A stretch of 61,472 nt of DNA, filler included, from Jimgerdemannia flammicorona (Eukaryota), in the NCBI GenBank assembly GCA_003990765.1. It is 3 parts of 3 records of this genome, joined end to end, with 100 filler letters (N's around TTAATTAATTAA, not from the genome) between each part and the next. Parts side by side here need not be neighbours in the genome. Positions count along the whole stretch, not along the records: positions 1 to 20,432 come from RBNJ01001687.1; 2 more parts are not named here. One strand, written 5' to 3'. Below the pieces are notes generated by a model, which was given only the letters and a program-made list of their open reading frames with translations, was not told the DNA's origin and made no database searches. The position numbers and the translations under genes were made by a program. This document shows, piece after piece, positions 1-61,472 of this stretch (the first letter of the stretch is position 1; every line of letters begins with the position of its first letter).

Positions 1-1177
1 TTTTTTTTAATGGATTCATGTCCTGTGGAATTTTATTAGAAGGGAACCTAGACTATATAGGCCAAAACCCTCCCCCACCACCTACCAAGCACTGCCCCCC
101 CATTAACCTAGGCTAGCTATTGTCCAGCAGCTTGACTATGCTAGGTACAGTAGGGCCTATATTGGCCCACATCTCATTCTGTACATTATGCTCTCCCTAC
201 CACTAGGGAAAACCCAACCATACACCAATAACTGAAGGCATATGCCTAAGAACCCAACATATGTACAAGGCCATGCCCAAGCTGAATAGAATAGCTCCTG
301 CCACCCCAAAGAGAATGACAGGTAAAGAAAAACCCTTATCAAAGCACAACATGGTGGGTAGGGCCTAGTTCTCCCAGTCGAGGTGAGTAAAGGACTTACA
401 TATGAGGTGGGAGGAAACCCCCAATACCCCACTACTCAAGCCTGCAGGCCTTGATCACATTGCTATGTCAGCTCTCAGTTCTAGTTGAGTGCAGCCAAGA
501 TGCCTGAAATGGGTAGCCTCAGGCCCTCTGACCCCTCCTGATGACTGGGGCCCAACCCTGCTGACTGTCAAAAGAAGCCAAGAGTGATACCTACCACCTA
601 ACTATGCCGCACCAATCAAAAGACCCCACCAAAGCAGCACCTGCCCCAGCCCTGATGACTGCCCCCAGCATAGTATCCTACTGGTTCACCATTATTGCCC
701 TTTCTCCTATCTGTGATGGCCATCTTCTCTTCCATCCTGATACCATCTGAAAAGCAGTCACCTATGCCAGAACTGCACTCACCAGGAAGCTCACCAAAGC
801 CAGGGGGCCTCACCACAGGCACTGAAGACCTACAGGTAACCTATACTGAGTACTTGATACCCAAGGTCAGCTGACTCTCTACATAGCCTGAGACATACTA
901 AGACAACACCTTATTGGTAATGGCAAAAGGAAGAAGGTGCCACACCAAAATGGGTACACTCCAGATGCAGCTGAAGGTACTAGAATCCATAAAAAAGTGG
1001 AGGAAGCACCAATCTGACACTGATAAAAGGGCAACTCATCACTATTGCTCTCCTCCCACCATGCCCCTACAGGTACAGCAAACCAACTTGAGATAGAGGG
1101 GGTAATAATAGGAGAAAGGAGACTTGGAAGGTCACCTACCAAACCTTGTGACCAGTAAGGTAGCAGAGAAAGGAGCT
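1..1177 (-). mobile_element. ~1.17-kb non-coding polyA-tailed retroposon (SINE-like / non-autonomous non-LTR element), family S copy 1
   Basis: Homologous to 60305-61472 (opposite strand) and 46921-47952. On its sense strand it ends in AATAAA, ~25 nt, then an A-tail. The three copies share the same 5' boundary. No conserved long ORF. Confidence 0.7.
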
Positions 1178-1461
1178 ATATTAGTTATTAATATTATAGT
1201 GAGTTATCTATAATATTTAAAAGAATATTTATATTTATTCTATTAAAAATATTATAAAGAGAGGCATTTTTATTAAAATTGTATAGATTGTATATTTCAC
1301 ACATTACTAATAAATAATATAAAACTAATGGAATAATATAAATTACATATTGATATATCAAGTTGTCATCTCAATACTTCTGCTCAATGAGATATATAAT
1401 CAAAAAGACTACAATTTGGCAATAAAAATACAAACTAGAGTAAAAAGACAATTCAATATAT

Positions 1462-3118
1462 TGTTACATAGTGGGCACTAAGTTCTTTAAGTATGTTATA
1501 TTCTCTTCAAGATATATCTCTTAGACCAACTATAAGTTTCTTATAAGCAAATTCTATTAGAGTGCCTTTTCAAGATCTTATAGTCCTCAAACTTCTTATC
1601 CTTAAACTATTCTATTGTCTCCTGAATTTGCTTGCTTAGAATTGAGTAAAAAACTGAAACTTCTATACTTCTTGAGTAGTTGGACACTTGAATGCTTGAG
1701 TGTTTTAATACTTGACTACTGACTTTATTTCAAATGAAATAAGAGGGATATTTATACAGAATATAATTTAATGATTGCTAAGTTATAAAACTAAATATAA
1801 ATTCCAATAACCAAATAAATAAGATACTTAAACACAGAAAACTTCAGATTATAAATACAAATTCAAGTATTTATACAATTGGTTATATAAGATCAGAATA
1901 CTGAAATAAATTCTGAGTTATGCAAGATTAGAATACCAGAAGAATTCTAACAGTTATATAAAGAACTTAGAGCAGAATGTTCAAGATTCTGGAAACTTCA
2001 TCTTTATCACTGTCATTAAGAATAGAGGTTAGAGACAGGATGTCTTTAAAGAAAATGCGGTCAGTGAACATTTCATCTATTTCATATATTTTATATATAT
2101 TATATATTTCATATATTTTATATATATCAATCAGTGGAATGATATAATCACCAATAACATCATTGCCAATGATGTCATTATGTTTGGTAGCAGTAGAGAG
2201 AAGAGCAAGGAGATCAGAGGCTCTCTAATATATAAGATTCTTCTCTATAAAGTAGAGGACAAAATTGGGATCTTGAGAGAGTCTAACCTAGATACCGGGG
2301 CCTTGAAATACTGAGATTAATTCTTGTAGAAATTGATCTAGATTGTTCTGAAGAATGGAATTCCAGAACTCTTCTATCTCATCACTTCTGAGAGTAATAG
2401 TAGATTGAGCTACTGTGGCCATTATGGTCTCCAGTGTATCTGTACAGTAAGCTAACAATTTCTTAAAGTTTAAGACTCTGGTATACTTTAAGTTAGGAAT
2501 TGACTAAGATATATACCTGAAGACCTGATGACTCTTTTTGGCTACCCTCAATTTGTATACATCTATAGAAGTAATATCTTATATCTCTTGGGAACTGGTC
2601 TGAGGAAATTCCCAGTAGAGGAGTTTTTTATTTTATATTCCTGTCACATTTAGAGGTATTCAGTAGCAATAGTGATTCTTGTTTCCATTTCACAGTAGTA
2701 GAGGATAAAGTGATAAGGGTCATTAGTACTCAGATTGAGGCTAGGAGTTCTTCTAGTGCAGGTCCTTATGGCTCTCCTGATATCTTGGAATATTCTTTCT
2801 TGAACTGAGAAGCCTTGGTGGTTCCTGGACCTTGAGATTTGGTGGGTGACAGGCATTTTATTTATAGTGAGTCTTTGAACTATTTTGGGATTTTGTAAGT
2901 CTTATTTGAGTTTCTACTACTGTGGTTCCTTAGCCCTTTTTTTATATTCTTTGAGATATCTATCTTATAGTCATGATGACTCATAGTTGGTCATTATTGC
3001 TCATCTTATAGTCTACGTGAGTTATACTATATAATCTTTTTGTACTCTGATCTGGTGGCTTGTAAGGAAATACTGTCTTCTATGATAATATTACTATTCT
3101 GAGATCACTATTATAATA
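1462..3118 (-). mobile_element. Solo LTR, family C (~1.65 kb), containing an internal accessory ORF
   Basis: Reverse-complement homolog of 55333-56929. Termini are TGTTA...(TAACA decayed to TAATA). No gag-pol adjacent; TSD unclear. Confidence 0.65.
1967..2856 (-). pseudogene. Decayed LTR-encoded accessory ORF of family C
   Basis: MPVTHQISRSRNHQGFSVQERIFQDIRRAIR... is colinear with the ORF at 55578-56420 and broken by stops. Confidence 0.7.
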
Positions 3119-3349
3119 TATAAAAACTAGAACTATATATAATCCAAAGAACTATTATAAAATCTCATATCTAAGGAATTTTTATTAGTAGAAAAATATT
3201 TCAAAATATCTATAATATCTGAAATATCTATATAATCTACTTATAAATAAGCAATGTAACCAACATAGATATAAGATATATATGTATTATGTAATATAGT
3301 AAGGAAGGCTTTTTATAGTATAAAAAGTATTATATAATTAATCAAATAT

Positions 3350-5125
3350 TGGTATATTACTTATAAGACTCATTCCTTTAACACATTGTTCAAACTTTAG
3401 TCTTAAAAGGGCTTTTATAAGTAAATTGATAATTATATACTCTGTGGGGATATATACTAAGTATATAGTACTATTTTCTATATATTCTTATACAAAATAA
3501 TAGTGTATATCAATATATTTTATTTATTATAATATATTGAATTCTTAGTAAATACTATTATTGATTGATTATCTTACTTAATTAGTATAGAGTTCTTCTG
3601 AGTGAAGTTGAGCTCTTTTAATAGTTTGCAAAGCTATATGGTTTCTTTTATTACTAATGACAATTCCTGATACTCTACCTATATTAATAATATTATCATA
3701 GAACTCTGCTTATATATTTGCTATAAGATTGCAGACTCTTTATCATAAATTAGTAATTATCAAATTATCTACCTAATTCTTACTTAATCTATTATCACTA
3801 TTACTCAATATAAGCATATAGTATAATATATTCTTAAGATATCTGAATATTCTCTTAACAGTACTTTAATGTGAATTATCATAGTGGGAGAAATACTATA
3901 CTACCTTATTTATAATATATAATATATCAGATCTTGTTTCTAGTATAAGATATATAAGAGAATTAATTGCTTGCTGATAAGATATATCTTTGGTACTATT
4001 CTTGGCTAGTATATTGTTATAATTCTTGAGTATAGAGTTTGGCTTTCTTAACTTTATAGAAGTTTCTATAGAAGTATCAACAGGCTTGCATTTATTTATA
4101 TTAAAATGTTTGAGGATTATTTGAGTATATATTACTTGTAAGAGATATATAGTATATGTATTTTTATTATATATGATAGATATTCTCAAAAGGATAGATA
4201 TATCACCTATATCTATTATCTTAAACTCTTAGCATAGAGCTTCTTTGACTTTATTAAGCCTCTTCTTACTAGTAATGATAATTATTTTATTTACCCAAAT
4301 GCCAATAAATACTATACTACTATTATCATAGTATTGGATATATATATAATTATCTGCTTTATAATGGAATCTATCATTAAAGAGATGTTTATCAATCTTT
4401 TTATTCTATAATTATATTACTTATTTAATACTATATAGTTCCTTATATAATTTTTATATAAACTCACTATTTTTATAACCTTATAGTTGATGGAGGTATA
4501 GTTTAATATCTACATCACTATTTAGGAATACTATCTTTATATCAATTTGATATATTTTCAGATTATATAGCATACTAATTGCAAGGAGTATTCTAAGTAA
4601 AGTAAGCTTAAATATTAGTAAAAATGGCTCATTATAGTCTATGCTATAATTTTGCAAGTATCTCTTAATAATGAAATGAGTTTTATATCACTCTATACTT
4701 CTATTGATATTGTACTTTATTCTATAGACCTACTTAGATTCAATCATTTAACAATTTAGTAGAAGAGGTATGAGATCTCATATATTATTCTCAATGAGTG
4801 AATCATATTCCTCATCTATTATGTATTTCTATTTTTTGCTATTCAGAGATTATATTGCTTCATCATATGTATTTAGCTCACCAAATATTATAATATATAT
4901 ACATTTATATACTTCAGTATAGCTCATGTAGTCCTGTTGTTACCATTTAAGACTTGCTGATATATCCTAATAACTTCCTAAATTGAAATGAGTTTCTTGA
5001 TAAAAATTGGAGTGTTTTTGCATTTGTTTACTCTTTATGAAGGATCTCTAGTTACTGGAGATTTTGCTATTATTTTCATCTTTGATCTCTATTATTCTTG
5101 ACTTAGATAATTCTGACTTAGATAT
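3350..5125 (-). pseudogene. Heavily decayed Ty1/Copia pol remnant (RT + RNase H)
   Basis: Minus-strand translation gives QIDIKIVFLNSDVD (cf. QMDVKTAFLNGDL), YQQAINSLIYLILETRSDI (cf. YQxxVGSLMYL..TRPDI) and KYIDIHYYFV (cf. KHIDIRYHFVRE). Boundaries approximate. Confidence 0.85.
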
Positions 5126-5592
5126 TGTAATATAGTGGATGCTTACTCTTGAAAGTACATTGGATTTCTGTATCTTGAAAACTTGACTATTCTGACTCTC
5201 GCAGAGTCTCTTGAAATTGCAGGGGAGGGTGGGTGAGTTCAAAGTGTATCTGCCTGCAGGCTTACTAGTTCCTTTGCTATCTCTTTACTTTGAACTATTT
5301 TGATCTGAGGTTTATTCACTTGAAGATACTGGGTTATTTATATAAGTTTGCTAGCTATGAGATAGTTACTGGGTTATGTGGCTAAGTTATGAGTCATTTA
5401 ATACTTTGTGAAATATTTAGCCAGTTGTGAAATGCTATACTATATTAAGAAGCTCGATCTTGTACTTTGCGAAATATTTAGCAAATGGCAGAATCAAGGA
5501 CTGCTAACTATATGGCTATACTACTTTGGGACTGGGTGTAATCAAGTGTCTGTTCCCTATTTCCTTCTTCCAAATCTGGCTATACCATCACA
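5126..5592 (-). repeat. Family B 3' LTR (467 bp)
   Basis: TG...CA ends. Homologous to 23427-23893, 29663-30129 and 52936-53402. PPT (AGGAGGAAG on minus strand) adjacent at ~5595-5603. Confidence 0.95.
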
Positions 5593-5629
5593 ACTTCCTC
5601 CTGAATAGATGATCTCATCCCTGAAGTAT

Positions 5630-6091
5630 CTATTCAAACTCCCAAGCTTCAATAGTCTATATGGTCTTATATTGTGCGATTTGTTGTATTACTGTTTCCC
5701 AATGGTGTTGCCTGACTTAGTCGAAGTCTGAGGGAGTCACTCCTTACAGGTGGGCTAGTGCTGATTCATCCTCTCAGAATAGCTTATGGATTCTCTTAGC
5801 AATGGTGATCTGGGAATAGGAGAGCTGGCATTCTGCGATCCAATTTTCTTTGGTCATTTCTGGGTCTTGGTTGAGTACTTGGCCAAGTTTGAAGTACTCT
5901 TGAAATTCATTTCGATGCTGATAGGTCTTAAAGTGTGAGATTCAAGAGAGATGAGTCTGCATGATGCTTTGGATACTATCATAAGACTCCTCTATGGTCG
6001 GAGGCTCAGTGGTACACCATTGTCTCTCAATGGCTCTTTGGGCAGCACTAGTGATCTTGAGTGCTATTGCAGTACTTTTGTTACTAGCCAT
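5630..6091 (-). pseudogene. Family B accessory ORF3 (153 aa), copy 1
   Basis: ATG overlaps the last integrase codons and the TAG lies just before the PPT. Same 462-nt length as 23931-24392. Confidence 0.8.
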
Positions 6092-7152
6092 AATATTTCT
6101 TGAGTTGGTTTCAGTGAATGGTAGTAGGAATTATTGTATCTGAGGGTTTTCGTAGCCAAAAGGTGGTCCCTTTTATATCTTGCATAAGATAAGGTCCTTC
6201 CCACTTAGGCTCCAGTTTTTGTAACCATGAAGCTTCTACCATATTCCAATATATCAGGACTTTGTCTCCTATCTTGATAATCTCTAAGGGTTTGTGGGTC
6301 TTTTCCACATTTCTCTATTGTAGTGTCTGTACCTTGGTTATGTAATCCTCAGCCTTCTTTCTGATTTGGTATAGTCTCTATATTTCCATGTCCACATGTT
6401 TCCATACAGCATCTCTATTGGATGATAGGGTTCCCTGAGAATATTCTTCTCCGAACAGTATTTCTCGAGGAGTAAAGTGAGTACTTTGTGATCAGATATC
6501 CCAGAGAGCAGATAATGCTATTGGCAGATAGTGATTTCAGTTCTCATTGTTATCACAGATCTTGGTAATAATGTTCTTGAGGGTTTTGTTAGTCCTTTCT
6601 ACTTGTCTGTTTTCTTGAGGGTAATATGCCATAGTTCAAATATGCTGGATCTTATACTTCTTGTAGAGAACTTCGAAGAACTGGTTCACGAATTCTGTTC
6701 CCCTATCTGTAGTTACTTGTGTGGGGGTCTTGAACTGGCAGATAATTTCCTTGTGGAAGAAATCAGCGATTAACTGTGCATTGGCTTCCATAAGGGGTCC
6801 CACTTCTATCCATTTTGTAAAAAGGTCTATGATGACGATGATGTATCAGTTGCCAGTCAAAGTCAAGGGTAGAGGGTCAATTATATCTATTGCAATGTGG
6901 GTGAATGGTACTGGTTCTATGTATGCTGATCCTGGGGCTCAATTTCATTGGTCTTGTTTCTGTTTCTGGCATTTGTTACAGGTCTTGATGAATTGTCTGA
7001 TATCTTCCTCCATCTCTGGCCACTATATTGTTCTTCTTGCCTTATCATATGTATTCATTCCTCCTAGATAGCAAAGTTTGTGTACTGATTTCATCACTTA
7101 CTCCTTCTTATGTTCTGGTATGACTAGTAGTTTTTCTTTCTTCAGTGTTTCT

Positions 7153-7154
<2 letters not shown>

Positions 7155-7185
<31 letters not shown>

Positions 7186-7264
7186 GTCACATGGACTCCA
7201 TCCTTTATTAAGCCAATACATCTGTCTAGTTTCTATATAATACACTGTGCCCCACCCCTACCGA
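7155..7264 (-). mobile_element. Extremely 5'-truncated LINE 3' tail (polyA + ~80 nt) inserted in family B integrase
   Basis: Absent from copy 2. T28 tract, flanked by a ~17-bp TSD (TTCTTCAGTGTTTCTCC 7138-7154 / TTCTTTAGTGTTTCTCT 7265-7281). The tail TAATAAAGG..GTCCA.GT.ACTA(n) resembles the LINE end at 41054-41090. Confidence 0.85.
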
Positions 7265-8051
7265 TTCTTTAGTGTTTCTCTGTCAGTTTCAAATTGTTTC
7301 TATGTTCTGTTGATAATCATTTATGTCCATTCTTCCAGATGTTGGGGCATCTTTTGCCATCCCAGGTATGTGATAATTCTGTAGTAGAGCTCCTTATTCA
7401 TGATGATTTTGTGGAAGTGGGGTCCTTCGGGGTATCCATGAGAGGGCATTGGCATTGGTGTTGGTTCTTCCAGAGTAGTGTATAATGGTTACATCATAAG
7501 CTTGCAACTTAATTATCCATCTGGCATAGATTCCTTTGGGTTGTCTGGTTGTCAGTAGTCAGGTAAGAGCTGAGTAGTCCATTTGGATGGTGAAGTGTCT
7601 TCCAGCCAAGTAGTAGTGGAACTTTTCAATGGCCCAGATGACTGCAAGGCATTCCAACTTATAGGATTCATATTCTTTTTCAGCTCCTTGGGTTCCACAG
7701 CTAAGGTATGCGATGACATACTCCACTTTATCTTTCTTTTGAGCTAGGACTGCTCCTAGTCCTTGTGTACTTGCATCAGTCTGTATGATGAATTCTTGAG
7801 TCCAGTCAGGTCTTCTGAGGATGGATGCCTGGGTCAGTCTGACCTTGAGTTCATCAAATGCTTTTTGTTGTCTGTCAGTCCACTGGAACTTAGTATCCTT
7901 CTTGTTAAGTTCATAGATTGGTCCTACAATATTAGAAAATTCTCTAATAAATCTGCAATAATAGGAGGTGAGTCCCATGAAGGCTTGGGCTTCTGTAATA
8001 GTGGTGGGTCTTGGGTATACTGCTACTGCTTGTATCTTGAGGGGGTCCATG

Positions 8052-10124
8052 TGTAAGCGCACAACCTTCAAGCCACCAAAATTACACATCACCCTCCGAA
8101 CAAGCCACTGAAATCACACGTGAGCCCTGAACAAATCTGGAAATCACCTGCTCGATCACGAAGCTGAGTCAAACCAAAGTCACAGTGCACAAAGCTGAGT
8201 CAATACAAAGTCACAGAACACAAGATCTACACAAATGGAATCTTACCAATTAGGATCAAATGCATATATACTGAGCACCAAGATGCATCAAATCAGAGAA
8301 CTAAAACAAAACAACAACTACAACTTCCAAACACACAAACATGACTACTGAGATCTATACTCGCATCTGCACTGACATTTGGAATGCTATTGTCAACCGA
8401 GCCACACCCTCTCTGCCCCTCATGAATATCCATAGCCTAGCACCCCTCTACTTCATAGAAGCCCATTGGAATACTCTGAACATGCTTAGCAAGGCCCACC
8501 GATTCAGACAAATCTCAAGCTACTACTAGATCAGCTGCCTCCTGGAAGACATAGTCGAACACCACCATGATACAGACATTACTGAGATGTCTCAACACCA
8601 GAAGCTCATCACCCACAAACATCGAGAACTCTTCTATGAGTATAGTACCATTATTCCCTACCTCCAAGTTACCACCAGCAAAATGGTTGCTACCCTGTCC
8701 TATGGCCAAATTGATGACATGATACAAGAACTTAACCACAAGTACCTCGAGTATGTTGAAACCACAGACAGAACCTTCCCACACCCCAATGATCATATCC
8801 TGCAAATGCCCCAAGTTGGATATGCCATGAAAGACATCTATGATATAATCCACTTTGATGAAGATGAAGTAGAAGATAATGATCCCTCTGATACCGACAT
8901 GACCTCTAGCCAAGGATCCCTACCAACTTTGATCACACCACCAACCCTGCCGATGAACTTACAACAGTTCATAACCACCTATGAGACTTATTGGGACAAT
9001 GACCACTGGCATGAATATCAACCTACATTCATCCTCGATTACTTCAACTACAATGAAGAGACTGGAGAACACAATCTATACCTTCAGACAACCCTTGAGA
9101 TTGAACCAACCACTCCACCACCCAAGTACAAGTGACATGAACCACAGCCACCAGCTTACTATAACCCTGTGACTCATAGTACTGTAACCTATAGAAGATA
9201 TGCAGACAGCGAATCCGATGAAAGTGAAAATGATGCACCCCTCCTTCACCCACCAACACCTTATCCAGCATACGAGACAGATGATGCCATCCTGTGGGAT
9301 GGAGATGAAGTTCCAATGTATTATTACCTCAGTGAACAAGGAGAAGTAATCCACGAACCACTCTTCCTAGATGACTACTTTATCAGAGATGATGCAATCA
9401 ATGGTGATGTCATTGAAGACTACCCAGACAGTGCCTAAACCCATAAATAGCCTAGCAGTCATAGTATAGTTAGATTAGCCTTGTACGACATGACTGTGAA
9501 CTGACTCAGCAGTCAGATGATCTCTTGACATATCAGATCACACTTGTACTACATGACTGCATTCTGACTCAACAAGACACTTAGTGCTACATCCATATTC
9601 AGCATAGTCCAGATAGTCCCTCACTAGTATAAATACCCACTCCCCCAGACCTCAGAATCTCAGACTGGAACAGACTTGAACACACAAGAACATTCCTGAA
9701 TACTTTCCTACAATATCCCTTCACACAACTACTCCTAGTATAGCAATATCATGAATAGCGAATAAACCTATTTAATAACCCACAAACCACTCTTAAGTAA
9801 ATCCACTTCCCGTTAGGTCCCACTCCTAACCCCCTCATGAAATTTCCAAATTGGGTATTGTCTGCAGTGATATGCCAATTCAACTAAGCTGGTCTTAGTT
9901 TTCTTGAACTTCCTGAAATACAGAAATCCTGAACATCCAGAACTAGTCCGAAAAAGGACTTTGGTTGAGACATCAACCCGATCTTGAAATCAATAAGCAT
10001 AGAGGACATACTCCATATGAAATTGATCTTGACCATAAGAAAACAGTCTTCCAGAATATCCAGAACTTCCAGAAAGCCCTTCCAGAACTATGTAATGGTT
10101 ACCCTAAAAAGCAACCCTCTTACA
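8052..10124 (+). repeat. Family A 5' LTR
   Basis: Direct repeat of 16424-18497 and 57259-59322. TATAAATA at 9628-9635. Confidence 0.97.
8341..9438 (+). pseudogene. LTR(U3)-encoded accessory protein of family A, 365 aa with an acidic Pro/Tyr-rich C-terminus
   Basis: Track ORFs 8341-8529, 8587-9135 and 9169-9438 are one frame broken by two stops (TAG, TGA). Start and stop are conserved in all three LTR copies. Confidence 0.85.
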
Positions 10125-10127
10125 ACT

Positions 10128-10139
10128 TGGTAGCAGCGG
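10128..10139 (+). promoter_or_regulatory. Primer-binding site, initiator-tRNA-Met-like (TGGTAGCAGCGG)
   Basis: 3 nt after the LTR end. TGGTAGC is complementary to the conserved ...GCUACCA 3' end of tRNA-iMet. Confidence 0.7.
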
Positions 10140-11086
10140 TTTACACTCCAATTCCGCTTCAAGATGCTTCCTCACCCTACTACAAAACCTTCTGAGAATT
10201 TCTACAAGTTGGTATAAAGCCCAACCTCTGAACTGGAATTTATCATGAACCATCTAACAATCTGGAGAGAATTGAACCTGATGTACAAGAACAATTTGAC
10301 CTCTACACCTGCAACAAGTGGGATAAACTTCATTTAAAGAAAGAAGTACTCTGGTTAAACCAGCAAATAGGTGAAACCCTATTCACCAAACTCCTTGCAC
10401 TACACCCAGCAAGTCAAGATGAAGAAGGTCTTATTGAAGCCTTCTTTACTCTTCTCAACAAGAGTTTTGTCAGCTCCACAAATCCAAGCGATCTAGGACA
10501 ACCAGCAGCAGTCTTTCTAGCCTTAGTTCCTCACGAAGCCCAAGCCTCTGTAGCCAAGTGGCTCAACTCTACTGACTTTTACCATACCAGGACCAAGACT
10601 GCATTATACTACCGATTCCAGAACAGCAAGGCCTGCCATATTCTTAAAGAAGAAGCAAGAGAAATCCTTCATCAACTACCTGACCCTGAACCTGAAGCAG
10701 GCCCTGCTACAGCCCTACCTGAATCTGAAACCAATACTGAACCTGAACTTGACTTTGAATTAAGTCCATCTGAAATCAGATATACAACTGATTCTCTCTA
10801 CTTTGATGCCAAGCAAACCCAATTACAGGGAGACCAAACTGAAGAGGAGGAGGAGTATCTCACTGAATTCGATCCCGGATACACCGCAGAAGGAGATGTA
10901 CTCCCATCAGGACAGAATACACCTACACAACAACAAACAGCTATCTATCAAGCCCTTACTCCAGATCCACAACTACAACTTCAGCAACTTACACAGATCC
11001 AAAGAACCCCATCACACTCTGCACCAGTACCTCAAGTAGTACCAGTAACACCACTACTAGCAGTTCAACCACCTCCAGTAAACAAC

Positions 11087-14000
11087 ATGGTGAACCAACA
11101 GATTCTTGATCTCACAGTCCAAGTAGCTATAATGGTAGCAACCATTACTGCCTTAGCTAAACAGATCTGACCTACAAAAAATCTGAGCCTACCTACCTTC
11201 AATGGTACTATACAAGAAGTCCAAAGCTTCATTAGTGTAGTTGACACCAACTTCAAAGCCAATCAATGGACCAATGAGTGAGTTGCTGACTGTATTCTGA
11301 CAAACAATCAAGACCACACTCTGGAACAACTCTTTGCTACCACTACAGCCTATGTCCGCCAAGTTATTACATTCTTCCGAGGACCTGCCGAAGAATGGTG
11401 GCAAACCCTTCCTGAAAAACCCCTCACATGGGATACCTGACCTGCAGTAGTTGCTCAGAATGCAGCAAACAATGCCCCAGGATATGGAGCCCATCCTGCA
11501 GCCCCTGGACTCAAACAACTTATGATTGCTCAATATCACAGTGAAACTATGATTTCCGAATCTCGAGTAAAACTCCACAGCCTCAAATTTGATGTATATG
11601 GCAAAGAAGAATTCGAAACCTTCTATACAAAACTCGAGTCACTCCTGAACACTGTTGGCCTAGGATATATCACCAATGATGAAGCATGAAATGGTACAAG
11701 AGCAGACCATTTATTCGATGCCCTGCCTGAATGGCTTACTAGAAAAATCCGAGAACAAGGCCACCCAGTTGGTTGTGACCACCAACAATGGTACCTGGTA
11801 AGAATCAAGACTATGGTCAAGCGAATCCTAACAGCTGGACCAATTCTGCCCTGAAGACAATTCAACAACAAGGAAAAGACTTGGACCAAGAAAGAAGAAC
11901 CCAAGCATGAAGCATCCCGAGCTCCCTCCACATCCACCTCTTGGACACTGAGAAATCATGAACCTACCCAGCCAAGTACCTTCAAGAAACTTACTGAAGG
12001 CGAAAGGAATGAACTTTGAAGAAGCAGAGCATGCTTCTATTGCCAAAAGACAGGACACATGGCCAGTGCCTGCCCTAACCGAAAACCCTGAACAGCAACA
12101 AGAGCAACCATTACCACTCTGCACCACCTCAACAACCTGACCACCAGAACACTGAACTTTGTCAAGTTAAGACAAACTACTAAAGCCCCAACCAAAGGAA
12201 GTCAGAAAGCAGCTGGATATGACCTGTATACAGCTGAAGAAGCTACAGTTTCCAACTGAGAAGTCAAACAAGTCTATACAGGAATCAGCATCCAAATCTC
12301 TGAAGGACATATTGGAAGAATATACTGTCACAGCAGCCTAGCATTGAAAGGACTCTCAGTAGAAGGAGGAGTCATTGATGAGGATTATACAGGCGAAATT
12401 ATTGTCCTCATCCAAAACTACAGTTGGACACCCTTCAAGATCTCTAGTGATTTCTGCATTGCCCAGATCCTATTTGAGAAAATCGAGTCAACCCTGATAG
12501 TCAAAGAAGTCTCTGAACTACTACCTACCATCTGAGGATCCAAAGGATTTGGCTCATCCAACAAGGCCCCAGCCCAACCTACCATGAACAAAGAAGAACA
12601 ATTCTACAAGAAAATCGAAGATGGATATGTACCAAGTGGCCAATGTCCCCATGGCATTGGAATGTACTCTTCCCAAATGATTGATAATTGCTTCTCTTGT
12701 GTCAATGAACTGGCTCAAAGAAGAACCAATAGAAGGAAAGCTCCTACAACTGAAATCATCACCATTGGATCAGACAAACTGCTCACACTTAAGGCTTTTG
12801 TCAACTGAGCACCTGTTAAGATTATGATAGATAGTGGTGCCTCAGACAACTTCATCAATGAAGAGACAGCGAACAGACTCAAGGTCTTTACCTCTCCAGT
12901 ACAGCAAACTTAAGCAGTTGCTACAGCTGATGGGACCTCACATGTTATTAGCAAAGAAGTCCGCAATCTACCCCTCCAAATTGGCGACTACCAAGTACAT
13001 ATTACCCTCCAAATCGTACCACTTCCTGACAATGAAATCATCCTTGGGACTCTATGGTTAAAACAAGAGAACCCTATGATCGATTGGGTAAACCACTTTC
13101 TGACCATCAAGAAAGGACACCACAACTTCAAACTGCAAGGCGAAAAGGACCCACTTAATTCTGGCAACCCTGTACTAAAGATCACCCACATCAACAAGCT
13201 ACAACTCAAGAAATTGGCCAAGAAATGCCCTCTCTTCGCCATCTCCATCTGCCCATCCAAAGGAGAACCCGAGAACTCTGAAGAAGACTTTTCCAAAGTT
13301 GACAGCCATGTCAGACCACTACTCCAGAAATTTTGAGACATATTCCCAAAGAAGCTCCCAAAAGGCCTACCTTCTAAGCGAGCTGTAGACCATACCATCA
13401 AGACTATTCCAGATGCCAAACCTGCCTTCAAGTCAATCTACCACATATCTCTGAGAGAAATCAATGCACTCAAGAAAGAAATTGATAAACTCCTAGAATA
13501 AGGATTTATCAGACCCAGTGTATCACCTTATGGTGCACCAGTCCTATTTGTTGTCAAGAAAGGAGGAGACCTGCAAATGTGCATTGACTACTGCGATCTC
13601 AATGGACAGACCATCAAGAACTGTTGCCCACTACCAAGGATCAATGAAATATTCGATAGACTTACCAACCCACAATTCATGAGCTCTTTTGACCTGTGAA
13701 ATGGTTACTAGCAAATTGCCATGAAAGAAGAAGACATCTACAAGACAGCCTTCTGAACTTGCTATGGACACTTTGAGTTCCTGATTATGCCCTTTGGCTT
13801 AACTAATGCTCCAGCAACCTTCCAGACACTGATAAATACCATTCTGCATCCATACCTAGACAAATTCATCATTGTCTACATTGATGACATCCTAGTCTTT
13901 GGCAAAACCCTGGAGGAACATCTTGAACACCTTGAACTAGTACTACTGAAACTCTGACAAAACCGACTCTTTGCAAAACTCAGCAAGTGCAAATTTCTCC

Positions 14001-16219
14001 TGAAAGAAATTCAATTCCTTGGACATATTGTCACTCCAAATGGAATCAAAGTGGATCCCAGCAAAATCTCCGCAATCAAGGATTGGCCCAGACCAAAGAA
14101 GCTGAAAGACCTCCAGTCATTCCTGGAATTAGCAAACTATTACAGGCGATTTGTTGCCAACTTTGCTAAAATCGCTACCACCCTCACCCAAATGACCAAG
14201 TATAGCAAGAAACTAGAACAACCCTAGACCATAAAACAAGAGAAAGACTTCAACAATCTTGTAACTTGGGGACCCAAACAAGATACCGCCTTTCAAGCAC
14301 TGAAAGATGCCCTGATAACTACCCCAGTACTTCAAGTGGCAAATCCTGCCCTACCATATGAAGTCAATACTGATGCCTCTGACCTAGCTCTTGGAGCAGT
14401 ACTCATGCAAGAAGGACACCCTGTGGCCTATCATTCCTACAAGTTCAATGATGCTGAAATTAACTATGCAATCCATGAGAAGGAAATCCTAGCCATTGTA
14501 GACACTCTGATCAAATGGCAACCATATCTAGAAGGAGCACACTTCACTGTATTAACTGACCACAAGTCATTAGTCAACATCAAGACTCAGGCTACCCTTT
14601 CCCAAAAGCAAGCCAGATGAATGAAAGTCCTCACCAACTTTGACTATGAAATCCAGTACCGCCCTGGCAAGGAAAATATTGTTGCTAATGCAATCTCCAG
14701 ACCACCCATTGAAGAAGTTATTCAAACTCTCACCTTGGTTACAAACTCCATCATGGAACAAATTACCACAGCATGCACTGATGATAAAGAAGCTCAAGTA
14801 CTCCGTGAAATCCTAAACAGTGATGATGCTGATAAATATACCTGGTATAATCAATACCAACTCAAGGACAATGCTATCTACTACAAAGACAGACTGTATG
14901 TCCCAAACAACTGAGACCTCTGAAGGACTATCCTATTTGAATATCATGATACCCCTACAGCTGGATATTTAGGATTTGATAAATGTTATGAAGTTATCTC
15001 CTGAAACTTCTATTGGCCCCATATGGCAGATCAGCTCAAAACCTACATCACTTCCTGTGATGCCTGCCAACAAAACAAGTCCTCAACACTAGCAAAACCT
15101 GGCTTACTACACCCTATCCCAGTACCATTCGCAAATTGGGAACAAATCTCTATGGACTTCATTGTACAACTACCCTGAACCAAGAATAGGAAAGATACAA
15201 TTGTTGTCTTTGTGGACTATCTCAGCAAACAAGCCCACTTCGTACCTACTATCACTACTGCAACAGCACCAGACATAGCCACACTCTTGTTTGATAACAT
15301 CTTCTGCTGTCATGGTCTTCCCAAGATCATTGTTAGTGACTGAGACCCGAAATTCACCAGCCACTTTTGGAAAGCCCTCCATGCACACCTTGGAACAAAA
15401 CTTGCACTATCCACAGCCTTTTATCCAGAAACTGATGGCCAAACTGAAAGAATGAACCAAACTCTGAAACAAATGCTAAGAAACTATGTTTCCTACAGAC
15501 AAGATGACTGGCATGAACACCTCACTGCAGTTGAGTTTGCCTATAACAATAGCAAGCAAGCCTCTCTTGAAATGACCCCATTCTTCACCAACACTGGACA
15601 AAACCCAAACACCCCTTTGACACTCATCCAAACTACTGAAGAACCCTCCACAGTCGAAGCTATTGAAGAATTCTTACTCTGAATGTGTAATCTAAACCAG
15701 ATCACAATTGAGAATTTATCGTGAGCCCAAGAACAACAGTCACAGTATGTTAACCAACACTACCAAGAAGAAACCTTTGATATTGGAGAAAAGGTTCTAC
15801 TAGACATTAGAGGATACTGAGTTGACAACCTCAAGTATAGACCATCTACAAAGCTGAACAGCAAGTTCATTGGACCATTTGAAGTCATTGCACAAGTTTC
15901 TCCAACCTCTTACAAATTGGCGCTACCAGACACCATTAAGATTCACCCAGTCTTTAATGTTCAACATCTCAAGTGATACAATGAAAATGATGAGGAGCTA
16001 TTCCTAAACCAGACCACCAAATCACCTGCACCTGTTATTATTAATGATCAAGAAGAGTACAAAGTTGAACAAATCCTCAACAAACGTGGCAACAAGAGCC
16101 ACCCTGAGTACCTTGTCAAATGGAAAGGTTATCCAATCCACAATGCAACCTGGGAACCCAAGACCAATCTCCAGAATGCTACCGACCTAGTTCAGGAATA
16201 TGATTCCTTGAACAACTAG
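11087..16219 (+). pseudogene. Family A single-frame gag-pol: gag, CCHC, dUTPase, CPHG motif, protease, RT, RNase H, integrase, chromodomain
   Basis: CFYCQKTGHMASAC (12032), IMIDSGASDNF (~12825), VYIDDIL (~13875), NTDASDLALGAVL (~14366), ISMDFIVQLP (~15147), KFIGPFEV (~15863), [17 protein letters not shown] (~16109-16160). All in one frame; stops are mostly TGA at Arg positions. Confidence 0.95.
12152..12560 (+). pseudogene. dUTPase domain of family A, between gag CCHC and protease
   Basis: AAGYDLY, TGISIQI, SSLALKG, GGVIDEDYTGEI, IAQI and (R)GSKGFGSS match the trimeric dUTPase motifs. Confidence 0.93.
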
Positions 16220-16409
16220 AACCAAATACTCTACACCTACCCATATATTATCCTTCCGAACATTATAATTATTGGAGACCAAACCAAGAACTCAGCAAAA
16301 CAAGACAAGAATACTGACCCTCTGGAAAAAATGGTAAAACGGAAAGCAAGCCTATTTTTTCTATACCACTGAACAAAATTAGAAGGCCCCGATGAGGACA
16401 TCAAAAGCT

Positions 16410-16422
16410 AAGAAGGGGAGAG
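16410..16422 (+). promoter_or_regulatory. Polypurine tract of family A
   Basis: AAGAAGGGGAGAG immediately before the 3' LTR. Confidence 0.9.
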
Positions 16423-16423
16423 T

Positions 16424-18497
16424 TGTAAGTGCACAATCTCCAAGCCACCAAAATTACATGTCACCCTCCGAACAAGTCACTGAAATCACATGCGACCCCT
16501 GAACAAATCTGGAAATCACCTGCTCGATCATGAAGCTGAGTCAAACTGAAGTCACAGCACACAAAGCTGAGTTAATATGAAGTCACAGAACACAAGATCT
16601 ATACAAATGGAATCTTACCAATCAGGATCAAATGTATATATACCGAGCACCAAGATGCATCAAATCAGAGAACTAAAACAAAACAACAACTACAACTTCC
16701 AAACACACAAACATGACCACCAAGATTTATATCCACATCTGCACTGACATTTGGAATGCTATTGTCAACTGAGCCACACCCCCTCTGCCCCTCATGAATA
16801 TCCATAGCCTAGCACCTCTCTACTTTGTAGAAGCCCATTGGAATGCTCTGAATATGCTTAGCGAGGCCCACCGAATTGGACAAATCTCAAGCTACTACCA
16901 GATCGGCCACCTCCTGGAAGACATGGTCAAACACCACCATGATACAGACATTACTGAGATGTCTCAACACCAGAAGCTCATTGCCTGCAAACATCGAGAA
17001 CTCTTCTACAAGTACAGTACCATTATTCCCCACCTCTGAGTTATCATCAACGAAATGGTTGCTACCCTGTCCTATGGCCAAATTGATGACATGATACAAG
17101 AACTTAACCACAAGTACCTCGAGTACATTGAAACCACAGACAGAACCTTCCCACACCCCAATGATCATATCCTGCAAATGCCCCAAGTTGGATATGCCAT
17201 GAAAGACATCTATGATATAATCCACTTTGATGAAGATGAAGCAGAAGACAATGATCCCTCTGACGCCGACATGACCTCTAGCCAAGGATCCCTACCAACT
17301 CTGATCACACCACCAACCTTGCTGATGAACTTACAATAGTTCATAACCACCTACAAGACTTATTGGGACAATGACCACTGGCATGAATATCAACCTGCAT
17401 TCACCCCTGATTACTTCAACTACAATGAAGAGACCAGAGAACACAATCTGTACCTTCAGACAACCCTCGAGATCGAACCAACCACTCCACTACCCAAGTA
17501 CGAGTGACATGAACCACAGCCACCAGCTTACTATAACCCCATGACTCATAGTGCTGTAACCTATAGAAGATATGCAGACAGCAAATCTGATGAAAGTGAA
17601 AATAATGCACCCCTCCTTTGCCCACCAATACCTTATCCAGTATATGAGACAGATAATGCCATCCTGTGGGACGGAGATGAAGTTCCAATGTATTATTACC
17701 TCAGTGAACAAGGAGAAGTAATCCGTGAACCACTCTTCCTAGATGACTACTTCATCAGAGATGATGCAATCGATAGTGATGTCATCAAAGACTACCTAGA
17801 CAGTACCTAAACCCATAAATAGCCTAGCAGTCATAGTATAGTTAGATTAGCCTTGTATGACGTAACTGTGAACTGACTCAGCAGTCAGATGATCTCTTGA
17901 TATATCAGATCACACTTATACTACGTGACTGCATTCCAACTCAGCAAGGCACTTAGTGCTACATCCATATTCAGCATAGTCCAGATAGCCCCTCACTAGT
18001 ATAAATACCCACTCCCCCAGACCTCAGAATCTCAGACTAGAACAGACTTGAACACACAAGAACATTCCTGAATACTTCCCCACAATATCCCTTTACACAA
18101 CTACTCCTAGTATAGCAATATCATGAATAGCGAATAAACCTATTTAATAACACACAAACTACTTTTAAGTAAATCCACTCCCCATTAGGTCCCACTCCTA
18201 ACCCCCTCACGAAATTTCCTAATTGGGTATTGTCTGCAGCGATATGCCAATTCAACTAAGCTGGTCTTAGTTTTCTTGAACTTTCTGAAATACAGAAAAT
18301 CCTGAATATCCAGAACTAGTCTGAAAAAGGACTTTGGTTGAGATGTCAATCCGATCTTGAAATCAATAAGCATAGAGGATGTACTCTATATGAAATTGAT
18401 CTTGACCATAAGAAAATGGTCTTTCAGAATATCCAGAACTTCCAGAAAACTCTTCCAGAACTATGTAACAGTTACCCTAAAAAGCAACCCTCTTACA
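16424..18497 (+). repeat. Family A 3' LTR (accessory ORF copy at 16713-17810)
   Basis: Direct repeat of 8052-10124. Sampled differences are mostly CA/TG pairs from ancestral CG. Confidence 0.97.
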
Positions 18498-20134
18498 CCA
18501 TGTGTGTTCCATCTTGGTTGATGATGTGGCTGAGATAGGAGATCTCAATTTCTGCGAATTTGTATTTTTTGGGCTTAATATATAGGTTATGCTTTCTCAG
18601 TCTTTCCATTATCTGCCAGATGTACTGTAGGTATTTTTCTGGTGTCTGGCTGTAGATGATTACATCATCAATGTAGACCATCATCCATCTTCCCATGTCA
18701 TAGTAGAAGATTTTGTTCATCATTCACTAGAAACTTGCTGGTGCATTGCACATTTCAAATGGTATTCATAGGTAGACGTAGGTTCCGTCTGGGGTGATGA
18801 AAGCTGACTTTTCACTTGCCATGTCTGTAAGTCCGATTTGGTGGAATCCTGAGTATAAGTCCAAAGTGCTGTAGTACTATTCTTCATCTCCTAGTATTAT
18901 GAGGATGTCATTGATGAGGAGCAGTGGTTGGTGATCCTTCTTGGTAACCATCTTGAGCTTTCTGTAGTCAACACAGAGTCTTGGGGCAAATTTTCCAGAC
19001 TTGCTACTTTTTTTTGGGGCTAGTACAACAGGTGAGGACCAGGGGCTGCTGGCTTCTTTAATGATGCCAGCTTCTTCCATCTGCTTGATTTCTTCTCTGA
19101 GCCATTCTCGGTAGGCTGGTGGGACAGGTCTTGCTTTCTGATAAATTGGTTCAGTGTCTCCAGTATCTACTTCATGATAGTAGTGTGGGGTCTTTCCTTT
19201 GATGTCCTTGAAATCTGTGGCAAGGACATCTTTGAATTCATGGAGTATTTTCTTGAGTTCTTTCTTGAGTGGAAATTCATTTCTAATGGTGTAGCTGTGC
19301 TTGCTTGTGTTTTCCTCCTTCTTATGCTTGAGTTCAGTGATCTTGGTGCTGGCAAATACTCCTCTTCCTGTGGATCCAAATTCTTTCTTTCCTCTTTTTG
19401 TTTCCTCCAGCTTCTTAACTTCTATGATCTTTGGTTATAGGGTTGGAAAGATCAACATTTGTGCCAATCAGTCCTTCTTCTTGACTGGAAATGGGATTGT
19501 AGGATTGTGATTCCTAGCAATGAGTAGAATTTCTCCAGTATAGTCTGAATCAATGACTTCTTCTTTGATTGTGATTTTGCTTCTAGCCAGGCTACTTCTT
19601 GTCTTGAGAATCCCAACATGATCCTTTGGGATGGTCATCTCTAGTCCAGTTGCAAGTAGGGTGGTTGTCTGGGGTTCCAGTACAGTCTCTTCTACTATAG
19701 CAATGTCCATTCTGGCTACATTTTCTGACTTGTATTCTGGCAAGACTGCATCAGGGTAGATCTTTCAAATCTTGACCTTGATTTCTTCTTCATCATCACT
19801 ATCCTCCAGGAGGGCTGGTGGTTCATCATCTTCCTTCTTCTCTTCTTCTCTGATCTGTTTTTCAAGAGCTTTCTGTCTTCTTTCCTGGTGGATCTTCTTG
19901 ATTCCAATAGTGCACTGGTAGCAATCATTGATGTGCTCCATACAGTACATCTTGATCCCATAAGGACGGACTCCTTGTAGTGCATAGCCTTCTGCGATCT
20001 TCTTGCACCATTCTTCTTCACTCATCCATCCAACTTTCTTCTTTTTTGGAGTAGTCATCATATAAGCTTCCTCTTGCTCACTCTCTTCTTCCTTCATATC
20101 AGGCAGGACTCCTTTGTTGACATTGATGGGAATC

Positions 20135-20432
20135 TTGGGATAGACTGCTCCTGGGGGGTGCTCCCTTGGCTGCATTCGATATTGGGGAGGGAGTGGAGTG
20201 TCAGCAGGGGCTTGGCCAGGATCTTTGGCCGGGTGGCTGGCAGGCAGTTGGGATCGGCAAGGAGTGGGACTGGGCGGGCATCTGGTCTTGGAGTGCTGAG
20301 GTACGGCGATGGCTCCCTCCCAAGTACTGGGTGGTATGGTGGAGAATGTTGCAGAGGAATGTTATGCTGAATTACCGCTCAGGGCATTTGGTGGAGGGTG
20401 GACATTTTGACTGCGAGGAGTGCTATGGTGTT
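20135..20432 (+). mobile_element. 5'-truncated L1/Tx1-type LINE fragment (C-terminal ORF2 region) inserted in family B; runs off the contig
   Basis: GQDLWPGGWQAVGIGKEWDW...PKYWVVWWRMLQRNVMLNYRSGHLV matches the LINE at ~41620-41830 (-). Homology to B breaks after GACATTGATGGGAAT. Confidence 0.85.
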
Positions 20433-20532
20433 NNNNNNNNNNNNNNNNNNNNNNNNNNNNNNNNNNNNNNNNNNNNTTAATTAATTAANNNNNNNNNNNN
20501 NNNNNNNNNNNNNNNNNNNNNNNNNNNNNNNN
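20433..20532. other. Artificial contig-joining spacer (N44-TTAATTAATTAA-N44)
   Basis: Six-frame stop linker, exactly 100 bp, identical to 40954-41053. Confidence 0.97.
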
Positions 20533-20581
20533 GGGGGGGGGGTGCGACCTTCAGGGATTTTGTGAGAACTTTGCCAAACTC

Positions 20582-20677
20582 AACTGACTGCACCACAAAC
20601 TGACTGCACCACAAACTGACTGCACCACAAACTGACTGCACCACAAACTGACTGCACCACAAACTGACTGCACCACA
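20582..20677 (+). repeat. Perfect tandem repeat (AACTGACTGCACCACA)x6
   Basis: Six exact head-to-tail 16-bp units with no spacers. Confidence 0.95.
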
Positions 20678-20759
20678 GCAGGATCAACACTGTCCTCATT
20701 ACCATACTGTCAACTGCCCCATACAAGCAACCACAAGCACATAAAATCTCCTCCTCCAC

Positions 20760-21130
20760 CACTACATTGCCAGCACCAAAAAAGGAAGAGAGGTCCTATT
20801 TTTAGTAGATGGATGAGATGACCTCCACAATGCTCAAGTTTCAGCTTGAGCTTGTAGATGACTTTAAAGATTGTAACAGACAGTTGAATACATAGAGCAA
20901 GGTGGTTGAGAGAATGCAAGCAGACCTTCCTCCTTACACTATGGATGGTCTCACTGCTGCTATCGCATAGTCTAAATTTAAGGAGATCTATTCTAAAATT
21001 ATCAAATATCAGATATCTTACAAAAACTCTGATGTTGAGGCAGAAGAACCTCTACAATATTATGAGGTAATTAAGGATATTCTAAGAGAGAAATCTACTA
21101 CTCTTACAGGTCTGCCATATATCTCTACCT
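20760..21130 (+). pseudogene. Decayed Myb/SANT(trihelix)-like ORF, probable PIF/Harbinger partner gene
   Basis: ...SKVVERMQ...SKFKEIYSKII...EPLQYYEVIKDIL resembles a Myb/SANT-like domain, and it converges on a Harbinger transposase. Confidence 0.5.
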
Positions 21131-21989
21131 CTAACAGTGGCAGGAAATATAAATGTACTATTGTTAATAAAGATGAAGATAATCCTCCTATATCAACTAA
21201 AGTTCTCAATACTTCCATATATACTAATGTTCTCAGTAAATATGCTGTTTTAAACTCTTTTGTTGATTTATTGGATGTTGAAGAGAATAGTGTAAGAGGT
21301 GTTGAAGATAGTAGGAAGGAGTCTATCAAATCTATTATCCTTGATAATATTTGGGCCATAGATATCAAGAGATATAATAAGATAAAGTATATACTAAAAA
21401 AGCATTAACCAGTATCAATAACTAATATTAATGCTACTATGAATCCTTTATTTGATAAGTTTCTTGAACATCAGTCTAATAACTTTGATAAATTCCTTCC
21501 TTCTTGCATCTCAACAGTCAATGACAAGTAATATTGTAATGGGTGACAGTATGATGAGAGAAACAGAAATAATAGATACAGGATTAATGAGTGATAGAGT
21601 AATGAGAGGAGCTGAAATAATAAGTAGTAATATGATATCTGTTAACTGGTTAAACATAGGTATGTTGTTATCATCATTCAACTAAAAAGATAGTAGAACA
21701 TAACTAACATACTATATTAAATGATCCAGTAATTCTTACAAATCCAAACTCAAATACTACCACTAAATCTGCAAAGAATACTAGGTAGAATCACAAGTTG
21801 AATTGAGTGTATTGTATAATATAATTATGTATAATTATTTGTAGCATTATATGTATTATATTAGAGTTCTGTCTATGTAGTCTATATATTATCATTTATG
21901 AAAATATTTGCAATAGTATCATATAACTGAATAGGTATCATATTCAGAAATGTAATAATGTCACCAGCTTCTGGTAAAGGCTAGACCTT

Positions 21990-23000
21990 GTTTAGCTGCT
22001 ATATAGCTTGATATTTCTCCAATATCTTAATAAATTCTTCTTCTTCATTCTCCTTTTTACATTGCCTATAATTGACTAATTATTCTTCAAGCAAGAGATC
22101 ATTCCATAATATACAGAGATTGTATAATACAATGCAGACATAAATCAAGGTGAGTATAAAAGAAAGATAATATAATAATATTATATTTAAGCATTGGAAG
22201 TGGTCTTTCAATTTGCCAAAAGCAATCTCAATAGATATATATATAGATATGTTGTTTATAATATTGACATTATTAGTATAAGAGGTAGTTATAGTTCTTA
22301 TATAATGTCATTATAATTAATGAAATAGTATAGATTTTATTCCCAACAAAGACAGTATCATCAGGAATAAAATATTGATTATCTATATTTATTTGATAGA
22401 CATTGGACTCAGTCTACACTATGATATCATGAAAGAGTTTAGTATGATCCACAATACTCTGGAGGATTATCACATAAAACTCTTTATAACAGAACCATTC
22501 TCAGGAGTTAGATATTGTATAATTCTCTGGAGGTTTAATAATTACAATGTATGACCCATTAACAGCCTTGATAATATTCAGATATTCTGAAATTATATAG
22601 AAGCTACTTATGATTTACCTCTACTTGCTGTCTACTTCAGATTATAGATATGAAATCAGATTTTTAAATAGTATCATGATAAGATTACAAACATCTTACA
22701 TAATATATATGATAGTTGTTTAGCCTACTCCAAACTATTGTGCTGCTCATTGAGTTTCACCTATGGTCAGTATCAAAATTGCAATAGCAAGCTGTGTTGA
22801 AGAAGGTATAGGTGGCTTGATAGGTCCAATATATTCATATTTTAGGTGGGGTGTGATGGTATAGAGTATAAGGTCAAATATTGGGTGAGTTATTATCATA
22901 TACTTAAGGAACTAGTCATCAGGCATAGTAAGTAGGATTTCTCAGAACTAAACTGTAGACTTAGGTTAGTCTGGCCTATGAGAGTTTGATATAGGTGGTA
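21990..23000 (-). pseudogene. PIF/Harbinger (HARBI1-like) DDE transposase remnant
   Basis: QLAIAILIL..FGVG.TT, IKAVNGSYI (cf. IGAIDGSHI), IEIAFGKLKDHFQCL (cf. VERAFGRLKGRFRCL), VCIVLYN (cf. ACCVLHN). Confidence 0.8.
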
Positions 23001-23930
23001 AGTGAGAGGCAATGGTCACTGCCATGGTCAACAGAAGAAGATTGTTTGTTGATACTATAAGTAGCATCAACATGATGAGCATGTGGTTAGCGGTAGTGGA
23101 TATAGTGTTGTTTGAGTTAGGATATTTCCTTAGCAAGAAATTTCCTCAAAATTATACTCCTCTAATTTTACAGAGAAAATATACAGAATTTCACATAATA
23201 TCTAACCACAACCAGTGGAAAGTGAGTACAATAATTGCAGACAATTTTGACTTAAGTTGTTGATGTAATAGTATGAAAGAATTTTTTGGAATATTATTGC
23301 TGATGTTTCCTTATTTATAATTACTTTTTATACTCTTAAAAAAAAATTTACTTGAATATTATATTTATGAATCTGACAAACAAATGAGATTGTACCAAGC
23401 TTATACTTATGTTCTTAAATTGATATTGTAACATAGCAGATGCTTACTCTTGAAAGTACAACAGATTTCTGTATCTTGAAAACTTGACAGTTCTGACTCT
23501 TGCAGAGTCTCTTGAAGTTGCAGGGGAGGGTGGGTGAGTTCGAAGTGTATCTGCCTGCAGGCTTACTAGTTTCTTTGCTATCTCTTTGCTTTGAACTATT
23601 TCGATCTGAGGTTTATTCACTTGAAGATACTGGGTTATTTATATAAGTTTGCTAGCTATGAGATGGTCACTGGGTTACATGGCTAAGTTATGAGTCATTT
23701 AACACTTTGCGAAATGTTTTGCCAGTTGTGAAATGCTATACTATATCGGGAAGCTCAATCTTGCACTTTGCAAAATATTTAGCAAGTTGCGAAATCGAGG
23801 ACTATTAACTATGTGGCTATACTACTTTGGGACTGGGTGTGATCAAGTGTCTATTCCCTATTTCCTTCTTCTGAATCTGGCTATACCATCACAACTTCCT
23901 CCTGAATAGATGATCTCATCCCTAAAGCAT

Positions 23931-24392
23931 CTATTCAAACTCCCAAGCTTCAATGGTCTGTATGGTCTTGTATTGCGTGATTTGTTGCATCACTGTTTCC
24001 TAATGGTGTCGCCTGACTCGGTTGAAGTCTGAGGGAGTCACTCCTCGCAGGTGGGCTAGTGCTGATTCATCCTCTCAGAATAGCTTGTGGATTCTTTTGG
24101 CAATGGCGATCTGGGAATAGGAGAGCTGGTATTCTGCGATCCAATTTTCTTTGGTCATTTCTGGGTCTTGGTTAAGTACTTGGCCAAGTTTGAAGTACTC
24201 TTGGAATTCATTTCGATGCTGATAGGCCTTGAAGTGTGAGATCTGAGAGAGGTGAGTTTGCATGATGCTTTGGATACTGTCATAAGACTCCTCTATAGTT
24301 GGGGGCTCGGTGGTGCACCATTGTCTCTCGATGGCTCTTTGGGTAGCACTAGTAATCTTGAGTGCCATCGCAGTACTTTTGTTACTGGCCAT
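23931..24392 (-). pseudogene. Family B accessory ORF3 (153 aa) at the env position
   Basis: MASNKSTAMALKITS...AWEFE*. The start overlaps the integrase end (cATGgccagTAA). Two internal stops are transition-derived, and one reads TGG in copy 1. Confidence 0.85.
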
Positions 24393-27084
24393 GATATTTC
24401 TTGAGTCAGTTTTGATGAATGGTAGTGGGGATTATTGTGCCTGAGGGTTTTTGTAGCCAAAAGGTGGTTCCTTTTATATCTTACACAAGGTAAGATCCTT
24501 CCTACTTGGGCTCCAGTTTTTGTGACCATGAAGCTTCGACCATATTCTGATATACCAGGACTTTGTCTTCTATCTTGATAATCTCCAAGGGTTTGTGGTT
24601 CTTTTCCGCATTCCTCTATTATAGTGTCTGCACCTTCATTATGTAATTCTCAGCCTTCTTCCTGATTTGGTGTAGTCTCCATATTTCCATGTCTACATGT
24701 TTCCATACAGCATCTCCATTGGATGACAAGGTTCCCTGAGAACATTCTTCTCTGAACAGTATTTCTCGAGGAGTAAAGTGGGTACTTTGTGATCAGATAT
24801 CTCAGAGAGCAGATAATGCTATTAGTAGATAGTGATCCCAGTTCTTGTAGTTATCGCAGATCTTGGCAATAATGTTCTTGAGAGTTTTGTTGGTCCTTTC
24901 TACTTGTCCGTTTCTTTGAGGGTGATATGCTGTGGTCTGAATATACGGAATCTTATACTTTTTGTAGAGAACTTTGAAGAACTAGTTCACGAATTCGGTT
25001 CCTCTATCTGTAGTTACTTGTGTTGGGGTCTTGAACTGGCAGATGATTTCCTTGTGGAAGAAATCAGCGATTGACTGTGCATTGGCTTCCATAAGGGGTC
25101 CCGCTTCTATCCATTTTGTAAAGAGGTCTATGATGACAATGATGTATTGGTTGCCAGTCAAGGTCAAGGGTAGGGGGCCGATTACATCCATTGAAATGTG
25201 GGTGAATGGTACTAGTTCTATGTGTGCTGATCCTGGGGCTTGATTTTATTGATCTTGTTTCTATTTCTGGCATTTGTCGCAGGTCTTGACAAATTGTCTG
25301 ATATCTTCCTCCATCCCTGGCCACCATATTGTTCTTCTTGCCTTGTCATATGTATTCATTCCTCCTAGATGGCCAAGTTTGTATACTGATTTTATCGCTT
25401 GCTCCTTCTTGTGTTCTGGTATGACTAGTAGTTTTCCTTTCTTCAGTGTTTCTCCATCAGTTTTGAATTGTTTCCATGTTCTGTTGATAATCATTTGTGT
25501 CTATTCTTCCAGATGTTGGGGCATCTTTTGCTGTCCCAGGTATGTGATAATTCTGTAGTAGAGCTCCTTATTCATGGTGATTTTGTGGAGATGGGGTCCT
25601 TCGGGGTGTCTGTGAGAGGGCATCTGCATTGGCATTGGTTATTCCAGAGTGATGTATGATGGTTATATCATAAGCTTGCAACTTCATTATCCATCTGGCA
25701 TAGATTCCTTTTGGTTATCCAGTTGTCAGTAGTCAGGTGAGAGCTGAGTGGTCCGTTTGGATGGTGAAGTATCTTCTAGCCAAGTAGTAGTGAAACCTTT
25801 CTATGGCCCAGATGACTGTGAGGCATTCCAACTTATAGGATTCATATTCTTTTTCAGCTCCTTGGGTTCCATGGCTGAGGTATGCAATGACATACTCCAC
25901 TTTATCTTTCTTTTGAGCTAGGACTGCTCCTAGTCCTTGTGCACTTACATCAGTCTGTAGGATGAACTCTTGAGTCCAGTCAGGTCTTCTGAGGATGGGT
26001 GCCTGGGTCAGTCTGACCTTGAGTTCATCAAATGCTTTTTGTTGTTTGCTAGTCCACTGGAACTTGGTATCCTTCTTGTTAAGTTTGTAGATTGGTCCCA
26101 CAATATTAGAAATCTCTAATAAATCTGCAATAATAGGAGGTGAGTCCCATGAAGGCTTGGGCTTCCGTAACAGTAGTGGGTCTTGGGTATGCTGCCACTG
26201 CTTGTATCTTGAGGGGGTCCATGTGTGTTCCATCTCGGTTGATGATGTGGCGAGATAGGAGATCTCAATTTCTGCAAACTTGCACTTCTTGGGTTTAATA
26301 TAAAGGCCATTTTGTCTTAGTTTCTCCATTATCTGCAATATGTGCTGCAGATGTTCCTCAGGTGTCTTGCTGTAGATGATTACATCATCGACGTAGACCA
26401 TCATCCATCTTCCCATATCATAGCAGAAGATTTTGTTCATCATTCACTGGAAACTTGCTGGTGCATTGCACATTCCAAATGGCATTCATAGGTAGATGTA
26501 GGTTCTGTCTGGAGTGATGAAAGCTGACTTTTCACTTGCCATGTCTGTGAGTCCAATTTGGTGGAATCCTGAGTATAAGTCCAAGGTACTGTAGTACTGT
26601 ACTTTGTCTCCCAGTATTATGAGGATGTCATTGATGAGGGGCAGTGGTTGGCGATCCTTCTTGGTAACCATGTTGAGTTTTCTGTAGTCGACACAGAGTC
26701 TTGGGGCGAATTCTCCAGGCTTGCTACCTTTTTTCAGGGCTAGTACAACAGGTGAGGACCAGGGGCTGCTGGCTTCTTTAATGATGCCGGCTTCTTCCAT
26801 CTGCTTGATTTCTTCTCTGAGCCATTCTCAGTAGGCTGGCGGGACAGGTCTTGTCTTCTGATAAATTGGTTCAGTGTCTCCAGTATCTACTTCATGATAC
26901 ATAGTAGTGTGGGGTCTTTCCTTTGATATCCTTGAAATCTGTGGCAAGGACATCTTCAAATTTGTGAAGTATTTTCTTGAGTTCTTTCTTGAGTGGAAAT
27001 TCATTTCCAATGGTGTAGCTGTGCTTGCTTGTGTTTTCCTCCTTCTTATGCTCAAGTTTGGTGATCTTGGTGTTGGTGAATACT

Positions 27085-27500
27085 CCTCTTCCTATGGATC
27101 CAAATCCTTTCTTTCCTCTTCTTATTTCCTCCAGCTTCTTAACTTCTATGATCTTTGATTGTAGGATCAGAAAGATCAACATTTGTGCCAATCAGTCCTT
27201 CTTCTTGACTGGAAATGAGATTGTAGGATTGTGATTCCTAGTAATGAGTAGTATTTCTCTGGTGTAGTCTGAATCAATGACTCCTCCTTCGATTGTATTT
27301 TCACTTCTAGCCAGGCTACTTCTTGTCTTGAGAATCCTGATATAATCCTTTGGGATGGTCATCTCCAGTCCAGTTGTAAGTAGGGTGGTTGTCTGGGGTT
27401 CCAGTACAGTCTCTTCTACTATAGTGATGTCCATTCCGGCTGCATTTTCCGACTTGTATTCTGGCAAGACTGCATCAGGGTGGATCTTTCGAATCTTGAC
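27085..27500 (-). pseudogene. dUTPase domain of family B, between protease and RT
   Basis: AAGMDI, TGLEMTIP, RSSLA, GGVIDSDYTREI, AQMLI and RGKKGFGS. Confidence 0.93.
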
Positions 27501-30419
27501 CTTGATTTCTTCTTCATCATCACTGTCCTCCAGGAGGGCTGGTGGTTTGTTATCTTCCTCCTTCTTGTCTTTCCTGATCTGTTTTTCGAGAGCTTTCCAC
27601 CTTCTTGCCTGGTGGATCTTCCTGATTCCGATGGTGCACTGGTAGCAATCATTGACATGCTCCATACAGTACATCCTGATCCCATGAGGACAGACTCCTT
27701 GTAGTGCATAGCCTTCTGCCATCTTCTTGCACCATTCTTTTTCACTCATCCATCCAACTTTCTTCTTCTTTGGAGTAGTTACCATATAAGCTTCCTCTTG
27801 CTCACTCTCTTCTTCCTCTATGTCGGGCAGGACTCCTTTGTTGACATTGATGGGAATTCATATCTTCTGTCCCTGGTACGTGATCTGCATCTTCTGGGCA
27901 TTGAGATCAATTACTGCCTTGGCTTTGTGAAGCCATTGATTGCTAATGAGAATATCATAGTTGGTGGCATTGGTTACGATTACATCTAGTGGGATGGTTG
28001 CTCCTCCAATCTTGATGGGAACATCTCGGATCTTTCCCAGAGGTGTAGCTCTTGTGCCATTGGCTGTGATGAACACCAGCTTAGTTGGTTCTTCCACATC
28101 CCAACCTAGGCAGTCTGCTGCCTTCTTGCTGAGAAGACATCCTCCTGCTCCCATATCAATGATGGCCTCAAAGATTCTATCTTCGATTTGGCATATTGCA
28201 TAGGCAGAGGTTTTGTGATTGTCCTCACTTTCTTCTCCTGAGTCCTCTTGAGCATTATTGGCCTCAGTTATCTTCCATCCTTATTCCTTCATTGTTTCTG
28301 CAAGTCCAAACCTCATTTGCTATCTGAATGTTAGGATTTCTACAAGCTGACCAAAGGTTGCATTGACCTTTTGTTGACTGAGGTCCTTGAAGATATCATA
28401 CTTGAAGGTCTTGGTCTTGCAAAGCTTCTTTTATTTTTCTCCTTCACTGGCTAGAGTGGTTCCTCGGATAATATCTTGAACTGCTTGTTCCAGCTCTATA
28501 TCTTGGTCCATCTCTTCAGTTTGGCTTTTGGTGACCGTTTCTATCTGCTTTTCTACTGGGTTCTTCTTGGGTCTTCCTGGTGGTCTCTTGTAGGGTTCTT
28601 TGCAAGCATCCTTTTTGGTGGTCTGAGCAGGATAGGCCCCCCATTCTTCTTCATCAGAATCTCCAATCTCTTCAAAGGTAATTGTATTGGCCTACTCCTT
28701 GTTTCATGTGGCATTGCTTGGTTGAGCCTTGCACTTGGTTTCACTCATGTATTCATAGGAGTAGTGGCCTTCTTCTCCACAAGTATAGCAGGTACCTTTC
28801 TTCTTGTCTGAGGTGGCGGCAAACTTCTGGACAGGGCAGCAGTCTCTTCATCAAATTTCCTTTACCATATCTCCCAGGTGGGCAGTTATTTCAGCAAACC
28901 TTTTGGCAAGTTCCTCCATAAGGTCACTGTTCTTTTGCTGCTCTGTTGCTTTTGGCTGAGGTGTGTTTCGATTGATCATTATGGTAGGGATCACACTGAT
29001 TGCCTTGGGTGCCTCAATTCTGACTCCTGTGACCCTTTCCATTGTATGGTCTTGTGGATGTCTGGCTATCCAGTATCACTGAGCATAGGTGACCTTTTGT
29101 AGCAGATCCAGAATCACTAGTGATGAGCAGATGGCCATGGCTATTTCTGGATGGACTCCTTTTATGAAGGTTGCTTCGGCTACTTGATCTCAGATAGCAG
29201 CAGCATAATCTGTAAGGATTATCTGATATTGAATTCTGGTATAGAATGTGTTTGGATCCTCACTTATTTCTTGGCATGTTGTATTGAGCTGATCCTTCAG
29301 AGCTTGCTTGATCTCATCTGTATAATATGTATTTCAGAGCCAGGTCTTCTGTGCTGTCAGTATAGCATCAGCATCATTTCTTACATGGGTTGTGGCTGTG
29401 AATACTGCTCTGGCAGGGCCTCGTAGGCTGAAGGGCATGAGGGCTACTTGCTGTGCTGCTGTCAGGGTTCTTACAGCGGCATACTGCTTGAAATTATCAA
29501 TGAAGGTGATGATTGATTCATCTGAGGTATATCCATGGAATACTGGTGGTCTCATATCCATCTTATCTGGGTATTGGGGCTTGGTTTGGGTAGTGGCAGT
29601 TGTTCGTTGTTCAGCTTGAAAGTGAGGGATTTGTCTTGAATCACTAGCCAATGGGCACAAGTTGTAACATAGCGGATGCTTACTCTTGAAAGTATGTCAG
29701 ATTTCTATATCTTGAAAACTTGACAGTTCTGACTCTTGCAGAGTCTCTTGAAGTTGCAGGGGAGGGTGGGTGAGTTTGAAGTATATCTGCCCATAGGCTT
29801 ACTAGTTCCTTTGCTATCTCTTTGCTTTGAACTATTTCGATCTGAGGTTTATTCACTTGAAGATACTGGATTATTTATACAAGTTTGCTAGCTATGAGAT
29901 GGTTACTGGGTTATGTGGCTAAGTTATGAGTTATTTAACACTTTGTGAAATGTTTCGCCAGTTGCGAAATGCTATACTATATCAGGAAGCTCGATCTTGC
30001 ACTTTGTGAAATATTTAGCAAGTTGCAAAATCGAGGACTGTTAACTATGTGGCTATACTACTTTGGGACTGGGTGTAATCAAGTGTCTATTCCCTATTTC
30101 CTTCTTCCGAATCTGGCTATACCATCACAATATTTAGAAAAGAATTATTTATTTATACAGGTGATATAGTATTTTACATGAAATACTTAAATTTAGATAA
30201 TAGTATAAATCACTCACTATACTCCTCCAAAGACCTAATTAAGTGCAAACCTCCATCCTGGCAAAATCAGTCACCTTTATTAGGTGGGTTTTACATATAT
30301 TTTAATATATTTATTTATATAAACAATAATTTTTTTTAATTGAATATATCAACAAAACACTAGTATTATATTGTTTAAGCTCTAAGAACTATTAATATCA
30401 AGAAAGAAGTACTATATAA

Positions 30420-31390
30420 ATAAATAGAACCAGAGAAACCAGCCTTCAGAGAACTCAAATACTATATAATTACAGCACCAGTCCTTGTACAACCCAACTT
30501 GCAGAAACCATTTTTCTTATATACAGATACCTTTAAAGATAATCTTAGAGCAGTATTAGCTCCAGAAGGATCTGATCAACAATACTATATAGTGCTCCTA
30601 ATGAGTCAATTTAATCTGGATTGGATTCGGATTGATTCAGATTGAATCTCATCTGGATCAACTTGGATGGGATTCAAATCTCATCTAGATAGATTCAAAT
30701 CAACCATTGTTTGATTTGCGAATATGACAAATAAATGTTTACATTAATAACTCAATGAATAATCATCCAAATTTGATGATCTTGGCATCATTTGAATACC
30801 CTTGATAAGGCCTATCTAATGATTCTAATAACATTGAAATCAGATCATGTATCACTGAGTTATGAAGGAAAATGTCTGAATTACTGATTTTGAAAATTTT
30901 GTCAAATAGAACATTTTCCTTAATATCCTTGCAACATGTTATCCAATTTTAATGTTCTTGGTATCATTAGAAAGGTCTTATTAAGGGCTTTCAAATGACA
31001 CCAAGATAATCAATTATGGACGATTATTCATTGATTTATTAATGTAAACATTAAATTATCTAATTTGGAAATCTAAACAATGGGACTCATTTGGAGCACT
31101 AGTACTATGTGATATCTTATACAAGCCAAGCTACTAATTAGCAGTAAGCTAACTAGGGCAACACCAAATTAGAATACCTTGTAGTTATATAAGAAGTCAT
31201 ACTATTCAAGCACTATCTTATTAGAAAAAGATTCACTTTGATAACTGATCATATTACCCTCAAATGGCTATTTAACTACAAGAAATTTACTGGAATTCTT
31301 ATCTACTAGATCCTTATCCTACAGGATTACAAAATCAATATTATTAATAAAGCAGAAAAAGCTTACAACAATATTGATATATATACTTTA
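30420..31390 (+). pseudogene. Old Gypsy RNase H remnant split by a MITE
   Basis: AFRELK..ITAPVLVQPNLQKPFFLYTD.F...AVL | VISYTSQ...KLEYLVVI...FKHYL...FTLITDH. Confidence 0.8.
30590..31101. mobile_element. hAT-type MITE (512 bp) with a long internal palindrome
   Basis: TIR TAGTGCTCC(T/A)AATGAGTC. 8-bp TSD ATACTATA/GTACTATG (two G>A changes). Removing it restores the RNase H reading. Confidence 0.85.
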
Positions 31391-32849
31391 CTACTAATCT
31401 TAATAAACTAGAAGAAGGTTATACTAAAGAACTATACTCTAAAAGAAGTTTCAATACATATTCATCAAAGTATAGGACCTCATTTAATAAGAATATCAGA
31501 AGGCTTATTAAGGAAAAACAAATATAAAAGAATAGTTATGAATAATATAGAATATAAAGGACTTATAACTAAATTATTTTCAAATTTATAATTACATATA
31601 TTATAAAAGAGAAAGCTCTGAAATTATATGTAACAGCTCTCTATCTTTTATTCTATAGAATCTTTTTCTTTAGTTTAGTAATAAAAACTTGAGAAAGAGG
31701 TTATCAAATTTTATATATTTTAATAAGAAATCTACTTAAATTATTATAGTTTGAGTGGCTTAGTATAATGTATACAACTTCTAAGTAAAGCTATCAAACT
31801 ACTGTTTGAATACCTTGCTCTATAAAGTATGCTAAGTAATAATAAACAGTACAAGAAGTAGGGCTGAAGAGAAAGATATAAATATATATATTATCATCAA
31901 TCAGTTTTGAAAAGTAGAAGATTCAGAATTTGAAAGTTAAGCAAAAACATTAACTAAAGAGAAGAAAGATAAAAGTGATAGCTTTACTTATGAATATCAG
32001 CATATGTAAGAAGAAATAGCAGAAGAGGATACTGTATACATATAATTAAGTAGATAGATAAGGAGGGAACTGAGCTAATGATCAAATTTGAAGAGAAACT
32101 TCAAGATATCTTAATATTTAACAAAAAATATCACATAACCTAGAAATGAGAGAATAATTGCAAATATAAACTGATGGATAAATAAAAAGAAAAACCTCAG
32201 AATACTTTTAAAACTATATATAATAAAAGTTAGATTGAATATTAACTAAAAGGAGAGAGAGGAGAATTTTTATATATATAATAGTAAATATAGATGGTTT
32301 GGAGAGATATAGAAGATATAAGAGAGTGAAGATATAAAGCTTATTGAAAGAGATATAGTTAATACTACAAATTATAATATTTTTCAAGTCTCTCTCAGAA
32401 CTACTACCTATCTATAATGATGAATTTGTAGAGAAATTCAAGAATATTCAGAAACTCATATGAGAGTTGAACTAGACTGAGTAATTACTATCTTTGATCA
32501 ATATCTAAAAGATCACAAGAATCTCTCTTTGAGAATAGTCAACTGTCTCATCTATCTCAGAAGCTATATAACTCTTCAGTAAAGTAAGTGTGATACATTA
32601 GATATCAGTAAGCTTATTGCTGAAATATTAGGCTGAGATTTATACTATATACTATTTTTTGAGTATATATGAAGAATATTATTAATAATAGACTTATTCT
32701 CATTTTTAAGTAGAGAAAATATTTCAAAGTTAAGAGCCTTTTAGAAAATAAGAATATCAAGCTTGCTGTTACAATATATCTGAGAGAGTACAAGTTATAG
32801 TAATCTCTATAAAGCTAAAAGAAGTACTTAGAAAAGAAGGTCTTTTCTA

Positions 32850-33941
32850 CTCTCAGTATATTGGTAAAGCTCATTAAAATCTATAAGAAGATAGTTTAAA
32901 AGTGAATGATGAAGAAGAGTTAGATCTATATATACTATATATAAGAAGAGTATCTATATCAATAATTATAAATATGTAGATATTATGTATAATCTACTAT
33001 AAAAAATGCCTTGAAGAGATACAAAGTTCAAGAAGACTATAATAGAGTATAACAATATTATCTTAGAGTCTCTTGAGAATACTAACATTAAAAATGATAT
33101 ACTATAGTAGTATATTTTAGAAATGTATGATAAATTAATTTTCTATATTAATAATAATAAAAAATATAGCTGAGTACTCAAGAAAGATTAAACTATTAAG
33201 AAGAAAGACTATAAAAAAGGTCTTATAATTAGTAATTTTCTGCTTAATACAGTTAGTTAACTTATAGTATTAGAGAATATATATATAGTAATTAAAAGGA
33301 ATATAATAGCATGAAAGGATATTGAATAGGTAAGTATATAATAAAGCAATGAATTAAAAATTTATTTGTTTTCTCAGAAGTTGGAATTTAATCTTATATT
33401 TCTCATTTAATAGCTTAAGGAAATAGCCATTCCTATTTTTGAGATGATTTACCCTAGTTATATTACTATCTTTGTATTTGACAAAAGCTTTAACTACTTA
33501 GTCTTTACTACTAATAAACTTCTTGCCTATAAAATTTACCTCTCTTTTAATGAGAAATAATCATATATATATTCTAGGAGATTTAATAGAGTCTCTCAAT
33601 TCATTACATTTCCTGATGACTATCCAAACAAAAACCTTCAAGAACAACCCAAGGACCTTGAGATAGTACTCCTAAAATGAGATCTTTGGTTAGAGAAAGA
33701 GTTGAGGACTCAGTATAAGAATGGTAATAATGATAATATTACTATCAGTTATGTAGAAAAGGTCATATCTCTTCCAGAGAACTTCTATGTTCAGAAGTCT
33801 CTTATCACTAAGATTATCAAGGCAGCAAATCATAAGTATATATTCTATCCAAAGTTTTATTATAAGCTAAATTATATTAATTACCTCTGAAAGTAATTAA
33901 GTATTTTATCTGAGAGAACTACAACTATATACACTTAGGAG
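32850..33941 (+). pseudogene. Highly decayed IS630/Tc1-mariner-like transposase, interrupted by hAT and continuing at ~38555-38620
   Basis: IFVFDKS..L and IFYPKFYYKLNYINYL..K...ENYNY resemble the fungal FDNS..H / F.PKFHCELNFIE.FW..KRY.RENC.Y pattern. Extremely AT-shifted. Confidence 0.55.
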
Positions 33942-34593
33942 TAGTGCTTGCAAAAACTGAATCAAGTCAAATTGACTTTCAATTTAATTTGATACAAACT
34001 GAATCAAGATACAATTCAATTCAACTTTCATTTGATTCAACTTTCATTTAGTTTGGCTTTTGTTTGATTTGTTTCAGCTTACATTCAATTTCACCTTCAT
34101 TCAATTCAACTTTAATTCAATTCAACTTTCATTCAATTTGACTTTCATTCAATTCAACTTTCATTCAGTTTGGTTTTTTTTTGATTTGATTCAGCTTTGA
34201 TTTGACTTTCATTCAGTTTGACATGAGCCATGTGACTTTCAGAATTATATGCTTTAAGAATACCTGAATTGAATCAATTCAAGTTGATTTGATTTGATTC
34301 CAAACCTGAGTGGAATTGATTCAATTTGATTTCAAACCTGAGTTGAATTGATTTGATTCAGTTCTAAACCTGAATTAAATTAATTCGAATCAGTTCAAAA
34401 CCTAAATTGAATTGATTTGATTCAGTTTACATGCTATTCACACACTATATTACTTACAATAAATATTCTCTTCCAACACATTAACCATATCAGAGGAACT
34501 GTTTTCACTACTACTACTACTTATAGAAGATACTAGAGCAGCCTTGGTGTCAGTAGATATAACTTCAACAAGTGCAAGTTACAATAAACTAGT

Positions 34594-34834
34594 ATGGAGA
34601 GAAGAAAAGAAAAAGGAAAAGAAAAATCACATGAATGCTCTGAGATCTGGAAAGAATTTATAAAGATAGACAAAAATGGTAAAACTAGAGTGAAATGCAA
34701 TCACTGTTCAGTAATATATAAATTTGTAGATAGTTCAACAACAAATATGTGGGACCATTTTACTCAAAGCCATAAAGTTAAACAAGTAGGAGCAATGGAT
34801 TAATTTCTTTTATAAATATTATTAATTCACTTTA

Positions 34835-34882
<48 letters not shown>

Positions 34883-37000
34883 CTATTTTATTCATTATTA
34901 CTTAAAATTTTCTTATTATAATAATAACCAAAATTCAATGCACAATTATTTCAAGAGAAGCTTATTCACTGGATTATTCAGGATAATCAGCCTTTCACAG
35001 TTGTTGAGAATTCAGAACTGAGAGATATTTTTTACCTTTTGAAACTGGATATTACTATTCCTTCTGCTGGAATGATACAAAATGAAATCAGATCAACTTT
35101 TGAACAAAGTTGAAATGCCATCAAAATTAAACTACAGATAAATCTTAATAGTTTGAAATAATCTGAATTTAATTTAATTCAAATAATCTGAATCTCATTT
35201 AATTCATTGGAAACTAGAAGTTACCAGGTTGAATATCCTTCACTCTTGATATATACATGGACATTGTCAGATATGTATACATTTCTTGGAATTAATGCAT
35301 ATTAGATCTGTCAGGATTTGTGACTCAATTCTATGTTGATTGATTTTATTGAGCTGTCAGGATCTCACTCAGGTGAAAATCTTGCTAATATCTTCTTAAA
35401 GTGTATTAAAGACTTTCACATAGACAAAGGTATATATTTTTCAAAAAGAGTATTTTCATACTTTTGGATTATTGTTTGATATTTAAAAATTGTTTTACAT
35501 TTCGAATTATTTACTCTAGGTATTGGCTATAATAGATAATACAACCAATAATAATGTTTTATTTCGAAAAATTCATGAGGAGTTTGATTATATCAGTCTA
35601 AACCATCCATCAATACAACATGTACAATATATGGCTCATATCATTAATCTAGCTGTTCAGGCTTTTTTAACCTGTCTGAAGGCTGATCAAAATACTGTTG
35701 ATATAACTAAGGGTGGAGAAATTTCAAAACTTTGAATGATCATTATGAAAATTCAATCATCTTTACTATATTAAGAGGAATTTGTTAAGAAGTGCAAAAT
35801 ATTCGGACTCAAACCAAAAGAACTTATTTTAGATGTCAAAACTTGATGGAATTCAACACATTCTATGATTGAGTAGGCCTTAGAATTTTCAGATGTAAGT
35901 CTTTTATTCATTTTTTAAATTCAATTGAAAATTTGATTCAAAATTCAATTCAAATAATCTAATAAATTTATTTTCTAATATATAGCCTTTATTGGCAACT
36001 GTTATTACAGATAAAGACTTAAGAAAATATGCTATTGGGAGCCATACTTGGGAAATATTAAAAGACACTGTGGAAATTCTAAAAAGCTTCAAAATGGCAA
36101 CAGATCTTGCTACTTGAGGAAAATATCCAACAATCTATTCTACTATTCTGATTTACAATTTCTTACTCAATATGTTGGAAAAGCATGATATGAAGATTCG
36201 ATAAACTACAGATAAGTAATCAAATACTATAGGAGAGCAATTGAATACTACTGGAGAGCAATTGAATACTATTTATCTGGCACTAATAGTGGCTATTGAT
36301 AAGTTAAAAATATATTATTCAAAAACAGATATTTCAACTTATTATATTAGTACTAGTAAGTAAAATTTTATAACTTGAGAACTATAATTTTACATTTCAA
36401 ATTTTTATATTTTCAATTTATTTTTCTTTGAATATACCAGTACTTGACCACAGACTTAAACTATCATATTATACATCTCATGAATAAGAGTCTGAATGGG
36501 TTGAGGCTGGCAAGAGAGCTACTTATATAACTTATAATGAAACCTACACCTCTCTCCCAGAATCAGTTTATCAAGAATGGTCTAATATGTAGATACTGAA
36601 ATCGATGATATTGATACTACATTATAATAATATATATTCAACAAAAGACAAAAACTGACAACAAACTCTGAGCACAAGATAGATATTTATTTGAAAAGTG
36701 AAATTGTTGAATATCTGACAAGAATTGATATATTATCTTGGTGGCAAGTAAGTTGAGACTTTAATTCAAATTGTATTTAAATCGAATCATAATTAATTCA
36801 AATCAAAATATATTCAAAAACATTAGAGCCATATTGGAGATTTCTCAATTCTTGTGAAAATGGTATAAGACTATTTAGCTATTCCAGCAACAAGTGCTCC
36901 AATTGAGAGAATCTTTTCTAATGATAGGGATTTTATATCACTTAAAAGAGATGCTTTAAAACTAGAAACAATTTAAGAATGTATGTATTTAAAGGTATAG
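34594..37000 (+). pseudogene. Intron-containing hAT transposase (zf-BED, DDE, dimerization domain)
   Basis: IWKEF..KCNHC..STTNMWDH (BED), WIIQDNQPFTVVEN, GSHSGENLA, MAHIINLAVQ, LDVKT(R)WNST, DILSWW and LAIPATSAPIERIFS, separated by AT-rich intron-like segments. Confidence 0.9.
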
Positions 37001-37559
37001 CAATCAGCCTAGTGCTAGCCAACCCCAAATTCCTAAAATATAACTATTTTTATATAATTAAATTAAAATACTTATCATAAAATCCCTTTGATATGGTACT
37101 TTGAAAGCAGGCATTTGAAAGCTTAAGATATTGCAGGTGCTTTAAAAGTAAGTGCTTCAAAAGCTTAAGATATAATGAGTACTTTGAAAGTGAGATGGAT
37201 ATCATTAGGGTGGATACTTTGAAAGCAGGGCAGATATCATCAGGGTACTATAGATGTGGTCATGGGTCATGGAAATCATGATGAGAGTTATATTGGAAAC
37301 AGAAAGCTTAAGATATGGCAAGTGCTTCAAAAGTGAGTAATTCAAAAGCTTAAGATATAGTAGAGGTAGGTGCTTCAAAAGCATGAATGCTTTGTGAAAG
37401 TGGATACTTCAAAAGCTTAAGATATGGTGGGCACTCTAATCTAAAATATATAAATAGGTACTTCTGATGTAAAAATTTCTATAATAAAAAAATAAAATAA
37501 AATCCTCTTTCTCTCCCTACATCAATCTTCATATACTTATTAAAGATCTTACCAGAGCA

Positions 37560-38156
37560 TTGCAGAAAATATATCAGAGAATTCATAAAGTCTCCAGCCA
37601 GCTTAATAAAAGAAATAAGTCTAAAGTTGAATATAAGAAAATAAGAATGAAGATTACCAAGGTAATTCAAGAATTCAATCTAGATATAGACAAAGCATTC
37701 AAGGCTGAACCCACTGCCACTGCTATTGATTTAGACATAGATGAAGCATTCAAGACCGAACCCACTATCACTACTACTGCTGCCCCAAACACTACTGCTG
37801 CTGTTACTGTTACTACTATAGCCCCCAATACTGCTGTAGCCCCCAATGCTACCATAGCCCCCAATGCTGCTGCTGCTATAGCCCCCAATACTGCCACCCC
37901 CAATACTGCCTACATTGATATTTCAGACTCAGACATTGAAGTAGAGGACAATGTGCTCACTAATGCTACCACTATGGAGATTTTGGATTCGGACATTGAA
38001 GTGGAGGTCAATGACATATTTGAAATTTCTGATAATGATACTTCAGACATCATAATTTCGAGTAATGAGGAGGTTCCAGTTCTAAAAAGAGATCATCTAC
38101 ATACTAGTTGCTACAATTGTAGGCAATATGGAAAGAAATATGATATAATACCTTGA
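37560..38156 (+). CDS. Unknown low-complexity ORF carried inside the hAT element (APN/T-rich repeats, acidic stretch, CxxC)
   Basis: 198-codon open frame between the transposase end and the right TIR. Confidence 0.35.
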   Translation: MQKIYQRIHKVSSQLNKRNKSKVEYKKIRMKITKVIQEFNLDIDKAFKAEPTATAIDLDIDEAFKTEPTITTTAAPNTTAAVTVTTIAPNTAVAPNATIAPNAAAAIAPNTATPNTAYIDISDSDIEVEDNVLTNATTMEILDSDIEVEVNDIFEISDNDTSDIIISSNEEVPVLKRDHLHTSCYNCRQYGKKYDIIP

Positions 38157-39664
38157 ATCTGTCAGAAGATCAACTCCTTGACTCTGAATCTATCTCTCCA
38201 AAAAAGAGCATATAATAATACTTGTCAGGCAGCAGTAGCTAGATATAAGAGAAATCATTGATAGCCTATATTATTGATAGTCTAGCCTGTGTGGTAATCA
38301 ATAAAATTTTTGTAACATCATTTGAATAAAGCCTCCATTCAATTCAACCCTAATTGAATTGAGGCTCCATTTGATTTAACCCTAATTAAATTGAGGCTCT
38401 ATTCGATTTGACCCTAATTGAATCAAGGCTCTATTCATTTTGACTTCCATTCAATTCAACTTCCACTTAACTTGAAAAAATCCTGATTTGATTCGACTTT
38501 TCAGACCTCCCATTTGATTTGACTTGATTTCATTCAATTTATTTGCAAGCACTATCAGAGGCAGTAGACAAATACAATGTCTCTATATTCAGAAAGTATA
38601 TTTTAGTCCATCTTAACAATTACTCTAAAAAATACCCTATACTATTGGTAACTTATAAAGAGTAACTCCTGCAGAAATTAGTAGTCTTGATGATTAATTA
38701 ATAAGTCAAATTGAGCTAAATCTCATAAATAACTTTAACCTGTAATGGTATTATGATGATAATACTTGGCTATATGAGAATAATGTCTTCAATAGACTCA
38801 TTAGTCTATTCTAAGTATCTACTTCTTAGGTCCAAAAGCCTATGAATATCTGGCCACAGAGATTTCCTATACCAGCCAATATAAGACTAGTCTCATCAGT
38901 ATCTACATCATTATCTAAGTCCACAAGATCAGAACTAGACTCTAAAGAGTCTAGTACTATGTCATCTGAATCTGAGACTCTGAAAGAGTTCTTAACCTCT
39001 TTTATAGAAGTCTATTTCTACCATGTAATATAATGAAACACTATAGTCTTAGTCGAAATCTAGAACAATTACTTCATAGTTTATATATAGAAATGATATT
39101 ATTAAATAGTATCATTATAACTTTAAAATAATGCCTATTATGGTGTAAATTTTACATCATTTCTAGTAACCTTCTGTTTTATATCTTTTAGCCAATAGTT
39201 AGTCAATATCAAACGACCTTCAAAATATATAAATACTCTCAGAGAAGTAACTCAATTAAAGACAGAATTTCACAGAATATTCAATTCAAAAAAAGAGAAT
39301 AATTAAGACTTAAAGTCTATAATATAAAAGTAAGTCTCTGAATAATATCGAAAATTGATATCCTGAACTCTATAAATACTTGAACTCTGAATAATCTAAA
39401 TATAATTCTCAGACCCAGATTATATTTAAAAAGAATATACCAAAAGACTTAAACTTTAAAGAATTAAAGTCTATAATTACTAAATTATTATCCAAGTTTA
39501 TTAGAAAGAGACTAGATTAATTAGAAGTACAACAGACAGTACTTAGGTATTAAACAGCTATCTCCTCAAGCTAAAGACATCTAACATAAGTATCTTTAAG
39601 TTACTAATAATAAAGATCATTAACTTAAAGAGTAAAATTACTATAACAGTAAAGATACACTATT

Positions 39665-40650
39665 ACAAGAGGTGTTGAAACAGCTGGTGGGCCAGAGGGG
39701 TCTTGGTCTGATGGACTTTGCTAAGAACTTATACGGCTTGATGATATAGTGGCTAAACATACTAGTGAGCTGAGAGATTGGGATTGAGTACCTCTTATAT
39801 AGATAGTATGAAATTTATAGTTCTCCTCCAGAGAAGTATCTGATATCTTACACTCTCTGGTGGTACTTGAGATTAGCTATAGGATATATTTTAGGGGCTT
39901 TAGTGACAGGTGATAGATAGAACCCATTGTATTGACTTCTGCTGACAAGGTGATAAGGGTGAGAAGAACTAGAGACCCCAGATATAAAGGTGGAACTATC
40001 TACTATTGGGAGTACTCCAGTGATTACTTTAGTCTTGAGAATAGCATGAAGTATATTTTAGAATAAGAAAGAGATCTATGGCCAGAGGCATAGTAGGTAG
40101 TAGAGATCAGTAAAGAGTAGGATGGGCTGATATCTAGTTATAGAGTAAGATAGTAGTATAGTAGCTTTTACTCAAGTTCTGAGTAGTGTAATGGATACTT
40201 CTAAGATAAAATGTGATATTGAACTTTCAGTTAAGATATTTGATAGAAGGGAGTACCTTTAATTATAAGAAGTATTATAATATTAAATAAGAGAGTAAAG
40301 TGATATAGACTCCAGAATATTAGCTAGAGGAGTATGAGGTCTTAGGAGACTTCTGGAAAGAGATTGAAGATAGGCTGAGAGTGCAACAGTCTGAAAAAGA
40401 GACAGAGGGGCAGTGGGTTGCCCTTACAACTAGGCTGGTAGGGGGGGTGGACAATGAGTAATTGATAGTTGAGTGGGCTCTAATATTTTAGATGAGGTAT
40501 TGTGAAAGAGGGGTGATTTTATTGAAGTTACATAGGTTGTATATTTCATAGAATAACATAAATCTAATGGAATAGCATAAGGTCACATACTGGCATATCG
40601 AGTTGCTATTCTAATACTCCCACTCATTGAGATAAATAACAAAAAAAAAG
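39665..40650 (+). mobile_element. Old 5'-truncated LINE 3' end with A-tail
   Basis: GQRGLGLMDFAKNL matches ARGSLGLIDFPKWL in the LINE ORF2. Ends ATAAATAAC followed by an A-run at ~40640-40650. Confidence 0.7.
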
Positions 40651-40906
40651 AATACAATGTATACCCAAAATAAAAATAAAAATATAAACTAGAATAGAAG
40701 CAAACTAGAGTAAACTAAACATAACCAATGGGATGTTTTCTAGATAACTACTGAAGGTCAAATTTCCCTGCTTATTAGTATGAAAATATAAAAGAATATA
40801 GTAAAAGACTAGTAATGTAGGAATTTTTATAGGTTGGAAAGTATTCCAAACTATATCTAAAATATCCACCTAGAGGTAAAGAATGTGAAAATTGTAATAT
40901 ATATAA

Positions 40907-40953
<47 letters not shown>

Positions 40954-41053
40954 NNNNNNNNNNNNNNNNNNNNNNNNNNNNNNNNNNNNNNNNNNNNTTA
41001 ATTAATTAANNNNNNNNNNNNNNNNNNNNNNNNNNNNNNNNNNNNNNNNNNNN
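40954..41053. other. Artificial contig-joining spacer
   Basis: N44-TTAATTAATTAA-N44. Confidence 0.97.
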
Positions 41054-41119
41054 TTTTTTAGTTACTTGGACTTCACCTTTATTACCAGTCTATGAATAAA
41101 TATACATCATTCCTACCCA

Positions 41120-44100
41120 CTATCTAATCCCCACAGGGGGGCCCCTCCCTACCTTCTCACGAATGAAAATCACCCTTTCACCAATTACTCCAACTCTCCC
41201 CCCACTTTGCCCACAGATTTTCTCCACCAAGTAGCACCTCCAACCACCCTGTATCCCCCAACCCAGCCACCAGCCTGTTAAGGTGTCTTCCATAAGCCTA
41301 TGTCACCACAACAACTGGTCCCCCAAGCTCTGTCTCCTCCCATCCTCAAAAACAAATAGCCAATGACTGGCCAGCCCCACCCAAATAGCCAAAGTCCAAC
41401 CCAAAGTATGACACTCCTTCTCTATCCCCTCTACCAATCTATCTCTCAAGTCCTCCCATCTCCCCCATACTTCATCACCCCTACCCCATACCCCCAAGCA
41501 ATCTCCAATTATCTGCCAAAAATCCCCCAATACCTCACACTCTCCTAGCCAATGTTCTGGCATCTATACATAACCCTCCTCCTGCCCTACATTATGGCAC
41601 TCTCACAGTCGAAGCAACTCCCTATGACAAGGTGCCCCGAGCGAAAGTTGAGCATAACATTCCTCTGCAGTATGTGCCACCAGACCACTCAGTACTTTGG
41701 CAGCAGCCATGTTTTCACTGTAGCACTCTAAGTCCAAACACCATGCCAGTTCCACTCTTCACCAATTCCAACTCCTTGCCAACCACTAGGCCACAGATCC
41801 TGGCCTGGTCCCCTTTGGTATTCCATTCCATCACTAATGTCGAACTCAATTAAAGGAGCGCCACTCAGTAGTATACAATCCCATCTCCACATTGCCAGGT
41901 CTCAATTCTCCTCTCCTTCATTCCCCTGCCAATGAATACCAATGCGGTGCACCCCTTCTGCAATTCCCCACCAAAATCCTTTATATCGCAGTTGGGCAGT
42001 ATTCTGAAGTCCAACCAAGGAGAGAAGATCACCAGTTGAGCCCCTTGGCAATGCCTGCCTCTCCCATATCTTCTGTAACAGAGGAACCCATCCACCTCCT
42101 CTCAACTCCACCACCCTCTTCAGCCACCATGCTCTCAAGCAGTGTAACCATTTTGGAAAGTCAATCAGCCCAAGACTGCCTCTTGCTACTGGTAGGGACA
42201 AGGTCTCCCAACTAATCTGACTCTGCCTGCTAGCCCAAATCCATCCCTTCGCTGACTTCATCAATCTCTTCACCACCTAGGCCAGAAAGTCCAGATGATA
42301 TGCCAGGTACCATAACTTTGGCACCCAGTAGACATTCAAAATCAAGACCCACCCTGCCAGAGAAAAATCTCTTCCCTCCCAACTCTGCAGGGCCTCCTCC
42401 CAGATTCCAATCCTCTGCTCCCACCAAAGCCTGGGCAGAACTGACCCATAGACTGACAAGTAGATACCTAAGTACTATACTGCTTTACTGGTGGGGACGA
42501 TTGTTCCTATAACTTCCCCTCCCACTAGGCCATTGCCTAGCACCATCATCTCATACTTATGCCAATTCAGCTTAGCTCCAGAGTACTTCTCATACCACTC
42601 TACAGTCTTCTTGAGCTCCTCAACATCAGCAATCGAACCCAAACCCACCACTATGTCATCAGCAAAGGCCCCAACTTTCCATCCTATGCCAAAGACAGAG
42701 AGTCTCGCTATCCGCTGCCTAATTCTATCCATAAGGGGTTCCAGGGAAAGAGTATACAAAATGGGGGACAATGGATCCCCCTGAGGCACCCCCCTACCCA
42801 AGGGGAATGCTACCCCTCTATGTCCATTATATGTGAGTGCAGCCCTACTCCCTTCCAGTAGGCTGACCATTGCTGACCGGAATTGATGCAGAACTCCCAT
42901 TCTATCCAAAACTTTTGCCAGCCAGACTCTTCGCACCTGGTCATATACCTTCTTCTAGTCCAAGAAGACTAGATGCCCATCCAGTCCACAGGCCCTTGCC
43001 CCTTCAATAATGCCATATACCCAGGCAGTGCTATCCCTGATGAGCCAACCACCTACAAATCCCCTCTGCTCAATACTCACAACTTGCTGGGCCACCTTCT
43101 GTAGTCTTGCCACCACCACCTTAGTTACCAACTTTCTGTCCATATCTAGCAATATTATTGGCCACCAGTTCTTCCAATCCTCCTGTCTTCCTTTGTTTTT
43201 GTAAAGCAGTGTTACCAGCCCAAGGTCCTGCTCCCCCACCCACCTCCCTGTCTGTAGAATAAGGTCACACAATGCTGTCATCTCTCCCATTACCCCTGGG
43301 ACTCCAACCATTCACTTCCAAAAGTCCCAGGGCAGACCATCCTCCCCAGGTGCCGTACCTGGCATTGTCATGGCAAGAACCTGGTGGATCTCATCCTCCT
43401 GTACAGGCATCACCAGGTCCCCTAGCCCTTTGACTTATAGTGGGTACCAATCCTCCAATGTTCATTCAATTGTAGTGGCATCTGCCCCACTCTTCTCCTC
43501 ACTCCACAATCCACTCCATCTCTCCTTCAGTGATCCAAGAATGTCTTGTACACTATGTACCAGTACACCATTGGAGTCCAATACCCCTTCCCACCATTGC
43601 TGTACCTGCCTCACCCTAAGAGCCCTTGTAAGAAGCTTGGAAGGCCTCTCTCCTTCCTCCAGATCCTGCCAGCGAAGACATGCTGTCAAGCTCTGTACCC
43701 TTGCCTCTTCCTCCTCTCACAGCACCTGTTGAAGTTCCCCAACCTCTATTTTCACTCTCATTAATCTCCAATCTTCTTCCCCCTCCAACATCGTCAGCCT
43801 CGCCCACTCCTCCAGGAGCCTCATCAATCTAGCAGAGGCCCAACACACTCTTTGCTTTCGCTGCTTCTCTGCCTCCTTGCCAGCCTCCTGCCAGTAAATC
43901 CTGGCCATTTCCTTCATCCTCACCCACCAAGTCCCAACTGAGGCCCCTTCCTGTCTCTAGTTCTCCACCCTCAGCTAAATGTCTTTAGCCCACTCATCCC
44001 ACTGGGCCTTGTCATCTAATAAAGAGGAATTGAGGCACCAATGTCCAGGCCCATCCCCACTTCCCCCAAAGCACTCCTGTCTCAAAAGCCTCCAGTGATC

Positions 44101-44775
44101 TGACCATGGACACCATTCCACCTCCAGTGACTTCCAAATATCTAGGCCCCAGCAGCAGGCCGTCAAAATCCAGTCGATTCTAGTCCCCAGACCCCCTGCC
44201 CAATGTGTATAGACTCTCCTATTCTTCCAGCACTCCCTTCTAGTATCTAATAGCACACTTAGCCTTTTTATTTCCTCCCATACCACCAGTCCTCCACTCC
44301 TGCTCTCAGTACCTTATCTTCCATCTGTTCTATTCAACAGTATGTCCTGAACTATATTGAAATCTCTCCCAAGCATATCCACCTCAGCCTCTGCAAGTAA
44401 TCTACTCTCCAGTAAGCCTTTCACCCAATCTACTCTCTCACCCTGTACCGTAGGGCAGTAGCAGGAGCCAACTGTAACAGGCTCTCAGCCTACCCAAATC
44501 CACTCTCCCCAGACCAGTCTCTCTCCCCAGCACTGTACATTCTGTATCTCCCCTCTGCCTTTCCTAACCAAAATTCCAACCTTGCCCTTCCAAATCACCA
44601 CACATCCCCATTCCTTCATTCATTCCATTCTATCAGAGTCATCTTCACACCAGACATCCTGCAAGAGGAAGAGATCAGCCTCTAATCCTTTCATCCAAGT
44701 AAAAATGTTCCTATATTGAGAAGTGCCCTATAACCCATTCACATTCAAAGAGAAAATGTTGGTTGTACTGTTCAT
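41120..44775 (-). pseudogene. LINE ORF2 (AP endonuclease + reverse transcriptase + C-terminal Cys region)
   Basis: APE and RT motifs as listed for the LINE; multiple stops; 3' end approximate. Confidence 0.92.
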
Positions 44776-44799
44776 AATAATGATATATATTATGTCATC

Positions 44800-46832
44800 A
44801 ATTAGTCTCTACTGCTCCATGCTCATCTCCTCCTATGCCTTGTCCAGATTATGTTCCGCAGCCACCTCCTTCTCTTCTGCCCTCTGAGCTTCCAATCCAG
44901 CCAGCAGTTCATTCATCTCTCCATCTGCCTTCTCCTCGAACTCCTCTCGGTATTCGATGCATGCCTCCTGCCAGAGCTATAGTTCATGATGCTTGTTCCA
45001 GTAGTATTCAGCCCTCTCTCCAGCAATGACCACTATCTCTGCCTCCCTCTCCTTATCCACCTCATACCCTTCCTCCTCCAGGTACACTGCAAGAATTTCC
45101 ACCTTTAATGCCATCATTATTCTATCCTCCTGCAGTATCCCTGCCCAATGTTCATCACTCATTGCTCGCAAGTCTACTTCCCCCAACTCTTCCACTGCCA
45201 GGTTATTTATCATCTGGTACATCCAAAGCAAGTTCCCCACCTCTTTCCCCCCCAGAGTCACCAGCCTCCCTCTATCTAACATTGTGGTGTCAGCTCCAGC
45301 ACTTGCAGACTCATCCCATATCTCTGGGATATCCACCAGTTCCTCCTTGCCAGCCGCCACCACCTGTCCCCCATATGCCACCTCCGGAACTCTGAATTGC
45401 ACCCTCTGGACCCCTCACATTGGCACATCTTCTACCACCCTGTTCCAGGAAGCCGGGTCATGCCTGATGAGAGGGGTAGGGGTAGGGGAGCCCCCCATTC
45501 CTCCTTCCAAACCTCCAGTGTACCATCTACATATGGGTTCTTCCTAGCCTTCTCCTTGTCCTCTCCCACCTCCTTCTTGTCCTTCCCCTCCCCCTTGCCA
45601 GCCCAGACACTCACTTTGGCTCCCCCTGTGCCCTTCACCTTATTCACCTCCCCTGGTGGTCTGCTATCCAGCTTGGCCAGCAACTCCTTCTGTCTCCTAC
45701 ACCTCTGAGCCCTTTCCCACTACTTCTTGGTCACTCGAATCTGCTTTCCATCCACCACCTCCAAGTGTGTTGACTCCACAAAAGCCTCCCAAGCCTTCGC
45801 TTGCCTCTCTACAGCACCACCCAGCTCTTTTAATGCTTCTAATAAATCTTCCTCCTCCTCTTCACTTCCCTTCACCCTTGTCACCTTACACAGGATCGCT
45901 CCCCAGACCATTGCTGAAGGCCAGTCCCTTGCCTTCCCAGTGGCTTCTTTTCCAGCCAGCCGAATCCTCACATCCACGTCACCAGTCCTGAGCGAGGTCC
46001 CTTCCCAGACCCTGAACCCAATATCTACTACCTCTCCATATTCTGCCATGAAATCTTCAACTCTCTTCCTTGTCTCCATCACCATCACCGTTGGCACTCC
46101 TTTCATCAGCAGTTGGACCACCCTGGGGTCCCACTTCAGACACTGTGCCATTGGAACACACACCTCCCCAACCATCAATCCAACCTTCAGTACCTCCTCC
46201 AGCAGTACTGCCTCCTCAAAACCCACCTCCACTCCTTCTAGTCCCTTCAAAAACTTCACAGATGCAGCTCCTGCCACCTGCTTAGCAATGAGTCTCAGCA
46301 CCATTTTCACCATCACCACCAGGCCCTGGAAGCACAGTGTGACTACAAATGCCGAAATCTATTTTTTGAGTAATGGGGCTACTGCCAGACCTGTTACACC
46401 ATTTGCCAAGTCCCCTTGTCTTCTAAGCCTCAGCCACTCAGCCTTGCTATCAGCCATCACATCTGGATTTTTTTCCAGATCGACAGTCCCACTACCATCA
46501 GCAGTCACACCCCCCCCAGCCACTACTCCCCCAGCTCCACTGCCCCTCCTTCCAAGGGCTGCTCCCCCCTGCACTGTCATCTTCTTGATCTCCTTGCTCT
46601 TCCTCAGCCAGCCCTCCAGCTCTGATGCCTACTGTCTCTCCTTCACCATCTCTGTGAAGCTTGCTCTCTCCGATCCTGATCCTTTGCCACCTCCTCCACC
46701 CCTTTCATGTCCACCTGCCAGCAGGCCCCTCATACCCCCCCCCAGGCCTGGACCTCTCCCCACCTGCTGTCAGTCAAAAGTGCTTAGGCTACTCTGCCCA
46801 GTATGCACCTCAGGTTGCCTGTCAGTCACCAT
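44800..46832 (-). pseudogene. LINE ORF1 (Gly-rich N-terminus, RRM-like core)
   Basis: LLMKGVP...FMAEYGEVVDI...LRTGDVDVRIRL is typical of L1/Tx1 ORF1. In-frame stops; end approximate. Confidence 0.8.
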
Positions 46833-46920
46833 GTTGTTAGTCTCTTTTCACCAAAAATGATGTTGAAAGTACCTTCCAAAGATTGTGTAACCTGAATAGT
46901 ACTGGAAAGAGATGTTATTT

Positions 46921-47952
46921 GACCTGTGTATTCATCCCCATGTATCTTATTCTATATACCATGCTCTCTCTATTACCAGAGAGAACTCAGCCATATGCTA
47001 ATAACTAAAAACACATACCCAAAATCTCAATATATACAAAACTATACTCAAGCTAAATAGTAAAGTCCCTACTACTTCAAAGAGAATATCAGATAAAGAA
47101 AAACTCTCATCAAAGTACATTATGGTGAGTAAAGTCTAGTTCTCTCAGATGAGATGAGTAGAGAACTTACATGTAAGATAAAAGGAGACCTCTAATACTC
47201 TACTACTCAAGTCTATAAACCTTGATCACATTGCTATATTAGTTTTCAGTTCTAGTTAAGTATAGCCAAAATGCCTAAAATAAGTAACCTTAAGCCCCCT
47301 AACCCCCCTCAATGACCAGGGCCCAACCCACTGAATCACCAAAAGAGACTAAGAGTGATACCTATTACCTAATCACTTCATACTAATCAAAAGGCCCTAC
47401 TGAAGTAACATCTACCCCAACTCTAATGACTATCCCAAGCCTAACATTCTACTGATTTACTATTATGTATCACTCTTCCTCTTATTTGTAACAACCATCT
47501 CTTCTCTTATCTCAATACTATTCAAAAAACAATCATCTATATCAGAACTATACTTACTAAGAAGCTTACCAATATCAGAGAACTCCACTATAAGTACTGA
47601 AGACCTGCAAATAACCTATACTGAGCACTTGATACCCAAAGTTGACTAACTCTCTACATAACTATAATACACTAAAACAACATCTTGTTGGCAACAGCAA
47701 AAGGAAGAAAACACCATACCAAAACAGATATACTCCAGATATAGCCAAAGATATCAGAAACCATAAAAAAGTGGAGAAAACACTGATCAGACATTAATAA
47801 AAGGACAACTCATCACTATTGCCTCCCTCCCACTGCCCTGCAACAGGTACAGCAAACCAATCCAAGATAGAAGGGGTAGTAATTGTAGAAAGTAGACTCA
47901 GAAGGTTGCCTACCAAACCATTGTGACCAATAAGGTAGCGGAGAAAGGAACT
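46921..47952 (-). mobile_element. Family S retroposon copy 3, lacking the last ~150 nt (LINE 5' end abuts there)
   Basis: Colinear with ~150-1177 and more G>A decayed. Confidence 0.75.
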
Positions 47953-47955
47953 GCC

Positions 47956-49480
47956 CATTTATGTTTGCCGTTGACCCATCAGATCATTTCCCTGTCAACT
48001 CTCGGCTTTCACCTCGAACAAGTACACCATCGGTTCGGGTAGCAGACTATTGAAAACACTGAAAATCCCCACTTGGAAGGATGACTCAGCTGGGTCAAAC
48101 TCGTTGTATGTCCGCTCGTCAGTGCTCGTGGTGGGAACCACGTGTAGGGCTATCCCTAGCAGGTCGACGAAGTTTAATCATGTCTTGCTTGGCAAAGACC
48201 TCGCCGGTCGTGACCGGATCACGTCAATACAGATACGCAATATGATACAGCTTGTAAAACGTACCATGCTTTGGTAGCCCAAGCGCACGAGAATACCGAA
48301 GTTGAATAAGTCCTGTCAATGCATTTAAGATTATTAAAATCCATTGGGCTCAACGATCGCAGGTGCTGCCTGATTCTGATGTGGGTCCCGTCCATGTAAC
48401 GTTCAAGGCATTGACGCAATGTCCAACTCCACGTGACGGAAGTTGGCTGACTTTCATCAAAGAGCCTTAATAGGATCATGGATCTTTGGCTCCAGGTTGA
48501 TCCAGACACCATTTGCATTGCAGCGCTCTTTGTACAGATGGAAAAGCTTGCCCATCTCTTTGGTTGTGAAGAGGGGCATCCGACGGAAATAGACCTTGTT
48601 GAATAGTGAATCATCGTGCTGCAGGTTCATAAGTTTGAAGGTGCCCATGGCTACATAGGATACTGGCATGGACAAGAGAATCCTGAAAAAAGGCTTGGCG
48701 ACGTCAAGGAGTTCTGTAGAAGTGGAATTCGTCGACAAGGAGATAAGACGTCGGTCTAGTTGTGGGGTTCACCAAAGATGCGAAATGACACAAAACGAAA
48801 AAAATCCAGATCGGCCAGACTCTCGCCATCTTCCGGCGACTGACTTAATATCGAAACACACAACACTAAACCTGCCTCTCTCGAGTGCTTCGTTGAGAGC
48901 GAGCAAAAAGGAGGTTTTGCCGCTCTGATAGGGTCCATGAATAATGAAAGAGCTAATGTGAATTGAATTTTTCACCTCAACGGGCGAGCAAGCGAGGCAC
49001 AAATCAGAAATGAAAGAGTAAGAGTGGAAATGAAATGACCAAGGAAAGAAATGTAGGTTTAGATATTTGAAGACATAAATGGAAAGTAGAAAGAGGTGCA
49101 TAAAATATTCAAATGCGTACCTTGAAGCCTACAATTGCATAAATCCTGAGAACCGGCAGAGAGAACAAGATGTAGTTCTGCACCTCAGGCCCTTTTTCCT
49201 TGTCTTTATCCTCGTCCCTACCCTTGGTACCAGTCTTAAACGCTGTCCTGAGATCGATTGATGACGTTGTGAAATGAAGAAACCCATGTTGTCTTAACAG
49301 GACGTTCAAGAGTAGGGAGCTCTACTTCACGATAGTCGCCAGACTCTTTCTCCCTTGATTGAAAACGTACCCCGACCAATATTTCTTTATGAGTTTAATA
49401 ATTATCCCATTCGAATGTGTGCTCGCTTGCGTTGTTTTTTGTTCTGGTATTTTTTGTCTGACGATCATCGCCGGCCCCAT
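47956..49480 (-). pseudogene. P-loop NTPase (AAA-like, Crinkler-type suspected) pseudogene in a CpG-rich island
   Basis: Walker A IIHGPYQSGKTS (~48914-48945) and Walker B YLLVDEF (~48725-48745). Probable GT..AG intron at ~48978-49119. The frame changes after Walker B and at KIHD/MILLRLF. Confidence 0.7.
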
Positions 49481-49734
49481 CCTGACGTCCTGCGCAAATA
49501 GAAGAGATATGAGTCTTCCACATTATTTCTTTTTCCCGGAAACCCAGCTCAACGATAGACCTCCTAGCGCAGAGTTTCGAATCACTTTATACGCTGTTTT
49601 CATATGCTTAAGCCAAGAAATGAAATGGATGCAACCTACGTGTCTTCATAACAAACTAGCCTCAGTATTGAAAATGCTGTTAAAAGAGTAAGAGAGATAA
49701 ACCCATGCTTGCAGAGACTCCATGACGCATGGAA

Positions 49735-49980
49735 TACCTGGCATTCCAGCGACAATGCGACGCTTGGAGATATGATATTCCAGCGACAACGTGACACGTG
49801 GCGATACTTCCACAGACGACGTTGACACATTGCATTACAACGACAATGCGACGCGTGGAAATACGAGATGTGACACATGGAGATATCCGGCATTCCACCG
49901 ACAAAGCAACACATGGAGATCTACGATTCCTGGGACGACGTGAAAACAGCGACACATGGCATTCTGGCGACAGTGACAAC
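49735..49980. repeat. CpG-rich imperfect minisatellite (CATTCCAGCGACAA...GACACATGG units)
   Basis: Several degenerate ~30-40-bp units upstream of the NTPase gene. Confidence 0.6.
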
Positions 49981-50409
49981 AAGTGTTTTATGTACAGAGT
50001 TCAGCTCTCACCTTCAGCCGCGTTTGAGGTTAGGCGGTGACATTTGCTTTATATATGGACACCATGTGACGTCATACAAATTCGCAAATAGTGACCTTAT
50101 ATTTTTGAGTGAACTTGCTTTTAAAAATTATGTTTTTATAGCTTTAAAGCTGCAGTCAAAAGTTTGAGTCAGAAGGTTAGCATTTTGGTGATAAAAATGA
50201 CTTTGTGATTGATTTAAACATGATGCTTATATTTTAGACTATTATTCTTTAGGCTATGATAAATATAGACAAATTTATCTGTAAAAATTTAAAGACTTTG
50301 ATTGGTCATAGTATGTATCATCAAAATAGGTGACATCATTGAAATAGGTGACATCATTAACTCTTAGTCTGTAATTATATAGGCAAATTTGCCTTTTACC
50401 AAACTTAGA

Positions 50410-51850
50410 TCTGATCTTACTATTTATTCTAATATTATACTTTACTATATTTTTTAATATACCTATTACTCATTTTATTACCCTATAGAACTTTTTTGCT
50501 GATATTTAAAGAGTGGCTCTACTAGTATTAGTACTTTTATCCAGCTTTTAGAGCAGGAATGAGAAGCTCATTCCAATGCTTTGTCTTATCTCTTATTTTA
50601 ATACTTTAATCTTATTACTTATTCTAATACTATACTTTATCATACTTTTCTTACTACTTATTTCAAAGCCTTATCTTAATATCTCATTTCATCTTACTAT
50701 ACTGCTCATTTCACTATACTTTCTAATACTGCCTCATTATGCTTTCTAATATACTCTATATTTTATTCTAATACAATAGTTCTCTTGCTCTAATATTCTA
50801 GATTTGAAATTTTAAGGAGAGTCTTATTGCTTATCTAAAGCTCTTTTCTAATACCTCATCTTGTTACTTATTTTAATATCTCATCTTACTACTTATTTCA
50901 ATATCTCATCTTGTTACTCATTCTAATACTCTCTATAGTACTCATTCTAATACTATTTTGCTACTTATTTCAATACTATCTCACTATTCATTTCAATATT
51001 ATCTTACTATACTTTTCAATATATCTTATCTCTTCTAATAAAACAGTTCTCTTACTCTGATATTTCAGGTTAAAATTTCTTTTTTTAGAGAGTAGAAGAG
51101 AGAGAGAAGTCTTATTGCTTATTTGATACTCTTTTTCAATATCTTATCTTATTACTTATTTCAATATCTCATCTTATATATAACTTATTTTAATATCTCT
51201 TCTTATCTTATTATACTACTTATTTCAATACTGTCTTACTGCTCATTTTAATATTACCTTATTATATTTTCTAATATACTCATTTTTTTTAATATAACAG
51301 CTCTCTTGCTCTAATATTCTAAGTTTAAAATTTCTTTTTTTAGAGAGTAAAAGAGAGAGAGGAGTCTCATTACTCATCTAATACTCTTTTCTAATATCTT
51401 ATCTTACTACTGATTTTAATATCTAGTCTTGTTACTTAATTCAATATCCCATCTTACTACTCAATCTAATATCTTCTCTCATCTTACTATACTACTCATT
51501 CCAATACTATCTTATTTCAATGTTGTCTTATTATACTTTTCAATATACTCTACCTTTTATTCCAATATAGTAGTTCTTTTGCTCTGATATTTCAGATTTG
51601 AAATTTCTTCTTTTTTAGAGAGAGAAGAGAAAGAGAAAGAGAGAGAGAAGTAAGGGAAGAGACTCATTATTTATCTGATGCTTTTTTCCAATACCTTGTC
51701 TTGCTACTTATTTCAATACTTTATCTTGCTACTTATTTTAATATTCTATCTTACTGCTTATTCCAATACTTCATCTTGTGATATATTCTAATATCTTATT
51801 TTATCATACTTTTCAAAATACTCTATTACTTATTTTATTATCCTATAGAG
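50410..51850. repeat. Degenerate AT-rich satellite (TCTTACTACTYATTTCAATA-like units with larger periodicity)
   Basis: Recurrent ~23-25-bp unit and a repeated larger block ending in GAGAG tracts. Confidence 0.65.
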
Positions 51851-52935
51851 TTTTTTACAAGTATTTAAAGAGTGGCTCTATAGATTTAGCATTCTATATC
51901 AACTATGAGGATCAGTTGGGAAATAGCTCTATCTCTCAATTTATATTATTATATATTTATTCTCTATAGAGATAGACCTCTCATAGCTGATCTCTGATAT
52001 ATAATATATAAGTACTAAGATCTTTATCTATAAAGAGTATCTATTATATTCATACTTACTATATTTATATCTACTATATTCTATATACTCTGATCAAAGA
52101 GATATATAAACTATATGAGTATATAGTTATTAGTAATTTATATATTTTTTTCTTATTCTTCTTCTGTTTATTTTTAATAGTAAGAATAAGTATACAATCT
52201 GACCAAATCATTAATAGAGAATAAGTATATATTTTAAATATTTAAACTATAGTTATATTTTATATTTATTAATAAGATTTATAAAGAATATATTTTAGAC
52301 TAATATTATAACTCTTTTTATATTTTTGAATATTATTTTCTTCTTATAAGTTATAATTGTAACCTTATCTTCAATAATAGTATTTAGAGTAATAGAAATA
52401 TTAATATTATTTGATAAATAAAATTATATTAACAATTTCTAGTATTATTAAGCTACTAGTATTATTAAGCTACTAGTACTAAGTTACAACTTATCTTTTT
52501 GGGAACTAAATCTCTACTTCAAATAACTTAGATATTTTGTCAATAATAAGTTTTTCTGCAACTAAGAGATATATAAATATTCTTTTAGTAAAGAGCAAAT
52601 GCTCATTATTAATATTAAAAAAAAACTTTCAATTTGAATACTTAAAGTATATAAACTGTTATATATATTACTTTTATAATAAATAAATAAATAAAAAAAA
52701 ACATTAAATATAATATTTAAAAATAATATAATATTTATACTAAATTAAAATATAAATATAAACTCATTATCATATATATATATATCTTATATTTAACTAC
52801 TATTTTGATTTAATTACTATCATTTTAATTACTATTATTTTAGTTATTATTATTTTGGTCACTATTAATTTCATCATATTTTCTCTTTTTAAAAATATTA
52901 AAAATATTTATAAAGAGAAATACTAATATAGATAT

Positions 52936-53402
52936 TGTGATGGTATAGCCAGATTCGGAAGAAGGAAATAGGAAACAGACACTTGATCACACCCAGTCCC
53001 AAAGTAGTATAGCCACATAGTTAGCAGTCCCCGATTTCGCCATTTGCTAAATATTTCGCAAAGTGCAAGATCAAGCTTCTCAATATAGTATAGCATTTTG
53101 CAACTGGTGAAATATTTTACAAAGTATTAAATGACTCATAACTTAGCCATATAACCCAGTAACCATCTCATAGCTAGCAAACTTGTATAAATAACCCAGT
53201 ATCTTCGAGTGAATAAACCTCAGATCGAAATAGTTCAAAGTAAAGAAATAGCAAAGGAACTAGTAAGCCTGTAGGCAGATATACTTTGAACTCACCCACC
53301 CTCCCCTGTAACTTCAAGAGATTCTGTGAGAGTTAGAACAGTTAAGTTTTCAAGATATAGAAATCCAATATACTTTCAAGAGTAAGTGTCTACTATGTTA
53401 CA
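52936..53402 (+). mobile_element. Family B solo LTR
   Basis: 467 bp, TG...CA. TSD ATAT at 52932-52935 and 53403-53406. ATGACTCAT at 53131-53139; TATAAATA at 53186-53193. Confidence 0.95.
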
Positions 53403-54580
53403 ATATATAATAATTATAAAAAAAAAAAAAAAAACAATTATCTTATATATAATACTTATAGCTTTATAAAACTTAACTATTCTGTTATTACATATGATCA
53501 GAATATTTCTTATCTTTTATCTGAAAAAAAGAATATACTCACTATATCTTTAGTTATAAAATAAATATAATCTCATCTGAAATTATTAAATATAAAGTTA
53601 GAGATATATAGATTTTATTTATTACTCTCTCTTCTACTTTTGAACTTTAGTATAAAAGATTTACTTACTCATTAATAGTTCTCTTAACTGTATGATAAAA
53701 TTTAATATTGAAGGGGTTTATATATATATATAAGTCAACTCTTTATCTCAATATAGCTGATATCTTTAACTTTTCTAAATATAATAGATTAGTAAGAATT
53801 TCCATAATATAGAAACTTATAAACTGTATTATCATTAGTACTCTCAAATAAATTGAATCAATTTAAATTAAATTAAATTAAATTTGAATTAAATTGAATT
53901 TAAATAAAATTGAGATCTGATTTGATTTAATTTAAATAGAATTAAGATCTGATATAATTTGATTCAAATTAAATTGAGAGTCTAATTTAAATTAGTTAAA
54001 TTGAATTAAATATCAATTCAAGATTCTCAGTAGCTTACTATATCATAAAGTAATTAGTTCTTTATTTGAAAGATATATTACTTGAAATTTACATATAAAT
54101 ATATAATTAAAATTTATATATAATCAAATTTTACATCTAATCAAAATTTATATATAACTAATATATATTTTTAAAATTCTTATACATCTATAACTCTAGT
54201 CTTAATTCTGATCTCAGCTATATCTGACTATAGCAATAGCTATTTAGTAAGTATTATTATATGATCTCTTTTTTAGTAGAAGATTAGATATTAATAAATT
54301 GAGTTATTGATAGATTTTGAGAAGAGTATGATATAGTTTTCTATATCTTTTATAATTTTTACAGTTTATATAAGATCAACCTTTAGTTTTTAGAGATAGT
54401 AGTAGCTTGGACTTGGACAGCAACTTGGACTTAGGCAGCAGCTTAGGTAGTAGCTTAGACAGCAGCAATAGCTTAGATAGTAATAGTAGCTTAAGCTTAG
54501 AGAGTAACTTAAACTTAGATAGTGGCTTAGGCTTAGATAGTAGCTTAGACTTAGGTGATAACTTAGACTAGAGTAGTAGC

Positions 54581-55004
54581 TAGTGCTTCTAACAAATTGA
54601 ATTGAATTGAATTTGGTTCAAACTTGATTCGATTTGATCGAATCAAGAGTCCAATTCGATTCGATTCAAATCGAATCAAAGGTCCAATTCGATTTAAAGT
54701 TTGATTTGAACCTTAATTTTTAAAATGTAATAACTCAACGAAAACTCATTCAAATTTAACATATTTTAGCTTGTTAGATTCACTGTATTAATATGATTCT
54801 AACAAGCTAAAGTACATTAGATTTGGATGAGTTTACGCTGAGTTATTGCATTTTGAAAATTAGGGTTTGAATCAGACCTTCAATTCGATTTGACTTTTGA
54901 TTCAATTCGAATTGATTCAAATCGAAAAATCCCCAATTCGATTCGACTCATTTAACCCTCAATTTGATTCAATTTGAATTGATTCAACTTGTTTGGGAGC
55001 ACTA
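54581..55004. mobile_element. hAT-type MITE (424 bp) with TTCGA arrays and a central hairpin
   Basis: TIRs TAGTGCTTCTAACAA / TTGTTTGGGAGCACTA; perfect 8-bp TSD GTAGTAGC. Confidence 0.9.
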
Positions 55005-55332
55005 GTAGTAGCTTAGGCTTGAGTGGTGGCTTGGACTTAAGTAATAACTTAAGCAATAATAGCTTCAGAGAGCTCAGAAGTAGAGTCAGGAATAGCCTAA
55101 GAGATGGCTTCAGAGATAGTTCTTGAATAAATTACTTGATTACTTCTTTAATCTTCTTTTTTTTCTTCTTATATTTATTATCAATTTTAGGTTCTTTATT
55201 ATCTAACTAGATAACAATCTTATTGATAGTATTGTTCATATTCTCAAAGATTCTAAAAAGATAATCAATATTGAATTAAAGTTTTTTATTATTATTATTA
55301 AAGCTAGCTTATATATTTATATATATTTTATC

Positions 55333-56929
55333 TATTATAATGATGACCCCAGAATGATGATATTAGTACAGAAGACAGCCTTTCCTTGCAAGCCACCAGA
55401 TTGGAGTACAAGAAGATCATATGGCATATAAGATGAGCAATGATGACCAACTGTGAGTCATTGTGATCACAGTATAGGTATCTTGAGGAATATAAAAGAA
55501 GGATCAAAAAACTACAGTAGTAGTAACTAATAAGACCCATTAATCCCAAAATAGCTCAAAGACTTAACATAAATGAAATGCCTACTGCTTGCCAAACCTA
55601 AAGGTTAAGGAATCACCAAGGCATCTCAGTTGAAGAAAGAATGTTCCAAGATATCAGAAGAGCCATGAGAATCCACTCAAGAAGGACTCCTAGTATCAAT
55701 CTGGGTACTGGTAACCCTTATCATTATATTCTCTACTACTATAAAATAGAAACAAGGATCACTATTGCTACTGAATATCTCCAAATATAGCAGGAGTATG
55801 AAATAGGAAACCTCCTCTGCTGGGAGTTTCTACAAGCCAGTACTCAAGAGCTATAAGATGCTATTTCCATAGATATATATAAAACAAGGATAGCTAAGAA
55901 GATATATCAGATCTTCAGGTATGTATCATGGTTGATCCCCAACTTGGAGTATGTTAGAGTCTCAGATTTCAGAGATCTGTCAGCCCACTATATCAATACA
56001 CTAGAAGTCAGAGTAGCTACAGAAGCCCAGTCCACTATTACCCTCAACAGTGATAAAGTAGAAGACTTCTGGTATCTCATCCTCCAGGACAACCCAGACC
56101 AATTCCTGTAAGGATTGATCTCAGTATTCCAAGGCCTAAGCATCCAGGTTAGACCTCCCCAAGACTTTATATTTGTCCCCTATTTTGTAGAAGAGAACCT
56201 CATAGACTGGAGAGTCCCAGACCTCCTTACTCCTACTGCCATCAAATGTGATGACATCATTACTAATGATGTCATCCCATGCAATATATATGAGATATGC
56301 AATATATACAAAACACATGATCTATGTGATAATGACAAATTCACAGACCTCATCTCCTTCAAAGATATCCTGACCTCTGATGAGGATGAAGCCCCTATAG
56401 TCTTGAACATTCTGCTCTAAAGTTCTTTAGTGATACTGAATTATGCTAGCACTAGCATTCTGATGTGACACTGAATTATGCCAGTACTGGTATTCTGATG
56501 TGATACTGAATTATTCCAGTACCATTTTCCTATACTACCAAAATTACATATACCAGTATTCTGAATCTGTACAACCATCAGTGCTGACCCTGGAACTTAG
56601 TAGTTTTTTCTGTCCTGGCATTTTATTTTAGTTATTGGAATTTATATTTAGCTTATATCTTAGCAACCATTGAATTATATTTTGTATAAATACCTCTCTT
56701 ATTTCCTCTGAAATAAAGTCAGTTCCTCTTAGTACAATATACATAATTTCTTACAAGCAATCTAAGAGATAACAAGATAGTTTAAAGATAAGAAGTTTGA
56801 GGACTATAAGATCTTGAGAAGGTACTCCAATAAGAACTTGCTTATAACAAACTTGAGTTAGTCTAAGAGATATACCTTGAAGAGAATCTGGCATATTTGA
56901 AAGACTCAGTGACTACTATATACATAACA
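55333..56929 (+). mobile_element. Family C solo LTR (~1.6 kb)
   Basis: Homolog of 1462-3118. TATAAATACC at ~56686 lies downstream of the internal ORF, the same layout as LTR A. Confidence 0.7.
55578..56420 (+). pseudogene. LTR-encoded accessory ORF of family C (~280 aa)
   Basis: Single frame MPTACQ...QEYEIGNLL...IAKKIYQIFRYVSWLIPNLEYVRVSDFRDL...SDEDEAPIVLNILL* with a few stops. Confidence 0.75.
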
Positions 56930-59480
56930 CTATACTTATTATAATATTTGAAGCTCTTGGCTTATACTTATTACTTATAGACTTATACTTATAGCTCATA
57001 AAATTGTAAGCTTATAGGTTTATGCTTATTACAATATTCAAAGCTCTCAGCTTATACTTATTATAATATTTAAAGCTCTCAGCTTATGTTTATTACTTAA
57101 GAGATTGTGGGCTTATAGGCTTATACTTATGTATTATAATATTTGAAGCTCTTGACTTATACTTGTTGCTCACAGAATTGTGGACTTGTATTTATTATAA
57201 TATTTGAAGCTCTTGGCTTATAATTGTTACTCATAAGATTGCAGACTTATAAGCTTGTTGTAAGTGCACAATCTCCAAGCCACTGAAATTACACATCACC
57301 CTCTAAACAAGCCACTGAAATCACATACAACCTCTGAACAAATCTGGAAATCACCTGCTTGATCATGAAGCTGAGTCAAACTGAAGTCACAGTGCACAAA
57401 GCTGAGTCAATACAAAGTCACAGAATACAAGATTTATACAAATAGAATCTTACCAATTAGGATCAAATACATATATACCAAGCACCAAGACATGTCAAAT
57501 CAAAGAATCAAAACAAATAACAACTACAACTTCCAAACACACAAACATGACCACCGAGATCTATACATATATCCATGCTAACATTTGGAATACCATTGTC
57601 AACCGAGCCACACCCCCTCTGCCCCTTATGAATATCCATAGCCTAGCACCCCTCTACTTCATGGAAGCCTGATGGAATGCTCTGAACATACTTAGCGAGG
57701 CCCACCAAATTGGACAAATCTCAAGCTACTACCAGATCAGCTGCCTCCTGGAAGACATGATCGAACACCACCACAATACAGATATCACCCAGATGTCTCA
57801 ACATCAGAAGCTTATCACCCACAAATATCGAGAACTCTTCTATGAGTATAGCACCATTATTCCCCACCTCCGAGTTACCACAGCCAAAATAGTTACTACC
57901 CTGTCCTATGGCCAAATCAATGACATGATACAAGAACTCAACCACAAGTATCTCGAGTACGTCGAAACCACAGACAGAACCTTCCCACATCCTAATGATC
58001 ATATCCTGCAAATGCCCCAAGTTGGATATGCTATGAAGGACATCTATGATATAATCCACTTCGATGAAGACGAAGCAGAAGACAATGATTCCTCTGATAC
58101 CAACATGACCTTTAGCCAAGGATCTCTGCTAACCCTGATCACACCACCAACCTTGCTGATGAACTTACAATAATTCATAACAGCATATGTGACTTATTGG
58201 GATAATGACCACTGGTATGAATACCAATCTGTGTTTACCCCCAATTATTTCAACTATAATAAAGAAACCAGAGAATATGACCTGTACCTCCAGACAACCC
58301 TCGAGATTGAACCAACCACTCCACCACTCAAGTATGAGTAACATGAACCATAGCCACCAGCTTACTACAATTCCATGACTCATAGTGCTGTAACTTACAG
58401 AAGGTATGTATACAGTAAATCTGATGAAAGTGAAGATGATGCATCCCTCCTTCGCCCACCAACACCTTATCCAGCATACATATGAGACAGATGATGCTAT
58501 TCTGTAGGATAATGATGAAGGTCTAATGTATTATTATCTCAGTGAACAAGGAGAAGTAATCTGTGAACCACTCTTCCTAGATGACTACTTCATCAGAGAT
58601 GATGCAATCGATGGTGATGTCATCAAGGACTACCCAGACAGTGCCTAAATTATAAATAGCCTAAGCAGTCATAGTATAGTTAGATTAGCCTTATATGATG
58701 TGACTGTGAACTGACTCAGTAGTCAGACGATCTCTTAACATATCAGATCACACTTGTATTACATGACTGCATTCTGACTCAGCAAAGCACTTAGTGCTAT
58801 ATCCATATTCAGCATAGTCCAGATAGCCCCTCACTAATATAAATACCCCCTCCCCCAGACCTCAGAATCTCAGACTCGAACATAAGAACATTTCTGAATA
58901 CTTCCCTACAATATTTCTTCACATAACTACTCCTAGTATAGCAATATCATGAATAGCAAATAAATCTATTCAATAACCCACAAACCACTCTTAAGTAAAT
59001 CTGCTCCCCATTAGGTCCCACTCCTAACCCCATCACATAATTTCCTAATTGGATATTGTCTGCAGCAATATGCTGATTCAACTAAGCTGGTCTTAGTTTC
59101 TTAAACTTCCTGAAATACAGAAAATCCTGAACATCCAGAACTAGTCCAGAAAAGGACTTTGGTTGAGATATCAACCTGATCTTGAAATCAATAAGCATAG
59201 AGGACGTACTCCATACAAAATTGATCTTGACCATAAGAAAACGGTCTTCCAGAATATCCAGAATATCCAGAGTATCTTTCCAGAACTATGTAATAGTTAC
59301 TCTAAAAAGCAACTCTCTTACACTTGTACTTGTTACAATATTTGAAGTTCTCAGCTTACACTTATTACTTATAAGATTGTAAAACTTACAGACTTATACT
59401 TATTACAATATTTGAAGTTCTTAGCTTATATTTATTACTTGTAGACTTACAGACTTGTGAGCTTATAAGCATAAGTATTT
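56930..59480. repeat. AT-rich satellite (TTATTATAATATTTGAAGCTCTYRGCTTATAC-like) split by the solo LTR A
   Basis: The same unit occurs at 56930-57258 and 59323-59480. Confidence 0.7.
57259..59322 (+). mobile_element. Family A solo LTR (accessory ORF remnant at 57547-58648)
   Basis: Homologous to 8052-10124. 5-bp TSD CTTGT at 57254-57258 and 59323-59327. Confidence 0.96.
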
Positions 59481-60304
59481 CAGATATAGCAGCTAAGTAT
59501 ATATAATATATTCTTAAGCTTTGAATATATTTTGAAATTCTATATATTATACTATTTATACCACTTATTATATATCTATCTCTAGTACTTCTGAGCAGAT
59601 ATAATGATATCTCACTTATCTTGTTGAGGCTAGAAATGATAGAAATCATATTTGAATATAATAATTAAATATATATTTAGAAATTATATTTGAATATAGT
59701 GTATCTATAAGTTCTGGATCATACTTATACATAATATGATATCTAAGTACTATATTTATTTAGTATTTCAAAATTAACTATATTTTGAGATTTAAAATTA
59801 GCTATTATTATTGAAATACTAGACTGATTATTATACTTTAAATACATATATTCACAAATTGTTTCAGGATCTAAAGTATCTTTTTTAGCTATTATAAGAT
59901 CTTTACTACTTGAAAAAACTCTCTCAATTAGAGAACTTATTACTGAGATAGCTAAGTAGTTATATATTATTTTTATTAAGTTTGGGAAATTTCTACTATG
60001 GTCCTAATATTCCCAATTAATTAAATCAATTAGAGAAACTCAAATAATATTTTGAATTGATCTAATTCAAATATAAATTTTCAACTCACTTACTACTAAG
60101 ATAATATATCAACTTTTACTTAAGATTAAACAGTTTTACTTTTTAAATAAGTATCTATCTCCTGCTCAGAATTTATTATCAGTTTTTGTCTTTTGTTAAA
60201 TTTATATTTATATAGTATAGTATTAATATTATCTTCTACATACTTCTTTATAATCTTTAGGACTTATTTGATTAATTAATTCAGATAGAGAAGTATAGTT
60301 TTTA

Positions 60305-61472
60305 CCCCTTTCTCTACTATCTTATTGGTCACAAAGTTTGGTAGGTGACCTTCCGAGTCCTCTTTCCTCTATTATTACCCCCTCTACCTTGGGTTGGTTT
60401 GCTGTGCCTGCAGGAGCATAGTGGGAGGAGGGCAATGGTAATGAGTTGCCCCTTTATCGGTATCAGATCAGTACTTCCTCTACTTTTTCACGGATTCTGG
60501 TGCCTTCGGCTATGTCTGGGGTGTACTCATTTTGGTATAGCACCTTCTTCCTTTTGCCATTGCCAACAAGGTGGTGTCTCAGTGTGTCTCAGGCTATGTA
60601 GGGAGTTGGCTGACCTTGGGCATCAAGTGCTCAGTATAGGTTACCTGCAGGTCCTCGGTACCTGTGGTTGGGCCCTCTAGCTTTGGCAAGCTTCCTGGTG
60701 AGTATGGTTCTGGTGTAGGTGACTGTTTTTCAGGTGTTGTCAGATGGGAGGGGAGATGGCCATCATAGATAGGAGGAAGGGTGATAATGGTGAACCAGTA
60801 GGGTGCCAGGCTGGGGGCAGTCATCGGGGCTGGGGCAGGTGCTGCTTTGGTGAGGCCTTTTGATTAGTACAGCACAGTTAGGTGGTAGGTGTCACTATCG
60901 GCTTCTTTTGGCAGTCAGCAGGGTTGGGCCCCAGTCATCAGGGGTCAGGAGGCCCAAGGCTACCTATTTCAGATGTCTTGGCTACACTCAACTGGAATCG
61001 AGAGCTGACATGGCAATGTGATCGAGGCCTGTAGGCTTGAGTAGTGGGGTATTGGGGGTTTCCTCCCATCTCATGTGTAAGTCCTTTACTCACCTTGACT
61101 GGGAGAACCAGGCCCTATCTACTGTGTTGTGCTTTGATGAGGGTTTTTTCTTTATCTGTCATTCTCTTTGGGGTAGTAGGGGCTATTCTATTCAGCTCGG
61201 GCATGGCCTTGTACATACATTGGGTTCTCAGGCATGCACTTTTGGTCATTGGTATATAGTTGGGTTTCTCCTGATAGTAGGGAGAGCATGGTGTGCAGAA
61301 TGAGGTATAGGTCTTATTAGTCCTGCTGTGCCTAGCATGGTCAAGCTGCTAGACAATAGCTAGCCTAGGTTAATAGGGGGGCAGTGCTTGGTGGGTGGTG
61401 GGGGAGGGTTTTGGCCTATATAGTCTAGGTTCTCTTCCAATAAAAATCTGCGGGACATGAGTCTGTTAAAAA
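60305..61472 (+). mobile_element. Family S retroposon copy 2
   Basis: Reverse complement of 1-1177. AATAAA at 61439-61444, then the A-tail at the contig end. Confidence 0.7.

Follow-up and report, generated by a model that had tools for sequence, protein, structure and literature searches.

The polypurine tract (PPT) sets the 5' edge of U3 in retroelements, and to our knowledge an accessory gene inside an LTR is a feature of a few retroviruses that is hardly known from retrotransposons. In the betaretrovirus MMTV, the U3 of the LTR holds the superantigen gene sag, which encodes a membrane glycoprotein. HIV/SIV nef and foamy-virus bel/bet are 3' accessory genes that also share U3 DNA, but they overlap it partly and start upstream of the PPT; in foamy viruses, an internal promoter drives the bel/bet genes. 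Little is understood of the accessory genes that LTR retrotransposons carry. Additional sense-strand ORFs that follow pol and precede the 3' LTR have been termed aORF-3S (Vicient & Casacuberta 2020, PMC7264820), and the PosPlaTy3 elements of Postia placenta are fungal chromoviruses with a dUTPase (PMC2864245).

We put at about 65% the probability that positions 8052-10124 of the window (the whole stretch of Jimgerdemannia flammicorona DNA that was analysed, 61,472 nt with filler) form the 5' LTR of a Ty3/Gypsy element of the chromovirus type, old and dead, with a decayed, sense, lineage-specific accessory gene in U3. The layout of this LTR (LTR A) resembles that of MMTV sag: a complete accessory ORF 3' of the PPT, present in both LTRs and predicted to sit in U3, before the main promoter. 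MMTV, however, is a vertebrate retrovirus and Sag a membrane protein, whereas element A is env-less and of chromovirus type, and its accessory protein lacks a hydrophobic segment; Pfam detects no sequence similarity between the two. Like nef and bel/bet, the 3' accessory gene of A would share DNA with U3, but its frame lies entirely inside the LTR. Like an aORF-3S, the family A frame is an orphan, lineage-specific sense ORF after pol, retained by most family copies; the passages of PMC7264820 on aORFs describe them in the internal region, whereas the family A ORF lies past the PPT, in the LTR, and is not env-like. PosPlaTy3 and element A have in common a chromodomain-containing Gypsy backbone and a dUTPase domain, but the dUTPase of PosPlaTy3-3 is at the Pol N-terminus, whereas element A has it after the gag zinc knuckle and before PR; an 'add. 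ORF' of unassigned function and unstated position appears in a figure legend, and the passages on PosPlaTy3 mention no coding LTR (PMC2864245). A search of open-access text with exact phrases on ORFs in the LTRs of retrotransposons brought up no relevant work, and an earlier report is possible.

Element A and the frame inside its LTRs

Element A spans 8052-18497 and is decayed, with the contents gag-dUTPase-PR-RT-RH-INT-chromo (Table 1). Its two LTRs are 93.06% identical over 2,074 aligned columns, have TG..CA ends, and are flanked by the TSD CCATG (8047-8051 and 18498-18502). gag-pol is a single frame that has decayed by point stops only, and Pfam finds, in order and all in the same frame, gag-asp_proteas, RVT_1 (E 9.7e-29), RT_RNaseH_2, Integrase_H2C2/rve/SH3_Tf2-1, and Chromo (E 2.7e-16); the dUTPase domain matches at E 4e-19. 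The LTR ends with their TSD, the PPT and PBS, and the PR-RT-RNase H-INT-chromodomain order identify element A as a Ty3/Gypsy chromovirus. R of LTR A is likely to lie at roughly 9660-9790, as placed by the AATAAA at 9761-9766. In four runs that consist of contigs and so carry no information on expression, the promoter-R-U5 part of LTR A has a summed contig depth 2-4 times as high as the ORF part, although contig depth cannot rank the parts.

Table 1. Features of element A, its solo LTR, and the repeats of families X and C in the window
Feature	Position	Strand	Remarks
5' LTR of element A (TGTAAG...CTTACA, 2,073 bp)	8052..10124	+	93.06% to 16424-18497; TSD
TATA-like motif ATATATA, 77 nt upstream of the frame's first ATG	8264..8270	+	3/3 family A copies
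Accessory-gene frame (pseudogene), 365 codons and a stop	8341..9438	+	stops TAG 8527-8529, TGA 9133-9135
Best-supported coding core, 251 codons	8683..9438	+	P0003 similarity, shuffles, dN/dS
Main LTR TATA box GTATAAATA, LTR A	9627..9635	+	motif
AATAAA, likely LTR poly(A) signal	9761..9766	+	read from sequence only
PBS-like TGGTAGCAGCGG	10128..10139	+	begins 3 nt past the 5' LTR; no tRNA match
gag-pol of element A	10232..16270	+	Pfam: CCHC, dUTPase, PR, RT, RNase H, integrase, chromodomain
Polypurine tract AAGAAGGGGAGAG of element A	16410..16422	+	1 base short of 3' LTR start (16424)
3' LTR of element A	16424..18497	+	2,074 bp; LTR-pair alignment; TSD
Accessory frame in the 3' LTR	16713..17810	+	4 internal stops
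Solo LTR of family A	57259..59322	+	TSD CTTGT; frame remnant inside
Accessory-frame remnant in the solo LTR	57547..58648	+	4 internal stops, 4-nt insertion
ORF remnant, element X1	5774..6091	-	same remnant as in X2; HMM E 0.01
Short LTR of X2	about 23427-23893	-	ORF remnant adjoins
ORF remnant, element X2	23894..24392	-	pol stop just before; ends at PPT/LTR start; outside the short LTR
Repeat C1	55167..56999	+	ATATAAAAG 55490, decayed ORF 55578-56420, GTATAAATA 56684
Repeat C2, inverted, more decayed	1387..3276	-	about 69% identity to C1

The accessory frame sits wholly inside LTR A and 3' of the PPT AAGAAGGGGAGAG, which lies upstream of the gene in the 3' LTR: the LTRs start at 8052 and 16424, and the frames at 8341 and 16713. 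It is upstream of both GTATAAATA (9627) and AATAAA (9761), motifs from which a U3 location is predicted; GTATAAATA occurs 10 times in the window against 1.1 expected and is found in units of A, X, and C. The original prediction was of a 365-codon ORF upstream of the main TATA box in a 2.07-kb LTR. One frame of that length is indeed present ahead of GTATAAATA, but it is interrupted by internal stops, two in the 5' LTR and four each in the 3' and solo LTRs. None of the three LTR A copies in the window has an open accessory frame; all are pseudogenes, and the longest ATG-started ORF in LTR A is 182 aa. Across the three copies, a single indel falls within the frame. One stop codon is shared (TGA in the two LTRs of element A, TAA in the solo copy), and since the same codon is a stop in all three, the frame of this subfamily may have been truncated before the subfamily moved. 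That the gene is present in the 5', 3', and solo LTRs alike follows from its location within the LTR, upstream of the main TATA box.

Coding signature and properties of the family A protein

Between 8683 and 9435, the copies contain one or two stops where shuffled sequences average about 13, and 0 of 1,000 shuffles were as low; the other plus-strand frames hold 12-33 stops against the one or two of the accessory frame. A public intact ORF, P0003 (247 aa; 1 protein out of 406 candidates from a collection of 5.8 billion sequences), aligns to codons 115-364 at 63% identity and 82% positives (158/250 and 204/250). The alignment has two gaps of 2 aa each, both in frame, and P0003 ends where the LTR A frame does. 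When neutral divergence to equal amino-acid identity was simulated, 1.75% of 2,000 runs were stop-free and 0 of 2,000 reached 0.816 positives. A and the solo copy show an excess of third-position differences (29, 17, and 49 over the three codon positions in one comparison; 26, 15, and 45 in the other). dN/dS between A and the solo copy is 0.14, against 0.55-1.15 in shifted control frames, but transition bias inflates this signal of selection, since even the neutral LTR-LTR pair gives a low value of 0.24 (11 synonymous and 11 non-synonymous differences). Together, these results support the conclusion that the family A LTR held a genuine, selected protein-coding gene upstream of its main TATA box.

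The N-terminal part of the frame (8341-8682) has one or two stops against 4.9-5.1 expected (P 0.03-0.11), which weakly supports a coding role; P0003 begins at codon 115 and thus gives no confirmation of this part. The length of the gene would be 251 codons at minimum and probably 365.

The A and C family proteins are acidic (pI 4.0-4.6), and no membrane segment was found in either: the 19-residue Kyte-Doolittle mean peaks at 0.92-0.97 in the A family and at 0.59-0.74 in the C family. Because it lacks a membrane segment, the A-family ORF is not env-like. Pfam assigned no family to the frame pieces of the window or to P0003, the MMTV Sag and Nef profiles included, and a sequence search of the PDB gave no usable relative of the accessory proteins. 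AlphaFold2 returned low-confidence folds for the two families (pLDDT 32 and 36), and the ESM Atlas had no usable match for P0003, whose own model has a pLDDT of 0.39. A phmmer search with P0003 against 1.84 billion representatives matched P0003 itself and nothing else, shorter relatives of it were not found, and scans of JGI metagenome contigs and IMG/VR with the A protein gave no match. P0003 is therefore the one relative recovered across the collections of 5.8 billion and 1.84 billion sequences, apart from which the predicted family A protein is a lineage-specific orphan. For P0005, the ESM Atlas listed only weak (0.86) Basidiomycota hypothetical proteins, a lead.

Candidate relatives in families X and C

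The window holds two more repeat families, X and C, that carry ORFs in comparable places. In family X, whose LTR is about 470 bp long, a sense ORF remnant adjoins the PPT just outside that short LTR, where a gene had been predicted. This is exactly the aORF-3S layout as given in the passages of PMC7264820 on that class. Repeat C had been described as an LTR with the same layout as LTR A, and the order of its parts agrees, with TATAAAA at 55491 and GTATAAATA at 56684; the sequence ORF end, 170-260 bp, GTATAAATA is common to A, C1, and L001. The C1 frame, however, contains four internal stops, and repeat C is a candidate LTR. C1 and C2 have roughly the same ends and AT-rich flanks, and a search of both for clear termini or a TSD found none; C2 is placed after a Copia RT relic (4066-4786) in the orientation expected for a 3' LTR, and C1 has no adjoining internal region. 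Solo copies had likewise been proposed at 1462, 55333, and 57259, of which the last holds up as a solo LTR with its own TSD.

The C-family ORF is a real gene as well, judging from its six public relatives at 49-71% identity, intact ones among them, a dN/dS of 0.20, and an intact open frame of 343 codons in L001; one locus was found in JGI metagenomes and none in IMG/VR. BLAST-level similarity between the C1 and LTR A frames was not detected. Profile comparison with hhalign aligned X (X2) with the C family over 99 columns (E 8.7e-4, probability 23%) and, more weakly, the N part of A with the C family (E 0.007, probability 5%); 0 of 100 column shuffles reached the X-C or A-C score. The direct X-A comparison was not significant (E 0.12). 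A C-family HMM built with the window's own sequences excluded scored the X ORFs at E 0.01-0.016 (X2 at 0.016) and the A N part at E 0.12-1.8, and among all six-frame pieces of the window, X and the three LTR A N parts were its best matches outside the C region. These comparisons weakly join the A, X, and C ORFs through an N-terminal region of about 110 aa. Given the HMM ranking and the hhalign scores above all shuffles, a shared origin with a moved LTR boundary is plausible, and the three layouts fit the idea of a PPT shift. Outside the ORFs, the 3' part of LTR A did not resemble the X LTR, whose score was equalled or exceeded by 64 of 200 shuffles, nor C or L001 (19-69 of 200 over the three comparisons). 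Two further candidates were set aside: the A core without its N part gave only a 32-column C-terminal match to C (E 0.023, probability 2%) and was discounted, and derivation of the upstream part of C from the integrase GPY/F module of X found no tblastn match.

Upstream motifs and readings of the locus

As predicted, a second TATA-like motif precedes the ATG in all three family A copies: ATATATA occurs once in each (8264, 16636, and 57471), though it is frequent in the window (147 matches against 31.5 expected). TATA motifs stand 66-88 nt upstream of the ATG in C1, L001, X1, and X2, and in C2 with one mismatch; all are short and were spotted after the fact. One 9-mer, ATATAAAAG, recurs in two families, 87-88 nt before the ATG of X1, X2 (87 nt), and C1, and GAATATAAAA is invariant in C1, C2, and L001, where the DNA around it is about 67-69% identical.

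In the reading that we favor, the accessory gene of A would be a distant relative of the X and C accessory ORFs, with the X ORF still internal and adjoining the PPT and the C ORF in a 1.85-kb LTR-like unit. In family A the PPT precedes the 3' accessory gene, so that each replication cycle copies the gene into both LTRs, and solo LTRs retain it. Transcription may start from a TATA-type promoter of the gene itself, 66-88 nt ahead of its ATG, giving a short mRNA that would end at the LTR poly(A) signal, and the protein may act in trans for the element.

That the base composition of A/C-rich LTR DNA produced the frame by accident, and that it never coded for a protein, is hardly credible and already close to refuted. 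The plus strand of LTR A is G- and T-poor, which lowers the number of stops, the in-register antisense frame at 8518-8919 is likewise open in all three family A copies, and the folds predicted for both families have low confidence; yet no shuffle was as stop-poor as the frame, P0003 is intact with every gap in frame, and coding is indicated by the simulation, the counts per codon position, and dN/dS alike. Very improbable, too, is capture of a host gene fragment by transduction, with no function for the element. Such capture is documented for LTR retrotransposons in the passages of PMC7264820 on the subject, but here a sole relative in two protein collections and no Pfam family argue against it, as do the occurrence of the frame, with its signature of selection, in the two LTRs of element A and a solo LTR from a diverged subfamily, and possibly related ORFs at the equivalent place in two other element families.

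The position of a real 3' accessory gene in the LTR could instead be incidental, with the copies in the 5' LTR and solo LTRs silent, the TATA-like motifs due to chance, and expression confined to full-length elements through splicing, a subgenomic RNA, or a promoter that precedes the PPT. Retroviral genes that overlap U3 are expressed in this way (nef and the spliced sag mRNAs), the abundance of ATATATA in the window fits chance occurrence, and the ATATAAAAG of family X falls within the integrase coding frame. A 6-kb intron, however, would be unusual for a fungus, and neither the invariance of GAATATAAAA in diverged surroundings nor the recurrence of ATATAAAAG at one distance in two families is what chance would readily give; we consider this reading unlikely, though deserving of serious weight. 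In the most far-reaching reading, the LTRs of chromovirus-type retrotransposons encode a family of orphan acidic proteins from TATA promoters of their own, upstream of the main LTR promoter, LTRs and solo LTRs serve as gene cassettes, and the LTR boundary moved across the gene in different lineages by PPT relocation; as a whole, it strikes us as quite improbable.

A selected gene wholly inside an LTR is duplicated in each element and retained in solo LTRs. If such a gene also carried a promoter of its own, recombination between LTRs would leave expressible genes scattered over a genome, and were LTRs truly gene cassettes, each gene-bearing LTR would spread with its element and outlive it. The practical value here is limited, since every copy in the window is dead and no function has been assigned to the protein. 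The three layouts in this one window (ORF outside a short LTR, inside a long LTR, and in an LTR-like unit) nonetheless form a natural series for movement of the LTR boundary. Element A is itself inserted into element X1.

Element A and its gene-bearing LTRs

Self-comparison of the window matched 8052-10124 to 16424-18497 at 93.06% identity over 2,074 columns and to 57259-59326 at 87.97% identity. The first pair are the two LTRs of the decayed Ty3/Gypsy copy A, whose accessory gene sits between the polypurine tract (PPT)/LTR start and the main TATA. The third, which the original prediction had listed as a solo copy, is a genuine solo LTR (57259-59322) with CTTGT on both flanks. Since tandem units of ~60 bp adjoin it on both sides, its parent element inserted into such an array; a second tandem array lies elsewhere in the window.

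Features of the window by position and strand
Feature	Position	Strand	Remarks
Element A LTR ends			start TGTAAG, end CTTACA
Pentamer CCATG	8047-8051; 18498-18502		on both sides of element A
Polypurine tract AAGAAGGGGAGAG			last base one before 3' LTR start of A
TGGTAGCAGCGG			3 nt past 5' LTR of A
Element A gag-pol	10232-16270	+	6 kb
Element A internal domains (Pfam)			CCHC knuckle, dUTPase, aspartic protease, RVT_1, RNase H, integrase (H2C2, rve, SH3_Tf2-1), chromodomain
Antisense frame, three LTR copies	8518-8919; 16890-17291; 57724-58128	-	134-135 aa
Element X1	5118-8051; 18503-20133	-	
Element X2	about 23427-30130		uninterrupted X1 relative; LTRs about 470 bp
X ORF remnant	X2 23894-24392; X1 5774-6091	-	
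Repeat C	C1 55167-56999; C2 1387-3276		1.85 kb; C2 inverted; ~69% identity
Ty1/Copia reverse transcriptase relic	4066-4786	-	RVT_2, E 1e-30; very AT-rich; directly upstream of C2
Other 1.1-kb repeat	4-1174; 46944-47949; 60307-61472		
RVT_1 of GC-rich retroelement	42478-42954	-	
Tandem units beside solo LTR	56927-57258; 59323-59566		~60 bp
Second tandem array	50819-51637		
N runs	20433-20476; 20489-20532; 40954-40997; 41010-41053		four, 44 nt each, paired 12 nt apart

When translated with X at stops, the internal region of element A is a single frame, which together with its Pfam domains identifies a dUTPase-bearing Ty3/Gypsy element of chromovirus type, decayed through point stops with zero frameshifts; stop codons in gag-pol are numerous. 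LTR CpG observed/expected is 0.24-0.29, and variants of the family in public contigs are almost all transitions; the pattern of stops without frameshift, low LTR CpG, and transitions fits decay by cytosine deamination, methylation- or RIP-like. Fungal chromoviruses bearing a dUTPase are on record in PMC2864245, and bdelloid elements with the dUTPase between PR and RT in PMC5408684.

Element A sits inside X1, an older minus-strand element. Contigs of several soil-metagenome runs, and of one organism's runs, are rich in diverged copies of the A family. A fungal host is probable, to judge by a weak Atlas lead to Basidiomycota and by the published dUTPase chromoviruses. One public contig, from the run labelled X2, links LTR end 10124 to 14523, skipping 4,398 bases, and would represent a family member with an internal deletion. 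In all four runs, contig depth, a poor measure, summed to 2-4 times as much over the promoter-R-U5 part (9405-10247) as over the ORF part (8000-9404), which may be absent or diverged in many LTRs of related subfamilies.

Coding history of the A frame

The frame at 8341-9438 that had been proposed as a 365-codon ORF is present but interrupted: in the 5' LTR by TAG at 8527-8529 and TGA at 9133-9135, in the 3' LTR copy by four internal stops, and in the solo copy by four plus one 4-nt insertion. The longest ATG-started ORF within LTR A has 182 aa. The second stop site is TGA in both LTRs and TAA in the solo copy, so this A subfamily may already have carried a shortened frame.

Nevertheless, the A frame was once a gene. 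A search of 5.8 billion proteins left 406 candidates, one of which matched: P0003, an intact 247-aa ORF on a 998-bp public contig, which aligns to codons 115-364 of the A frame with 158/250 identities, 204/250 positives, and only two gaps of 2 aa each. Its start Met corresponds to Met115, and both frames end at the same place. When window sequence was evolved neutrally, with transition bias, until its protein identity equalled that of P0003, it acquired a mean of 3.6 stops and stayed stop-free in 1.75% of 2000 runs, and the observed share of positives was never reached (0/2000). Between 8683 and 9435 the A frame has 1-2 stops, compared with 12-33 in the other plus-strand frames and about 13 in composition shuffles (a count as low in 0/1000). 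Differences between element A and the solo copy fall mostly at third codon positions ([29,17,49] and [26,15,45]), and Nei-Gojobori dN/dS is 0.14, compared with 0.55-1.15 in the two shifted frames; this signal is exaggerated by transition bias and CpG decay, since the supposedly neutral LTR-LTR pair of element A also gives a low value (0.24, on 22 differences). The N part (8341-8682), outside P0003 coverage, is less certain, with 1-2 stops against about 5 expected (P 0.03-0.11) and a dN/dS of 0.30-0.35.

All three LTR copies also keep an antisense frame open, its codons in exact register with those of the sense frame; it has no Pfam match, and its openness probably reflects a sense gene without TTA, CTA, or TCA codons. 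The A protein itself has no Pfam family, no relative in a PDB search, and no further relative among 1.84 billion representatives or among shorter proteins, and its fold was predicted with low confidence (ESM Atlas pLDDT 0.39, AlphaFold2 32). An acidic protein (pI 4.0-4.4) with much Pro and Tyr and devoid of a hydrophobic segment, it is therefore neither env-like nor Sag-like.

Repeat C, the X ORF, and their possible kinship with the A frame

Repeat C had been described as a further LTR, with an ORF at 55578-56420 followed by GTATAAATA. That layout is present, but the ORF has 4 internal stops and LTR status could not be established: no target site duplication was found in the window, and both ends lie in AT-rich DNA. 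C2 follows a Copia reverse transcriptase relic in 3'-LTR position, the relic being oriented as expected were C2 its 3' LTR; C1 has no adjoining internal region. A 1.1-kb repeat and C together make up a large inverted repeat, one arm at each end of the window, and the 46944 copy of the 1.1-kb repeat adjoins a GC-rich (50%) minus-strand retroelement.

The C frame has 5 stops, compared with 17 and 24 in the other frames, and 4 of its 5 indels against the second copy are multiples of three. Six public relatives share 49-71% identity, one metagenome contig (L001) holds an intact 343-codon open frame of C type, and dN/dS between C1 and L001 is 0.20; C thus holds a second real gene, orphan and acidic. 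Downstream of the L001 ORF, positions 1161-1255 are ~70% identical to the TATA/AATAAA core of the window's X-family LTR (score 31, shuffle maximum 16, 0/200), which associates the C-type gene, in another organism or copy, with an LTR core of X type. GTATAAATA was counted 10 times in the window, where 1.1 would be expected, lying in A, X, and C units; in A, C1, and L001 it follows the ORF end after 170-260 bp. As predicted, the short-LTR elements keep a gene just outside the LTR, seen as an X sense ORF remnant between the pol stop and the PPT/LTR start.

BLAST-level similarity between the C and A frames is absent. With hhalign, X-C gave E 8.7e-4 over 99 colinear columns and A-C gave E 0.007, with 101 columns pairing A residues 8-111 with C residues 21-126, scores reached by 0/100 column shuffles; direct X-A gave only E 0.12. 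A C-family HMM built without the window's own row was run against the six-frame translation of the window in overlapping 300-residue pieces. Outside the C region, its best matches were X1 and X2 (E 0.01-0.016), followed by the three LTR A copies in their N part (E 0.12-1.8), and each of these X and A matches had the right frame and was colinear with HMM positions 4-121. One piece with a low score (E 0.027) came between X and A; it adjoins and overlaps the same-strand ORF remnant of C2. Judged from these profiles, X-C homology is probable and A-C homology plausible, and the matches also speak for a coding N part in the A frame.

Possible expression and mobility of an LTR-borne gene

Because the PPT primes plus-strand synthesis, it sets where U3 begins on its 5' side; wherever a PPT precedes a 3' gene, both LTRs and any solo LTR will carry that gene. 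In arrangement, the gene of element A works like MMTV sag and, in part, like nef and the foamy-virus bel genes, with no sequence relationship to any of them. The LTR boundary would have shifted, in either direction, across a 3' accessory gene, which may have used a TATA of its own for transcription and the LTR signal AATAAA (9761) for polyadenylation, its protein perhaps serving the element in trans. Additional ORFs of LTR retrotransposons are placed in the internal region in the part seen of one review (PMC7264820), and a shallow phrase search of the literature turned up no retrotransposon LTR reported to contain an ORF. The window's copies of the LTR A gene are dead, and its protein has one outside relative.

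The main rival to transcription from such a TATA is expression from full-length elements only, under which solo LTRs would be silent. Promoter-like motifs, all noted after the fact, make a dedicated promoter plausible without proving it. The ATATATA predicted before the ATG is present in all three LTR A copies, 77 nt upstream of the first ATG; however, this motif is common in the window (147 matches), and the copies are 88-93% identical anyway. More telling is the C family, in which GAATATAAAA is invariant across C1, C2, and L001 amid DNA only ~67-69% identical. ATATAAAAG occurs 6 times in the window against 1.85 expected, a count reached by 2/100 shuffles. Its distance upstream of the ATG is 88 nt in C1 and 87 nt in X1 and X2, where it falls within the integrase coding frame, and the corresponding distance in L001 is 66 nt.
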